DNA from: Candidatus Latescibacterota bacterium
GTDB taxonomy: Bacteria; Latescibacterota; UBA2968
Direction: 5' to 3'
NCBI GenBank assembly: GCA_965207885.1
Contig: OZ242311.1
Span: 64,001-128,000 of the forward strand
Length of the DNA: 64,000 nt
The position numbers and the translations under genes are program-made. A model generated the notes under the pieces. It did no database searches. It was not told where the DNA came from and saw nothing but the letters and a program-made list of their open reading frames with translations. Shown here piece by piece: positions 1 to 64,000 of this stretch; position 1 is the stretch's first letter, and every line of letters begins with the position of its first letter.

Positions 1-653
1 GCCAGATAGTTGTATTCCGCAGCCAGTGTCACGGGACCCGTGGCATACATTCCCCAGGCATTGACGAGCGACTGTTCAAAACCACCCATATCTTCCCAGA
101 GATACGCGACCTTCGCCGTAAATGCTTCAACAGGTGTAAAAGCAACCTGTGCTTCAAAACCCAGATCGTCAAAACTGGTATCGGTCCCATCCCACACGCT
201 GGAGACAACAGAGCCAAAAAAGCCGACTTTGCCATTGCCAAAACCCACAGCAGCGCCATTTTGATAACCACCATAAACAAGTGTAGCAGAATAAGAATAT
301 TGATACAAACCTGTGGGTTCTGCAGTCTCCCAACCCGAACAACTCAAAAATTTACCGCCCGTAATGCTAACGCCATTCGGCGCTTTATAAGTCACAAAAG
401 CCTGCTCGAGATCAACAGAGCCACCACTGAGGCTATTGATATCGGCCTGGGCTGACAGCCCGTGTCCATAATTGTAAATAAAGTCAACTTCAAACTGATC
501 AAAAGACAGACTATTGGATTTGGTTGCCGTATCATACGTTGACGACATATCAAAAAATCCCGTAACCGTGAGGTTATCTGTAATTTTGATCTGAGCAAAT
601 GACGAAGTGGCGGAAAAAGCCAGCAGCGCGAGAAGCAGCAACAGTTTTTTCAT
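1..653 (-). CDS. Putative outer-membrane beta-barrel porin (partial, runs off the left edge)
   Basis: Translated by hand: ATG at 653 with AGGAG upstream, MKKLLLLALLAFSATSSFAQ signal peptide, then TVTGFFDMS...FDQFEVDF...LEQAFVTY...ITGGKF motifs typical of porins. Open to base 1, so absent from the ORF track. Confidence 0.75.
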   Translation of the reverse strand, partial: MKKLLLLLALLAFSATSSFAQIKITDNLTVTGFFDMSSTYDTATKSNSLSFDQFEVDFIYNYGHGLSAQADINSLSGGSVDLEQAFVTYKAPNGVSITGGKFLSCSGWETAEPTGLYQYSYSATLVYGGYQNGAAVGFGNGKVGFFGSVVSSVWDGTDTSFDDLGFEAQVAFTPVEAFTAKVAYLWEDMGGFEQSLVNAWGMYATGPVTLAAEYNYL

Positions 654-704
654 TTTTTTCTCCTGTTTTGCGGGCGGAGCAATCCAATAGCCCCGCCCAA
701 ATTT

Positions 705-1970
705 TTACTGACCGAGCATATAGGTGCCCATGTACTTGACATGATCGCAATCTTTGTCCGCACTCGTGATATCGTCCCAGGGATCGGGAGCGACGAGGCC
801 ATCGGTCTCATATACAATCTTGAATTGACCGTTCTTGCGGATCTCGCCAATCAGCACGGGCTTGTGCAAATGGTGATTCACCGGATCCATCATCACCGTA
901 CCCCCCGGACCGTCAAACTTGAGGCTGTAAAGCGCGGGACGCACGGCATCGACATCAAAAGAACCGGCTTTTTCCACTGCAGCTTTCCACAGATAAACAC
1001 CCACATAAGACCACACAATGGGATCATCGGTAACCCGCTTGGCACCACCGGGCAACCCATTTGCCGCGCAATAATCCTTAAACTTCTTCACAAATGCGCG
1101 ATTGTCCGCAGAGGAAATAGATTGGAAGTAATTCCAGGCAGCCAGATGACCGACGAGAAACTCCGTATCCATCGAACGCAATTCATCTTCAGCAACAGAA
1201 AACGCCATAATCGGGCACATCGCCGATGTGAGACCCTGGTTGGCAAATTCCTTATAGAACGGAACATTGGAATCGCCATTGATAGTGGATAAGACAGCAG
1301 CGTCGCCATTTGCGGCAAAGCGCTTGATCTTCTGAACTATGGTCTGATAGTCCTGATGGTGAAAAGGCGTATATTCTTCAATAATATTTTCTTCAGGCAC
1401 ACCCTTGTGCAGCAAGAAAGCGCGAAGAATCTTATTCGCGGTACGCGGGAAAACATAGTCCGTACCCAGCAGATAAAACTTTTTATAACCGCCCCCTTCT
1501 TCACTCATCAGATATTCAGCAGCGGGAATCAGTTGCTGGTTGGGCGTAGCACCGGTATAAATAATATTGCGAGAACACTCCTCCCCTTCGTATTGAACCG
1601 GATAAAAAAGCAAACCATTGCTCTCTTCAAAAACCGGCAAAACAGACTTGCGCGAAACCGAAGTCCAGCACCCAAAAGTCACGGCGACCTTCTCCTCCCG
1701 AAGCAGCATTTTGGCTTTCTCGGCAAACAGATCCCAGTCCGATGCCGGATCGACAACCACGGGTTCAATCTTCTTCCCCAGCACGCCGCCACTGGCATTG
1801 ATCTCCCCAACAGCCATAAGCACGACATCGCGCAGTGAAACCTCAGAGATCGCCATGGTCCCACTCAGAGAGTGCAACACGCCGAGCTTAACCGTCTCCT
1901 CCGCGTGAACACTAAGACCTGTGGTACATAGCAATGCAGCGACAAACAAAATATTCAAAAACTTTTTCAT
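705..1970 (-). CDS. urtA: Urea ABC transporter substrate-binding protein
   Basis: VKLGVLHSLSGTMAISE, FGCWTSVSRKSVLP, YPVQYEGEE, GTDYVFPR, AAWNYFQS motifs. Signal peptide from ATG 1970, with GGAGG upstream. Confidence 0.93.
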   Translation of the reverse strand: MKKFLNILFVAALLCTTGLSVHAEETVKLGVLHSLSGTMAISEVSLRDVVLMAVGEINASGGVLGKKIEPVVVDPASDWDLFAEKAKMLLREEKVAVTFGCWTSVSRKSVLPVFEESNGLLFYPVQYEGEECSRNIIYTGATPNQQLIPAAEYLMSEEGGGYKKFYLLGTDYVFPRTANKILRAFLLHKGVPEENIIEEYTPFHHQDYQTIVQKIKRFAANGDAAVLSTINGDSNVPFYKEFANQGLTSAMCPIMAFSVAEDELRSMDTEFLVGHLAAWNYFQSISSADNRAFVKKFKDYCAANGLPGGAKRVTDDPIVWSYVGVYLWKAAVEKAGSFDVDAVRPALYSLKFDGPGGTVMMDPVNHHLHKPVLIGEIRKNGQFKIVYETDGLVAPDPWDDITSADKDCDHVKYMGTYMLGQ

Positions 1971-2079
1971 ACGCGTGATACCTCCATCCAGTGTGTAGTT
2001 TGTGATACATCGAAAAAACAAAATCTTCTTAACGAATAGGTTAGCCTACAAAAAGCCTCCTTTCGATGAGCTATCAGCG

Positions 2080-2125
2080 AGACCTATCCCCCCGGCCCCC
2101 TTTCCTACGAGGAAAGGGGGAGCAA
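2080..2125. repeat. Dispersed REP-like palindromic element (copy 1)
   Basis: agacctatccccccggccccctttcctacgaggaaagggggagcaa forms a hairpin; a reverse-complement relative lies at 44863-44902. Confidence 0.7.
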
Positions 2126-2359
2126 GGCTTTCCTAAAAACCTTGCACCGATGGTTGCTTTCATTGTGACGGGCAAAAAGTTACATTTAAATTATTTCAAA
2201 AAGATTAAACAGAGATAAACTCGATATTTCTTTATTTTTTTATTTTCAGACAGAATTTTAAGACAGCACCCTTTTTCAACGTGGATTTTCTGCTATATTT
2301 CGAATATCTTAAAACATGGCCGTTGACTTCCTCAATACCATTAAATCAATGAGGCTTCC

Positions 2360-2767
2360 ATGACAATCCCAGAACGAATTGACGAATTTCTCAAAGGAAA
2401 AGCATTCGGCGTTGTCGGCGCATCGCGAGACCGGGCAAAATACGGCAACAAGATCTTGCGGTGTTATCTACAGCACGGATTGACCGCTTATCCCATCAAC
2501 CCCAAAGAGGCAGAAATTGAAGGACAACCCTGTTTCCCCGATATAGATTCACTCCCTGAACCCGTTCACGGCATCTCAATCATCACACCACCTCCCGTGA
2601 CAGAAACCATAATCCCTCAAGCTCATGAAGCGGGCATTCAACACGTGTGGATGCAACCCGGTGCTGAGAGCACAACCGCAATTTCAATGGGAGAAGAATT
2701 GGGACTTTCGGTTATCGGCGACGGCTCGTGTCTGCTCGTTGTATTGGGCTATCGAGAAGATGGATAA
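2360..2767 (+). CDS. CoA-binding protein (YccU/YneT-like)
   Basis: VVGASRDRAKYG, YPINP and VWMQPG motifs. Confidence 0.88.
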   Translation: MTIPERIDEFLKGKAFGVVGASRDRAKYGNKILRCYLQHGLTAYPINPKEAEIEGQPCFPDIDSLPEPVHGISIITPPPVTETIIPQAHEAGIQHVWMQPGAESTTAISMGEELGLSVIGDGSCLLVVLGYREDG

Positions 2768-2772
2768 AAAAG

Positions 2773-3912
2773 ATGAAACTTTGCCTATTTTTAATCTTCT
2801 ATTTTCTCGCTATTGGGCTTTGTCAAGCCAACGACAGTATTGAAACAGCCAAAGCGCAAACCTATGAAGCCATTGACCTGCACCCATTGAGAGACGGGAT
2901 GAGTCACTGGCGCAAGCGATATGGACGCGACCGCAACGATCCGATGTACGATCCCTCGCAAATTGTCCATATTGCCGAAAACATGCTCGCTTACCAGAAC
3001 GCAGATGGTGGTTGGCCCAATAATATAGATTGGCAGGCGCAGATTGACCCCGACACAGTCAGAGCGATCAAAGGCGAACGGCGGATGGTCAGCACATTTG
3101 ACAATCACAACACGTACTCACAGATTGATTATCTGGCAAAAGTGTACATTGCGACTGACCTGGATCGATATCGCAATGCAGTCGAACGGGGTCTGGACTA
3201 TATATTCCGCGAGCAACAACCCACAGGTGGATGGCGCGGTTGGGATGTAGATGCCATTACTTATAATGACGGCGTAATGATTGGCATAATGACCCTGTTG
3301 AAAGATATCGCAGACCGCAAGCCTCAATTTGCATGGACAAGCCATGAACTACACGCCAAAGCCAAAGCCGCACTGCACCGGGCGATTGCTGTAACCCTGA
3401 AATGCCAGATCGTCGTCAAAGGCAAAAAAACGGGATGGAGTCAGCAACACGACCATATAACTTATAAACCCGTAAAAGCGCGCACTTATGAACTGCCGTC
3501 CATTACAGCGGGACAAACGGCGAAGATCGTGCATTTTTTAATGCGTATTGAAAATCCGAGCTCCGAGATAATAGATGCAATCGAAACTGCGGTACAATGG
3601 TTTCAAGAGGCAAAAATAGAAGGCATTCGACTAAAACGCATCGAAATAGACCCCACGCGCTTTAGAAATCACACAGCGACCACAGACCTGATCGTCGTCA
3701 AAGACCCGGACGCCCCGCCTTTGTGGGCGCGCTTTCACGAAATAGGTACAAACCGCCCCTTTATGGCCAACCGGGACGGCAACAAAGTCTATTCTCTATC
3801 ACAGGTCGCCCTGGAAAGACGAACCGGATATGCGTGGTATGGCTACTGGCCCGCGCGAATTCTGGAAAAAGATTATCCTATTTGGAAAAATAAAAACAGG
3901 AGACAAAAATGA
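2773..3912 (+). CDS. Pectate lyase, family PL10 (PelA-like), secreted
   Basis: YQNADGGWP, STFDN, ITYNDGVM, WSQQHD, ARTYELPS, LWARF, ERRTGYAWY motifs. Signal peptide from ATG 2773. Confidence 0.9.
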   Translation: MKLCLFLIFYFLAIGLCQANDSIETAKAQTYEAIDLHPLRDGMSHWRKRYGRDRNDPMYDPSQIVHIAENMLAYQNADGGWPNNIDWQAQIDPDTVRAIKGERRMVSTFDNHNTYSQIDYLAKVYIATDLDRYRNAVERGLDYIFREQQPTGGWRGWDVDAITYNDGVMIGIMTLLKDIADRKPQFAWTSHELHAKAKAALHRAIAVTLKCQIVVKGKKTGWSQQHDHITYKPVKARTYELPSITAGQTAKIVHFLMRIENPSSEIIDAIETAVQWFQEAKIEGIRLKRIEIDPTRFRNHTATTDLIVVKDPDAPPLWARFHEIGTNRPFMANRDGNKVYSLSQVALERRTGYAWYGYWPARILEKDYPIWKNKNRRQK

Positions 3913-4844
3913 TCTATAGAACATTTGGCAAAACGGGATGGCGCGTTTCCGTCGTAGGACTGGGCACATGGAACCTGGGCAACCAGTGGGGCGAGTTGAG
4001 CGATCAGGAGGCAACCGATATTATATTAGCCGCGATTGACAATGGCATGAACCTGCTGGACGCCGCCGAATCCTATGGCATCCCCAACGGCATGAGCGAA
4101 TTGCGCATTGGCAAAACCCTGACACCATCCATGCGCGACAAGTTGGTCATCGTAAGCAAAATCGGCAACTGGGGGAGTCGCACCGGGGCACCTGTGCCAA
4201 AAACAGGCGTTGATGCCATTCGCCTGTGCGGACACGCCTGCCTGGGCCGCATGCAAACCGACCGAATCGACGTCATGTTATGCCATGAAGGTAGCATTGA
4301 AGACCCAACCGTGTACATCGAAGGATTTGATATCCTGTGCAAAGAGGGATTTGTTCGCGCCTATGGCATCTCGACAAATAGTCTGGATGTGCTGAAAAAC
4401 TTCTACGAAATATCGAACGGCATCTGCGCCGTAGTAGAAGTGGATTATTCCCTGATCAATCGCGAACCAGAAGCGGGATTTCTCGATTACTGCACAGAAA
4501 AAAATCTGGGCATCCTCGTGCGAGGCCCATTGGCCAAAGGCGTCTTATCCGGCAAATACAACCGCGAAAGCGTATTTGCCGACACCGTGCGCGACGACTG
4601 GAACCCGGGACAATCCGATCGCGAAGAATACGAAGACATGCTCGACAAGCTGGAAGCCATCAGACAAACCATTGGAGACGACTCAAAACTGGTAGAAACC
4701 GCTCTCCGGTATGTCATCTCGCACAAATCCAATCCCATTGTCATCCCCGGCGCAACAAAAGTCGAACAAGTCATAGACAATGCGCGAGCAGGTGCCGCCT
4801 TACTGGATGAAGATCTGTATCGGAAATTGGGAGGAAACATCTAA
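3909..4844 (+). CDS. Aldo/keto reductase
   Basis: GKTGWRVSVVGLGTW, D..ESYG, SKIG, PLAKGVLSGK, VIPGA motifs. Confidence 0.92.
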   Translation: MIYRTFGKTGWRVSVVGLGTWNLGNQWGELSDQEATDIILAAIDNGMNLLDAAESYGIPNGMSELRIGKTLTPSMRDKLVIVSKIGNWGSRTGAPVPKTGVDAIRLCGHACLGRMQTDRIDVMLCHEGSIEDPTVYIEGFDILCKEGFVRAYGISTNSLDVLKNFYEISNGICAVVEVDYSLINREPEAGFLDYCTEKNLGILVRGPLAKGVLSGKYNRESVFADTVRDDWNPGQSDREEYEDMLDKLEAIRQTIGDDSKLVETALRYVISHKSNPIVIPGATKVEQVIDNARAGAALLDEDLYRKLGGNI

Positions 4845-5833
4845 TGCAAACACGGGTTCCTTTTGAAAAATTAAAAGACGCATTTGTCGCGGCGCTCCTG
4901 AAGGCAGAATTATCACAGGACCGCGCGGAATTGTGCGGGCGATTATTCGCAGAAAATCAGCGCGACGGTGTCTATTCTCACGGCCTGAACCGATTTCCCG
5001 GGCTACTGGCAAAACTGAGCGAAGGGCGATTAGACGGCACAGCCGAACCCGAATGCGTAAACGCCCTCGGCGTCTTAGAACAATGGGATGGCAAAATGGG
5101 AATAGGGCTGGTCAATGCCCATCTCGCAATGGGACGCGCAATAGAACTCGCAAAAGCAAACGGCATGGGATGCGTGGGCTTGCGCAACACCAACCACTGG
5201 ATGCGCGCTGGAGCTTATGGCCTGCAAGCCGCCGACGCGGGATGCATCGGCATGTGCTGGACAAATACAACCCCGCTCATGCCGCCCTGGGGTGCAACGG
5301 AAAAACGCATTGGAAACAACCCGATGACAATGGCCATCCCGAGAAAAGAGGGACACATCCTCCTGGACATGGCGATGAGCCAGTATTCCAATGGCAAACT
5401 GGAAGTCTTACAAGCGCGAGGAGAGACCCTGCCCATCGCCGGAGGATTTGATACAGAGGGCAATCTGACATGCGACCCCGGTGCCATACTCGATTCAAAA
5501 CGCGCCCTCCCAATCGGCTACTGGAAAGGATCGGCACTCGCGATCGTACTCGACACCCTCGCCGCGCTATTATCAGCTGGTCAAACAACGCACGACATCG
5601 GCGCACAGGGCGATGAACACGCCGTATCGCAAACCTATATTGCAATTGACGTCACATCATTAAACGGACGTGAACTATGTGAACGCATTGTAAACGGCAT
5701 CATTGACGACCTGCATGAAGTTCACGAATCCGCGCGCTATCCCGGCGAAGGCATGTTGCGAACGCGACGCGAGAGTCTGGAGAAAGGGGTGGTGGTAGAG
5801 GAGGATCAGTGGGAGGAATTATTGAGGATATAA
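4844..5833 (+). CDS. yiaK: 3-dehydro-L-gulonate 2-dehydrogenase / 2,3-diketo-L-gulonate reductase
   Basis: DGVYSHGLNRFP, EQWDG, LRNTNHWMR, IGNNP, DMAMSQYS.GKLE, LPIGYWKGS and RYPG motifs match YiaK/DlgD. Confidence 0.92.
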   Translation: MQTRVPFEKLKDAFVAALLKAELSQDRAELCGRLFAENQRDGVYSHGLNRFPGLLAKLSEGRLDGTAEPECVNALGVLEQWDGKMGIGLVNAHLAMGRAIELAKANGMGCVGLRNTNHWMRAGAYGLQAADAGCIGMCWTNTTPLMPPWGATEKRIGNNPMTMAIPRKEGHILLDMAMSQYSNGKLEVLQARGETLPIAGGFDTEGNLTCDPGAILDSKRALPIGYWKGSALAIVLDTLAALLSAGQTTHDIGAQGDEHAVSQTYIAIDVTSLNGRELCERIVNGIIDDLHEVHESARYPGEGMLRTRRESLEKGVVVEEDQWEELLRI

Positions 5834-5854
5834 CCATTTTTCAGGAGCATTTTT

Positions 5855-6703
5855 ATGTCTAACCCATTATTACCCACGACCAATGCCGACGGCTTGCCCG
5901 TCGCGCCCATGAGTGAAGAGCAGAAATACACATTTGACCTCAAGGGATGGATCTGCTTACCCGGCTTGCTCAGTGAAGAAGAACTCATCCCCATACGCGA
6001 ACACCAGATGAAACTTCTGAACGAAAGCGAATCACTGCCCCCTGATGAACGCGACAATCACGGCGGCGCATCGCAAATACTACTCGACCACCCGGCTGTG
6101 GTCGGTGTATTAAACGAAATCATCTCACATCAGGCACTGGCAACCGAAGACTGCTACGGATTTCGGTTCGACCATACGTACACCAGCCATCGACGAGCCG
6201 GTCACGACAACTTCCGACCCCATGGCGGGGGTGGATACTTCAACTTCTGCGGTAACTCACACATCTATCAAATGCAACCCGGGAAAATTCACGCGGGATT
6301 GATCCGCGTCGTCTGGGAATTAAATGAAGTGCGAAAAGGCGACGGCACCATGTTCTTATCGGGCAGTCACAAAGCCGCATTCCCGCGACCCGAAACCCTG
6401 AGCGGACGCGAAAGCGACCTGTGGGACACGTATTCCTGCGTTGCGGGATCCGCAGTAATCTTCACCGAAGCCCTGTGCCATACGGGCACTACATGGGGCA
6501 ACGAAGAATGGGACCGATTGAGCCTATTCACCTGTTACAACACCGTAAATGCAAAATGGGGCAAAAAATGTCCACCGCCTGAAGTCATTGCCGCCATGCC
6601 CCCAAAGCGCCAAACCCTGTTCCGCGGCGTCTGGCACGGCATGCGCGAAATACCAAATGTGAATAAATACTACGACGAAGCTAATATCGGACGCTACGTA
6701 TAA
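5855..6703 (+). CDS. Phytanoyl-CoA dioxygenase (PhyH) family protein
   Basis: KYTFDLKGW, PHGG, VVWEL, FLSGSHKA, AGSAVIFTEALCHTG motifs. Confidence 0.8.
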   Translation: MSNPLLPTTNADGLPVAPMSEEQKYTFDLKGWICLPGLLSEEELIPIREHQMKLLNESESLPPDERDNHGGASQILLDHPAVVGVLNEIISHQALATEDCYGFRFDHTYTSHRRAGHDNFRPHGGGGYFNFCGNSHIYQMQPGKIHAGLIRVVWELNEVRKGDGTMFLSGSHKAAFPRPETLSGRESDLWDTYSCVAGSAVIFTEALCHTGTTWGNEEWDRLSLFTCYNTVNAKWGKKCPPPEVIAAMPPKRQTLFRGVWHGMREIPNVNKYYDEANIGRYV

Positions 6704-6717
6704 AACAGGAGTAACCC

Positions 6718-7362
6718 ATGAACGTATTGATCACCTCGGGCAAAACAGCACTATCCCGGGCACTATCAGCAGAATTGGCAAAAGAACACAACGTCGTCCT
6801 GACAGATCTCGTAGATGTAGAAACAGATTGCGACTTTGTTAAATGCGAACTCGGGCACGAAGGAGAAACAGAAACCCTCGTACAGAGAATGGACGCCATA
6901 GTGCACCTCGCGGAACTGCCCGAAGAACTGAAAAGCGATGAACGGGAAATAGACTTTCAAACCCGATGTACTTATAACATCATGCACGCAGCACGGGAGA
7001 AAAACGTCCCCCACGTCATCTATATCAGTTCCCTCAGCCTATTCGCGTCATGCGACCCCAACTGGAATGTCACAGAAGTCTGGGCACCGCGACCCACAAC
7101 AGAGTCGGCACCCATGGCGCGCTACCTGGGTGAATTTACCTGCCGAGAATTTGCACGCGAGCACTCAGTCCGCGTAACCTGCCTGCGATTTGGAGATATA
7201 GACGGCGATGGCGACACAGCATTGACAACAGAAGACGCGGTAAAAGCCATCGGCAAGGCACTGGTAAAAAACGGACCCATGTGGCAGGTATTACACGTAC
7301 AATCAGACGTTGCAAATGCCCGGTTCCCCACAAATCAGGCAAAGCAAACACTGGGACTTTAA
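6718..7362 (+). CDS. NAD(P)-dependent epimerase/dehydrogenase (uronate dehydrogenase-like; degenerate Gly-rich loop)
   Basis: MNVLITSG, DAIVHLA, TYNIMHAA, YISS, VTCLRFG motifs. Confidence 0.7.
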   Translation: MNVLITSGKTALSRALSAELAKEHNVVLTDLVDVETDCDFVKCELGHEGETETLVQRMDAIVHLAELPEELKSDEREIDFQTRCTYNIMHAAREKNVPHVIYISSLSLFASCDPNWNVTEVWAPRPTTESAPMARYLGEFTCREFAREHSVRVTCLRFGDIDGDGDTALTTEDAVKAIGKALVKNGPMWQVLHVQSDVANARFPTNQAKQTLGL

Positions 7363-7375
7363 CAATGAGGTAAAC

Positions 7376-8098
7376 ATGAAAGTTGTAATCTACGGAAGCA
7401 ATGGCCAGTTGGGACCGCATGTGGTCAAAGCTCTGGAAGGACATGTGGATCTGCGCTTAACCGACCTGGAGCCATTTGACACCCCACACGAAATGATGAT
7501 CGTAGATGTATCAGACCCCGATGCGGTCGCGCGCGCGGCAGAGGGCATGGACGCAATCGTCAACCTATCGGTCTTGCGCCCCCACCGACAGATCGCCTTT
7601 GATGTCAACACCCTGGGATGCTACAACATCATGCGCGCAGCAGTTGCACACCGAATCCCGAGGGTCATCAACACAGGACCGCACTTCACCGTACAGGGCG
7701 CACCCTACGAGGCATTGGATTACAACATCGGTCCCGATGTCCCCCCCAAACCCAGCACAAACCTATACGCCCTATCCAAGGGCCTGGGCCAAGAAATCTG
7801 CCGAATCTTCACCACACAGAGCGATGTCTATGTACTGTGTTACTTATTCTACATCTTCTGCTATCACGACGACCTGTCAAGACCCGGCCTGAACCGCCCG
7901 TTCCTCGTAACCTGGCGCGATGCTTCAGCGGCATTCTTGCCGGGCCTGACCATCGACCTCAAAACCCTGCCATCGCAATGCGAAGTCTTCAACATCTTTG
8001 CAAACCGACCGCACCAGAAATTCTCAAACGAAAAAGCAAAGCGTATCTTGGGGTGGCAGCCGAAAGATGACCTGGCGCATACCTATACAAAAAAATAA
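7376..8098 (+). CDS. NAD(P)-dependent epimerase/dehydrogenase (uronate dehydrogenase-like)
   Basis: GSNGQLG, VNTLGCYN, YALSK (YxxxK) and KAKRILGWQP motifs. GAGG upstream of ATG 7376. Confidence 0.85.
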   Translation: MKVVIYGSNGQLGPHVVKALEGHVDLRLTDLEPFDTPHEMMIVDVSDPDAVARAAEGMDAIVNLSVLRPHRQIAFDVNTLGCYNIMRAAVAHRIPRVINTGPHFTVQGAPYEALDYNIGPDVPPKPSTNLYALSKGLGQEICRIFTTQSDVYVLCYLFYIFCYHDDLSRPGLNRPFLVTWRDASAAFLPGLTIDLKTLPSQCEVFNIFANRPHQKFSNEKAKRILGWQPKDDLAHTYTKK

Positions 8099-8153
8099 AA
8101 AATTCGACTTTGAAACCCGAAAAGGGATCGAAAAGACCAGTACAGCATCTGCT

Positions 8154-8405
8154 ATGACCATACCTGCAATTCATCCGGGAGAACACCTCGCCGAAGAGTT
8201 GAGAGCACTCGACCTGAGCGCAACATCACTCGCACGACGGATTGAGGTACCCACCACCCGAATCACTGAAATCCTCAACGGACGACGTGCAATTAATGGC
8301 GATATGGCCCTGAGATTGGCTCATTTTTTTCATACCAGTGCAGAATTCTGGCTAAATTTGCAGAAACTCTATGAGTTGCGAATTGCTGAGGAGAAAGTCC
8401 GATGA
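8154..8405 (+). CDS. higA: HigA-family addiction-module antitoxin (orphan, possibly truncated)
   Basis: IHPGEHLAEEL...RITEILNGRRAI..DMALRLA.FF.TSAEFWLNLQ..YEL. No toxin gene adjacent. Confidence 0.85.
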   Translation: MTIPAIHPGEHLAEELRALDLSATSLARRIEVPTTRITEILNGRRAINGDMALRLAHFFHTSAEFWLNLQKLYELRIAEEKVR

Positions 8406-8545
8406 TTACGTCGAGACACAGATTGCGAAAGCTGTTGCTGAAGTCAAGGGCAAATCATGAGACGCCTGTGCCATTTGTCGCCTATTACAAAGAATGCATG
8501 TGTAGCAACTTCTGCACTATCCACTAAAGCGAAGTAACTGCAACG

Positions 8546-9421
8546 ATGTTAATTAATGACCATAAAAAAATAATTAAAGTATATAAGGAAACATCTTTAT
8601 ATCTTCAAAACAATCCGAATCTTTCGGAGGAGCTTGAAATCTATATTTCCTCGTTTTATGAACTCAATGACCTGATTCCTCAGTACATTGACAGACTCGG
8701 ATCTGGCCACTTTTTTCCTTTTTTCGAGGCTTATACAGAACTCGAAAATTCAATTGAATTGAGCAAACAAGGCTTCTATCGCCATGCTCTTTTTTCTTTT
8801 AGAAACTCATTAGAGTTAGTAGTGATAGGTCTCTATTTTGATAGAGAGGATCAAGCGCACAAAGAAATTCGATCTTGGTTTACGTCTGATGATCCAACCC
8901 CACGTTTTAGTCGGATGCTCGATAAACTGCTTCAACTACCCAATTTTGCTATCTTCAGTGCTGAACGGCCGATGCGTGATGAAGTGAGACAACTTTATAG
9001 TGAACTTAGTGATTTTGTGCATATAAGAGGCTTTAGATATAGCTCCACAGGCCAAGGCAAAGTACATTTCAATAGTTTTAGTGAACAGGCTTTTTTGAGA
9101 AACATTTGTTTATTGAAGCAAATTGTACATTGTTGCATAAAACTGGTATTACTCAAGTACCCAATCGGTGTTCAAGAACTCCCACTATGGGAAAAATTTG
9201 GGTTCAATAAACCAATTGGAGGTTTTTTAGAATCACCTAACGTTGTCCTCCGTTTACTACCATCCTCTGATGTATGCCTTCTTCAAGAAATCAGTAACAA
9301 TGACTTGGAGGTACAAGAATTATCTGAAGAGATTCACAACATGCCTGATTTAACAGAGGAAGAAATAGATCTTCAACACCAAAGATATCGTCAAATGCAT
9401 AAAATCAGGGCGCATCATTGA
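8546..9421 (+). CDS. Hypothetical protein, possibly HEPN-like
   Basis: AT-rich 291-aa ORF. FRNSLE and LYSELSDFVH resemble HEPN/DUF5677-type motifs. Confidence 0.55.
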   Translation: MLINDHKKIIKVYKETSLYLQNNPNLSEELEIYISSFYELNDLIPQYIDRLGSGHFFPFFEAYTELENSIELSKQGFYRHALFSFRNSLELVVIGLYFDREDQAHKEIRSWFTSDDPTPRFSRMLDKLLQLPNFAIFSAERPMRDEVRQLYSELSDFVHIRGFRYSSTGQGKVHFNSFSEQAFLRNICLLKQIVHCCIKLVLLKYPIGVQELPLWEKFGFNKPIGGFLESPNVVLRLLPSSDVCLLQEISNNDLEVQELSEEIHNMPDLTEEEIDLQHQRYRQMHKIRAHH

Positions 9422-9633
9422 ATTAAAGCGCGACTTGGCCTGGACCAGTTGCACCTCGTCCCCAATGCAGGTTCTTGCCGCTTATCCCCCGATGCCGTAA
9501 TTTGTTAAAAAGGCAGCAATTGCCTATAATACGGAAACTCGAGTTGATTGATAACGACGTGATTTGACTCGGTCCAAGATTGAGAATCCGATGATCGTAT
9601 TATTTATATAATAGTCCTATAGTGGAGACATAC

Positions 9634-11343
9634 ATGGCGCTTCATAGTGCTGAGCAAAACGTCGTGAACAAGCAGGGACTGAATACTCAAGTAGCGGATC
9701 CCACTTACCGCAAAGTTTTGCGGATCAATCCTCGCCGTCTCCTGGGGGCGTACTACACCCCTGACGCACTTGCAAGTATTTTGGCAACATGGGCACTCGC
9801 GCCTAGGAAGGGGAACGTCTTAGATCCGAGCTTTGGCGGGTGTGCGTTCCTTAACGCGGCAACTACGATTCTGGCTTCCAGGGGTATTTCAAAACCCGGT
9901 AAGCGGGTCTTCGGCGTTGATGTGGACCCGACGTGTATGGAGTACGTACGCAAGGATCAAAATCTCGTCGAGAAGAATTGCATTATTCGAGACTTTCTCA
10001 GCTTGTCTCCAAAAGATATACCCGGGGCACCGTTTCACGCCATAATCGGCAATCCTCCCTACGTGCGTCACCACTGGTTCAATGGAGCGACTCGAAAGGC
10101 AGGCAGGGTAGCCATGGCTGCCGCAGAAGTAGCACTTCCCGAAACTGCGAGTGCCTGGGCGTATTTTCTGATTCACACACTGAGCTTTATCGCAAAGAAC
10201 GGCCGACTCGCAATGCTTGTTCCAGAAGCGATCCTTCAGGCGGACTATGCCACTGTCGTCAGGGACTTGCTTACATCCCGTTTCGATCATGTCTGCCTGG
10301 TTCACATTCGTGACCGTCTGTTTGAGGGCACAGATGAAGCTGTAGTCGCAGTCGCTGCTTCGCAATATGGTGGTAAAAAAGGCGTCTTGCGCGTTGAAGC
10401 CGTCGAGCGGTCTGAGGACCTGGCAGCAGTCCTGAACACCCCAAAAGGCGGGCGTTCTACTTCCCATTTGACAACCCCAAAAGGACGCCGCATTGACTCA
10501 CAGACTGTCCAATTACTCGGTGAATTGGAGCAACATCCTGCGGTCCAAAAGATTTCCGATGTCGCAACCGTGAGTATTGGTTTAGTCACAGGCGCCAACA
10601 AACACTTCATCCGTAATGCCGAAAACTTGAAACAACTTGGTATTCCTCACGAGTCTTGTGTACGACTAATTTCTCGTACGCGATGGCTATCAGGGCTAGA
10701 TTTTACTGAAGAGGATCTCCAGAAACTCGTCGAAGCGGACCAACAAGCCATCCTGGTTCGGCCCACGCCAGAGTGCGAAAATACTCCCGGCATCAAGCAG
10801 TGGATTGACGAAGGGATTAAGGCCGGTATTCACGAACGATATAAATGCACCATACGCGATCCCTGGTTTCGTGTTGATCCAAAGCCTGTACCAGACGCCT
10901 TCGCTACATGTGCCCGTATGGGCGCTCCCTTGCTCGTTCTCAACCGGGCTGGTTGCCAATGTACCAACGCACTTCATGCGATGTACTTGCATTGTCGAAG
11001 CAATGCCTCTCTACCAGCCATCGCTATGGGGTTCCTCACAAGTGCCGTGAGTGTCTGGGCAGAACTCCACGGACGGCGGTACGGAGGAGGCGTCTTGAAG
11101 ATGGAACCCGGTACCCTGAATAGAACGCCGGTACCGATAGTTCAGGGCGCGGAAGCCGCCTTCGACGAACTGAATAAACTCATTCGAGATGGGCGAGAAA
11201 CCGAAGCAAGAAAACGGGCGGACGATCTCGTGCTCAGAGATCAATTGGGTTTGCCAAAGAAAGACATTAAGCGATTACAGCAGGCACACGCCCTGTTGAT
11301 GATCCAACGCCGCCCCACCAGGAATGGAACCGGACATGGCTAA
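9634..11343 (+). CDS. N6-adenine DNA methyltransferase (gamma class, Eco57I/TaqI-like)
   Basis: GAYYTP, VLDPSFGGCAFL (motif I), IIGNPPY (motif IV), C-terminal GRRYGGGVLKMEP. GGAG precedes ATG 9634; alternative start GTG 9622. Confidence 0.9.
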   Translation: MALHSAEQNVVNKQGLNTQVADPTYRKVLRINPRRLLGAYYTPDALASILATWALAPRKGNVLDPSFGGCAFLNAATTILASRGISKPGKRVFGVDVDPTCMEYVRKDQNLVEKNCIIRDFLSLSPKDIPGAPFHAIIGNPPYVRHHWFNGATRKAGRVAMAAAEVALPETASAWAYFLIHTLSFIAKNGRLAMLVPEAILQADYATVVRDLLTSRFDHVCLVHIRDRLFEGTDEAVVAVAASQYGGKKGVLRVEAVERSEDLAAVLNTPKGGRSTSHLTTPKGRRIDSQTVQLLGELEQHPAVQKISDVATVSIGLVTGANKHFIRNAENLKQLGIPHESCVRLISRTRWLSGLDFTEEDLQKLVEADQQAILVRPTPECENTPGIKQWIDEGIKAGIHERYKCTIRDPWFRVDPKPVPDAFATCARMGAPLLVLNRAGCQCTNALHAMYLHCRSNASLPAIAMGFLTSAVSVWAELHGRRYGGGVLKMEPGTLNRTPVPIVQGAEAAFDELNKLIRDGRETEARKRADDLVLRDQLGLPKKDIKRLQQAHALLMIQRRPTRNGTGHG

Positions 11344-13660
11344 GTTCACTGTTGACACCCACTTGTTCCGAGAACTCGGAGAACTACTGGTCGGACGCGA
11401 CTCCACCGCCTTGATCGAACTGATCAAGAACGCCTACGATGCCGATGCGACCGAGGTCACTGTATATGGTGAGCGACTCGACAATCCAGAAGAGGGACAT
11501 ATCCTGGTAACGGACAACGGCGTGGGCATGAATCCGGAAGAGTTCACGAAAGGTTTTCTGAGAGTTGCTTCGCGTCTGAAGGAGCTGGGCGAGCGGCGAT
11601 CCATCTTATTCCAACGCCGTTACACTGGTGCGAAGGGAATTGGTCGGCTTGCTGCTCATAAGCTTGCGCGAAAACTCGAAATTGATAGCGTACCGCAGCT
11701 CTCTGAATTGGATAGGACTCGAGAAGCTCTGAACGCCACAATAGATTGGGACAAAATAGAGCAGTACGAAACCCTGGATGAACTTGACTCTACCGACGCG
11801 ATTCTTCTGGACACCAAGACAATAAGCAAGAACACTCGTTCAGGAACAGCACTTCTCCTATCGCGGTTGCGACGAGCCTGGACCAAGACTGAGCGTGCGA
11901 GGTTTTTAGCTGAGGTTCAATCGTTTGATCCCCCTTCGTTTTTGTGTGAGCCGCTCCCGCGATCGGTTATCGAAGAGCCACTGCTGTTCGACACGCCAAT
12001 TGTACGAGACCAGGGTTCCGATGCCGAGACCTCTTCATTCCGGGTAAACCTTGAAGGAGACTTTGCCGCAGGTGAAGACTACTGGGCGCTTGTTGCGGCA
12101 ACGTTTAACTGGATACTGGAGATTCGGACAGATCCCAATAATGGACACATAGGCTTTGGAATTGCTCCTACAAAAAAGAAGCTGAGGGAAAATCCCGAGA
12201 TTGAGGCATTCTATCATACCATACCTCACCCTACTCCCGAGCGTGGACCCCATTTTGACGCACGTATTCTGGTGAGAGAGGGCCATCAAAAATTTACTCG
12301 AGACCAACGGACGTGGGCAACGAACACCAGTGGCGTTCGAGTTTATCTGGAAGGGTTTCGCGTCCTACCGTATGGAGAACCAACAGACGATTGGCTCTCC
12401 ATTGACGCGGATTATGCGAGACGCCCCCGGCAGCTCGAAATGCTCAAGGATATTGGATTCGGCACAGAAGCTTCTGACCGCAATATTGGACTTGTTCGTG
12501 CGCCGAGCAACAATTACTTCGGCGCAGTTTTTCTTACCCAAAATCGCTGTCCTGAAATGCGACTTCTGGTGAATCGAGAAGGGTTTGTCCCAGAGGCGAG
12601 TTTCGAAACCCTGGAGCGGTTAGTCCGGATGGGAATAGACTTCCTGACTCGCGAGCGTGCAGCGGAGTCCTACGAGCGGCGTCAACAACGAAGGGAGGAT
12701 CGGCGTAAGGGTTCTACAAAGGAAGATACCCCGCAGAGTTCCACCGATATAAGTCATGTAACCAACGACAATATTGAAGTCCCTGAGTTTTTGGAGCGAA
12801 TTCAGGAAGCAACTCATTTAATGAAAAAAGCTGGTGAACATCTTACCGGCGATGACAAAGACGCGACTAATGCAGCTATGCAGAAGTTGGATGAGGTGAA
12901 AATACTCGCTGAAGATTTTGAAGATTTGATTTCAGAACACATGCTCTTATATGTCCTCGCTTCTGTGGGAACTCAGATGGCCGCGTTCGTACATGAGATC
13001 AACGTCTTACTCGCAGCATCACAAACCATTGAGCAGGTGCTTGAAGAGGTGCTTGCTGAGGGTGGTCTATCGCTTGATGAAAGGCGCAGGTTCAGGCGTA
13101 CCTTGAACCGCGCGACAGAGCTCAAACACAGTCTGGAACGTCAAGCCTCTTACTTGATGGACGTCGTGAGTGTTGATGCGCGCCGCCGCCGGTCTCGCCA
13201 GCGTTTATGTGAACGTTTCGATGCCGCAGTTCGTCTCGTACAGCATCAAGCAGAACGCCGAAGTATCAAAATTGACAATCATATTCCACCCGAATTGAGG
13301 TCTCCTCCCCCGATGTTTCCCGCTGAGATTACAGCGATATTCGCCAATCTCCTGACAAATGCGGTTAAAGCCGCTGGAGAGGATGGACATATCCTTGCTT
13401 CAGCATCCAGTGGAAATGATCAGGTTCGGATTCGCATCCAGAACACCGGCACTGCCGTCCAACTCAATGACGCCGAGCGCTGGTTCAAACCCTTCCAATC
13501 AACAACATCTGAAGTAAACCCCGTGTTGGGCCAGGGGATGGGGCTGGGACTGACTATTACACGGAACCTGTTGGATAACTATGGAGCAGTTGTGAAATTC
13601 ATCCAGCCGGATAGCGCATTTGCAACTGCAGTCGAAATAGCCTTGCCAAGTAGGAGTTAG
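11336..13660 (+). CDS. MORC/GHKL ATPase fused to a sensor histidine kinase module
   Basis: N-terminal ELIKNAYDADA, DNGVGM, GAKGIGRLA; central GVRVY..GFRVLPYG, NREGF; C-terminal H-box AAFVHEI, NLLTNAVKA, FKPFQST, GMGLGL. Overlaps the methyltransferase stop. Confidence 0.88.
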   Translation: MAKFTVDTHLFRELGELLVGRDSTALIELIKNAYDADATEVTVYGERLDNPEEGHILVTDNGVGMNPEEFTKGFLRVASRLKELGERRSILFQRRYTGAKGIGRLAAHKLARKLEIDSVPQLSELDRTREALNATIDWDKIEQYETLDELDSTDAILLDTKTISKNTRSGTALLLSRLRRAWTKTERARFLAEVQSFDPPSFLCEPLPRSVIEEPLLFDTPIVRDQGSDAETSSFRVNLEGDFAAGEDYWALVAATFNWILEIRTDPNNGHIGFGIAPTKKKLRENPEIEAFYHTIPHPTPERGPHFDARILVREGHQKFTRDQRTWATNTSGVRVYLEGFRVLPYGEPTDDWLSIDADYARRPRQLEMLKDIGFGTEASDRNIGLVRAPSNNYFGAVFLTQNRCPEMRLLVNREGFVPEASFETLERLVRMGIDFLTRERAAESYERRQQRREDRRKGSTKEDTPQSSTDISHVTNDNIEVPEFLERIQEATHLMKKAGEHLTGDDKDATNAAMQKLDEVKILAEDFEDLISEHMLLYVLASVGTQMAAFVHEINVLLAASQTIEQVLEEVLAEGGLSLDERRRFRRTLNRATELKHSLERQASYLMDVVSVDARRRRSRQRLCERFDAAVRLVQHQAERRSIKIDNHIPPELRSPPPMFPAEITAIFANLLTNAVKAAGEDGHILASASSGNDQVRIRIQNTGTAVQLNDAERWFKPFQSTTSEVNPVLGQGMGLGLTITRNLLDNYGAVVKFIQPDSAFATAVEIALPSRS

Positions 13661-13662
13661 CC

Positions 13663-14808
13663 TTGAGTATGAATAATATCAATAAGCCGTCCATTCTTAT
13701 CATTGACGATAACCCTGACCTCGTCAATATAGAGTTGGGAGACCGCGCAACGACTTATGTAATTCATCCTCAGGATGTAGAAAGATCGGACCTGAATAAT
13801 GCTGATCTGGTTCTGGTGGACTATGCGCTGGAATACTGGTCAGAACGGGATAATCTATCGATCATTTCACTCCAGCCAGCAACCGGAATGGCTCTTGCGG
13901 TTGTGCTACGGGAGCAAGTAGATCAAAATGAAAAAGACAAATTAACAGCATTTGCGCTATATACAGCTCGTCTCAGAGATATTAAGGGGCGATTTGCCCC
14001 TGCGACTGCTCAACACGTTCTTGCGCGCCTGAACAATCTGGAATGGATATTCCCAAAGACGAATCCTGATAGCTACTCAAAGACGAATCCTGATAGCTAT
14101 AACCAGATACTCCTTCTTGCGGATGCTGTCCGGGAGCTTCCAGGCCAATGGTCGAAAGATTCGGATTCAAGGGTGCAACAACTTCTCGATATGGATAAGG
14201 ACAACGAATCGTTTGAGCGCTGCTGGCGTGATGTTAAAGATTGCCGGGTGCCAATTGAAGAATTGTCTGAGGGAGAACATAGCATCCTTTTTATTCGATG
14301 GTTGCTTCATCAAGTATTGCCGTATCCTTGCTTTCTGTGGGCGGAGCACTGGGTTGCAGCACGCCTTGGGATTTCTATTGATGCCCTGCGTGAGGTACTG
14401 GAGGGAGATAGCGATCTGGCGAAAGACTTGGAGTCCATGCGCTATTCGGGGATTCTCGCGGATTTTTTGGGAGATAGGTGGTGGCGTGGTGCTATCGAGG
14501 ACTACGCCTGGAATTTAGTAGAAGGACACACGGCTAATGTACAACATTTACGAGATGCCTTGGCCGAGCGTGCCGGAATGAAACTGAAGTCAATTGACGT
14601 CAACCCCGCTGTGGTTTGTGTGGATAAAAATTGGCAGCCCATCGACAAATTCCTATCGCCAATGGATACCATAACCCTGCATCCTGACCACTGGCCCGCG
14701 TTTGCCGACCCAGCCTGGATGGACATCGAGACTGTGCGAAATGAAGCGACTCTGTTGCCATTGGTGGATCCCCTTGACCAATACCTCATCGAGAATGATG
14801 AAGAATAG
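13663..14808 (+). CDS. Response-regulator receiver domain protein with unknown C-terminal domain
   Basis: ILIIDDN, LVLVDYAL (phospho-acceptor Asp), TGMALA, LYTA. Starts 2 nt after the kinase stop. Confidence 0.75.
   Translation: MSMNNINKPSILIIDDNPDLVNIELGDRATTYVIHPQDVERSDLNNADLVLVDYALEYWSERDNLSIISLQPATGMALAVVLREQVDQNEKDKLTAFALYTARLRDIKGRFAPATAQHVLARLNNLEWIFPKTNPDSYSKTNPDSYNQILLLADAVRELPGQWSKDSDSRVQQLLDMDKDNESFERCWRDVKDCRVPIEELSEGEHSILFIRWLLHQVLPYPCFLWAEHWVAARLGISIDALREVLEGDSDLAKDLESMRYSGILADFLGDRWWRGAIEDYAWNLVEGHTANVQHLRDALAERAGMKLKSIDVNPAVVCVDKNWQPIDKFLSPMDTITLHPDHWPAFADPAWMDIETVRNEATLLPLVDPLDQYLIENDEE
14054..14099 (+). repeat. In-frame 24-bp tandem duplication (KTNPDSYS KTNPDSYN)
   Basis: caaagacgaatcctgatagcta occurs at 14054 and 14078. 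Confidence 0.85.
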
Positions 14809-14818
14809 GACGGCAAGA

Positions 14819-15547
14819 ATGGCTGGGTTTCGCTTTCATTTTTCTGAACTGATCCAAGAGGCCGAAGTGATGCAAACCTTGTCAAAGAGGTTCCTTGATC
14901 CGAATAGGATGTGGGTTTTCTACAGGTTCTTGAGCGCCCTCCGCAGTATTGATGGAAAACCTATAAAAAATGTTTATCCTCTGCAACTTCATTGCCTTCA
15001 CACAAGACCAAGCGATCAGTACGACAGGAAAGCAGGGAAAAAGATATATGCGGTTATTTCAGGAAAGTGGCAGTTGCGACCATTAGAGAAGCACGAGATA
15101 GAATTCTGCGGGATCGCTTCGACGAGGATTGAGTTGTACGCTTCGGATGCTCCTGAGACACGCTTAGCAATGTGGAGCCTGGAACTGGGTGCTGAAGACA
15201 GTCCTGGCTGTTATGTTCACGCTCATATTCTCGGGGACCCCGTCGATCCTCGATTCCCGAAATCAGTTTCTATTCCCAGATTGCCCAGCCTCTTCGTCAC
15301 TCCGATGAGTGCTGTAGAGTTCGTCCTCGGCGAACTCTTCCAAGATAGGTGGTCCAAGGTGACCGACAGCAATGCTAAAAAAGTGACTCGTTGGCGTGAT
15401 ACCCAAAAAAGGTGGCTTCAGAGTCTGTTTTCATGGTACAATGACCAAATGGAGAACGCGAGTTCCTCTCCGTGGATGGCATTAAAGAAGGCAAAGCCAC
15501 CAGAAGACGGCATGTTTCTCCAAAAATCCAGAAGACGGAGATCGTGA
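14819..15547 (+). CDS. Hypothetical protein, putative effector of the methyltransferase/kinase operon
   Basis: Follows the receiver gene by 10 nt. SPGCYVHAH...IPRLPSLFVTP..AVEFVLGELF motif. Start uncertain (14795, 14798 or 14819). Confidence 0.65.
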   Translation: MAGFRFHFSELIQEAEVMQTLSKRFLDPNRMWVFYRFLSALRSIDGKPIKNVYPLQLHCLHTRPSDQYDRKAGKKIYAVISGKWQLRPLEKHEIEFCGIASTRIELYASDAPETRLAMWSLELGAEDSPGCYVHAHILGDPVDPRFPKSVSIPRLPSLFVTPMSAVEFVLGELFQDRWSKVTDSNAKKVTRWRDTQKRWLQSLFSWYNDQMENASSSPWMALKKAKPPEDGMFLQKSRRRRS

Positions 15548-15579
15548 AAATTTAGTTAGAGCCACATCGTGTCGTGCGC

Positions 15580-15619
15580 AGACCAATCAAAATCGCTGAC
15601 TGATTGGTCTTATTTTTTT
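15580..15619 (+). terminator. Rho-independent terminator
   Basis: agaccaatca-N11-tgattggtct stem followed by tattttttt. Confidence 0.75.
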
Positions 15620-15735
15620 GTCTAATTGTCTTTATACTCAAAAACACCATTGCAAAGCCCTGTTTTCACGCTTAAATTGCAGATATTCGTACCATTATTA
15701 TTATGGCCACAACTCCTGCCACAAGGAGAACAAAC

Positions 15736-16965
15736 ATGAAAATCCGACCCGACCTCGTTCCAGAGACCGAGCGGAACAACCTCGAAGTCATCCAACTCAC
15801 GGATGAAACGGTCCCCTCATCACACATCTACATGGAAGCGCAGATCTTCACGCCCGACTCCCAGCGGCTAATCATTCACCGGTCTGCACATCCCCACGGC
15901 TCTGACCCGAAGGACCCCGAGCACCAATTCCTCATCTGCGACCTCGAAGACCATTGCAGCTTAACGCCCATCACCACCGAACTCGGAACCACCGGACCAT
16001 CCATCTCCCCCGATGGCGAATGGCTCTACTACTTCGTCAACGAAACAGAACCCGGAGGCGGACGCCTGACACTCAAACGCGTCAAAATGGACGGAACAGA
16101 ACGCGACACCATCTATGTCCTGGACCACGCCATACCCGACACCGACTTCAGATTGAGCCGACCATATCCCCTCTCGACAATCTCATCCGACGGCAAGCGC
16201 ATCGCCATCTCGGGATTCCTCGGCGACGGCAAAACCGCAGGCGCGCCCTGGGGCCTCCTCGTCTTCGACATTGAAAAGCCATCTGTACGCCTGATCTTTC
16301 ACGGACCATCCTGGTGCAATATCCACCCACAATACACGCGCCAAACAGGCCCTGTCGCCTCCCACGACATCATGATCCAGGAAAACCACGGCAACACCGC
16401 ATCGCCCGACGGCAGCGTAGAAACACTCGTCAGTGGACAGGGCGCAGACATCCACCTGATCCGTGACGACGGCACCGCACTGCGCGACTTCCCCTGGGGA
16501 CGGGACGGAAACGAATTCTGCCAGGGGCATCAATGCTGGCAGGGACAAAGCGACATCGCCATCACCAGCACGAGCACACGCGAACCCGCTGAAAGACAAC
16601 TCATCTCCGGACGCGCCGCGTCTCACATCGGCGACGAAGGCATCAACACCCCGGGCGGCTGGCGAAACGACCTGTCCCGATCCTTCGACACGCCCGACTT
16701 CTGCCACTTCGCAACAGACATCGACGGAACGCGGTTAATCACAGACGCAGGTCCAATAGACGCGGGCGGATCAGTCTGGCTATTCGACCTCCCCGAAGAA
16801 GAGGAAGGCGCCCTCGCAAACGCGCGGAAAGTCGCGGACCCCGGATCGTCCTGGCAAAAAAACACACACATCCACCCCTTCCTCTCCCCGGATGGACAGT
16901 CGGGCTTCTTCAACTCCGATGAAAGCGGCATACTACAGGCGTATATGGTACGCGGTTGGTCTTAA
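15736..16965 (+). CDS. Oligogalacturonate lyase-like (PL22) beta-propeller protein
   Basis: SHIYME..FTPDS, HPQY, HQCW, HPFLSPDG..FFNSDESG motifs. AAGGAG before ATG 15736. Confidence 0.65.
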   Translation: MKIRPDLVPETERNNLEVIQLTDETVPSSHIYMEAQIFTPDSQRLIIHRSAHPHGSDPKDPEHQFLICDLEDHCSLTPITTELGTTGPSISPDGEWLYYFVNETEPGGGRLTLKRVKMDGTERDTIYVLDHAIPDTDFRLSRPYPLSTISSDGKRIAISGFLGDGKTAGAPWGLLVFDIEKPSVRLIFHGPSWCNIHPQYTRQTGPVASHDIMIQENHGNTASPDGSVETLVSGQGADIHLIRDDGTALRDFPWGRDGNEFCQGHQCWQGQSDIAITSTSTREPAERQLISGRAASHIGDEGINTPGGWRNDLSRSFDTPDFCHFATDIDGTRLITDAGPIDAGGSVWLFDLPEEEEGALANARKVADPGSSWQKNTHIHPFLSPDGQSGFFNSDESGILQAYMVRGWS

Positions 16966-16989
16966 GCAAAACTAAAAGGAGATACCAAA

Positions 16990-18918
16990 TTGATTCCCCG
17001 ACAAGTGCTGTTTGGCAACCCAGAAAAATCCATGGCCCGAATCAGTCCCGACGGCGAGTATCTCAGCTACCTCGCGCCAGTAGAGGGCGTTTTGAACGTC
17101 TGGGTCACCGCAGTAGAAGATCCCGACTCAGCCAGACCGATCACCAAAGACGAAGAACGCGGCATCCGCCTCTACATCTGGACCTATGATGGGCAGCACA
17201 TCCTGTACTACCAGGATGCCAAAGGCGACGAAGACTGGCATGTGTACGCGACGAATATCACCACAGGCGAGACCCGAGACCTGACGCCCTTTGAAAAAGT
17301 CAACGCGCAGATTCTCTCAGTCAATGAAAAGACGCCCAACGAAATCCTGATCGGCATCAACAACCGCAATCCGCAGCTACACGACGTCTATCGAATCGCG
17401 CTTTCCACCGGCGAGCGGACCCTGATCGAAGAGAATCCGGGCTTTGTCTCTTACCTGTTCGACAACGACGACCGCACGCGTTTTGCCATGACATTTTCGC
17501 CGACCGGAGGACAGGAGATCCTCCAAAGGGATGAGAGCAACCAGTGGCAACCCTTCATAGAGGTTCCCAACACCGACGCCCTGACGACCTATCTGACCGG
17601 CTTCGACAAATCAAACCAGATCCTCTATATGATCGACAGCCGCAAGCGAAACACGGCCGCCTTATTCACCCTCGACCTGGCGTCCAGGAAACAAGAACTG
17701 GTAGCCGAGAACGACCGCGCGGATGTGGGTGGGATATTGGTTCATCCAACAGAGAAACACGTACAAGCCGTATCGTTCATTTACGACCGCAACCGCTGGC
17801 ATGTGCTGGACCCGGCGATTCAAGAGGACATGGATTACTTGCACTCGGTGGAAGACGGCGAATTGTCCATCACCAGCCGCACGCTCGACGACCGCTTGTG
17901 GACAGCGGCCTACGTCCTGGACAACGGGCCGGTCAAATACTACCTGTACGATCGCACAAGGAAGCAGGCGAATTACCTGTTCAGCAACCGCACGGACCTG
18001 GACGAGTACCAACTGGCCAGGATGCATTCGCTGACCATCAAATCCCGGGACGGGTGGAACCTGGTCAGCTATCTGACGCTCCCCCCCGACAGCGCCCCCG
18101 ACGGCGACGCTCGGCCGAGCAATCCTGTACCGCTGGTTTTACTGGTTCACGGGGGTCCCTGGGGACGCGACATCTGGGGCTACAATTCGGAGCATCAATG
18201 GCTGTCGAACCGCGGTTACGCCGTGCTGAGCGTCAACTTCCGCGGCTCGACCGGCTTCGGCAAAGAGTTCACCAACGCTGGCAATGGCGAGTGGGCCGGC
18301 AAAATGCACGACGACCTGATTGACGCTGTCAACTGGGCAGTCCGTGAAAAGATCACGCAGCGCGACCAGGTGGCGATAATGGGCGGCAGCTACGGCGGAT
18401 ACGCGACCCTGGTCGGATTGACCTTCACGCCCGAGACATTCGTCTGCGGCGTCGATATTGTCGGCCCGAGCAACCTCGTCACGCTACTACAAAACGTACC
18501 GCCTTATTGGGTCCCGATCCTCCCAATGATGAAAGACCGCGTAGGTGACTGGACCACAGAAGAGGGCCAGCAATCCTTGCTCGCCAAATCGCCGCTTGCG
18601 CGCGTAGATCAGATCCAGCGCCCGCTGCTGATCGGCCAGGGTGCCAACGACCCGCGCGTCAAACAAGTCGAATCCGATCAAATCGTCGAGGCGATGAAAC
18701 AAAAAAACATTCCCGTGACCTACGTGCTTTATCCAGACGAAGGGCATGGATTCGCACGACCGGAAAACCGCTTGTCGTTTTACGCCGTCGCTGAGGCGTT
18801 CTTATCCGAGCACCTGGGCGGACAGTTTGAACCGGTCGGAAAGGACTTTCAAGGAGCGAAAATTCAGGTGCCAGAAGGAGCGGACCAGGTCCCCGGACTC
18901 CAGACGGCCCTGGCGTAA
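16990..18918 (+). CDS. S9 family peptidase (dipeptidyl aminopeptidase/acylaminoacyl peptidase)
   Basis: VHGGPW, NFRGSTGFG, GGSYGG (Ser), GANDPRV (Asp), DEGHGF (His). TTG start after AAGGAG. Confidence 0.93.
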   Translation: MIPRQVLFGNPEKSMARISPDGEYLSYLAPVEGVLNVWVTAVEDPDSARPITKDEERGIRLYIWTYDGQHILYYQDAKGDEDWHVYATNITTGETRDLTPFEKVNAQILSVNEKTPNEILIGINNRNPQLHDVYRIALSTGERTLIEENPGFVSYLFDNDDRTRFAMTFSPTGGQEILQRDESNQWQPFIEVPNTDALTTYLTGFDKSNQILYMIDSRKRNTAALFTLDLASRKQELVAENDRADVGGILVHPTEKHVQAVSFIYDRNRWHVLDPAIQEDMDYLHSVEDGELSITSRTLDDRLWTAAYVLDNGPVKYYLYDRTRKQANYLFSNRTDLDEYQLARMHSLTIKSRDGWNLVSYLTLPPDSAPDGDARPSNPVPLVLLVHGGPWGRDIWGYNSEHQWLSNRGYAVLSVNFRGSTGFGKEFTNAGNGEWAGKMHDDLIDAVNWAVREKITQRDQVAIMGGSYGGYATLVGLTFTPETFVCGVDIVGPSNLVTLLQNVPPYWVPILPMMKDRVGDWTTEEGQQSLLAKSPLARVDQIQRPLLIGQGANDPRVKQVESDQIVEAMKQKNIPVTYVLYPDEGHGFARPENRLSFYAVAEAFLSEHLGGQFEPVGKDFQGAKIQVPEGADQVPGLQTALA

Positions 18919-18929
18919 ATGAGAACCAC

Positions 18930-19901
18930 ATGACAATCTCCCTCGACCCCATCCGCGACGATTTGATCGCCTGGGCGGAATCCCTCTACCTCCCGGACAC
19001 TGGAGCCTTCCGCAACGGCGACACACCCGCGCCCAGCCTTCCGAGCACCCTCTTCATCACCTATATTTTATACAGCATAAACGCGCTCGGCGCAGTCGCG
19101 CTTGACCGCGCAAAATGGATCGCCTGGATCCAATCGCAACAGAGCGAACAGGACGGATCCTTTGCCTTCCCGCCCTCAGACAATCCGCGCCGTGGGATCG
19201 CATTTTGGAACGCAGTTCGCGCACTCAATATGCTGGGTGCTCAGGTCCTGAAATTCCCCGACGACCAGCGCAGCGCAACAACCATCACCGGACTCCGCCA
19301 ATGGTTCAAAACGTGGAAAGCATCCGGCGACACCCATCACGAAGTCCTCGCGCGCGTACCCATGCTCGTCAGCCATCCAGACCCCGCCTGGATCAACGCT
19401 TTCTTCGACGAACTCGCCGCACAACAGCACCCCGCGCTGGGAACATGGCCCGCTGAAGGATCCACCAACATCAGCCGCACATTTGCCTACAGTCTGATCT
19501 ACACCGGAATGGACAAACTCCCGCCACAACCTGAGAAAATCGTAGATGCCATGCTAAATCTCCAGGAAGAGAATGGCTTCTGGCACGGACGCCCCAACTT
19601 TTCAACCATGGACGCGGTCTATCTCCTATCGCGACTGCCAAAAGCCATCGGGTGGCGCGAGACAGAAGCAAACGCCGCGCTACACCGCACAGCAGATGCA
19701 CTCATCCCCTATTACAAAGCGCACGCCGAACGCGACAAGCAGGACACCCATCAATTCGCGGCCACCGTACAAACACTCGCCCTGCTATACGAAGCCTTGC
19801 CCCGGCGATTCACAACATCGCACCCGTGGCGATTCGGATGGAGCAACAGGGCGTTCTGGCAATGCCGCGTAATCAAAGAGAAACTAACCGTCCATTATTA
19901 A
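18930..19901 (+). CDS. Hypothetical protein with prenyltransferase/squalene-oxidase-like (alpha/alpha) repeats
   Basis: Repeated WIQSQQSEQDGSF, LAAQQHPALGTW and LNLQEENGFW segments (QxxxGxW-like). Confidence 0.6.
   Translation: MTISLDPIRDDLIAWAESLYLPDTGAFRNGDTPAPSLPSTLFITYILYSINALGAVALDRAKWIAWIQSQQSEQDGSFAFPPSDNPRRGIAFWNAVRALNMLGAQVLKFPDDQRSATTITGLRQWFKTWKASGDTHHEVLARVPMLVSHPDPAWINAFFDELAAQQHPALGTWPAEGSTNISRTFAYSLIYTGMDKLPPQPEKIVDAMLNLQEENGFWHGRPNFSTMDAVYLLSRLPKAIGWRETEANAALHRTADALIPYYKAHAERDKQDTHQFAATVQTLALLYEALPRRFTTSHPWRFGWSNRAFWQCRVIKEKLTVHY
19758..19870 (+). repeat. 113-bp direct repeat (3' part of gene 18930-19901), copy 1
   Basis: Identical by eye to 22257-22369. Confidence 0.92.
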
Positions 19902-19910
19902 CACACGAAA

Positions 19911-20119
19911 ACGGGTCAAGTCCAAGATACGAACACTGGATGAGGCCCAGTTCCCAACGGCATTCGGCTTGGCGATGGAAGCAGAGGAATACACACAGGT
20001 AAGGGAGAAGCAGGTCAAAGAGGCACTATCGGACATGGAGCATCTGGGGCTGGACGATCGATCTACTGATGAACCTGATGACCCCAGCATGGACATTATA
20101 GATCAAGAACAGAACGCAG
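19911..20119 (+). pseudogene. C-terminal fragment of an unidentified gene
   Basis: Open frame RVKSKIRTLDEAQFPTAFGLAMEAEEY...DQEQNA with no credible start, between duplicated tails. Confidence 0.35.
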
Positions 20120-20176
20120 ACAGGACCTGGTCTGGGGATCGAACTCGACGAAAGCGGTCGTCAATAAACATCGTGC
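20120..20176 (+). pseudogene. Diverged copy of the 3' tail of the enolase-family gene 22424-23548, interrupted by the IS and continuing at 21459-21474
   Basis: Reads TGPGLGIELDE(+1 nt)AVVNKHRA* versus TGPGLGVELDESVVAKHRA*; both are followed by ggttgcgtaaaa. Confidence 0.85.
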
Positions 20177-20300
20177 GTGACTACTCCCAACGCTAAAGCA
20201 GTTGGGCTTCTTGGCGGTCAATCCGCCTGACGTTGTAGCCCCAACGTCAATATGTTTATCGCAGCATTGTGGTCTCTGTCCGTCTTATAGCCACACGCCT
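20157..20300 (-). ncRNA. Predicted TnpB omegaRNA/reRNA (scaffold at the right end plus flanking guide)
   Basis: Inferred from established TnpB biology. Scaffold 3' end at 20177; guide GCACGATGTTTATTGACGAC. The 5' boundary is a guess. Confidence 0.55.
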
Positions 20301-21342
20301 TGCAATGATGCACACGCTCAGAAAGTGCTTTCTTCTCTCTATGTCCGCATGCAGAGCAATCTTGTGACGTATATTCAGGATCAACGGCCTTGAATCCAAT
20401 ACCAGCCTCTTCCGCTTTGTATTTGAGACAGTGCCGAAACAGGGACCATGCTACGTCTGCTATTGATTTAGCCAATCGTCTGTTCTTTTGCATCTCTTTC
20501 ACGTCCAATTTCTCTACGGCTATGAATCCGTGACGATTGACCATTTTTCTTGATTCTTGATGAGCAAAGTTATGTCGTTTATTACGGATACGCTCATGCA
20601 CTCTACCAATGACTTTACGACGCTTTTCTCTTACGGCGTCGGTCTTGGGTCTTTTTTTCACCGCGTCCCATTTGCGCTGTGTTTTGGCAAGAGATTTCTC
20701 TTCTTTCCTAAAGAATCTCTGATTCTCTATTTTCTGTCCGTCACTGGTCACAGCAAAGGAATTGAGACCCACGTCAATGCCAACAGCAGAGCCAGCGGTT
20801 GGTTTCTTCTCTTTTTCGCCAATATCGCAAGAGATAGACACAAACCACTTGCCTGTTGCTGTGCGTGTGATTGTGCAAGACTTAGGGATACCCTCAAGTG
20901 ACCTGTGCTGGACAATGCGAATGCAACCAATACTGCCCAATCGCAAGCCCTTGTCGTCCAATCGACATCCATTGGCAAACTGAGGATAGGTGATAGAATC
21001 ATAGCGATGCTCATTCTTGTATCTGGGAAAGCCAGCTTTCTCGCCTGTCTTTGACTTCCCTTTGAGACGCCGAAAGAAACCTTTGAATGCCAAATCTACT
21101 CTTGCTGACACTTGTTGCAACACCTGACTATACACTTGCTTGAAAGCGGCGTGTTGTTGTTTTAACACTGGTATTGTTTTGGTCTGGTCATATTCAGAGA
21201 GAGACTTATTCTCATTTTTCCATGCTTGTATTCTGGCACAGAGTAGTTGATTATAGAGAATACGACATTCGTCAATATGCGCCAGCAAGATTTGTTCTTG
21301 CTTTTTGGTCGGACGCAATCTGTATTTGAATGATTTAACCAT
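20218..21342 (-). CDS. tnpB: RNA-guided endonuclease TnpB
   Basis: KSFKYRLRPT HTH, GFPRYK, RuvC residues in GIDVG / AVEKL / DRDHNAA, and CSACG..CKACG zinc finger. Confidence 0.95.
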   Translation of the reverse strand: MVKSFKYRLRPTKKQEQILLAHIDECRILYNQLLCARIQAWKNENKSLSEYDQTKTIPVLKQQHAAFKQVYSQVLQQVSARVDLAFKGFFRRLKGKSKTGEKAGFPRYKNEHRYDSITYPQFANGCRLDDKGLRLGSIGCIRIVQHRSLEGIPKSCTITRTATGKWFVSISCDIGEKEKKPTAGSAVGIDVGLNSFAVTSDGQKIENQRFFRKEEKSLAKTQRKWDAVKKRPKTDAVREKRRKVIGRVHERIRNKRHNFAHQESRKMVNRHGFIAVEKLDVKEMQKNRRLAKSIADVAWSLFRHCLKYKAEEAGIGFKAVDPEYTSQDCSACGHREKKALSERVHHCKACGYKTDRDHNAAINILTLGLQRQAD

Positions 21343-21348
21343 AATAAA

Positions 21349-21377
21349 AATATATACTTATATGCATTTTTTGTCAA
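21349..21377 (-). promoter_or_regulatory. Sigma70-like promoter of tnpB (probably leaderless)
   Basis: TTGACA-N17-TATATT, with the ATG 7 nt after the -10 box. Confidence 0.6.
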
Positions 21378-21464
21378 GATTTTTATCGCTAAAGCAATAC
21401 CAAAATCACAAGCCCTCATATCCCAACGCTAAAGCTGTTGGGTTTTACGGGCTGTTTGATAAGG

Positions 21465-21493
21465 TTGCGTAAAATTGCAACATTTGCTATAAT
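21465..21493 (+). promoter_or_regulatory. Sigma70-like promoter of vapBC
   Basis: TTGCGT-N17-TATAAT with an extended TG. Confidence 0.6.
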
Positions 21494-21529
21494 TTATTGC
21501 TTCCATGACATCATTAAAGGATTTTAGCC

Positions 21530-21784
21530 ATGAATAAAATGATAAAAACAAAAGTAACAGCGCAAGGGGTTTTGATCCCTCGGCAGTTGTTAGAAGGAAT
21601 AGAGGAAGTAGAAATAAAAAAAGAAAATGATGTGATTACAATTATGCCGACGGGACAGATGAACGCCTGCGGTAGTAGTACACAGCTTGATCCCATTTGG
21701 AATCTGGGTGAAAATCCAGTCGAATGTGGTATTTCAGATGCTTCCGAACAGCATGACAAATATTTGTATGACACATCTTCATGA
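21530..21784 (+). CDS. Putative AbrB/SpoVT-like antitoxin (VapB)
   Basis: TKVTAQGVLIP..., C-terminal ISDASEQHDKYLY; ATGA overlap with the PIN gene. Confidence 0.75.
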   Translation: MNKMIKTKVTAQGVLIPRQLLEGIEEVEIKKENDVITIMPTGQMNACGSSTQLDPIWNLGENPVECGISDASEQHDKYLYDTSS

Positions 21785-22194
21785 ACACAAATATATTCTT
21801 TCTTGATACAGGTTATCTCATTGCCCTTGAAGCTTCTAACGACAAAAATCATACACGCGCAAAAAATCATTGGCGAACTTTTATTCGCACACGCCCGTCT
21901 TTAGTGACCACCTCCTTTGTTTTCGATGAGGTGGTCACTTTTTTTAATAGTCGAAATCGACACGAAAAGGCCGTTGAAGTTGGCTCGCACCTCTTGAATA
22001 GTCCTTCTGTTCAGCTAATCCAGGTGGATGACGCCCTTTTTCGCAAAGGTTGGGAATATTTCGAGCAACATTCAGATAAGCTCTACTCTTTGACAGATTG
22101 CATTTCATTTGTTGTTATGCAGCAACGGAAAATTCAGACTGCCCTAACTTTTGATAGGCATTTTACTCAAGCCAATTTTTTGACCATTCCCTAA
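21781..22194 (+). CDS. vapC: VapC-family PIN domain toxin
   Basis: FLDTG, VFDEV, SLTDCISF and TFDRHF catalytic acidic motifs. Confidence 0.92.
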   Translation: MNTNIFFLDTGYLIALEASNDKNHTRAKNHWRTFIRTRPSLVTTSFVFDEVVTFFNSRNRHEKAVEVGSHLLNSPSVQLIQVDDALFRKGWEYFEQHSDKLYSLTDCISFVVMQQRKIQTALTFDRHFTQANFLTIP

Positions 22195-22200
22195 ATCTCC

Positions 22201-22246
22201 TGAAAGTGGCATACTACAGGCGTATATGGTGCGCGGTTGGCTTTGA
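22201..22246 (+). pseudogene. Diverged copy of the 3' tail of gene 15736-16965
   Basis: ESGILQAYMVRGWL* versus ESGILQAYMVRGWS* (16920-16965), with synonymous differences AGT/AGC and GTG/GTA. Confidence 0.88.
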
Positions 22247-22256
22247 GTAGGACTAA

Positions 22257-22427
22257 GCGGCCACCGTACAAACACTCGCCCTGCTATACGAAGCCTTGCC
22301 CCGGCGATTCACAACATCGCACCCGTGGCGATTCGGATGGAGCAACAGGGCGTTCTGGCAATGCCGCGTGATCAAAAAAGCATTGACCGCATTGCCACAC
22401 ACCAGCACAGGAGCACATCAACCATGA
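22257..22427 (+). pseudogene. Displaced original 3' end of gene 18930-19901 (repeat copy 2)
   Basis: 113 bp identical to 19758-19870, then VIKKALTALPHTSTGAHQP*, whose TGA overlaps the ATG at 22424 (ATGA coupling). Confidence 0.85.
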
Positions 22428-23548
22428 AAATCACCGACGTGGAAACCATCGTAATCCAAAACATCCAGCCCTATCGCGGGGGGCAATACTGGCTCTTTGT
22501 CCAGCTCATCACCGACGAAGGCATCGTGGGATTGGGCGAGCGACCCTCGGGAAATGCCACCAATTTGGACGCCCAAATCAGCCTCATCAAAAACCTCTGT
22601 CAGCAATTCGCCATCGGCACAAGCCCCTTTGACATCGAAAGCCTGTGGCAGCGAATCTTTGCATCTCGGCACGACTATCGCCATCCCGGCCTCGACGCAA
22701 CACCCGCCTTGAGCGCCATTGAAATGGCGTGTTGGGACATTGTCGGCAAAGCATTGAACCAGCCCATCTATAACCTGCTCGGCGGCAGAGTCCACGACAA
22801 ACTCAGGGCTTATGCCTACATGCCCACCGACGGCATCTGGGAAAATCCAGAACGCGCGGGCGAAATTGCAACCCGCCTGGTCGCGGATGGAAACACCGCC
22901 TGCAAATTCGACCCCTTCCACCCGATCTTTCCCAACCCGCGCGACTTCCCACTCAAAACCATCCGCCACGTCGCCAAAATATTCAAAAGCATCCGGGACG
23001 CAGTAGGCGACGAATTGGAAATCGGCATCGGCACCCACGGACAATTTAGCACATCGGGCGCAATCCGCGTGGCAAAAGAACTGGAAGAATTCAGTCCCTT
23101 CTGGTTTGAAGAACCCGTCCCCCCGGAAAACATCGACGAAATGGCCCGCGTCGCCGCCCACACCAGCATCCCAATCGCCACGGGGGAACGACTCGTCACC
23201 AAATACGAATTTGCCGAACTCCTCAAAAAACAGGCCGCACAAATCCTCCAATTAGACGTAGGACAATGCGGCGGAATATTGGAATCCAAAAAAATTGCCA
23301 GCATGGCCGAAGCCCACTACGCCCTCATCGCACCCCACATGTATTGCGGTCCCATCGCCGCAGCAGCCGCGGTGCAACTCGACACATGCTCGCCGAACTT
23401 TCTGATCCAGGAATTCAACGCCAACGACCTCCACAGCGAAATATTCATAGAACCAATCCAATTTGAAAGCGGCTATATCACCCCGCCAACAGGACCTGGT
23501 CTGGGCGTCGAACTCGACGAATCAGTCGTTGCAAAACACCGCGCGTAA
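22424..23548 (+). CDS. Mandelate racemase/muconate lactonizing enzyme family dehydratase (DgoD-like)
   Basis: TDEGIVGLGE, SAIEMACWDIVGK, LLGG, WFEEP, IATGER, PTGPGLGVE motifs. AGGAG before ATG. Confidence 0.92.
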   Translation: MKITDVETIVIQNIQPYRGGQYWLFVQLITDEGIVGLGERPSGNATNLDAQISLIKNLCQQFAIGTSPFDIESLWQRIFASRHDYRHPGLDATPALSAIEMACWDIVGKALNQPIYNLLGGRVHDKLRAYAYMPTDGIWENPERAGEIATRLVADGNTACKFDPFHPIFPNPRDFPLKTIRHVAKIFKSIRDAVGDELEIGIGTHGQFSTSGAIRVAKELEEFSPFWFEEPVPPENIDEMARVAAHTSIPIATGERLVTKYEFAELLKKQAAQILQLDVGQCGGILESKKIASMAEAHYALIAPHMYCGPIAAAAAVQLDTCSPNFLIQEFNANDLHSEIFIEPIQFESGYITPPTGPGLGVELDESVVAKHRA

Positions 23549-23562
23549 GGTTGCGTAAAAGC

Positions 23563-23597
23563 AAACGCCCCAGCATCGTTTATGCCGGGGCGTTTTT
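23563..23597 (+). terminator. Rho-independent terminator
   Basis: aaacgcccc...ggggcgttttt hairpin between convergent genes. Confidence 0.8.
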
Positions 23598-23646
23598 GTG
23601 TCAGATAAACCAATTCCCAAAGGGTTTTTCTGTTTAGCGAACTCAT

Positions 23647-25443
23647 TCACCGAAACGCGATGCGATAAGTCAATGTATTTTCAGCATTGATGTACGCCGT
23701 CACGACCTGGCGATCACCGGATTTGAGATCGGTATCGGATAAAGTGAGTGCGTTTTCGGTTTCAATACAGAGCGAAACATCACCGCGCGTGAGAACCGCC
23801 CCGTTCTTTATTGTATCCATATCCCCTTTCAAAATCGGGAGAACCTCAGTAAATGCACCGGGATAGCTGACAGAAACAGTAATCGCATCGCTGGCAAAGA
23901 GAATCGTCTTACTGCCAGCTTCGCCGAGGGGATAGGTAATCTCGAGATCGCCATCGGGCAGATCGCGGATACCGGGTCGCGGTATGATCGGATCCCCATC
24001 AATCCGAAAAGCAGCAGCAATATCGGTCTTTTCACAGAGCGTATTATTAATAATCGTCCCCCAGGCAGCATAGTCTGTATCCGTTTGAGACTGCAGAACA
24101 GCACCAGCGCGAGGATGCCAGATCAACCCCAGCCCATACCGCTGTTGGGCACTCAGCACAGGCCCCGTATTAAAAGCAGCGTAATAAGTTGGACGACGGA
24201 CAAACGAAAAAACCACCGGATGGCGGCTGTCAACCCGCTGGTGTGTGAAACGGTCTCGTGCGATATAGGGCAACATCGCAGTGGCCGCTTTTTTTTGTTC
24301 TGAACTGGGATACCATGTAATGTGGTCCCGGTGCAAAAAAGCATAAGGCGTAAAAGCCCAAAATTCACCGACCTGGAGCGGCGCAACAGAGGGCCAATTG
24401 GCTTCAAGGCGGGCGCGCGCATCTGCAATATCCCGTGCATGTGCCTCAGCCGTACGCCCATAAGCGCGGGGCAACTCGAGTACTTCACCGAGCGCAGTCG
24501 TGTCGATATCCCCAGAATTAGACCTCTCGGCACCGCCGAGATTGGCGCGATACTCAGTGAGAAAAGCTCTCTGCTGGCGGGTTTCAATACCGCGGTTGAG
24601 CGCGTAACCCGTACCATCGGGTTCGCGCACGGCATTGTAGGAAAACCAATCGTACCAGCGCTGTTCTTTCTCCAGAAAAACAGATGCCCGATCCGTGCCG
24701 CGAGCATAGTGATAGGCAACGTGGATATCGCTGTGGTGAGTACCGAGAAAATAGCCCCAATCGGGACCGCTACGCTCGTAAAAATAACCTGCTGGACTCT
24801 GAAATTCCGTCAGACTATCTTCAAGACGCTGATCGAGCAAACGCTCGAGTTCTGCATCGGGAAAGAGATCCAGATACGCCAGCGCACCACCCCAGGCATT
24901 GGCATACTGATTGGTAAAATTGCGACCCTGGGTTTGCAATTCATCAATCGTAAAAGTGGCGTAGAGTGCTTTGCGGTCGGCGGCTATGACGCGCTCGTGC
25001 AGGGCTGAATCAATGTCCGGACCGCTGTCGAGCAGGTGGAGGGTTTGCCCCATAAACTTTGTGGCAAAAGCAGTAGCGGCGAGATTCCACTTACCGGGAC
25101 CGTACTCGCTGAAACGCCCATCCCCGTTTTGAATGCCGCACCAGAAGTCGAGCGCAGCTTCGAGACGCTGGCGCAGGTCGGGCTGTGCGTAAAACACATT
25201 CCAGGGGCGGTCGGTGCAATAAAAGAAAGCCAGCGCCAGAATATTCTCCATAATACGCGCATTGTGCGGTTTATTATCCTTCGGATTCCGCCAGACCGAA
25301 ATATTGATAAAGCCGCGATCGGGGCCGTACATCTCAACAGCATTGGCAACCCGGTGAAAATGCGACAAATAATAGGGCAAATCGAGTTCGCCATCGGCAA
25401 AGTCGGCTGGTGAAAAATCAGCAACAGGCGCGGGATTAAGCAT
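23647..25443 (-). CDS. Hypothetical protein (598 aa)
   Basis: Long ORF with AAGGAG RBS. Aromatic-rich helical N-half and beta-rich C-half, possibly carbohydrate-active; no family recognised. Confidence 0.7.
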   Translation of the reverse strand: MLNPAPVADFSPADFADGELDLPYYLSHFHRVANAVEMYGPDRGFINISVWRNPKDNKPHNARIMENILALAFFYCTDRPWNVFYAQPDLRQRLEAALDFWCGIQNGDGRFSEYGPGKWNLAATAFATKFMGQTLHLLDSGPDIDSALHERVIAADRKALYATFTIDELQTQGRNFTNQYANAWGGALAYLDLFPDAELERLLDQRLEDSLTEFQSPAGYFYERSGPDWGYFLGTHHSDIHVAYHYARGTDRASVFLEKEQRWYDWFSYNAVREPDGTGYALNRGIETRQQRAFLTEYRANLGGAERSNSGDIDTTALGEVLELPRAYGRTAEAHARDIADARARLEANWPSVAPLQVGEFWAFTPYAFLHRDHITWYPSSEQKKAATAMLPYIARDRFTHQRVDSRHPVVFSFVRRPTYYAAFNTGPVLSAQQRYGLGLIWHPRAGAVLQSQTDTDYAAWGTIINNTLCEKTDIAAAFRIDGDPIIPRPGIRDLPDGDLEITYPLGEAGSKTILFASDAITVSVSYPGAFTEVLPILKGDMDTIKNGAVLTRGDVSLCIETENALTLSDTDLKSGDRQVVTAYINAENTLTYRIAFR

Positions 25444-25496
25444 GAATCAACTCCTTTGTTTAACGATTCGTCGAAGAGAGCAAACCATTGAAAAAT

Positions 25497-25530
25497 AAAA
25501 AAGCGGTGATCCGAAGACCACCGCTTTTTT
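25497..25530. terminator. Rho-independent terminator (bidirectional)
   Basis: aaaaaagcggtg...caccgctttttt. Confidence 0.8.
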
Positions 25531-25547
25531 GCGTTTATCGCGAACAC

Positions 25548-26666
25548 TTATTTATCGCGATGTAAAATCTGTCGCAAACGCCCGACTTCGCGTTGCAGAT
25601 AATTGATATGTTGATAAACCGCTGCATCTTTGGGCTTCACCAGAGGCGCTGGACGCAAAGCGACCAGAGCAGCGCTATCCATCTGATCCAGCTCGACTTG
25701 TATCGCCACCACCTGTCCCTCGCGTCGAATACCTATCGTTGCGGTCTCGCCCGGCGTACTTTCCAGCACCATCCGCTTCAAATGCACTGGACCACCAATG
25801 GCGCGCCCACGATATGAAAGCACCACATCGCCCGGCTGAATCCCGCCCTCAGTTGCAGGACTATTCGGCTGCACATTGACCACCACCACCTCGTTGCCCC
25901 GTGGTGCAACCTCCACACCCAGTTTGCCATACGCCATTTGCCCATGTGCAACCAGCGCGCGCGCCACCCGCATCGCGCGATTGATCGGAATGACAAAAAC
26001 CGACGACGGCAGGGAGGTCCATCCAAATAGAGAACCATCGTCTTGAGTAACGGTGCGAATCGGGTCTTCATAGCGCCACACCATACCCCCAACCCGTCCA
26101 TTACCGCAAAACACGGGAGCCCCGCCATAACTGCTCTGCACGCGGGCCGACACCTGAAACAAATCCCTATCCCGATAGATTCCGTACACCATCCCAACAG
26201 AAGGCACCAGATTGCCAAAGTCATTGCCCAACAAAAGGGCGTAATGCCCAATTTTAATATACTGTGAATCTCCCACCACAACCGTGGGCAAATTCTCTGC
26301 CTCAACGCGAATAACAGCAATCCCCGAAATCGGATCTGCCCCCACGAGCGCCGCCCGCACCTGCACGCCAGAAGCCAGCGTCACCCGAATCTCATCGGCA
26401 TCTGCAATAGCGGCTTCAATCGTTAAAATATAACCCTGGGGATCAAAAATAAACCCCGTGCCGTGGGTAAACACCGAACCAAACGGCCCGCTATCTGCCC
26501 GCGCACGGGGAGGATAGAGCGTGTGAATCCGCACCACACTCTGCCGATTATCTTCCAAAATTGCAGCAATTTCCTCTTCAAGCGTGCACAACAGGCTGCG
26601 TTCTTCCGTCCATCCCCTGCCCACAAAGAGCAGGCACAACGCCATTGTGCAACACAAAGATCTCAT
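25548..26666 (-). CDS. HtrA/DegP-like trypsin plus PDZ protein, catalytic triad degenerate
   Basis: GTGFIFDPQGYILT, LVGADPISGIAVI, PDZ GKLGV...SPATEGGIQPGDVV. TNNHV and GNSGG are absent. Confidence 0.8.
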   Translation of the reverse strand: MRSLCCTMALCLLFVGRGWTEERSLLCTLEEEIAAILEDNRQSVVRIHTLYPPRARADSGPFGSVFTHGTGFIFDPQGYILTIEAAIADADEIRVTLASGVQVRAALVGADPISGIAVIRVEAENLPTVVVGDSQYIKIGHYALLLGNDFGNLVPSVGMVYGIYRDRDLFQVSARVQSSYGGAPVFCGNGRVGGMVWRYEDPIRTVTQDDGSLFGWTSLPSSVFVIPINRAMRVARALVAHGQMAYGKLGVEVAPRGNEVVVVNVQPNSPATEGGIQPGDVVLSYRGRAIGGPVHLKRMVLESTPGETATIGIRREGQVVAIQVELDQMDSAALVALRPAPLVKPKDAAVYQHINYLQREVGRLRQILHRDK

Positions 26667-26698
26667 AATCCCGCCTCTCTCCACTTGTCGAGTCAACG

Positions 26699-27295
26699 TC
26701 AAAATGAATACGAAACGGGAACTTGTTTCACGCGGCGCAAATCGCGCATATCCGATGGCAGTTGCTTCAACCGCGATGCGGAATCCACACGCGCCGAATC
26801 CCGATAATGACGAGAATCCAGACTATAAGACTCCTTGGACAAACGCTCCAATTCCAGAGCACCAACATCAACACTCGGCAATATCTGGCCCTTCATCAGT
26901 GGAATTTCCGAACGCTCCACTGCCACTTGCGGCACCGGTGTTGTATCGCCATGGAAAACCGCCTGAGTCAACCCCAGGCCGATCACCACAGCCGCAGCCA
27001 GTGTTGTAATCTTCCGCGAGACAGAAGAAAACATTGCGCGACGTGCCTTGTTCAAAGGGTGTTTTTCTTTTGCCATAGCCATTGCCAAATGGCTGCGCAA
27101 GGTAAAATCAAACTCAGCCGATGGGCGCACCTGTGGCAATTGCGCCAGGCGCTCCCTCAAAGTTTGCACATCGGCCAACAAAGTGCGACAATGCTCGCAC
27201 TCGGCGGCTTTGCGCTCCATTTCCGCCATCTCAACCGGACTCATTTCGCCATCTACATAAGCCGAAACTCGCGCTTCAAAATCGGTAACGGTCAT
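26699..27295 (-). CDS. Anti-sigma factor (zf-HC2-like, single transmembrane helix)
   Basis: VSAYVDGEMS...ECEHC and TM LAAAVVIGLGL; downstream of an ECF sigma factor. Confidence 0.8.
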   Translation of the reverse strand: MTVTDFEARVSAYVDGEMSPVEMAEMERKAAECEHCRTLLADVQTLRERLAQLPQVRPSAEFDFTLRSHLAMAMAKEKHPLNKARRAMFSSVSRKITTLAAAVVIGLGLTQAVFHGDTTPVPQVAVERSEIPLMKGQILPSVDVGALELERLSKESYSLDSRHYRDSARVDSASRLKQLPSDMRDLRRVKQVPVSYSF

Positions 27296-27333
27296 GTCTA
27301 TATTTTACCTCCGAGCAGGGTTTCCGGGATGTC

Positions 27334-27945
27334 TTAGACATTCAGGCCCACATCCCGACCTTCATTTTTCAATTTTTGTTGTAATTTTAAGCGCCCGCGA
27401 TTGACGCGCGATTTCACCGTCCCAACCGGACACTTCACAATTTCAGAAATCTCGTAATACGACATACCTTCCACATCGCGCAACAAAATCACCTGGCGGT
27501 AATTATCGGGCAACGAAGCAATGGCATTCTGAATCTCCACATCGGCCAGAGAAGATTCCGCCATGCGATCGGGACGCATAGATTCATCGGGCAAATCCAT
27601 GCCCGTATCTGACTCCTCGTCTCGATCCAGTGAAAACAACCGCCATCGCTTGCGCCTCCTCAACTCACTTTTGGCCAAATTTCCGGCAATCGTAAACAGC
27701 CAGGTAGAAAAATTGGCAATTGCACGGTATTCCTCGCGCTTTCCAAACGCGCGCAAAAACGCCTCTTGCACGATATCTTCTGCTGTTTCCCGATCGCTCA
27801 CAAAGCGAAAAACAAAATTGTACAACCGCCCTTGATAGCGCCGCACAATTTTTCCATAAGCATCAATATCTCCAGCAGATACTTCAGCTAAAATCTCCAC
27901 ATCGGGTTGTTCGCCAAGTCCATATCTCGAATTTGCCATAAGCAT
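27334..27945 (-). CDS. rpoE: ECF sigma-70 factor (RpoE/SigW-like)
   Basis: AEDIVQEAF, FSTWLFTIA.N, LRDVEGMSY.EI, GTVKSRVNRGR motifs. GGAGG before ATG 27945. Confidence 0.9.
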   Translation of the reverse strand: MLMANSRYGLGEQPDVEILAEVSAGDIDAYGKIVRRYQGRLYNFVFRFVSDRETAEDIVQEAFLRAFGKREEYRAIANFSTWLFTIAGNLAKSELRRRKRWRLFSLDRDEESDTGMDLPDESMRPDRMAESSLADVEIQNAIASLPDNYRQVILLRDVEGMSYYEISEIVKCPVGTVKSRVNRGRLKLQQKLKNEGRDVGLNV

Positions 27946-28151
27946 GGAATTCCTCCCCTTCGGGCATGTATTCCCCCTCCCATCCCAAAGCTTTACATCC
28001 TCAATCCTACTATTAAACCCCCCATGCACCGTCAGGGTTCCCAAAAATACGCGCCGACTGTTTTTCCACATTGCGCCTTCGTCAATCCCGTCTTATATTC
28101 ATCACCCCAAATCCGAAACTGATGACATTCATAAGAAAGCGAGGAACCCCG

Positions 28152-30146
28152 ATGGCAGCAAATCAGGTCGTCGAACAAAACGGACAATACATCCCACCGC
28201 AAAATCTCAGCACCAATGCACATGTCCCCAGCATAGATGCCTACGGGAAACAATACGAAAAATCAATTGCCGATCCCGAAGCATTCTGGGTAGAAATTGC
28301 CAATACATTTCACTGGTACAAAAAATGGGACACCGTGCGGTCCTACAACTACAATATAGATAACGGGCCGATCTCTATCAAGTGGTTTGAAGGGGCCAGA
28401 ACCAACATCACGTACAACTGCATTGACCGTCACCTCGCGTCTCGAGGAGATCAAGTCGCCATCTTATGGGAAGGCAATGAGCCTGGTGAAGACGCCAAAC
28501 TCACCTATAGTGAACTGCATGAACAAGTCTGCAAATTTGCCAACGTACTCAAATCTCGAGGCGTAAAAAAAGGCGACTGCGTCTCCATCTACATGCCCAT
28601 GATCCCCGAACTCGCCATCGCTATGCTGGCCTGCGCGCGCATCGGCGCTGTCCACTCCATCGTCTTTGGCGGCTTCTCTGCCGAAGCACTGGCAGACCGC
28701 ATCGTCGATTCCGCCTGCCAGATCGTACTCACCACAGATGGCATGTTCCGAGGCGACCGCCCCATGGAACGCAAGCAACCCGCCGACGAAGCCATCGCAT
28801 TAGCCAACTCGCGCATGGGCAACATTAGTGTTCACACCTGCATCGTGGTCCAGCGCGTAGGTGAAGACAGTGGCATCGCATGTCCCATGCGTGAAGGACG
28901 CGACTTATGGTGGCACGAAGCCATGTCAGAAGCTGATGCCGACTGCCCCTGCGAAGAAATGGACGCCGAAGACCCGCTCTTCATCCTCTATACATCTGGC
29001 TCTACCGGCAAACCCAAAGGCGTACAGCACAACGTAGGTGGCTACATGGTGTACACGGGCTACACGCACAAAAACGTCTTTGACTATCAGGATGGCGACA
29101 TCTACTTTTGCGCCGCCGACATAGGCTGGATCACAGGTCACTCCTACATCATCTACGGACCCTTATCAAATGCCGCCACCACCATCATGTTTGAAAGCAC
29201 GCCCGTCTATCCCGACCCGGGCCGATATTGGCAGGTCATCGACAAATACAAAGTCAACCAATTCTACACTGCGCCCACAGCCATACGCGCCCTCACCCGA
29301 GAAGGCGACGAATGGCCCGCCAAATACGACCTGTCATCCCTCAAAATACTCGGCACTGTGGGCGAACCCATCAATCCCGAAGCCTGGCAATGGTATCACC
29401 GCAATATCGGGAGAGAGCGGTGTCCCATCGTAGATACCTGGTGGCAAACCGAAACCGGGGGCATCCTCATCAGTCCCCTGCCCGGTGCAACCCCCACCAA
29501 ACCCGGATCCGCGACTTTTCCCCTCTACGGCATCAAACCCGTGGTCCTCGAACCCGAATCGGGCAAAATCGTCGAAGGCAATGGCGTAGATGGCGTACTC
29601 GCCATCTCAGAACCCTGGCCGGGACAAATGCGCACCGTCTATGGCGATCACAAACGCTTTGAAGAAACCTACTTCCAGCAATACAAAGGCTTCTACTTCA
29701 CCGGTGACGGCTGTCGTCGAGATGAAGACGGCTACTACTGGATCACCGGCCGCGTAGATGACGTCATCAATATCTCGGGCCACCGCATGGGCACCGCCGA
29801 AGTCGAAAGCGCCCTGGTCTCACACGGAAAAGTGGCCGAAGCCGCTGTAGTGGGTTTCCCACACGAAATCAAAGGACAGGGCATCTATGCCTACGTCACC
29901 CTCAACGTGGGCGAAGCCTATACCGACGACCTCAAAGCCGAACTCGTCCAACAAGTCCGCACCGAAATCGGCCCCATCGCCACCCCGGACGTAATCCACT
30001 GGGCACCGGGCTTACCCAAAACGCGATCGGGCAAAATCATGCGCCGAATCCTGCGCAAAATCGCCGAAGACGACACCTCGGACCTCGGCGACACCTCCAC
30101 CCTCGCCGACCCAACCGTCGTTGACGACCTCCTCGCCAACCGGTAG
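28152..30146 (+). CDS. acs: Acetyl-CoA synthetase
   Basis: [49 protein letters not shown] motifs. Confidence 0.97.
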
Positions 30147-30151
30147 GATAC

Positions 30152-30185
30152 AAAAAAGCGGGCACAAAATCGTGCCCGCTTTTTT
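30152..30185. terminator. Bidirectional rho-independent terminator
   Basis: aaaaaagcgggcac...gtgcccgctttttt. Confidence 0.88.
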
Positions 30186-30199
30186 AATCAACCATCATC

Positions 30200-30514
30200 T
30201 CACGGCACTGCGTCATCTAACATATGTTCAAATGCTTCAAGACTGGACACCTGGACCGCCGAGCGGAGCACCTGTTTGAGGCGTTGCAAATCTTCAATGG
30301 CGGCAATGCGAGCAGATAGGGGATCTGTCGCGCGGAGATCAAATCGAATCTCCAAAACATCAAGAATATCTGCAATAGCGCGGTCTCTTTCACCTCGCTT
30401 AAGGCCCTGCTCAAGGCCCTGCTCAAGGCCCTGCTCAAGGCCCTCTTCTCTGGCTTCCTCTCTGCTTTGTTGGGTAAGGGATTGAAAAAGAGATGATTCG
30501 CGCAAGATGTCCAT
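30200..30514 (-). CDS. Predicted intragenic small Rpn product (RpnS-like antitoxin, 104 aa)
   Basis: In-frame ATG 30514 preceded by AAGGAGG with a 5-nt spacer. Confidence 0.65.
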   Translation of the reverse strand: MDILRESSLFQSLTQQSREEAREEGLEQGLEQGLEQGLKRGERDRAIADILDVLEIRFDLRATDPLSARIAAIEDLQRLKQVLRSAVQVSSLEAFEHMLDDAVP

Positions 30515-31153
30515 GATGCCCTCCTTGAAAATAATATTAGAAATCGTTTCAGACGCATATACCAACTCGCTCAACGCCACCATCCCTGCCAGATAATCCG
30601 CCCTATATGACCGAGCGATGGGACGCGTCCGAGCCGTGTGAATACACTGATGCAACCACGCATCCGAAGCCATCCCTTCAGGTGGCTTCATCAATGGCGT
30701 GAAGGGTATCAGACCCGATTGCCCCGATTCGAGGACGCGCTCGCCTTCTATCTCAATCAGTCTGATCACGCGATACCGAATTGTGATTTCGTAGTCAAGA
30801 TGCGCCTGGACATAGTACCCGGTATCGTGCTGCCCCGCATTGGGACGCAGGTAGATCACGTTGGAATAAATCGGCAGACCGTATTGCCGAATCGCATGTC
30901 CGATATAGCCCGCCATGCGGCGCGGCATAGGCGGATTGGTGCTGTCAGTGGTTTGAAACTCGTTGTGGACCAATACCTCCTCGTCATCGATACGCACGCG
31001 AATCAGGCTATCGGTCTGGTGTGCTTCAACAGTGTATTGTTCTGTGTCAATAACTGCGAGAACTTCAATGTCCTCGCGCCCGAGGGTAAAGCCAGCAAAG
31101 TCGTGGGGATATTTCTGAATCAAGTGTTTGGATATCGTATCAAATTCGGCCAT
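30200..31153 (-). CDS. Rpn family recombination-promoting nuclease / PD-(D/E)XK putative transposase
   Basis: FDTISKHL, TDSL, VHNEFQT, MPRRMAGY, VIYL motifs; C-terminal (GLEQ)n repeats. Confidence 0.88.
   Translation of the reverse strand: MAEFDTISKHLIQKYPHDFAGFTLGREDIEVLAVIDTEQYTVEAHQTDSLIRVRIDDEEVLVHNEFQTTDSTNPPMPRRMAGYIGHAIRQYGLPIYSNVIYLRPNAGQHDTGYYVQAHLDYEITIRYRVIRLIEIEGERVLESGQSGLIPFTPLMKPPEGMASDAWLHQCIHTARTRPIARSYRADYLAGMVALSELVYASETISNIIFKEGIMDILRESSLFQSLTQQSREEAREEGLEQGLEQGLEQGLKRGERDRAIADILDVLEIRFDLRATDPLSARIAAIEDLQRLKQVLRSAVQVSSLEAFEHMLDDAVP
30401..30444. repeat. 12-bp tandem repeat (GLEQ x3.7) in Rpn
   Basis: aaggccctgctc three times plus aaggccct. Confidence 0.9.
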
Positions 31154-31402
31154 GTGAGATGCCTGGTCTGAGGGTTGGTCGTATTTTGGACAAACGCAAC
31201 AATCAGAACTCAAGCAAATATCAGGCCAATTATCACAGAATTGAGCGATAAATTGCATATAAGCATCTCATTATGCTTTCAATATGCGGTATTGCGCTGT
31301 GGTTCACAACTTGAATTTGTGGATCGCCTGTTTGGCACAGAACACGCCCTGAATATTTTGAGCGATAAATGGGCGGTCATGTGAAAGATATGTGCCACTT
31401 GC

Positions 31403-31449
31403 TTGATATGATGGACCCAAGTCTGTGATCTTCTCATTTCAAACATCTC
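31403..31449. repeat. Degenerate partial copy of the island junction repeat
   Basis: ttgatatgatggacccaagtctgtgatcttctcatttcaaacatctc aligns with 40089-40136. Confidence 0.6.
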
Positions 31450-31484
31450 GGTGCTTGCCAATCGCAGGCCAACTAATAAAACCC

Positions 31485-31527
31485 CTTGTCAGAATCAGGA
31501 TGGGTAGGATGTGAGGATTTACAGGAT
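31485..31527. repeat. Small intergenic repeat element (aggat iterations)
   Basis: tgtcagaatcaggat-gggtaggat-gtgaggat-ttacaggat resembles dispersed REP-like repeats. Confidence 0.45.
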
Positions 31528-31537
31528 ACTCACCCGC

Positions 31538-32968
31538 TCAAACACTTTCGCTCTTAACCCTACGGTGTCGGAAAACTTCGCGGCAATGATAGTCATATCG
31601 CACAGACTTGATGTCCAATACAAGGATGCTTTTCATATCCAGTCGCAAGGTTGGTTCACTGTATGTGGGCAATTCCTCATCTTCATTATCTCCTAGAGAG
31701 AACGAGTAGATATCCACAAGAGTTGCATCGTCGTTTCGAGGCGGCGTTGAATGAGTCAGAGGTACGGTTTCGAACACATTGATATGCCTGATATAGCTGT
31801 CATCATCTTCGTCGTGATCTTCGTCATATTTGTCGTAGAGGCTATAAACCTCCACTTCTGTACCTTCGGGGAAGTCATCGGGTGCTACGCTAGAAGCGTG
31901 GTTGAACAGCACCACATTGCGGCCACAACTGGTCTGCGATGAGCGGAAGATGATTCCGTCCAACGGCGTATTCAGCTTGTTAGCCAAGTATTCGGCTACG
32001 GCTTGGGAGGGGAGGTATTCGAACGCTTCGTCCTGGGGCATTACTGGTCGGCAGATCTCGTGCGCCAGTGATCGGAGGGACGCTACACGACCTTCGAGTT
32101 TGTAGTAATCAGGATCGAAGTGGCTGGCGTCAATGTTCCAGATTTCTGTCAATGCTTCAAGGTCCAACAGCCTTACAGAACGCAGTAGTTCAAATTTGGC
32201 CACTACTACTTGGCTACCTACCGGGGCGCGGAGTTCGGCTATGCAGGTGTCTTTCTCCATTGCACCGTAGAAAACCGGAATACCCGACGCATTCATCCGT
32301 CCGCCCTTGGCGAGACGCGGCGGTGGTGTGCCAATCTCGTGAGATGGTGACTTCAAGATGGCTTCAAGCTCTTTGCTCGACTGTGCCGTGCGGCCCCGCC
32401 AAATATAACCGCTTTCGCTATTCGGATTGATTTCGCGTATCACCGGTTTGCTGCGGAACGTCTTCTGTGTACCCAAATCGTCGAAGATGTACTTCAGTTC
32501 ATCTTCAGCATACGTGTTGAAGAACCGACCATGGGAGCGTATTTGTTCACAAAACGTCTTCCAAGCTGAGTCTTCCGTCCCCTTCTCTTCGTAACAGGCA
32601 TCGCTACTGTAAGGATTTTCCTCGCCATCCTTGATGGCCCGGTAGCCATAGCGGCTCGATAATAACTCCATCACATCTGTAACGATCTCTCCTCCTAATC
32701 CTGTAATGTCAGCAATGACATGCTCAACTAAGTCACCGGCCCGTTCCCACAGCCCCTCTTTGGCCAGCGCATATTCGTGCCCAATGGGCTGGCTAGAGGT
32801 GAGTTCAAAATGTTCTTGTAGAACTTCGTGGATACGTTGAGCCAAATCATCCACTGGTAATGCCTCACCAACTGCATTACAATAGCTACATGCAACGCGG
32901 GTTCCTTCCGCACGCACAACTTTGACCAGAAACGGATCGCTGATGCAATCATGGCAGACGTAGTCCAT
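31538..32968 (-). CDS. RES domain protein with an N-terminal Cys-rich (HEPN/RES-associated) domain
   Basis: CHDC..CSYC N-terminus; WRGR, GRMNASGIPVFYGA, CIAE, EYLPSQ and GIIFRSS motifs. Start 32968 (GAGG) or 32989. Confidence 0.88.
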   Translation of the reverse strand: MDYVCHDCISDPFLVKVVRAEGTRVACSYCNAVGEALPVDDLAQRIHEVLQEHFELTSSQPIGHEYALAKEGLWERAGDLVEHVIADITGLGGEIVTDVMELLSSRYGYRAIKDGEENPYSSDACYEEKGTEDSAWKTFCEQIRSHGRFFNTYAEDELKYIFDDLGTQKTFRSKPVIREINPNSESGYIWRGRTAQSSKELEAILKSPSHEIGTPPPRLAKGGRMNASGIPVFYGAMEKDTCIAELRAPVGSQVVVAKFELLRSVRLLDLEALTEIWNIDASHFDPDYYKLEGRVASLRSLAHEICRPVMPQDEAFEYLPSQAVAEYLANKLNTPLDGIIFRSSQTSCGRNVVLFNHASSVAPDDFPEGTEVEVYSLYDKYDEDHDEDDDSYIRHINVFETVPLTHSTPPRNDDATLVDIYSFSLGDNEDEELPTYSEPTLRLDMKSILVLDIKSVRYDYHCREVFRHRRVKSESV

Positions 32969-33062
32969 ATATATATCCTCTGTAGTCATTCGATTCTGTA
33001 GTCATTCGATATCTCCATAGCTAATACTGTGAACAATTTTAGATGTTACTGAAACATATAAG

Positions 33063-36000
33063 TTATGACCCTTCTTTGCCGAAGCTTCTTCCAAAGATCA
33101 GAAAATCGCCAAATCCAATTACGCCATCGCTATCCAGATCGTACTTCGCGTCATACTGCTCATCGCCGCGACTTAATCCAAACTGGCTTGCAAAGAGCAA
33201 AAAGTCACTCAAATCAACCCGCCCATCGCCATTAAAGTCAGGATCAGGAGTTTGAGGTGTAATGTATAGCGACATATCCCACACCAGAACCGTGCCATCA
33301 TTTGATCCTGAAACGAGCGTTGTGCCATCGGACGAAAATGCTACAGAATTGACAAATCCCGTATGACCTTCGAGAGTGGTGATATTTTCTCTTGTCGCAA
33401 CATTCCAAAGTTTGACCGTTCTATCCTCTGAACCTGAGACGAGTATTCTCCCATCAGGGGAAAATGCTACAGATTCGACACTATACGCATGCCCGGATAG
33501 AGTAGTGATATTTTCTTTTGTCACAACATCCCAGAGTTTGACCGTTTTATCTCGTGACCCTGAGGCAAGCGTTGTGCCGTCAGGTGAAAATACCACAGCT
33601 TCAACGAAGCTACTATGCCTTAGAGTAGCGATATTTTGTCTTTTTGGAATGTTCCATAATATAATTGTGTTATCCTTAGAACCCGAAGCGAGCGTTGTAC
33701 CATCGGGCGAAAATGCTACAGAAGTGACATTTACCGTATGCCCTTCAAGGGTGATGATATTTTCTTTTTTTGCAACATCCCAAAGTTTGACCGTTTTATC
33801 TGATCCAGAAGCAAGGGTTGTACCATCAAGCGAAAACGCTACAGAAGTGACACTACTCATACGCTCCGCAAGAGTAGTTATATTGTACCCCGTTGCAACG
33901 TTCCATAGTTTGATGGTGCCGGAATTTAACCCTAAAGCGAGCGTTGTACCATCAGGTGAAAACGCAATAGACAGGATATCACCTATATTACTCTCCGCAA
34001 GTGTGGTGATATTTTGTGTCGCAAAGTCCCAAATGACCATACCAGAATTTGACCCTAAAGCAAGGGTTGTACCATCGGGCGAAAACACCAAAGAGTTGAC
34101 ACTACCTGTATGCCCCGAAAGTGTGGTGATATTTTGCGTCGCAACATCCCATAGGTTGACGGTATTATCCTCTGCCCCTGAGACGAGTATTCTCCCATCA
34201 GGCGAAAAATCCACAGAGTTGACAGCATCCGTATGCCTCACAAGCGTAGCGATATTTGTTCGCATCACCATGTCCCACAGCTTGATCGTACCATCCTCTG
34301 ATCCTGAAGCGAGCATTGTGCCATCAGGTGAAAACGCTACCGATTTAACCCCAGCCCTATGTCCCGCAAATGTGGCGGTATTTGTTCGCATCGCCATATC
34401 CCATAGCTTGACCGTACCATCCTCCGATCCCGATGCAAGCGTTATTCCATTGGGGGAAAACGCAATAGAATTGACAAACACCGTATGTCCCTCAAAAGTC
34501 GCAATATTTTGTCTTGTCTCTATATTCCACAGATCAACTGTCTTGCCCATGAACGTGTCATCGAATAAACCTGAGGCGAGCATTGTACCATCTGGAGAGA
34601 ACGCAACAGAATAGATAAAACCCGTATACCGCCCAGGAAGGGTAGCGATATTACGCCCTGTTGTAACATCCCATAGTTTGACCGTACCATCCCATTCCCC
34701 AGACCCGGAAGCAAGTATTTTTCCATCAGGTGAAAACGCAACAGAACTAACAGATCTTGCTGTATGAAAAGTCGCTATATTTTCTCCTTTATCCATATTC
34801 CACAGCTTGACCATTTGATCATTTGACCCTGAAGCGAGCATTGTGCCATCAGGTGAAAACGCAATAGAATAAATAGAGCTCGTATGCCCCGTGAATAGTG
34901 CGAGTTCACGCAATGTCGCCACATCGTAAATCCACACACCAATGCCACTTGCCACAGCGAGGCGTTGACCATCGGGCGAAAACGCTACTGCTCTATCGCC
35001 ATAGCTAATGTGTCCTTTTCCCAAGCGGATGATCGCAGCGTTAGGTAAATGCCAAGTTGGATAATCACCCCCTATAATCGGCGTGTTAGATGTTCTAACT
35101 CCTTCTGAGTTGAAGGACACCTCAATTTTATCAACAATCCCAGTGACAAATGCCTTAACAGTATTTGTTCCAAGATTTGGACCAAGAGTAAGCGTACTCT
35201 GTGCTCTACCGTTGGCATCAGTCGTTCTGTTCTCAACAGTAAATCGCCCGTTGAGTTTCCCATCGCCTGTAGTAACAGTAAATATGACTTGAACACCTTC
35301 AAGTAAATTCCCATTTTGATCTCTCACTTCAACCACAAAAGGATTATCCAATTGAGCATTGACCAGTCCTTGCTGGTTTTCACCTGAGATTTGCACAAGC
35401 GTTTTAGGACGCGGCCCAAGCACATCCCACAAAATGGCTGTGCCATCGCTTGCCCCTGAAGCGAGAGTCGTGCCATCGGGCGAAAATGCAAGAGAAAAGA
35501 TACCTTGTCCCCCATGCCTATAAGTCGCGATATTTTGTCCCGTTACAACATCCCATAACTTGATCGTGTTATTCAATGATCCTCGAATATTATCATATGA
35601 CCCCGAGGCGAGGGTTGCACCATCGGGTGAGAATGCAACAGAACCGACCAAAGACTTATGCCCTTCAAAGGTGGCGATATTAGTTTGTGTCGCTATGTCC
35701 CATAGCTTGACCGTATTATCCTCTGCCCCTGAGGCGAGGATTGTACCATCAGACGAAAACGCAACAGAACCGACTCCTTTCGCATGTTCAAGGGTAGTGA
35801 TGTTTCGCCTCGTTGACACATCCCATAGCCAAATAGTGCCTACGCCTGCTAAACTCGCTCCGCCCCATGCCAGGGTTGTGCCATCAGGCGAAAACATAAT
35901 AGAAGTGATATAGTCAACATCTCTGAGAGAAATATCACTATATGTGGCGATATTTTGTTTCGTCATAATGTCATATAGCTTGACTGTGAGACCTGACGAA

Positions 36001-37505
36001 AAAACAGAAACGGATGCCAGCGTTTTCCTGTCTGGCAAGAACGCCAAAGACGCGACAGAACCCGTATTTTCGAGTACAGCGATATTTTCTTTTTCTGTAA
36101 TGTCCCATAGTCTGACAGTCTTCTCTCCTAATCCTCCTATAGCGAGGGTCGCCCCATCAGGCGAAAACGCAACAGAACTCCTCCCTACTGTATGAAAAGT
36201 CGCGATATTTTCTTTTTTTGCCATATTCCATAGCTTGATTGTGCCATTCTTGTCATTCTCTGAATTTGAAGCAAGTATCGCCCCAGTGGATGAAAATGTC
36301 ACAGAACCGATACCATCTGTATGTCCCTCAAGGGTGGCGATATAGTGTGGAGAAATTTCCCAAAGGTAAAAACTCGTCCGGCTCACATTTCCTTCCGTAT
36401 CAATTGCCTCAATAGAAATCGGATGCACATCAGGATTGGAAAGGCTCGTGAGACCCTGAATAACGCTGTCAAAGCCCAAACTAAATACAGAGACGGATGG
36501 AATAATGCCGTCATAATCAAATTCAACGACGGACTCTCTTGCACCATTCAATCCACGACACGCCTTTACACTTTCACCAGATGCCTTTACACTTTCACCA
36601 GCGAATAGTATTACTTGATGAAGTCCATCTGAATCGCTGACTTTGAGTCGAATGGAGACGCTTGTTGAGCCTCTGGGATAGCCCGTCTGTGAAATGAGTT
36701 CGATTGTTGGCGACAGCACTTCTTGCGCTTCAACACTGGGATTGAAGTAGGGATGTACAGCTAAAAATTCGGCACTACACACAGATAACCGATCCCATCC
36801 TGGACCATACGACATGATGTAATTGCCATCCCTGAAATCGTGCGACAATCCAAAAGTATGTCCGAGTTCATGTGCTGCCGTTACCCAGCTCAATCCACCA
36901 GGAACCAACGCAAATCCGCCATTTTTTCCTCTGTAGCTTGCTATTCCGGCCACACGCTGACCACCAGTACCAATTGCATCTGTACTATTATCAACGACGA
37001 TGAAGTAAATATTCTTTTTCACATCAAACGCCTGTTCAATCTCATCAAGCACGGTAAGAGATGTATTGTCAAGATAGTGGCTATCTGGGTACTGACCATC
37101 CACGCGATGAATCATCGGATCGCCTCGTACATCGGTTTCAAAGCGAAAAGTTTTGCGCCCCTGTCCACGCGCCTCCATCTGCTCGGCATAAAAGATCTGA
37201 ATCTGGCGAATTGTCACTTTCATCGAATCCACCACTTCCTGGCGAAACGAACGGTCATTCGGCAAGAAGTAGATCATCCGCACAGTGCGGGATTCGCCAA
37301 CGTTCAGATTAAGCGCGTGCTTTGTGGCGGCATAGATGCTATCGCGTGCTCGCATATCTTCAAGATTGAGAGGCAGGCAGAAATGCACATTGTTCTCGGC
37401 GGATGGTTGTGGAGAAGCATGACCGATAGACGAGAGGCAAAGTAACGCGAATATGCACGCGATCAATACTCTTGGAGAGAGAAAACAAACAAGTGATTTT
37501 TTCAT
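33063..37505 (-). CDS. Secreted multidomain protein: zinc metallopeptidase-like domain, two WD40 arrays, Ig-like (Big_1) domain and EF-hand/dockerin-like tail
   Basis: Signal peptide; HELGHTFGLSH; about 20 GH..V.SVAFSPDG..LASGS.D.TVKLWD repeats; ISGENQQG...TTDANGRA; DFNGDGRVDLSDF. Confidence 0.9.
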   Translation of the reverse strand: MKKSLVCFLSPRVLIACIFALLCLSSIGHASPQPSAENNVHFCLPLNLEDMRARDSIYAATKHALNLNVGESRTVRMIYFLPNDRSFRQEVVDSMKVTIRQIQIFYAEQMEARGQGRKTFRFETDVRGDPMIHRVDGQYPDSHYLDNTSLTVLDEIEQAFDVKKNIYFIVVDNSTDAIGTGGQRVAGIASYRGKNGGFALVPGGLSWVTAAHELGHTFGLSHDFRDGNYIMSYGPGWDRLSVCSAEFLAVHPYFNPSVEAQEVLSPTIELISQTGYPRGSTSVSIRLKVSDSDGLHQVILFAGESVKASGESVKACRGLNGARESVVEFDYDGIIPSVSVFSLGFDSVIQGLTSLSNPDVHPISIEAIDTEGNVSRTSFYLWEISPHYIATLEGHTDGIGSVTFSSTGAILASNSENDKNGTIKLWNMAKKENIATFHTVGRSSVAFSPDGATLAIGGLGEKTVRLWDITEKENIAVLENTGSVASLAFLPDRKTLASVSVFSSGLTVKLYDIMTKQNIATYSDISLRDVDYITSIMFSPDGTTLAWGGASLAGVGTIWLWDVSTRRNITTLEHAKGVGSVAFSSDGTILASGAEDNTVKLWDIATQTNIATFEGHKSLVGSVAFSPDGATLASGSYDNIRGSLNNTIKLWDVVTGQNIATYRHGGQGIFSLAFSPDGTTLASGASDGTAILWDVLGPRPKTLVQISGENQQGLVNAQLDNPFVVEVRDQNGNLLEGVQVIFTVTTGDGKLNGRFTVENRTTDANGRAQSTLTLGPNLGTNTVKAFVTGIVDKIEVSFNSEGVRTSNTPIIGGDYPTWHLPNAAIIRLGKGHISYGDRAVAFSPDGQRLAVASGIGVWIYDVATLRELALFTGHTSSIYSIAFSPDGTMLASGSNDQMVKLWNMDKGENIATFHTARSVSSVAFSPDGKILASGSGEWDGTVKLWDVTTGRNIATLPGRYTGFIYSVAFSPDGTMLASGLFDDTFMGKTVDLWNIETRQNIATFEGHTVFVNSIAFSPNGITLASGSEDGTVKLWDMAMRTNTATFAGHRAGVKSVAFSPDGTMLASGSEDGTIKLWDMVMRTNIATLVRHTDAVNSVDFSPDGRILVSGAEDNTVNLWDVATQNITTLSGHTGSVNSLVFSPDGTTLALGSNSGMVIWDFATQNITTLAESNIGDILSIAFSPDGTTLALGLNSGTIKLWNVATGYNITTLAERMSSVTSVAFSLDGTTLASGSDKTVKLWDVAKKENIITLEGHTVNVTSVAFSPDGTTLASGSKDNTIILWNIPKRQNIATLRHSSFVEAVVFSPDGTTLASGSRDKTVKLWDVVTKENITTLSGHAYSVESVAFSPDGRILVSGSEDRTVKLWNVATRENITTLEGHTGFVNSVAFSSDGTTLVSGSNDGTVLVWDMSLYITPQTPDPDFNGDGRVDLSDFLLFASQFGLSRGDEQYDAKYDLDSDGVIGFGDFLIFGRSFGKEGS
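36562..36601. repeat. In-frame 21-bp tandem duplication (GESVKAS GESVKAC)
   Basis: gcctttacactttcaccag occurs at 36562 and 36583. Confidence 0.85.
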
Positions 37506-37638
37506 TGGTATTGTGATCCTTATAATACTTTGGACAGTGGGGACAGATAGTGTAATAACCTTAAATATCTGTGAGTCCCTGCATCTTCAAAGTCTTATTG
37601 AGATGCTCAAGGATAAGATACTCTTTTCGCTGATCAAA

Positions 37639-38433
37639 TCATTCATCCAAGTTGGTGTCCAATTTAATCGCGAGAAAGTCATTGAGGGCGATTCGCCACT
37701 TTTCGCGTATATGCGGGTATTGCATACAGTAATTTCTAATCGTTTGCACTAATTCATCCGGCTCGGGAGCTATCAAACCAGCCTGAACTTGTATTTTTTT
37801 CAGAAGCGCCGTTTCAGCCTGGACCCAGTCTATTGACAACAACCGTGTGTCCATGTTATCCTCGGTCGCTCGTACAGATAAACCTTCAGGAACTCGACTA
37901 CGGTAGCAATCCGATAGCGTTAAAAACGGACCCGATGGCACTTTGTTGTGAAGACCATATGCGCGGATGAAGGCGGTTCCCATTACAGTGGACAAAGTCA
38001 TGAGTCCTCTACCCAGGTGGACGCGACCATCGCGGTAACACTCCGTTACTTCTCGCGGATAGCATCCTTGAATGTCTCCGAACTCTCCTTCCGCTATTGT
38101 TGCTGCTGCAAATTTGCCGGTAGCCGCCACATGGCGCATCAGAGCAATCGCGATGGAGATAGGACGTTCAAGTGAACACTCCCCAAAATTGCTCACGATG
38201 GCGAAGCCATCCCCCATCTGATGCACAAACAGTCGGTCATCGTCGTTTGGATAGACCTTAGTGCCAATTCGAAAGAGAGCACGCATCAGTTCTCTAAGAG
38301 GGTAAAATGCCTCCCAATCCCCCTTATCTCCCCAGAAATGGCTAAATCCAAGGATATCGATGTAGATGCACCAACGCTGAGACATGGTAGTGCCATTCTC
38401 ACTCAAACAATTGCTGCGAGATTCCGTAGTCAT
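37639..38433 (-). CDS. Hypothetical protein with class III nucleotidyl cyclase-like motifs
   Basis: YIDILGFS, MGDGFAIVS, IAEGE and MGTAFIRAY motifs. ATGA overlap with the upstream gene. Confidence 0.6.
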   Translation of the reverse strand: MTTESRSNCLSENGTTMSQRWCIYIDILGFSHFWGDKGDWEAFYPLRELMRALFRIGTKVYPNDDDRLFVHQMGDGFAIVSNFGECSLERPISIAIALMRHVAATGKFAAATIAEGEFGDIQGCYPREVTECYRDGRVHLGRGLMTLSTVMGTAFIRAYGLHNKVPSGPFLTLSDCYRSRVPEGLSVRATEDNMDTRLLSIDWVQAETALLKKIQVQAGLIAPEPDELVQTIRNYCMQYPHIREKWRIALNDFLAIKLDTNLDE

Positions 38434-38732
38434 TTCACCAACCCCTTTTTCCGGCCGCGGCGTAATGTGCGTTTTTGATCTGCGGGGTTTGAGGGATAGG
38501 CGGTGATGACGCGCCCGTCTCGTATCACGACCTTGCGATTCACAAGCCGACTCAACGTCTGTATCTCTCGCTTGCGGGTCTCAATCTCGCGGGCGGCATC
38601 CCGGTTACGCATAAAATAGGTCTCGTCGTCAATCTGCGTGCCATACGCGAGAATAATCGGAATATCTGCTTTGCGAATGCCGCGCTGCTGCATGCGTGTT
38701 TTACCGTGCCGGGTATAGATGAGATCCGTCAT
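38430..38732 (-). CDS. DUF4258-like protein (RelE/BrnT-type toxin fold)
   Basis: YTRHGKTRMQQRGI...VITAY; basic, 100 aa. Confidence 0.75.
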   Translation of the reverse strand: MTDLIYTRHGKTRMQQRGIRKADIPIILAYGTQIDDETYFMRNRDAAREIETRKREIQTLSRLVNRKVVIRDGRVITAYPSNPADQKRTLRRGRKKGLVK

Positions 38733-39760
38733 TCGTGGTTTTCTCCTTTCTCAGTTTCTGAATCGGTCTTTTGAGAATCCGCCTTCAACAAAATATCCCT
38801 CTTCTCATCGCCTTGTAGCGACGTGGCTATAAACTCTGCGATTACGCCCTCTTTATCCTGTTCCAAAATATCCGGTAGCTTTTCTTCAAGCCACTTCGCA
38901 CGCTCCTCACTGGCATCTTCTGACATCAGTTCATCGCGAATCTCTGAGAGCCGAGCAAAACCAATTTCAAGAGCTTTCTTCGCATCAGGAGAACCGTTAG
39001 CAATGTGGTCAAGTTCTTCACTACAGATGTCGTAATGAGGGAACTTGAAATTTGATGCAATACTGAGAACACCGTCATCTACGTCAACCACGCCGGGGAT
39101 GTCGAGTTCATTTGCCAACTTTCGCAAATAATAGGTAAATGGATTGTTTTTAGAGGAATCAAAGGGCGCACCCATAAAATCATCATCCAGATGTTCGCCG
39201 AACAGATCAGCCTTATCGATGGACTCTTCTTCTCCGCCGACACCTTCGTCCATGCCGTGCTGAAGATATGCGCTGCCCCCACTCCAGAATCCATCAATTT
39301 GTATCAAATGATCGTACGCTTCCTTCACCTCTTTCAATTTTTTGCATCGCCAGGCGAGACTGCCCTCGGCCAGAAGCGTGAAGAAGAGCGGTGCCATGTT
39401 AATAATATCGGTGGCATTGACACCATATCGGCGTTTGATGAGGTCGTAGGCAAGTCGCGTCTTCGGTGCGACCTGCGCGCCAATCTGAACGCGATCGGGG
39501 TTGTAGGCGGGCGTATCATCGGACTCGGGAGGTGGCAACTCGCCGGTGAGTACACCCGGTTCGACGCTGAGTGCCTTGGCTAAGCTTTCTATGGTGTGCT
39601 CGCGGACAGTCTTGTTCTGCTGTGAAGTAGATTCTAAGCGTTGGATTGTCTTCTCGGTGATTCCAGGCGGATTCACACGCTTGGTCTTTTCCGCCAGTTT
39701 AACAAGAGAAAGATTCTGCTTTTTGCGCAGGGAGCGAAGGAGATCAGGATCAATTTTCAT
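38729..39760 (-). CDS. XRE-family HTH protein with a long acidic C-terminal domain
   Basis: LRSLRKKQNLSLVKLAEKT...TIQRLE...LAKALSVEP. GAAGGAG RBS. Confidence 0.8.
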   Translation of the reverse strand: MKIDPDLLRSLRKKQNLSLVKLAEKTKRVNPPGITEKTIQRLESTSQQNKTVREHTIESLAKALSVEPGVLTGELPPPESDDTPAYNPDRVQIGAQVAPKTRLAYDLIKRRYGVNATDIINMAPLFFTLLAEGSLAWRCKKLKEVKEAYDHLIQIDGFWSGGSAYLQHGMDEGVGGEEESIDKADLFGEHLDDDFMGAPFDSSKNNPFTYYLRKLANELDIPGVVDVDDGVLSIASNFKFPHYDICSEELDHIANGSPDAKKALEIGFARLSEIRDELMSEDASEERAKWLEEKLPDILEQDKEGVIAEFIATSLQGDEKRDILLKADSQKTDSETEKGENHE

Positions 39761-39876
39761 GGCGAAGCTCCTTGAAGGAAGTTTTCACGGCGAGACCGCT
39801 TAAATTGGAAACGCTATAAATATAATATAATTGAAATAGCCTTACAATAGATATATTTCCAAAATAATCATTTAAA

Positions 39877-39909
39877 AAATAGGACATTAAGAATATAAAT
39901 GTCCTATTT
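39877..39909. promoter_or_regulatory. Perfect 12-bp inverted repeat, candidate operator for the XRE protein
   Basis: AAATAGGACATT-N9-AATGTCCTATTT in AT-rich DNA upstream of the XRE gene. Confidence 0.55.
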
Positions 39910-40028
39910 ATGCCCTTGAAGCACTTACCGAGGCTCCGTCACAGCGCACAAAGGGGGACAAACGCGGACATTTTGATGTATTGCATCCCTCGGCCCGTTC
40001 CCCGAGGATGTGGCGTGGGTTTGACCAA

Positions 40029-40119
40029 CGTCGCCAGTTGGTAAAAAAATACCGCCCTCCCGATATTGGGAGCGCGGCATAGAATGAATTGGTGCGATGG
40101 ACCAACGCCTGTATTCTTC
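40029..40119. repeat. 91-bp imperfect direct repeat containing a minus-strand terminator (copy of 41258-41348)
   Basis: cgtcgccagttg...aaaaataccgccctcccgata...gcggcatag...cgcctgtattcttc is present in both copies. Confidence 0.88.
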
Positions 40120-40174
40120 ACATTTCAAAACATCTCTCTTTATTTTTTCTCATACGCATCGTGTTGTCTTGGGA

Positions 40175-40345
40175 TCATTCGCCGTCATAATGCAATTTCT
40201 TTTTTAATTCGTTACGCAATGCATGAGACTTGCTTTGGTAGAATGCCAATTGCTCTTTTACCGTTCTATCCTTGAGTTGCTCATAGTGCGCGTCTCGAAT
40301 CCGGCGCACAATTTTAACCGCATCAAACGTCTTTTTTGTATCCAT
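40175..40345 (-). CDS. Small 56-aa protein, putative orphan antitoxin
   Basis: GAGGTG RBS, MDTKKTFDAVKIVRRIRDAHYEQLKDRTVKEQLAFY...; below the ORF-track length cutoff. Confidence 0.6.
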   Translation of the reverse strand: MDTKKTFDAVKIVRRIRDAHYEQLKDRTVKEQLAFYQSKSHALRNELKKKLHYDGE

Positions 40346-40373
40346 AATTGGTCACCTCACATTGCAACGTGCC

Positions 40374-40393
40374 CCTGTCTGCCGACAGGCAGG
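40374..40393. repeat. Short palindromic REP-like element
   Basis: cctgtctgccgacaggcagg. Confidence 0.5.
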
Positions 40394-40540
40394 CGCAGAT
40401 TGGTTATCAAAGATACTATAAACCAACGACAATCCAAATGAACGAGACAGCAGAAAAAAGATATGCTATTGGTTCAAATGATACAAACTCCGGCTATCAG
40501 GTCAAAAAGACAAGTTCTATATATATCTTCACATTTCGCT

Positions 40541-40569
40541 TTGACAAAAACTAACATATTTGATATGTA
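40541..40569 (+). promoter_or_regulatory. Toxin-antitoxin promoter with overlapping operator palindrome
   Basis: TTGACA-N17-TATGTA; ACATAT-ttg-ATATGT at 40554-40568; ATG 7 nt after the -10 box (leaderless). Confidence 0.55.
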
Positions 40570-40575
40570 TATAAG

Positions 40576-40899
40576 ATGAAATTCGAAATCACATACTACA
40601 GCGACATACTACAGCGAGATATTTTGCGCTTTCCACCCGGCATCCGAGCGCGTTATTTTCTTTTAACCGACAGAATGGAAAAATTTGGTCCCAATCTTGG
40701 AATGCCGCACACGCGAGCAATGGGTAACGGTTTATTCGAGCTCAGATTGAGAGCCAAGGAAGGTATCGCCCGTGTGTTTTTCTGCACCATAGTCAACCGA
40801 AAAATTGTGATGTTGCACAGCTTCGTCAAGAAATCTCAGAGAACGCCTAAAAGAGACCTCGATATTGCCATCCAAAGAATGAGGGAAATCAAACAATGA
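40576..40899 (+). CDS. higB: RelE/ParE-family (Gp49-like, HigB) toxin
   Basis: GPNLGMPHTRAMGNGLFELR...RVFF...MLHSFVKKSQRTP. Confidence 0.9.
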   Translation: MKFEITYYSDILQRDILRFPPGIRARYFLLTDRMEKFGPNLGMPHTRAMGNGLFELRLRAKEGIARVFFCTIVNRKIVMLHSFVKKSQRTPKRDLDIAIQRMREIKQ

Positions 40900-41189
40900 T
40901 GACACACGCAGAATTAAAAATGAAGGCTCTCGCAGACCCCGAAACCAGGGCAGAGTATGAAGCTCAAAAACCCGAGTTTGAATTGCTTGACAAGCTATTA
41001 GAAGCTCGAAAACGCGCTGGTCTGACTCAGGAGCAGGTCGCCGAGAAGATGGGCACCAAAGCAACGGCAATCACCCGCTTAGAGTCTGCGAATAGCAATC
41101 ACTCGCCATCTATTCACACGCTGCAAAAATTCGCTGAAGCTGTCGGCTGCCGGCTCAAAATTGAACTGATACCCCACAGTACGCGATAG
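40896..41189 (+). CDS. higA: XRE HTH antitoxin (HigA-like)
   Basis: ARKRAGLTQEQVAEKMGT...ITRLES...PSIHTL; ATGA overlap with the toxin. Confidence 0.88.
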   Translation: MMTHAELKMKALADPETRAEYEAQKPEFELLDKLLEARKRAGLTQEQVAEKMGTKATAITRLESANSNHSPSIHTLQKFAEAVGCRLKIELIPHSTR

Positions 41190-41257
41190 ACGTTTGTATC
41201 TCTCGCTTGCGGATCTCGATCTCTCGGGCGGCATCACGCTTACACACAAAATAGGTC
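41190..41257 (-). pseudogene. Internal fragment of a DUF4258 paralog
   Basis: 60/68 nt identical to 38555-38622; TYFVCKRDAAREIEIRKREIQT versus TYFMRNRDAAREIETRKREIQT. Confidence 0.85.
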
Positions 41258-41348
41258 CGTCGCCAGTTGCTCACAAAAATACCGCCCTCCCGATATAGGA
41301 GAGCGGCATAGGATGGATTGGTGCTATGAACCGACGCCTGTATTCTTC
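41258..41348. repeat. 91-bp repeat: 3' UTR and terminator of the bio/cupin operon
   Basis: Abuts the cupin stop codon; hairpin plus T-tract on the minus strand at 41275-41309. Confidence 0.88.
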
Positions 41349-41650
41349 TATCCCTTCAGTTCCACAATAATATTCCGCCAGGGTCCATCCCCCACATTGA
41401 TAGCCTCGTGTACATCTTCGCCATCGACATCTCGCCATTGCACCTGCCCATCCACCATATCGCGGGCCTCGCGTTTGACGCCATCTGACGAGACACCCTG
41501 GAGCTTTCCCCCGCCGATAACCACGTACAAATAGTCATTCTCGTGCCGATGCATGCCCGTACTCTCGCCCGGGGCAAGCGCGAGATCCCAAACGCGCACG
41601 CGATCATTTTCAAAAAGTAATTTGGTCCCAATATCTTCAGATATATTCAT
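41348..41650 (-). CDS. Cupin domain protein
   Basis: LLFENDRVRVWDL.LAPGE..GMHRH...VHEAINVG...IIVELK. Confidence 0.85.
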   Translation of the reverse strand: MNISEDIGTKLLFENDRVRVWDLALAPGESTGMHRHENDYLYVVIGGGKLQGVSSDGVKREARDMVDGQVQWRDVDGEDVHEAINVGDGPWRNIIVELKG

Positions 41651-41674
41651 CTTTGATCTCCTGTAAGAAAAATG

Positions 41675-44806
<3,132 letters not shown>

Positions 44807-44817
44807 TTTTTTATTTG

Positions 44818-44849
44818 CCCTTCGCTTCAGGGCATGGCTCAGGACAGGC
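44818..44849. repeat. REP-like element (cccttcg...gctcaggacaggc type)
   Basis: Resembles widespread dispersed ccttcg..gctcagg repeats; only one copy in this window. Confidence 0.4.
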
Positions 44850-44862
44850 ACACCGGTCCGCT

Positions 44863-44902
44863 TTGCTCCCCTTCCTTGTAGGAAGGGGCCGGGGGTAGGT
44901 CT
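44863..44902. repeat. Dispersed REP-like palindromic element (copy 2)
   Basis: ttgctccccttccttgtaggaaggggccgggggtaggtct is a reverse-complement relative of 2080-2125. Confidence 0.7.
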
Positions 44903-45888
44903 CATCGTCCATCGCTCATCGCCGCGCCAACCTCCCGCGCAACCCGGGGGCGACGCAACTTCCAGATCATGCCATCGTAGATAAAATGCATAAACGACGT
45001 GCCATACGTAAAAACGAGAAAAAACGGAAGAGAAAGAAACTTGAGACCGTATAACAAGCCGCTGACCACAACAATAAAACCCGCAGTATAGGGCACAATA
45101 CGCTTTCCCGCCCGCGTCAGCACAGGCGACGCAAACGCATCGAGTTTTGCCTTATTGTGAACCGTAAGCGCGACAAGGGCAATATATTCCGCGGCATGGC
45201 TAAAACTGGTCGCAATAAAAAGCGCGTCTGACGACAAAATGGGCACAACGCCATACATGAACGCGACCGAAACAAAAAAAAGCAATTTCGGCCAGTTGAT
45301 CTGCGCGCCCCGAAACTCGTAAATAAGCCACGCAATAGTCACAGCAATAGCAGCGACATATATCCCCTGCGCCCCCACAGAGGGAAGCGGCGTACCGATA
45401 AGCGTATGCAAATAATGCATAACGCGACCTTCGACATCGGCCTGAAACGCAAACAGATACCCAAACCCCGCAATGCCCCAGAGATACGAAGTATAGGCAT
45501 CGAGCTGTTTGTGCCCCCATTGCCCCTTGCCGGAATAAATCCGCAAAATGCCGTACTTTTGACGCACAAAATGGAAATAATTAAAAAGATACCAGAACGC
45601 GAACATCTCGGGCTCTTCAACCCGAAAATAATAACACAGAGCGACAAACCCCAGACACAGCACCGGAGTTATGAGATAAATCAACCGCCGACGTTCAAAT
45701 TCAATGCGGTCGAGATAAACGAGGGGAAAGGTGAAATACCGGTGGGCAACAAATGACGTAACCGCAATGAGACGGAATGTCTCACTGAGGTCAGGGGACA
45801 GATAAGGCACGGCAAAAAAGACCAGCCACCCGAGCGAAATACAGCACAAATCGACAGACGGGGAAATAATCCAGTGAGATTTGTTCAT
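44902..45888 (-). CDS. Polytopic membrane protein of unknown function
   Basis: About 8 hydrophobic helices with His motifs AHRYFT, FHFVRQ.YG, SHAAEY and HFIYDG.IWKLR. Confidence 0.75.
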   Translation of the reverse strand: MNKSHWIISPSVDLCCISLGWLVFFAVPYLSPDLSETFRLIAVTSFVAHRYFTFPLVYLDRIEFERRRLIYLITPVLCLGFVALCYYFRVEEPEMFAFWYLFNYFHFVRQKYGILRIYSGKGQWGHKQLDAYTSYLWGIAGFGYLFAFQADVEGRVMHYLHTLIGTPLPSVGAQGIYVAAIAVTIAWLIYEFRGAQINWPKLLFFVSVAFMYGVVPILSSDALFIATSFSHAAEYIALVALTVHNKAKLDAFASPVLTRAGKRIVPYTAGFIVVVSGLLYGLKFLSLPFFLVFTYGTSFMHFIYDGMIWKLRRPRVAREVGAAMSDGR

Positions 45889-45947
45889 GGCACATTTATT
45901 ATAGGAGCGCAGAAGAAATTTTTTTGGATAACAGAGTGTGTCAAAAG

Positions 45948-45970
45948 CAAGTATAGATTGCCTATACTTG
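45948..45970. promoter_or_regulatory. 9-bp inverted repeat in the divergent intergenic region
   Basis: CAAGTATAG-N5-CTATACTTG. Confidence 0.4.
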
Positions 45971-46031
45971 TTGTTTTGGTGGGTACCTTATCAGCATGTA
46001 ATCCCGTGTGAAATTTATAAATAAAAGAAAC

Positions 46032-46060
46032 TTGCATGCGTCAGTAGGTATCTCTATATT
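46032..46060 (+). promoter_or_regulatory. Candidate sigma70 promoter of the giant gene
   Basis: TTGCAT-N17-TATATT. Confidence 0.5.
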
Positions 46061-46267
46061 CCTTTACAGACACTCAAGCAGTAAAAACCGATCCTACACG
46101 GGTGTTTCGATACCCGTTTATCAGCATGGTTCCCAGACGCAGCGGTATGGAAATGGTCGCCCTGCTCAATGTGGTATTATACCACTTTCGGGATCTATTT
46201 GGAAGTCAATAATTTTGACTGTTCTGTGTCCAATGAAAATTACTTTAAATAAGCCTATTAAAAACAA

Positions 46268-49200
46268 ATGTTTACCCCCCCCCCCATAATCCGCTCGAAC
46301 TGGGAAAAACACCGCCCACCCAAACCGGATAAGCAGACGTGCTTTGCTCAGGGTGAATGCCCAAAGAGCGTCGTTGGCACGACCCGAACAGCTTCACGAG
46401 AAGCCAACGGGTGCAAAATTATCCTTTCTTTTTTCGTATTTCTGATTTTCATAGCCTTCGGCTCAATACCCGCAAAAGCGCAATCCTTCTCTATCGCAGA
46501 TGTAAATGTCGCCGAAGGCAGTGTAGCCACATTCACCGTAACACGAAGTGGTGCAACAGGCACGACGGTCTCTGTCAAATGGAACACAGCCAATGATGCA
46601 GACGGTGATGATCCAGCAGAAGCCAATGACTATACGGCACAAACAACGAAGCAGACGTTGAACTTTGCGATAGGCGATGCCAGTAAGACCTTCACGGTTG
46701 CCACGACTGATGATGCTGTGGATGAGAATAATGAAACCTTCCTTGTGCTACTGAGTGAGGCCAGCGGTGCGACCATCTCCGATGCAGAGGCAGTAGGCAC
46801 CATTACCGATGACGATCATGCCGGTATGATGGTGAATGACTCCGCTACCTTTGTCGGTGAGAGCCTCTCCCGCCCTCATACAGTGTGGCTAACGTCCGAG
46901 CCGACCGACGATGTCACCGTTACCGTGACGGTGGACGACGAGAATTTTCTCACCGCGTCTCCGGAGATGCTCACCTTCACGACGCAAAACTGGAATACAG
47001 CCCAGACGGTCACCATTACGCCCGTAGACGACGACGTTTTCCGTGGCTTTCCGTGGAAAAGTTTTACGTACACGGCGGCGGGCGGCGGATACGACGACTT
47101 CACACATACAGTTAGAGTGCAAATTTGGGATAACGACCTATGGGAGTGGAGAACCTATCCCGAAGCTTCCATACAAAATGAAAGCTTCCGTCTGGGCCCG
47201 GCTAGTTTTGAGACCTCATTAATTTACACCCTGGAATCCCGCAATGAGAACTTGGCAACGGTCTCACCGTCATCATTCACCGTCACTCATAATGAAAATC
47301 CCCCACCCGATTTTTCTGGAGACTACCCCCAAGAATTCACGGTGACCATACTCGACAATGACCTCGTGGGAGACCAGACCGTAGAGCTCTTGGGAACGTT
47401 TATCCGCCCCTCCCCAACCCACCCCCCAAACTACAGGGTCTTTCCCCCGCTTTTAATAACAATCACGGACAATGACCGTGGGGTTAGCCTTTCCGCCAAT
47501 CCGAACCCGGTTCCCGAAGGGTCGAGCGTCACGGTGACGGCGACACTCACCAGGGCCCTGGCAGATACGGTGGGGACGATCCCGGTGACGATCCCGGTGA
47601 CGCTCACGGCGGGCACGGCGGAGTCTGGCGATTTCGGTTCGCTCGCTAATATTAATATTACGATTGCGCGCGCACAGGCATCGGGCACCGGAACCATCTC
47701 CATTACTAATGATGCTATAGATGAAATCAATGAGACGTTCTCGGTGGGACTGGGGACACTTCCATCGCAGTTTCAGCCGGGAAGCCCCAACTCGGTTGAA
47801 GTGACCATTACGGATGACGATACGAAAGGCGTGACAGTAGCGCCTACAAGTCTGACCGTGACGGAAGCGGCAGGCACCACACACACGGCAACTTATACAG
47901 TGGTGCTGACTTCACAGCCTACTGGCAATGTAACAGTAGAAGTAGAAAGTGATGACACAGACGCAGCGACGGTGGATGAATCAACATTGACCTTTTCGAC
48001 CAGTGATTGGAGCACGGCGCAGACAGTGACCGTGACGGGAGTGGATAATAATGTAGATGACGGCACAAGCCGCAGTGCAACGGTTGAACACACCGTCAGT
48101 GGAGCGGACTATGCAGGTGAAGATGCTTCAGATGTAGATGTGACTGTAACCGATGATGATGCGGCACCTTCCTTCTCTATCGCAGATGTAAGTGTCACCG
48201 AAGGCAGTGCAGCCACGTTCACCGTGACCCGTTCAGGTGCGACAGGCACGACGGTCTCTGTCAAATGGAACACCGCCAATGATGCAGACGGTGATGATCC
48301 GGCAGAAGCCAATGACTATACGGCAGTCTCTACGAAACAGACACTGAGCTTTGGTGTGGGTGTAACGAGTCTGACGTTTAATGTTCAGACAACAAATGAT
48401 TCTGTAGATGAAGGTGATGAGACCTTCCTTGTCCAACTGAGTGAGGCCAGCGCAGGCACATCAATCACCGACGATGAGGCCGTAGGGACAATCACGGATA
48501 ATGATACGAAAGGTGTGACGGTAGATCCTACAAGTCTGACCGTGACGGAAGCGGCAGGCAGCACACGCACAGCAACCTATACGGTGGTGCTAACTTCACA
48601 ACCTACGGGCAACGTAACAGTAGAAGTAGCAAGTGATGACACAGACGCAGCGACAGTGGATAAGTCCCGTTTGACCTTTTCGACAAGCACCTGGAGCACG
48701 GCGCAGACGGTTACAGTGACGGGAGTGGATAATCAGCTTGATGATGGCACAAGTCGTAGTGCAACGGTTGAACACACGGTCAGTGGTGCGGACTATGCAG
48801 GTGTAGATGCTTCAGATGTAGATGTGACTGTAACCGATGATGATGCGGCACCTTCCTTCTCTATCGCAGATGTAAGTGTCACCGAAGGCAGTGCAGCCAC
48901 GTTCACCGTGATACGAAGTGGTGCGACAGGCACGACGGTCTCTGTCAAATGGAACACTGCCAATGATGCAAGTGGCACAGACCCGGCAGAAGCCAATGAC
49001 TATACGGCGGTCTCTACGAAACAGACACTGAACTTTGCGATAGGCGATGCCAGTAAGACGTTTAATGTTCAGACAACGAATGATTCTGTGGACGAGGATG
49101 ATGAGACGTTCCTTGTCCAACTAAGTGAGGCCACTGGTGCGACCATCTCCACAGCGACAGCGACTGGCACTATCACGGATAATGACACAAAAGGTGTGAC

Positions 49201-52200
49201 AGTAGCTCCGACGAGTCTGACCGTGACAGAAGCGGCAGGCAGTACACGCACGGCGACTTATACGGTGGTGCTGACTTCACAGCCTACTGGCAATGTAACA
49301 GTAGAAGTAGAAAGTGATGACACAGACGCAGCGACGGTGGATGAATCAACATTGACCTTTTCGACCAGTGATTGGAGCACGGCGCAGACAGTGACCGTGA
49401 CGGGAGTGGATAATAATGTAGATGACGGCACAAGCCGCAGTGCAACGGTTGAACACACGGTCAGTGGAGCGGACTATGCAGGTGAAGATGCTCCAGATGT
49501 AGATGTGACTGTAACCGATGATGATGCGGCACCTTCCTTCTCTATCGCAGATGTAAGTGTCACCGAAGGCAGTACAGCCACGTTCACCGTGATACGAAGT
49601 GGTGCGACAGGCACGACGGTCTCTGTCAAATGGAACACCGCCAATGATGCAACCGGTGATGATCCAGCAGAGGCCAATGACTACACAGCACAAACAACGA
49701 AACAGACACTGAGCTTTGGTGTGGGTATAACGAGTCTAACGTTTAGTGTTCAGACAACGAATGATTCTGTGGATGAGGATGATGAGACCTTCCTTGTCCA
49801 ACTGAGTGAGGCCAGCGCAGGCACATCAATCACCGACGATGAGGCCGTAGGGACAATCACGGATAATGACACAAAAGGCGTGACGGTAGCTCCGACGAGT
49901 CTGACCGTGACGGAAGCGGCAGGCACCACACGCACGGCGACCTATACGGTGGTGCTAACTTCACAACCTACGGGCAACGTAACAGTAGAAGTCGCCAGCG
50001 ATGACACAGACGCAGCGACAGTGGATAAGTCCCGTTTGACCTTTTCGACAAGCACCTGGAGCACAGCACAGACGGTTACAGTGACAGGTGTGGATAATCA
50101 GCTTGATGATGGCACAAGTCGTAGTGCAACGGTTGAACACACCGTCAGTGGTGCGGACTATGCAGGTGAAGATGCTTCAGATGTGGATGTGACTGTGACT
50201 GATGACGATGCAGCACCTACCTTCTCTATTGCAGATGTAAGTGTCACCGAAGGCAGTGTAGCCACGTTCACCGTGACACGAAGTGGTGCGACAGGCACGA
50301 CGGTCTCTGTCAAATGGAACACCGCCAATGATGCAGACGGTGATGATCCAGCAGAATCGAATGACTACACAGCACAAACAACGAAACAGACACTGAGCTT
50401 TGGTGTGGGTATAACGAGTCTAACGTTTAGTGTTCAGACAACGAATGATTCTGTGGATGAGGATGATGAGACCTTCCTTGTCCAACTGAGTGAGGCCAGC
50501 GCAGGCACATCAATCACCGACGATGAGGCCGTAGGGACAATCACGGATAATGACACAAAAGGTGTGACAGTAGCTCCGACGAGTCTGACCGTGACGGAAG
50601 CGGCAGGCAGTACACGCACGGCAACTTATACGGTGGTGCTGACTTCGCAACCTACGGGCAATGTAACAGTAGAAGTCGCCAGTGACGATACAGACGCAGC
50701 GACGGTGGATAAGTCCCGTTTGACTTTTTCGACAAGCACCTGGAGCACAGCGCAAACAGTGACCGTGACAGGAGTAGATAATAATGTAGATGATGGAGCC
50801 AGTCGCAGTGCGACGATTGAAAATGAGGTCAGTGGTGCAGATTATGCATCTGTGGAGGCTTCAGATGTAGATGTCACCGTAACTGATGATGATGCAGCAC
50901 CTACCTTCTCTATTGCAGATGTAAGTGTCACCGAAGGTAGTGCAGCCACATTCACCGTAACACGAAGTGGTGCGACAGGTACGACGGTCTCTGTGAAGTG
51001 GAACACCGCCAATGATGCCAGTGGCACAGACCCGGCAGAAGCCAATGACTATACAGCACAGACAACGAAGCAGACGTTGAACTTTGCGATAGGTGATGCC
51101 AGTAAGACCTTCACGGTTGCCACGACGAATGATGCTGTAGATGAAGGTGATGAGACCTTCCTTGTGCAACTGAGTGAGGCCACTGGTGCGACCATCACCG
51201 ATGCAGAGGCAGTAGGGACAATCACGGATAATGACACAAAAGGCGTGACAGTAGATCCGACAAGTGTGACCGTGACGGAAGCGGCAGGCAGTACACGCAC
51301 GGCGACCTACACAGTGGTGCTGACCTCACAGCCTACTGGCAATGTAACAGTAGAAGTAGCAAGTGATGACACAGACGCAGCGACAGTGGATAAGTCCCGT
51401 TTGACCTTTTCGACAAGCACCTGGAGCACGGCGCAGACGGTTACAGTGACGGGAGTGGATAATCAGCTTGATGATGGCACAAGTCGTAGTGCAACGGTTG
51501 AACACACGGTCAGTGGTGCGGACTATGCAGGTGTAGATGCTTCAGATGTAGATGTGACTGTAACCGATGATGATGCGGCACCTTCCTTCTCTATCGCAGA
51601 TGTAAGTGTCACCGAAGGCAGTGCAGCCACGTTCACCGTGATACGAAGTGGTGCGACAGGCACGACGGTCTCTGTCAAATGGAACACTGCCAATGATGCA
51701 GACGGTGATGATCCAGCAGAAGCCAATGACTATACGGCGGTTTCTACGAAACAGACACTGAGCTTTGGTGTGGGTGTAACGAGTCTAACGTTTAGTGTTC
51801 AGACAACGAATGATGCTGTAGATGAAGGTGATGAGACGTTTCTTGTCCAACTGAGTGAGGCCACTGGTGCGACCATCTCCACAGCGACAGCGACTGGCAC
51901 CATTACCGATAATGATACGAAAGGCGTGACGGTAGCACCTACAAGTGTGACCGTGACAGAAGCGGCAGGCAGTACACGCACGGCGACCTACACAGTGGTG
52001 CTGACCTCACAGCCTACTGGCAATGTAACAGTAGAAGTAGCAAGTGATGACACAGACGCAGCAACGGTGGATGAATCCCGTTTGACTTTTTCGACAAGCA
52101 CCTGGAGCACAGCACAAACAGTGACCGTGACAGGTGTGGATAATCAGCTTGATGATGGAACCAGCCGCAGTGCAACGGTTGAACACACCGTCAGTGGTGC

Positions 52201-55200
52201 GGACTATGCAGGTGTAGATGCTTCAGATGTAGATGTGACTGTGACTGATGACGATGCAGCACCTACCTTCTCTATCGCAGATGTAAGTGTCACCGAAGGC
52301 AGTGCAGCCACATTCACCGTGACACGAAGTGGTGCAACAGGCACGACGGTCTCTGTCAAATGGAACACTGCCAATGATGCAACCGGTGATGATCCAGCAG
52401 AGGCCAATGACTACACAGCACAAACAACGAAACAGACACTGAGCTTTGGTGTGGGTATAACGAGTCTAACGTTTAGTGTTCAGACAACGAATGATTCTGT
52501 GGATGAGGATGATGAGACCTTCCTTGTCCAACTGAGTGAGGCGAGCACAGGCACATCAATCACCGACGATGAGGCCGTAGGGACAATCACGGATAATGAC
52601 ACAAAAGGTGTGACAGTAGCTCCGACGAGTCTGACCGTGACGGAAGCGGCAGGCACCACACGCACGGCGACCTACACAGTGGTGCTGACCTCACAGCCTA
52701 CTGGCAATGTAACAGTAGAAGTCGCCAGCGATGATACAGACGCAGCAACGGTGGATAAGTCCCGTTTGACTTTTTCGACAAGCACCTGGAGCACAGCACA
52801 GACGGTTACAGTCACGGGAGTGGATAATAATGTAGATGATGGAGCCAGTCGCAGTGCAACGGTTGAACACACGGTCAGTGGTGCGGACTATGCAGGTGTA
52901 GATGCTTCAGATGTAGATGTGACTGTGACTGATGACGATGCAGAACCTACCTTCTCTATCGCAGATGTGAGTGTTACCGAAGGCAGTGCAGCCACGTTCA
53001 CCGTGATACGAAGTGGTGCGACAGGCACGACGGTCTCTGTCAAGTGGAACACTGCCAATGATGGTGATGGGGATGATCCGGCAGAAGCCAATGACTATAC
53101 GGCGGTCTCTACGAAACAGACACTGAGCTTTGGTGTGGGTGTAACGAGTCAGACGTTTAATGTCCAGACGACGAATGATGCTGTAGATGAAGATGATGAG
53201 ACGTTCCTTGTGCAACTAAGTGAGGCCACTGGTGCGACCATCTCCACAGCGACAGCGACTGGCACTATCACGGATAATGATACGAAAGGTGTGACGGTAG
53301 ATCCTACAAGTCTGACCGTGACGGAAGCGGCAGGCAGCACACGCACAGCAACCTACACAGTGGTGCTGACCTCACAGCCTACTGGCAATGTAACAGTAGA
53401 AGTAGCAAGTGATGACACAGACGCAGCAACGGTGGATGAATCCCGTTTGACTTTTTCGACAAGCACCTGGAGCACAGCACAAACAGTGACCGTGACAGGT
53501 GTGGATAATCAGCTTGATGATGGAACCAGCCGCAGTGCAACGGTTGAACACACCGTCAGTGGTGCGGACTATGCAGGTGTAGATGCTTCAGATGTAGATG
53601 TGACTGTGACTGATGACGATGCAGCACCTACCTTCTCTATCGCAGATGTGAGTGTCACCGAAGGCAGTGCAGCCACGTTCACAGTGATACGAAGTGGTGC
53701 AACAGGCACGGCGGTCTCTGTCAAATGGAACACTGCCAATGATGGTGATGGGGATGATCCAGCAGAGGCCAATGACTACACAGCACAAACAACGAAACAG
53801 ACACTGAGCTTTGGTGCGAATGATGCGATTAAGACCTTCACGGTTGCCACGACGAATGATGCTGTGGATGAGGATGATGAGACGTTCCTTGTGCAATTAA
53901 GCGAGGCCAGCGCAGGCACATCAATCACCGATGATGAGGCCGTAGGGACAATCACGGATAATGATACAAAAGGTGTGACAGTAGCTCCGACGAGTCTGAC
54001 CGTGACGGAGGCAGCAGGCAACACACGCACAGCGACTTATACGGTGGTGCTGACTTCGCAGCCGACGGGTAATGTAACAGTAGAAGTAGAAAGTGACGAT
54101 ACAGACGCAGCGACGGTGGATGAATCAACATTGATCTTCTCGACCAGTGATTGGAGCACAGCGCAGACAGTGACCGTGACAGGTGTGGATAATCAGCTTG
54201 ATGATGGAGCCAGTCGTAGTGCGACGATTGAACACATGGTCAGTGGTGCAGATTATGCAGGTGAAGATGCTTCAGATGTGGATGTGACTGTAACCGATGA
54301 TGATACGGCTCCCGCGTTTTCAATAGGTGATGTGAGTGTCACCGAAGGTAGTGTAGCCACATTCACCGTGACCCGTTCAGGTGCTCTTGGCAGTGTTGCA
54401 TCCGTGAAGTGGAACACAGCCGATGATGCCAGTGGCACAGACCCAGCAGAAGCCAATGACTACACAGCACAGACGAGCAAGCAGACACTGAACTTTGGTG
54501 CGAATGATGCGATTAAGACCTTCACGGTTGCCACGACGAATGATGCTGTAGATGAAGGTGATGAGACCTTCCTTGTGGAACTGAGTGAGGCCACTGGTGC
54601 GACCATCTCCGATGCAGAGGCCGTAGGCACCATTACCGATAACGATACAAAAGGAGTGACGGTAACACCTACAAGTGTGACTGTGACGGAGGCAGCGGGC
54701 ACCACGCGCACGGCAACTTATACGGTGGTGCTAACTTCACAACCTACGGGCAACGTAACAGTAGAAGTAGAAAGTGACGATACAGACGCAGCGACGGTGG
54801 ATGAGTCCCGTTTGACCTTCTCAACAAGCACCTGGAGCACAGCACAGACGGTTACAGTGACGGGAGTGGATAATAATGTAGATGATGGCACAAGTCGTAG
54901 TGCGACGGTTGAACACACCGTCAGTGGCGCAGATTATGCTTCTGTACAGGCTTCAGATGTAGATGTCACCGTAACTGATGATGATGCAGCACCTACCTTC
55001 TCTATCGCAGATGTGAGTGTTACCGAAGGTAGTGCAGCCACGTTCACCGTGACACGAAGTGGTGCGACAGGCACGACGGTCTCTGTCAAGTGGAACACTG
55101 CCAATGATGCAGACGGTGATGATCCGGCAGAAGCCAATGACTATACGGCGGTCTCTACGAAACAGACACTGAGCTTTGGTGTGGGTGTAACGAGTCTGAC

Positions 55201-58200
55201 GTTTAATGTTCAGACAACAAATGATTCTGTAGATGAAGGTGATGAGACCTTCCTTGTGCAATTAAGCGAGGCCACTGGTGCGACCATCTCCACAGCGACA
55301 GCGACTGGCACTATCACGGATAATGACACAAAAGGTGTGACAGTAGCTCCGACGAGTCTGACCGTGACAGAAGCGGCAGGCAGTACACGCACGGCGACCT
55401 ACACAGTGGTGCTGACCTCACAGCCTACTGGCAATGTAACAGTAGAAGTCGCCAGCGATGACACAGACGCAGCAACGGTGGATAAGTCCCGTTTGATCTT
55501 TTCGACAAGCACCTGGAACACAGCACAAACAGTGACAGTGACAGGTGTGGATAATCAGCTTGATGATGGAGCCAGTCGCAGTGCAACGGTTGAACACACC
55601 GTCAGTGGAGCGGACTATGCAGGTGTAGATGCTTCGGATGTGGATGTGACTGTGACTGATGACGATGCAGCACCTACCTTCTCTATCGCAGATGTAAGTG
55701 TCACCGAAGGCAGTGCAGCCACATTCACCGTAACCCGCAGTGGTGCAACAGGCACGGCGGTCTCTGTCAAATGGAACACTGCCAATGATGCAACCGGTGA
55801 TGATCCAGCAGAGGCCAATGACTACACAGCACAAACAACGAAACAGACACTGAGCTTTGGTGTGGGTATAACGAGTCTAACGTTTAATGTTCAGACAACG
55901 AATGATTCTGTGGACGAGGATGATGAGACGTTCCTTGTGGAACTGAGTGAGGCCACTGGTGCGACCATCTCCACAGCGACAGCGACTGGCACTATCACGG
56001 ATAATGATACGAAAGGTGTGACGGTAGATCCTACAAGTCTGACCGTGACGGAAGCGGCAGGCAGCACACGCACAGCAACCTATACGGTGGTGCTAACTTC
56101 ACAACCTACGGGCAACGTAACAGTAGAAGTAGCAAGTGATGACACAGACGCAGCGACAGTGGATAAGTCCCGTTTGACCTTCTCGACAAGCACCTGGAGC
56201 ACGGCGCAGACGGTTACAGTGACAGGTGTGGATAATCAGCTTGATGATGGCACAAGTCGTAGTGCAACGGTTGAACACACCGTCAGTGGTGCAGATTATG
56301 CAGGTGAAGATGCTTCAGATGTGGATGTGACTGTGACAGATGACGATGCAGCACCTACCTTCTCTATCGCAGATGTGAGTGTCACCGAAGGCAGTGCAGC
56401 CACATTCACCGTAACCCGCAGTGGTGCAACAGGCACGGCGGTCTCTGTCAAGTGGAACACTGCCGATGATGCAAGTGGCACAGACCCAGCAGAATCGAAT
56501 GACTATACAGCACAGACGAGCAAGCAGACGTTGAATTTTGCGATAGGTGATGCCAGTAAGACCTTCACGGTTGCCACGACGAATGATGCTGTGGATGAAG
56601 GTGATGAGACGTTCCTTGTCCAACTGAGTGAGGCTACTGGTGCGACCATCTCCGATGCAGAGGCCGTAGGAACCATTACGGATAATGATACGAAAGGAGT
56701 GACGGTAGCTCCGACAAGTCTGACCGTGACGGAAGCGGCAGGCAGTACACGCACAGCAACCTATACGGTGGTGCTGACTTCACAGCCTACTGGCAATGTA
56801 ACAGTAGAAGTAGAAAGTGACGATACAGATATAGCGACGGTGGATGAATCAACATTGACCTTTTCGACAAGCACCTGGAGCACAGCGCAGACGGTTACAG
56901 TGACGGGAGTGGATAATAATGTAGATGATGGCACAAGTCGTAGTGCAACGGTTGAACACACCGTCAGTGGAGCGGACTATGCAGGTGAAGATGCTTCAGA
57001 TGTGGATGTGACTGTAACCGATGACGATGCAGCACCTACTTTCTCTATTGCAGATGTAAGTGTCACCGAAGGTAGTGCAGCCACGTTCACCGTAACACGA
57101 AGTGGTGCGACAGGCACGACGGTCTCTGTCAAATGGAACACCGCCAATGATGCCAGTGGCACAGACCCGGCAGAAGCCAATGACTATACAGCACAGACAA
57201 CGAAGCAGACGTTGAACTTTGCGATAGGTGATGCCAGTAAGACCTTCACGGTTGCCACGACGAATGATGCTGTAGATGAAGGTGATGAGACGTTCCTTGT
57301 GCAACTGAGTGAGGCCACTGGTGCGACCATCTCCACAGCGACAGCGACTGGCACTATCACGGATAATGACACAAAAGGCGTGACAGTAGAGCCGACAAGT
57401 GTGACCGTGACGGAAGCGGCAGGCAGTACACGCACGGCGACTTATACGGTGGTGCTGACCTCACAGCCTACTGGCAATGTAACAGTAGAAGTCGCCAGCG
57501 ATGACACAGACGCAGCGACAGTGGATAAGTCCCGTTTGACCTTTTCGACAAGCACCTGGAGCACGGCGCAGACGGTTACAGTGACGGGAGTGGATAATCA
57601 GTTTGATGATGGCACAAGTCGTAGTGCAACGGTTGAACACACCGTCAGTGGTGCGGACTATGCAGGTATAGATGCTTCAGATGTAGATGTGACTGTGACT
57701 GATGACGATGCAGCACCTACCTTCTCTATTGCAGATGTGAGTGTTACCGAAGGTAGTGCTGCCACATTCACCGTGACCCGGAGTGGTGCAACAGGCACGA
57801 CGGTCTCTGTGAAGTGGAACACCGCCAATGATGCAACCGGTGATGATCCGGCAGAGGCCAATGACTACACAGCACAAACAACGAAACAGACACTGAGCTT
57901 TGGTGCGAATGATGCGATTAAGACCTTCACGGTTGCCACGACGAATGATGCTGTGGATGAGGATGATGAGACGTTCCTTGTCCAACTGAGTGAGGCCAGC
58001 GCAGGCACATCAATCACCGATGCAGAGGCCGTAGGGACAATCACGGATAATGATACGAAAGGTGTGACGGTAGATCCTACAAGTCTGACCGTGACGGAGG
58101 CTGCTGGCACCACACGCACAGCAACCTATACGGTGGTGCTTACGAGCCAGCCGACGGGCAACGTGACAGTAGAAGTAGCAAGTGATGACACAGACGCAGC

Positions 58201-61200
58201 GACAGTGGATAAGTCCCGTTTGACCTTCTCGACAAGCAACTGGAGCACAGCACAGACAGTGACCGTGACAGGTGTGGATAATCAGCTTGATGATGGAGCC
58301 AGTCGCAGTGCGACGATTGAACACGAGGTCAGTGGTGCAGATTATGCAGGTGTAGAGGCTTCAGATGTGGATGTGACTGTGACTGATGATGATACGGCTC
58401 CCGCGTTTTCGATAGGTGATGTGAGTGTCACCGAAGGCAGTGCAGCCACATTCACCGTGACCCGCAATGGTGCGACAGGCACGGCGGTCTCTGTCAAATG
58501 GAACACCGCCAATGATGCCAGTGGCACAGACCCGGCAGAATCGAATGACTACACAGCACAAACAACGAAGCAGACATTGAGCTTTGGTGTGGGTATAACG
58601 AGTCTAACGTTTAGTGTTCAGACAACGAATGATTCTGTGGATGAGGATGATGAGACGTTCCTTGTGGAACTGAGTGAGGCCAGCGCAGGCACATCAATCA
58701 CCGACGATGAGGCCGTAGGGACAATCACGGATGACGATACGAAAGGCGTGACAGTAGCTCCTACAAGTCTGACCGTGACGGAAGCGGCAGGCAGCACACG
58801 CACAGCAACCTATACGGTGGTGCTTACGAGCCAGCCGACGGGCAACGTAACAGTAGAAGTAGCAAGTGATGACACAGACGCAGCGACAGTGGATAAGTCC
58901 CGTTTGACCTTCTCGACAAGCAACTGGAGCACAGCGCAGACGGTTACAGTCACGGGAGTAGATAATCAGCTTGATGATGGCACGAGCCGCAGTGCGACGA
59001 TTGAAAATGAGGTCAGTGGTGCAGATTATGCATCTGTGGAGGCTTCAGATGTGGATGTGACTGTAACCGATGATGATACGGCTCCCGCGTTTTCAATAGG
59101 TGATGTGAGTGTCACCGAAGGCAGTGTAGCCACATTCACCGTAACCCGTTCAGGTGCTCTTGGCAGTGTTGCATCCGTGAAGTGGAACACAGCCGATGAT
59201 GCCAGTGGCACAGACCCAGCAGAAGCCAATGACTACACAGCACAGACGAGCAAGCAGACACTGAACTTTGGTGCGAATGATGCGATTAAGACCTTCACGG
59301 TTGCCACGACGAATGATGCAGTGGATGAAGGTGATGAAACGTTTCTTGTCCAACTGAGCGAGGCCACTGGTGCAACCATCTCCGATGCAGAGGCCGTGGG
59401 AACCATTACGGATAATGATACAAAAGGTGTGACGGTAGCTCCTACGAGTCTGACCGTGACAGAAGCAGCAGGCACCACACGCACGGCGACTTATACAGTG
59501 GTGCTGACCTCACAGCCGACGGGCAGTGTGACAGTAGAAGTCGCCAGCGATGACACAGACGCAGCGACGGTGGATGAGTCCCGTTTGACCTTCTCGACAA
59601 GTACCTGGAGCACAGCACAGACGGTTACAGTAACAGGAGTAGATAATAATGTAGATGATGGAGCCAGTCGTAGTGCGACGATTGAACACACGGTCAGTGG
59701 AGCGGACTATGCATCTGTAGATGCTTCAGATGTGGATGTGACTGTGACCGATGACGATGCAGCACCTTCCTTCTCTATCGCAGATGTAAGTGTCACCGAA
59801 GGTAGTGCAGCCACGTTCACCGTGACCCGGAGTGGTGCGACAGGTACGACGGTCTCTGTCAAATGGAACACTGCCAATGATGCCAGTGGCACAGACCCGG
59901 CAGAAGCCAATGACTATACGGCGGTCTCTACGAAACAGACACTGAGTTTTGGTGTGGGTGTAACGAGTCAGACATTTAATGTTCAGACAACGAATGATGC
60001 AGTGGATGAAGGCGATGAAACCTTCCTTGTCCAACTGAGCGAGGCCAGCGGTGCGACCATCACAGACGCAGAGGCCGTAGGAACCATTACGGATGATGAC
60101 ACAAAAGGTGTGACGGTAGATCCTACAAGTCTGACCGTGACGGAAGCGGCAGGCACCACACGCACGGCAACCTATACGGTGGTGCTGACCTCACAGCCGA
60201 CGGGCAGTGTGACTGTGGCAGTAGAAAGTGATGACACAGATGCAGCAACGGTGGATGAATCAACATTGACCTTCTCGACAAGCACCTGGAGCACAGCACA
60301 GACGGTTACAGTAACAGGTGTGGACAATCAGCTTGATGACGGCACAAGTCGCAGTGCAACGATTGACCACGAGGTCAGTGGAGCGGACTATGCATCTGTG
60401 GAGGCTTCAGATGTGGATGTGACTGTGACCGATGATGATACGGCTCCCGCGTTTTCGATAGGTGATGTGAGTGTCACCGAAGGCAGTGTAGCCACGTTCA
60501 CCGTGACCCGTTCAGGTGCTCTTGGCAGTGTTGCATCCGTGAAGTGGAACACCGCCAATGATGCCAGTGGCACAGACCCGGCAGAGGCCAATGACTACAC
60601 AGCACAGACGAGCAAGCAGACATTGAGCTTTGGTGCGAATGATGCGATTAAGACCTTCACGGTTGCCACGACGAATGATGCAGTGGATGAAGGTGATGAG
60701 ACCTTCCTTGTCCAACTGAGTGAGGCGAGCACAGGCACATCAATCACCGATGCAGAGGCCGTAGGGACAATCACGGATGATGACACAAAAGGTGTGACGG
60801 TAGATCCGACGAGTCTAACCGTGACAGAAGCAGCAGGCACCACGCGCACGGCAACTTATACGGTGGTGCTGACTTCGCAACCTACTGGCAGTGTAACAGT
60901 AGAAGTAGAAAGTGATGACACAGACGCAGCGACGGTGGATGAGTCCCGTTTGACCTTCTCGACAAGCACCTGGAGCACAGCACAGACGGTTACAGTAACA
61001 GGTGTGGACAATCAGCTTGATGACGGCACAAGTCGCAGTGCAACGATTGACCACGAGGTCAGTGGAGCGGACTATGCATCTGTGGAGGCTTCAGATGTGG
61101 ATGTGACTGTGACCGATGATGATACGGCTCCCGCGTTTTCGATAGGTGATGTGAGTGTCACCGAAGGCAGTGTAGCCACGTTCACCGTGACCCGTTCAGG

Positions 61201-64000
61201 TGCTCTTGGCAGTGTTGCATCCGTGAAGTGGAACACCGCCAATGATGCCAGTGGCACAGACCCGGCAGAGGCCAATGACTACACAGCACAGACGAGCAAG
61301 CAGACATTGAGCTTTGGTGCGAATGATGCGATTAAGACCTTCACGGTTGCCACGACGAATGATGCTGTAGATGAAGGTGATGAGACCTTCCTTGTCCAAC
61401 TGAGTGAGGCCACTGGTGCAACCATCTCCGATGCAGAGGCCGTGGGAACCATTACGGATAATGATACAAAAGGAGTGACGGTAGCTCCTACGAGTCTGAC
61501 CGTGACAGAAGCAGCAGGCACCACACGCACGGCGACTTATACAGTGGTGCTGACCTCACAGCCGACGGGCAGTGTGACAGTAGAAGTCGCCAGCGATGAC
61601 ACAGATATAGCGACGGTGGATGAGTCCCGTTTGACCTTTTCGACAAGTACCTGGAGCACGGCGCAGACAGTGACCGTGACAGGTGTAGATAATCAGCTTG
61701 ATGATGGAGCCAGTCGCAGTGCGACGATTGAACACGCGGTCAGTGGAGCGGACTATGCAGGTGTAGATGCTTCAGATGTAGATGTGACTGTAACCGATGA
61801 CGATGCAGAACCTTCCTTTACGATAATTGAACCCATGCCAGTGGTCTCGATATTCCCTACAAGCCAGATAGAATCTGTGGGTACGATTGTGTTCTCAGTG
61901 CAATTGAGTAGAACGAGCCAGCAGATAATAAAAATGTTTTGCATGAGTGTAGATGAGACAGCAGTAGCTGGCGAGGACTACGAGGCAGAGATAGACACGC
62001 TGAAGATCTCTCCAAACACGATGTCTGAAGAGATTGAGATGCGACTGTTTGACGACGATGAAGTGGAGGGGGATGAGACCTTCAAGATGGTGCTGAGCGA
62101 TTTGGCGAATGCCCAGTTTGCAGGGAATGCACAGAAAATTTCTACACAGGCAACGATAATAGATGACGATGAGCCTGATGTGATGGTTTCGTTTTACCAG
62201 TCGCATTATACTATCTCAGAAGGTGGCAAGGCAGTGCAAATACGTGTGGAGATATCTTCTGGCCTTGAAGATCGCGTGGAACTTCCGTTGTCGGTAGTAC
62301 ATCGCAATGGTGCGACAAAAGCGGACTATTCGGGCGTACCTGAAAAAATTGTCTTTGAGACATGGGATGATTTCAAGACATTTGAGGTTATGGCAATTGA
62401 TGATGACGATGACGATGACGATGAGGCCGTGATACTGGACTTTGACACGCCGCTACCAGATGGAATATCTACAGGCGGTTCCACTACCATAGAGATTATC
62501 GACAATGACGACCCCCTTGTGACTGTTTTTTATGGAAAAGAAAACTATGAAATCGTCGAAGGTGGCACCAAAAAGTTACTGAGTGTACATTTGAGTGCAG
62601 CCCCTCTGCGCCGCGTAGAAATACCTCTGTTGGCGGTACCTGCCAATGGTGCGACACAGGCAGACTATTCACCTATACCTGAGCGCATCATTTTTATGCC
62701 TAACCAGATCGAAAGAACGTTTGTGGTCAGTGCGATTGATGATGATGACGACGATGATGGTGAGACCGTGAGTCTGGGCTTTGGTCCACTACCAGATCGG
62801 GTGAATGAGGGCAGTTTATCTACTTTACATATCATCGATAATGACAATCCTGAGGTGACGGTCTCTTATGGGCAAGAAAATTATGAGATCATCGAAGGTG
62901 GCAACGCGGTGCAAGTAACCGTACATCTGAGTGCCGACCCCGAACGACGTGTGGTAATTCCGCTGTGGATGTCGCTTTCGTCCGTCAGTGGTGCGACAGA
63001 ATCAGACTATACAGGCGTGCCTGAACAGATTGTCTTTGAAAGTGGCGAGACGGTCAAAACATTTACAGTCAGAGCAAAAGATGACGATGAAATTGAAGAC
63101 GACGAGCGCGTGAGAATGCGCTTTAGATCACTGCCGGATGGAGTAAATGCTGGCAGTTTATCTACTTTACATATCATCGATAATGACAATCCTGTTGTGA
63201 CTGTTTCGTTTGATCAGTCACATTACACGGCAACAGAGGGTGAGGATGCGGTGACAATCACAGTATCCCTGAGTACAGACCCGAAGCGCCGTGTAGAGAT
63301 TCCACTATTGGTAACACCTGAAAATGGCGCAACACAGGCAGACTATACAGGTGTACCTGAGCAGATTGTCTTTGAAAGTGGCGAGACGGTCAAAACATTT
63401 GCTCTGCTTGCAACGGACGATAATGTAGATGATGACGGTGAGACAATAACCCTCAGATTTGGCACATTGCCGGATGGGGTGAACAACGGTGGATCGACAT
63501 CTGTGGCTCTTGTCGATAACGATGACCCTGTTGTGACTGTTTCGTTTGACCAGTCGCATTACACGGCAACAGAGGGTGAGGATGCGGTGACAATCACAGT
63601 ATCCCTGAGTGCAGACCCGAAGCGCCGTGTAGAGATTCCACTATTGGTAACACCTGAAAATGGCGCAACACAGGCAGACTATACAGGTGTACCTGAGCAG
63701 ATTGTCTTTGAAAGTGGCGAGACGGTCAAAACATTTGCTCTGCTTGCAACGGACGATAATGTAGATGATGACGGTGAGACAATAACCCTCAGATTTGGCA
63801 CATTGCCGGATGGGGTGAACAACGGTGGATCGACATCTGTGGCTCTTGTCGATAACGATGACCCTGTTGTGACTGTTTCGTTTGACCAGTCGCATTACAC
63901 GGCAACAGAGGGTGAGGATGCGGTGACAATCACAGTATCCCTGAGTGCAGACCCGAAGCGCCGTGTAGAGATTCCACTATTGGTAACACCTGAAAATGGC
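46268..64000 (+). CDS. Giant Calx-beta/Ig-like repeat surface protein (adhesin); partial, at least 5,911 codons
   Basis: The frame opens after TAA at 46259. ATG 46268, hydrophobic ILSFFVFLIFIAFGSIPAKA|Q, then SFSIADV.V.EG...DY...TL.F...DE..ETF.V.LS...A.GTITDDD domains. The same frame is coding at 63962-64000, and the ORF track lists no closed ORF in this frame. Confidence 0.92.
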   Translation, partial: MFTPPPIIRSNWEKHRPPKPDKQTCFAQGECPKSVVGTTRTASREANGCKIILSFFVFLIFIAFGSIPAKAQSFSIADVNVAEGSVATFTVTRSGATGTTVSVKWNTANDADGDDPAEANDYTAQTTKQTLNFAIGDASKTFTVATTDDAVDENNETFLVLLSEASGATISDAEAVGTITDDDHAGMMVNDSATFVGESLSRPHTVWLTSEPTDDVTVTVTVDDENFLTASPEMLTFTTQNWNTAQTVTITPVDDDVFRGFPWKSFTYTAAGGGYDDFTHTVRVQIWDNDLWEWRTYPEASIQNESFRLGPASFETSLIYTLESRNENLATVSPSSFTVTHNENPPPDFSGDYPQEFTVTILDNDLVGDQTVELLGTFIRPSPTHPPNYRVFPPLLITITDNDRGVSLSANPNPVPEGSSVTVTATLTRALADTVGTIPVTIPVTLTAGTAESGDFGSLANINITIARAQASGTGTISITNDAIDEINETFSVGLGTLPSQFQPGSPNSVEVTITDDDTKGVTVAPTSLTVTEAAGTTHTATYTVVLTSQPTGNVTVEVESDDTDAATVDESTLTFSTSDWSTAQTVTVTGVDNNVDDGTSRSATVEHTVSGADYAGEDASDVDVTVTDDDAAPSFSIADVSVTEGSAATFTVTRSGATGTTVSVKWNTANDADGDDPAEANDYTAVSTKQTLSFGVGVTSLTFNVQTTNDSVDEGDETFLVQLSEASAGTSITDDEAVGTITDNDTKGVTVDPTSLTVTEAAGSTRTATYTVVLTSQPTGNVTVEVASDDTDAATVDKSRLTFSTSTWSTAQTVTVTGVDNQLDDGTSRSATVEHTVSGADYAGVDASDVDVTVTDDDAAPSFSIADVSVTEGSAATFTVIRSGATGTTVSVKWNTANDASGTDPAEANDYTAVSTKQTLNFAIGDASKTFNVQTTNDSVDEDDETFLVQLSEATGATISTATATGTITDNDTKGVTVAPTSLTVTEAAGSTRTATYTVVLTSQPTGNVTVEVESDDTDAATVDESTLTFSTSDWSTAQTVTVTGVDNNVDDGTSRSATVEHTVSGADYAGEDAPDVDVTVTDDDAAPSFSIADVSVTEGSTATFTVIRSGATGTTVSVKWNTANDATGDDPAEANDYTAQTTKQTLSFGVGITSLTFSVQTTNDSVDEDDETFLVQLSEASAGTSITDDEAVGTITDNDTKGVTVAPTSLTVTEAAGTTRTATYTVVLTSQPTGNVTVEVASDDTDAATVDKSRLTFSTSTWSTAQTVTVTGVDNQLDDGTSRSATVEHTVSGADYAGEDASDVDVTVTDDDAAPTFSIADVSVTEGSVATFTVTRSGATGTTVSVKWNTANDADGDDPAESNDYTAQTTKQTLSFGVGITSLTFSVQTTNDSVDEDDETFLVQLSEASAGTSITDDEAVGTITDNDTKGVTVAPTSLTVTEAAGSTRTATYTVVLTSQPTGNVTVEVASDDTDAATVDKSRLTFSTSTWSTAQTVTVTGVDNNVDDGASRSATIENEVSGADYASVEASDVDVTVTDDDAAPTFSIADVSVTEGSAATFTVTRSGATGTTVSVKWNTANDASGTDPAEANDYTAQTTKQTLNFAIGDASKTFTVATTNDAVDEGDETFLVQLSEATGATITDAEAVGTITDNDTKGVTVDPTSVTVTEAAGSTRTATYTVVLTSQPTGNVTVEVASDDTDAATVDKSRLTFSTSTWSTAQTVTVTGVDNQLDDGTSRSATVEHTVSGADYAGVDASDVDVTVTDDDAAPSFSIADVSVTEGSAATFTVIRSGATGTTVSVKWNTANDADGDDPAEANDYTAVSTKQTLSFGVGVTSLTFSVQTTNDAVDEGDETFLVQLSEATGATISTATATGTITDNDTKGVTVAPTSVTVTEAAGSTRTATYTVVLTSQPTGNVTVEVASDDTDAATVDESRLTFSTSTWSTAQTVTVTGVDNQLDDGTSRSATVEHTVSGADYAGVDASDVDVTVTDDDAAPTFSIADVSVTEGSAATFTVTRSGATGTTVSVKWNTANDATGDDPAEANDYTAQTTKQTLSFGVGITSLTFSVQTTNDSVDEDDETFLVQLSEASTGTSITDDEAVGTITDNDTKGVTVAPTSLTVTEAAGTTRTATYTVVLTSQPTGNVTVEVASDDTDAATVDKSRLTFSTSTWSTAQTVTVTGVDNNVDDGASRSATVEHTVSGADYAGVDASDVDVTVTDDDAEPTFSIADVSVTEGSAATFTVIRSGATGTTVSVKWNTANDGDGDDPAEANDYTAVSTKQTLSFGVGVTSQTFNVQTTNDAVDEDDETFLVQLSEATGATISTATATGTITDNDTKGVTVDPTSLTVTEAAGSTRTATYTVVLTSQPTGNVTVEVASDDTDAATVDESRLTFSTSTWSTAQTVTVTGVDNQLDDGTSRSATVEHTVSGADYAGVDASDVDVTVTDDDAAPTFSIADVSVTEGSAATFTVIRSGATGTAVSVKWNTANDGDGDDPAEANDYTAQTTKQTLSFGANDAIKTFTVATTNDAVDEDDETFLVQLSEASAGTSITDDEAVGTITDNDTKGVTVAPTSLTVTEAAGNTRTATYTVVLTSQPTGNVTVEVESDDTDAATVDESTLIFSTSDWSTAQTVTVTGVDNQLDDGASRSATIEHMVSGADYAGEDASDVDVTVTDDDTAPAFSIGDVSVTEGSVATFTVTRSGALGSVASVKWNTADDASGTDPAEANDYTAQTSKQTLNFGANDAIKTFTVATTNDAVDEGDETFLVELSEATGATISDAEAVGTITDNDTKGVTVTPTSVTVTEAAGTTRTATYTVVLTSQPTGNVTVEVESDDTDAATVDESRLTFSTSTWSTAQTVTVTGVDNNVDDGTSRSATVEHTVSGADYASVQASDVDVTVTDDDAAPTFSIADVSVTEGSAATFTVTRSGATGTTVSVKWNTANDADGDDPAEANDYTAVSTKQTLSFGVGVTSLTFNVQTTNDSVDEGDETFLVQLSEATGATISTATATGTITDNDTKGVTVAPTSLTVTEAAGSTRTATYTVVLTSQPTGNVTVEVASDDTDAATVDKSRLIFSTSTWNTAQTVTVTGVDNQLDDGASRSATVEHTVSGADYAGVDASDVDVTVTDDDAAPTFSIADVSVTEGSAATFTVTRSGATGTAVSVKWNTANDATGDDPAEANDYTAQTTKQTLSFGVGITSLTFNVQTTNDSVDEDDETFLVELSEATGATISTATATGTITDNDTKGVTVDPTSLTVTEAAGSTRTATYTVVLTSQPTGNVTVEVASDDTDAATVDKSRLTFSTSTWSTAQTVTVTGVDNQLDDGTSRSATVEHTVSGADYAGEDASDVDVTVTDDDAAPTFSIADVSVTEGSAATFTVTRSGATGTAVSVKWNTADDASGTDPAESNDYTAQTSKQTLNFAIGDASKTFTVATTNDAVDEGDETFLVQLSEATGATISDAEAVGTITDNDTKGVTVAPTSLTVTEAAGSTRTATYTVVLTSQPTGNVTVEVESDDTDIATVDESTLTFSTSTWSTAQTVTVTGVDNNVDDGTSRSATVEHTVSGADYAGEDASDVDVTVTDDDAAPTFSIADVSVTEGSAATFTVTRSGATGTTVSVKWNTANDASGTDPAEANDYTAQTTKQTLNFAIGDASKTFTVATTNDAVDEGDETFLVQLSEATGATISTATATGTITDNDTKGVTVEPTSVTVTEAAGSTRTATYTVVLTSQPTGNVTVEVASDDTDAATVDKSRLTFSTSTWSTAQTVTVTGVDNQFDDGTSRSATVEHTVSGADYAGIDASDVDVTVTDDDAAPTFSIADVSVTEGSAATFTVTRSGATGTTVSVKWNTANDATGDDPAEANDYTAQTTKQTLSFGANDAIKTFTVATTNDAVDEDDETFLVQLSEASAGTSITDAEAVGTITDNDTKGVTVDPTSLTVTEAAGTTRTATYTVVLTSQPTGNVTVEVASDDTDAATVDKSRLTFSTSNWSTAQTVTVTGVDNQLDDGASRSATIEHEVSGADYAGVEASDVDVTVTDDDTAPAFSIGDVSVTEGSAATFTVTRNGATGTAVSVKWNTANDASGTDPAESNDYTAQTTKQTLSFGVGITSLTFSVQTTNDSVDEDDETFLVELSEASAGTSITDDEAVGTITDDDTKGVTVAPTSLTVTEAAGSTRTATYTVVLTSQPTGNVTVEVASDDTDAATVDKSRLTFSTSNWSTAQTVTVTGVDNQLDDGTSRSATIENEVSGADYASVEASDVDVTVTDDDTAPAFSIGDVSVTEGSVATFTVTRSGALGSVASVKWNTADDASGTDPAEANDYTAQTSKQTLNFGANDAIKTFTVATTNDAVDEGDETFLVQLSEATGATISDAEAVGTITDNDTKGVTVAPTSLTVTEAAGTTRTATYTVVLTSQPTGSVTVEVASDDTDAATVDESRLTFSTSTWSTAQTVTVTGVDNNVDDGASRSATIEHTVSGADYASVDASDVDVTVTDDDAAPSFSIADVSVTEGSAATFTVTRSGATGTTVSVKWNTANDASGTDPAEANDYTAVSTKQTLSFGVGVTSQTFNVQTTNDAVDEGDETFLVQLSEASGATITDAEAVGTITDDDTKGVTVDPTSLTVTEAAGTTRTATYTVVLTSQPTGSVTVAVESDDTDAATVDESTLTFSTSTWSTAQTVTVTGVDNQLDDGTSRSATIDHEVSGADYASVEASDVDVTVTDDDTAPAFSIGDVSVTEGSVATFTVTRSGALGSVASVKWNTANDASGTDPAEANDYTAQTSKQTLSFGANDAIKTFTVATTNDAVDEGDETFLVQLSEASTGTSITDAEAVGTITDDDTKGVTVDPTSLTVTEAAGTTRTATYTVVLTSQPTGSVTVEVESDDTDAATVDESRLTFSTSTWSTAQTVTVTGVDNQLDDGTSRSATIDHEVSGADYASVEASDVDVTVTDDDTAPAFSIGDVSVTEGSVATFTVTRSGALGSVASVKWNTANDASGTDPAEANDYTAQTSKQTLSFGANDAIKTFTVATTNDAVDEGDETFLVQLSEATGATISDAEAVGTITDNDTKGVTVAPTSLTVTEAAGTTRTATYTVVLTSQPTGSVTVEVASDDTDIATVDESRLTFSTSTWSTAQTVTVTGVDNQLDDGASRSATIEHAVSGADYAGVDASDVDVTVTDDDAEPSFTIIEPMPVVSIFPTSQIESVGTIVFSVQLSRTSQQIIKMFCMSVDETAVAGEDYEAEIDTLKISPNTMSEEIEMRLFDDDEVEGDETFKMVLSDLANAQFAGNAQKISTQATIIDDDEPDVMVSFYQSHYTISEGGKAVQIRVEISSGLEDRVELPLSVVHRNGATKADYSGVPEKIVFETWDDFKTFEVMAIDDDDDDDDEAVILDFDTPLPDGISTGGSTTIEIIDNDDPLVTVFYGKENYEIVEGGTKKLLSVHLSAAPLRRVEIPLLAVPANGATQADYSPIPERIIFMPNQIERTFVVSAIDDDDDDDGETVSLGFGPLPDRVNEGSLSTLHIIDNDNPEVTVSYGQENYEIIEGGNAVQVTVHLSADPERRVVIPLWMSLSSVSGATESDYTGVPEQIVFESGETVKTFTVRAKDDDEIEDDERVRMRFRSLPDGVNAGSLSTLHIIDNDNPVVTVSFDQSHYTATEGEDAVTITVSLSTDPKRRVEIPLLVTPENGATQADYTGVPEQIVFESGETVKTFALLATDDNVDDDGETITLRFGTLPDGVNNGGSTSVALVDNDDPVVTVSFDQSHYTATEGEDAVTITVSLSADPKRRVEIPLLVTPENGATQADYTGVPEQIVFESGETVKTFALLATDDNVDDDGETITLRFGTLPDGVNNGGSTSVALVDNDDPVVTVSFDQSHYTATEGEDAVTITVSLSADPKRRVEIPLLVTPENG
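46275..46285 (+). repeat. C11 homopolymer tract
   Basis: ttta-ccccccccccc-ataa, in codons 3-6 of the giant ORF. Confidence 0.9.
47810..61810 (+). repeat. About 20.5 tandem 681/684-bp intragenic repeats (two domains per unit)
   Basis: Antisense MASAGS ORF ends recur at 48312, 48996, 49677 ... 60591 and 61275 with 681 or 684 bp spacing. Confidence 0.95.
62160..64000 (+). repeat. Second Calx-beta repeat family (~336-342 bp), the last copies near-identical
   Basis: DNDDPVVTVSF units; antisense ORFs 63305-63559 and 63641-63895 are identical with a 336-bp offset. Confidence 0.9.

Follow-up and report, generated by a model that had tools for sequence, protein, structure and literature searches.

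Four co-oriented, tightly packed genes (g1 to g4), at positions 9634 to 15547 on the forward strand of the window (the whole 64,000-nucleotide stretch of DNA analysed here), travel together as a unit, the full set being found in 37 of 43 related loci, and loci of this type are spread over many phyla. Their products are predicted to be a DNA methylase, a MORC-like ATPase head fused to a histidine kinase, a receiver protein and a protein whose modelled structure matches no solved fold. The reading favoured here, with rather more confidence than doubt, is that they form a defence cassette gained by horizontal transfer, akin to restriction-modification and linked to a phosphorelay, of the same type as Ambrosia (AbrR-AbrA-AbrB-AbrC-AbrD), an anti-phage system of Pseudomonas aeruginosa that was validated in a 2025 preprint (van den Berg et al., 10.1101/2025.09.30.679545).

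Organization, distribution and mobility of the cassette

The features of the cassette and its surroundings are collected in Table 1. A first-pass annotation of this DNA had given an 8-nt overlap between g1 and g2 and a 10-nt gap between g3 and g4, both of which stand, and a 2-nt gap between g2 and g3, which holds only with the TTG start of g3. The g2-g3 gap is therefore 2 or 8 nt, since the shorter distance needs the TTG codon, which has AGGAG 6 nt upstream, and g3 orthologues start near the ATG (13669). The promoter is a consensus match only, the count of such sites in the region equalling the shuffle expectation, and no inverted repeats were found upstream of g1 at a seed of 6. The terminator that had been placed after g4 was recovered as a perfect 10-bp stem (15580-15610) with an 11-nt loop, followed by UUAUUUUUUU to 15620; its folding z is -2.76, with an equally good fold in 1 of 200 shuffles, and it is absent from a simple hairpin scan because the loop limit of that scan is 8.

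Table 1. Positions, in window coordinates, of the island, the cassette genes and their notable elements
Feature	Position	Strand	Remarks
Inserted island	8090..15727	+	~7.6 kb; boundaries within ~10 nt
HigA/XRE-type helix-turn-helix protein	8154..8405	+	83 aa; phrog_1381 'plasmid antitoxin with HTH domain', 2.8e-20
g0	8546..9421	+	291 aa; G+C 0.365; outside conserved cassette
Sigma-70-like promoter match	9502..9530	+	TTGTTA-17-TATAAT; ~100 nt upstream of g1; 10/12 consensus positions
g1	9634..11343	+	569 aa ORF; predicted N6-adenine DNA methyltransferase
g2	11336..13660	+	774 aa ORF; predicted GHKL head + histidine kinase
His553 codon of g2	12992..12994	+	predicted phospho-accepting His; invariant in 31/31 sequences
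g3	13669..14808	+	ATG start; alternative TTG start 13663; predicted receiver protein
Asp51 codon of g3	13819..13821	+	predicted phospho-acceptor; invariant; strand beta-3 C-terminal end
Tandem duplication in g3	14054..14099	+	perfect, in-frame, 24 bp; KTNPDSYS/KTNPDSYN; just past the receiver's conserved Lys
g4	14819..15547	+	242 aa ORF; in the position of Ambrosia's nuclease
Intrinsic-terminator-like hairpin + U-tract	15580..15620	+	operon end

Across the related loci, the only families held in common are the four of the cassette, found in 42, 40, 39 and 38 loci (g4 in 39); every true flanking family is confined to 6 loci or fewer and no fifth gene is conserved. An overlap of a few nucleotides between g1 and g2 recurs in most M-H-R-U loci (tblastn coordinates). 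The g2-g3-g4 core is kept when the methylase is displaced, downstream in five loci and inverted downstream in three, and in eight loci that keep g2-g4 the methylase is a distant one, with 24-33% identity. Two loci (L023 and L024) have g3 alone, and decayed copies broken by insertions or deletions are represented by L008, L014/L027 and P0149. The last of these had been considered as a fusion of g4 to a GHKL domain and was rejected as a deletion derivative on a 2-kb contig, in which the first ~160 residues of g2 are joined to g4 from about residue 50. The co-occurrence elsewhere that the first-pass annotation had proposed to look for is thus borne out in 37 of 43 loci, and PADLOC, one of the searches it had suggested for known systems, returned no system match, only MTase_II on g1 and partial REase_II on g2. 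Pfam and NCBIfam likewise miss the cassette as a system. No relative of g3 was found in phage records, and the literature yielded no experimental paper on the exact variant with g4.

The island that carries the cassette is absent from three genomes of the same genus (G385, G384 and G377), in which the flanks abut (left flank, window 6000-8100; right flank, from about 15728). Within the phylum, 6 of 168 genomes have the g3 family, the genome of the window being one of the six, and within the genus it occurs in 4 of the 20 other genomes. The cassette is also plasmid-borne, in Clavibacter californiensis and Rhizobium sp. TH2. Such mobility and patchy distribution fit a defence role, which is plausible for the cassette. 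Some neighbouring genes are of related character: the Rhizobium copy is flanked by a PDC-S14 GIY-YIG gene and a superinfection-immunity gene, a retron-type reverse transcriptase follows g4 in one locus (L001; 3.8e-131), and a Piwi-domain gene adjoins a Hymenobacter locus, which is no more than a distant g2 relative with no detectable g4, the fourth gene of the Hymenobacter plasmid having no similarity to g4. Defence genes are few in the flanks, where one reverse transcriptase and three OLD/AAA-type ATPases could be named among 146 flanking ORFs, and many of the genes that flank the cassette are housekeeping genes. No recombinase was found in the island.

Upstream of g1 the island holds two more genes. 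For g0, no match was found in Pfam or PADLOC, and elsewhere it is represented only by C-terminal remnants in two loci (L001 and L002). The XRE gene, which g0 separates from g1 in the window, lies upstream of the cassette in just one of the 43 related loci (L001); it is possibly the counterpart of AbrR. Families of small upstream ORFs are confined to 3 of 36 loci at most.

The four predicted proteins

By its sequence, g1 is an Eco57I-type N6-adenine DNA methylase with a C-terminal target-recognition domain. It matches N6_Mtase (2.7e-17) and M_Eco57I_C (2.7e-22) in Pfam and MTase_II (5.3e-93) in PADLOC, and its motif G139-N140-P141-P142 is conserved.

The domain and motif content of g2 identifies it as a soluble protein that combines a MutL/MORC-type ATPase head with an intact histidine-kinase transmitter. 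Pfam assigns HATPase_c_3 to residues 24-147 (4.1e-19), the GHKL head, and HATPase_c to residues 665-771 (9.8e-21), the kinase catalytic domain; between them lie a conserved middle region (~300-440) and a DHp helix that carries H553-E554. Hydrophobic segments all stay below a Kyte-Doolittle mean of 1.6 over 19 residues. Across 38 sequences, 173 positions are at least 95% conserved. The GHKL motifs of the head (E28, N32, D60-G62-G64 and G98-K100-G101-G103) are conserved, with E28, N32, D60, G62 and G64 invariant in 31 of 31 sequences, and the head has weak matches in the PDB to MutL (3.2e-05) and MORC2 (3.5e-04) as well as to PMS2. Links to restriction enzymes are confined to this part of the protein: the NCBIfam match to restrict_BbrUII (8.3e-22) spans residues 3-187 only, and the two partial REase_II (Type II restriction-enzyme) models that are the sole PADLOC matches cover, like BbrUII, only the GHKL head (~residues 4-187).

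In the kinase part, the boxes read H553, N675, G1 N703-x-G705 (with N replacing D), F717/F720 and G732-G738, of which H553, N675, N703, G705 and G732-G738 are invariant in the same 31 sequences, and in an alignment with ZraS and HK853 the His of 'VHEI' falls on their phospho-His. The NTG of the G1 box need not inactivate the kinase, because in the same alignment a solved sensor kinase (chain 3a0t) has NSG at the equivalent position.

Residues 4-160 of g3 are modelled as a CheY-like receiver (REC) fold with a full phospho-acceptor set, D13, D14, D51, T99 and K130, and are followed by a conserved C-terminal region (~165-379). In a structure search (VIA-align) nearly all of the top 50 matches, at Z 8.4-10.3, carry receiver or response-regulator titles, and strand beta-3 of the model (residues 47-51) ends at D51. 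Conservation across 43 sequences is at least 95% for D13, D14, D51 and K130, and T/S99 is conserved as well. The two-component boxes are thereby complete in sequence, with H, N, G1, F and G2 in g2 and DD, D, T/S and K in g3. Database searches added little: g3 of the window matches no Pfam family even at E 10 and no PADLOC model at E 0.001 or better, its profile has 0 matches among PDB sequences, and its C-domain has no usable match in the ESM Atlas. In all, 346 g3 relatives were found. The C-terminal region may be HTH-like, as suggested by its sequence pattern and by weak DUF4423 matches in 4 of 33 family members (best E 0.004); it holds a single acidic residue, D340, that is at least 95% conserved. 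The 24-bp duplication in g3 is also present in P0007 only, among 32 other aligned relatives.

Much of this agrees with the first-pass annotation, which had recognised an N6-adenine methyltransferase in gene 1 (its N140-P141-P142 among the conserved residues), two GHKL modules and an altered G1 box in gene 2, the DD pair and phospho-acceptor Asp in gene 3, and no restriction nuclease anywhere; on the last point Pfam, PADLOC and NCBIfam also find none in g3 or g4.

The fourth protein is modelled confidently (pLDDT 84.5, pTM 0.85) as a five-stranded antiparallel sheet with helices on its flanks. The best match of this model is at E 0.11 in the PDB (Foldseek), Z 3.7 among 48,161 chains (VIA-align) and E 0.025 among the viral structures of BFVD; its profile matches PDB sequences only at E > 1, and Pfam, NCBIfam, PADLOC and PHROG give no match. 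No nuclease or other known fold was found in g4 by domain libraries, profile or structure searches, and it is not an HNH protein. The family comprises 522 representative clusters. In the ESM Atlas its nearest clusters consist of hypothetical proteins; one is auto-named AbrEi-like (AbiEi), at 0.93, and DUF2290 is found in 15% of members, at 0.86. Positions at least 95% conserved include E14, H134, R154 and E172 and no Lys. Predictions of a g3-g4 complex scored 0.33, 0.00 and 0.00 and gave no verdict. It is because of its position alone that g4 is called an effector; that it is a new-fold effector, either a nuclease or another toxic enzyme, switched on by phosphorylated g3, is put forward tentatively, as a proposal with somewhat less than an even chance.

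Proposed mechanism and alternatives

In the favoured reading, the GHKL head of g2 would sense an infection cue, either DNA or a phage product, whereupon g2 would autophosphorylate at H553 and hand the phosphoryl group on to g3, at D51. In this state g3 would act via its C-terminal HTH-like region, either by boosting the operon's expression, which is what has been proposed for Ambrosia, or by directly switching on g4, which sits in the slot of Ambrosia's HNH nuclease and would be the effector. The methylase might mark self DNA or might, as suggested for Ambrosia, create the mark on which the effector acts.

How far methylation itself guards the system is the point on which one alternative differs. 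Here g1 would mark self, the g2 head (possibly together with g1) would detect unmethylated sites, and the relay would activate g4 or the C-domain of g3 post-translationally, with no transcriptional step. The 8-nt overlap of g1 with g2, like that of a few nucleotides in most M-H-R-U loci, fits stoichiometric co-production of the two, and g3 and g4 belong to one operon, 10 nt apart, so that g4 cannot be under control of its own. The g2 head is also of the MutL/MORC class, proposed to work on DNA in restriction-modification operons (PMC2292703), but no DNA-reading domain was identified in g2, and the eight loci in which g2-g4 are kept and the methylase is swapped for a distant one are awkward if g2-g4 must themselves read the same DNA site. 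Ambrosia, too, points elsewhere: in the available portion of the report, phage grown on the methylase alone stays sensitive, reporters show infection-induced expression, and the authors favour induced transcription through the relay (10.1101/2025.09.30.679545). This alternative, a methylation-guarded analogue of restriction, is considered unlikely. It is the model of the first-pass annotation, which had supposed that unmodified DNA or methyltransferase inhibition is sensed; nothing in the present analysis shows this, and the sensitivity of methylase-grown phage described for Ambrosia speaks against it.

The favoured reading also assigns the effector role to g4, and it is conceivable instead that g4 is an adaptor, inhibitor or immunity-like partner, with killing or blocking located in the middle region of g2 or the C-domain of g3. 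Few residues of nuclease type, acidic or basic, are conserved in g4, and a strongly conserved block in the middle of g2 (R335...G347, D352-W353-L354, V412...F417) is common to the canonical HEF_HK proteins discussed below, whose receiver-like partners have long C-terminal regions and, so far as the accessible part of the 2021 catalogue describes them, no fourth gene (PMC8011034). Linkage of g4 is, however, as tight as that of the other genes (39 loci), g4 occupies the slot of the nuclease in Ambrosia as described, and the C-domain of g3 offers D340 as its single highly conserved acidic residue; this second alternative is considered improbable.

Quite as doubtful is the idea that the cassette has no immune role and is instead a mobile module for epigenetic regulation, in which an orphan methylase joins a two-component pair acting on host genes, or a purely selfish addiction cassette. 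In its favour, g3 may be a DNA-binding regulator, given its HTH-like pattern and weak DUF4423 matches, the island lacks a recombinase and many flanking genes are housekeeping genes. The patchy distribution within the genus, the copies on plasmids and beside defence genes (the Hymenobacter one a distant g2 relative), the decayed copies and the same core in validated Ambrosia, as described, all argue against it.

In organisms ranging from bacteria to plants and animals, MORC-type ATPases take part in immunity and in the silencing of chromatin, and the way in which they transmit a signal is poorly understood. A MORC-like head fused to a histidine kinase would provide a tractable read-out, phosphotransfer, of what the head senses. 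Should the proposed role of g4 be correct, methylase, MORC-kinase and receiver would form a general chassis for unrelated effectors, HNH in Ambrosia and g4 here, g4 as an effector would represent a new effector class in bacterial immunity, and working out what it does would reveal the way in which a MORC-type ATPase is coupled to a histidine kinase. The cassette family is invisible to current defence-system and domain libraries, yet it occurs in many phyla and on plasmids of cultivable bacteria. The comparison with Ambrosia further poses a testable question, namely whether the methylase protects self DNA or creates the target.

Comparison with known systems

The cassette differs from Type II restriction-modification systems in that no recognisable restriction endonuclease is paired with g1. 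Another point of reference is Detocs, which reportedly consists of a DtcA kinase, the DtcB and DtcC receivers and an ATP nucleosidase effector. This anti-phage system works through a two-component-like phosphorelay with an effector at its end (Rousset et al., 10.1101/2023.01.24.525353); phosphorelay defence is the likeness, whereas Detocs, as far as the accessible part of its report describes it, has neither a methylase nor a GHKL head and uses a different effector.

Heads of the g2 type are known from several settings. MORC and paraMORC ATPases were described in restriction-modification operons, and proposed to work on DNA, by Iyer, Abhiman and Aravind in 2008 (PMC2292703). With these, with the BbrUII/HgiDII family and with the GHKL-Shedu protein VcSduA (PMC12137116), g2 shares an N-terminal MutL/MORC-class GHKL domain with intact ATP-binding motifs, and its gene, too, is associated with a methylase. 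In the available descriptions, however, all of these have a recognisable nuclease or helicase end or partner, and g2 ends in a histidine-kinase transmitter.

A closer computational precedent, which the first-pass annotation had mentioned, does exist: pairs of HEF_HK (PF19191) and Response_reg_2 (PF19192) proteins linked to restriction-modification systems were catalogued by Bellieny-Rabelo et al. in 2021 (PMC8011034). The parallel is nevertheless incomplete, as the pairs of the catalogue, in its accessible part, lie mainly beside C5 methylases and its Pfam models stay below threshold here. The likeness lies in the same HATPase_c_3 + DHp + HATPase_c arrangement in a soluble protein beside a receiver-like gene and a DNA methylase, and the g2 profile matches three bona fide HEF_HK proteins in three colinear segments at E 1e-21 to 1e-25. 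PF19192 matches, sub-threshold, 6 of 33 g3 relatives (best E 0.078), and when g3 was compared with PF19192 proteins by hhalign, the alignment, at 52% probability, was confined to strands beta-3 and beta-4. In contrast, PF19191 and PF19192 fall below threshold on g2 and g3, with no match at E 10 nor in the whole genome; g2 is ~200 aa and g3 ~150-240 aa shorter than the HEF_HK-type counterparts; and in the three canonical loci examined the methylase is C5 rather than N6A and the conserved fourth gene is absent. The notion that g3 and g4 together (621 aa) are a split canonical Response_reg_2 protein (531-617 aa) was rejected, hhalign giving a probability of 0.4% for g4 and aligning g3 only in the receiver.

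The nearest comparison is with Ambrosia, whose validation overtakes the statement in the first-pass annotation that no experimental characterisation of this architecture was known. The Ambrosia genes, as described in the available part of the report, encode an XRE protein, an N6A methylase, a HATPase/histidine kinase, a REC-wHTH protein and an HNH protein; defence needs all of the genes and is lost in a receiver D60A mutant (10.1101/2025.09.30.679545). On this description AbrA corresponds to g1 and AbrB to g2 at the level of architecture only, and the required phospho-Asp of AbrC is paralleled by the receiver fold and predicted D51 of g3, while a wHTH such as that of AbrC is at most hinted at in g3, by an HTH-like sequence pattern and by weak DUF4423 matches in 4 of 33 members. 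Both are single clusters that are restriction-modification-like rather than classical Type II, with an XRE-type HTH gene in the island here. They differ in the last gene, a Type IV HNH endonuclease (AbrD) in Ambrosia and the 242-aa g4, with no solved-fold match, in the window; in the place of the XRE gene, AbrR heading its cluster and the gene here lying behind g0 and accompanying the cassette in 1 of 43 loci; and in distribution, Ambrosia coming mainly from Pseudomonadales (10.1101/2025.09.30.679545) and the present cassette from many phyla. A search of plasmids with g2 returned no Pseudomonas record, and a sample of 400 gammaproteobacterial genomes yielded another member of the family, the distant H-R-U-M variant L083 and GHKL kinases that are unrelated, with no HNH variant among them. 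Likened to Ambrosia by its description rather than through the AbrA-D sequences, the cassette appears to resemble a variant of the Ambrosia-type architecture in which g4 replaces the nuclease.

The four-gene cassette and its products

The cassette consists of four ORFs in one orientation, with an 8-nt overlap between the methylase gene g1 and the kinase gene g2 and a 10-nt gap between the receiver gene g3 and the last gene, g4. For g3, an alternative TTG start at 13663 has better Shine-Dalgarno spacing. The hairpin that follows g4 was missed by a consensus scan because of its 11-nt loop. None of the four products has a hydrophobic stretch suggestive of a membrane segment.

Features of the cassette and of the insertion that holds it, in window coordinates
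Feature	Position	Strand	Description
HigA/XRE-type HTH gene	8154-8405	+	83 aa; within the island
g0	8546-9421	+	Upstream ORF, 291 aa; within the island; G+C 0.365 vs cassette 0.48-0.53
g1	9634-11343	+	ORF, 569 aa
g2	11336-13660	+	ORF, 774 aa
g3	13669-14808	+	ORF, 379 aa
g4	14819-15547	+	ORF, 242 aa
Hairpin	15580-15610	+	3' of g4; perfect 10-bp stem, 11-nt loop, then UUAUUUUUUU; z -2.76

By sequence, g1 is an Eco57I-type N6-adenine methylase, with Pfam matches to N6_Mtase, Eco57I and M_Eco57I_C and an end-to-end match to the Type II methylase model of PADLOC (5.3e-93). The g2 protein contains two Bergerat-fold modules. Among solved structures, its head (HATPase_c_3, residues 24-147) matches MutL (3.2e-05), MORC2 (3.5e-04) and PMS2 (3.4e-03). 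The GHKL head of the BbrUII/HgiDII restriction enzymes also matches g2, at 8.3e-22 and over residues 3-187 only. The tail, judged by alignment, is a complete kinase transmitter, in which the histidine of the VHEI motif aligns with the phospho-histidines of ZraS and HK853. All 31 of the 31 orthologues retain E28, N32, D60-G62-G64 and G98-K100-G101-G103 in the head and H553, N675, N703-x-G705, F717/F720 and G732-G738 in the kinase. The altered G1 box reported by the first-pass annotation, with Asn replacing Asp, is borne out in alignment with solved kinases, one of which (chain 3a0t) has NSG at the same position.

No Pfam family matches g3, even at an E-value of 10. In its AlphaFold model (mean pLDDT 68.8), the receiver match spans residues 4-160: nearly all of the 50 best VIA-align hits (Z 8.4-10.3) carry a receiver or response-regulator domain title. 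The expected residues occupy the corresponding positions: D13/D14, D51 and T/S99 terminate strands 1, 3 and 4, respectively, and K130 comes after strand 5. A perfect in-frame 24-bp tandem duplication (14054-14099, KTNPDSYS/KTNPDSYN) lies just past this conserved lysine and is common to only one protein, P0007, among the other 32 aligned relatives. The C-terminal part is better modelled (pLDDT 84-95 from about residue 220) and includes a sequence, HWVAARLGIS..ALREVL, that looks like a helix-turn-helix; weak DUF4423 matches occur in 4 of 33 g3 relatives.

The g4 model is confident (pLDDT 84.5, pTM 0.85) and predicts long antiparallel strands flanked by N- and C-terminal helices. Foldseek found no match for it in the PDB (best E 0.11), VIA-align found none above Z 3.7 among 48,161 chains, and no viral structure matched. 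The family comprises 522 representative clusters in a library of 1.84 billion proteins; the 150 that are listed stand alone, at 169-291 aa.

A linked and mobile cassette

Scanning one genome per species yielded 43 loci encoding a g3 relative, in 37 of which all four cassette genes are present by tblastn. Two of the incomplete loci are cut by a contig end (L016 ends in g3, L028 starts in g2), L043 is a fragment, and L014 is rearranged, with near-identical cassette pieces and g1 on L027, another contig of the same Vicinamibacterales MAG, g2 lying in pieces on both strands. In the remaining two, from Longimicrobiales (L023 7965-9107 and L024 ~8001-9116; 44% identity), g3 stands without g1, g2 or g4 amid unrelated genes, beside HicB/nucleotidyltransferase and Type I S-subunit-like/DUF5131 genes. 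The order methylase-kinase-receiver-g4 holds in 28 of the 37 complete loci; a different N6-adenine methylase (24-28% identity) lies 3' of g4 in five, the methylase is inverted downstream in three, and one is rearranged. When all ORFs of at least 150 aa in the 43 loci were clustered, the only shared families were those of the cassette (42, 40, 39 and 38 loci). Those ranking next (29, 21 and 15 loci) are antisense within cassette genes, and true flanking families, of housekeeping genes, each occur in at most 6 of the 43.

By record title, the 43 loci come from Latescibacterota, Poribacteria, Binatia, Gammaproteobacteria, Chloroflexota, Thermodesulfobacteriota, Acidobacteriota, Gemmatimonadota, Bacteroidota, Myxococcota, Actinomycetota, Planctomycetota, Armatimonadota and Cyanobacteria, and in two cultivated strains the cassette is plasmid-borne (Clavibacter californiensis pCCa, Rhizobium sp. 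TH2 pTH2c). Six of the 168 genomes of the window's phylum, counting the window's own, carry the g3 family, as do 4 of the genus's 20 other genomes; the window's genome has a single copy. Since the left flank (to ~8090) and the right flank (from ~15728) abut in three genomes of the same genus, the 7.6-kb segment between them is an insertion. This island carries no recombinase. No Pfam, PADLOC or PHROG family covers its g0, of which only the C-terminal end is left, 5' of the cassette, in L001 and L002. The HigA/XRE-type gene, an antitoxin-like orphan with no adjacent HigB partner, could be a controller of the cassette (a C-protein or AbrR analogue) but turns up at just 1 of the 43 loci. Outside the island, a TnpB/IS605 OrfB-type gene (20218-21342, minus strand; OrfB_IS605, Cas12f1-like_TNB, HTH_OrfB_IS605) is followed by a stretch of low G+C (21001-22000, 0.388).

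Decay is also seen. In L008, g1 and g4 are each interrupted by an insertion of about 2 kb (2050-5687, 9140-11913), the rearranged L014/L027 copy is likewise decayed, and the protein P0149 is an internal deletion joining g2 to g4. Identities to the window are mosaic, at 89, 72, 80 and 63% for g1 to g4 in L001, and at 90% for g1 and g2 and 66-70% for g3 and g4 in L004, a pattern across L001-L004 that suggests recombination between cassette copies.

Defence neighbours and distant relatives

The closest relative, L001, has a retron-type reverse transcriptase (10306-11472, minus strand; PADLOC RT-Protease_XI, 3.8e-131) immediately after g4, a position that is empty in the window. After the Rhizobium copy comes a GIY-YIG/DUF4357 gene (single-gene candidate PDC-S14, 2.5e-99), with a superinfection-immunity gene nearby, and three OLD/AAA-type defence ATPases are among the matches listed for 146 flanking ORFs scanned. 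On a Hymenobacter plasmid, a distant g2 relative (27.5% identity) adjoins a Piwi-domain gene; neither g3 nor g4 is detectable at that locus. This plasmid locus (L062 4085-11176) and L083 (7914-13898) are distant variants with the order kinase-receiver-unknown-methylase. The 265-aa third gene of the gammaproteobacterial L083 weakly resembles g4 over its full length (hhalign E 0.012), and the 289-aa gene of the plasmid bears no resemblance to it. Additional relay-type modules may be represented by four other loci (L061, L084, L086, L087), in which GHKL-head kinases of ~700-725 aa precede proteins of 280-450 aa and the stretch examined showed no methylase.

Relation to described systems

The catalogue of Bellieny-Rabelo et al. 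(PMC8011034) describes pairs of HK-like (HATPase_c_3 + HEF_HK + HATPase_c) and RR-like (Response_reg_2) proteins. The two are linked in 91.6% of 644 regions, and the pairs are associated with R-M genes, most of them for C5 methylases. In each of three bona fide HEF_HK loci examined here, a C5 methylase accompanies a 982-1003-aa kinase and a 531-617-aa receiver-like protein. These kinases are matched by the g2 profile in three colinear segments (1e-21 to 1e-25), which places g2 in the same lineage. Neither g2 nor g3 is reached by the HEF_HK and Response_reg_2 models of Pfam. The likeness of g3 to the receiver proteins of these loci is confined to strands 3-4 (hhalign 52%, E 1.5e-4), and g4 has no counterpart in the three. 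Related literature includes Iyer et al. 2008, VcSduA, the Tiamat preprint and a DefensePredictor figure legend with an unvalidated HATPase+REC prediction.

According to a 2025 preprint, the five genes of Ambrosia in P. aeruginosa encode an XRE regulator and an N6-adenine methylase together with a HATPase/histidine kinase, a REC-wHTH protein and an HNH endonuclease of Type IV; the system stops two phage groups in a manner requiring every gene and the receiver aspartate (D60A) (10.1101/2025.09.30.679545). Infection induces reporters placed within the cluster, phage propagated on the methylase alone remains sensitive, and in the model put forward there the relay governs how strongly RM-like enzymes are expressed (10.1101/2025.09.30.679545). 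Likened by architecture, the window cassette is most likely an Ambrosia-type cassette with g4 replacing the HNH nuclease. The analysis establishes its domains, catalytic residues, receiver fold, linkage and mobility; its mode of action is inferred. The g2 head would sense infection and H553 would pass phosphate to D51 of g3, which might act through its C-terminal domain on expression or on g4, the candidate effector; g1 could either protect self DNA or create the effector's target. A sample of 400 gammaproteobacterial genomes contained no HNH variant. Compared by gene content, the window cassette has neither the HNH nuclease nor a conserved XRE regulator, both of them Ambrosia components, and is therefore filed as a variant rather than as a member. 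Between them, PMC8011034 and the Ambrosia preprint make this architecture class one that has been catalogued and, at preprint stage, validated.
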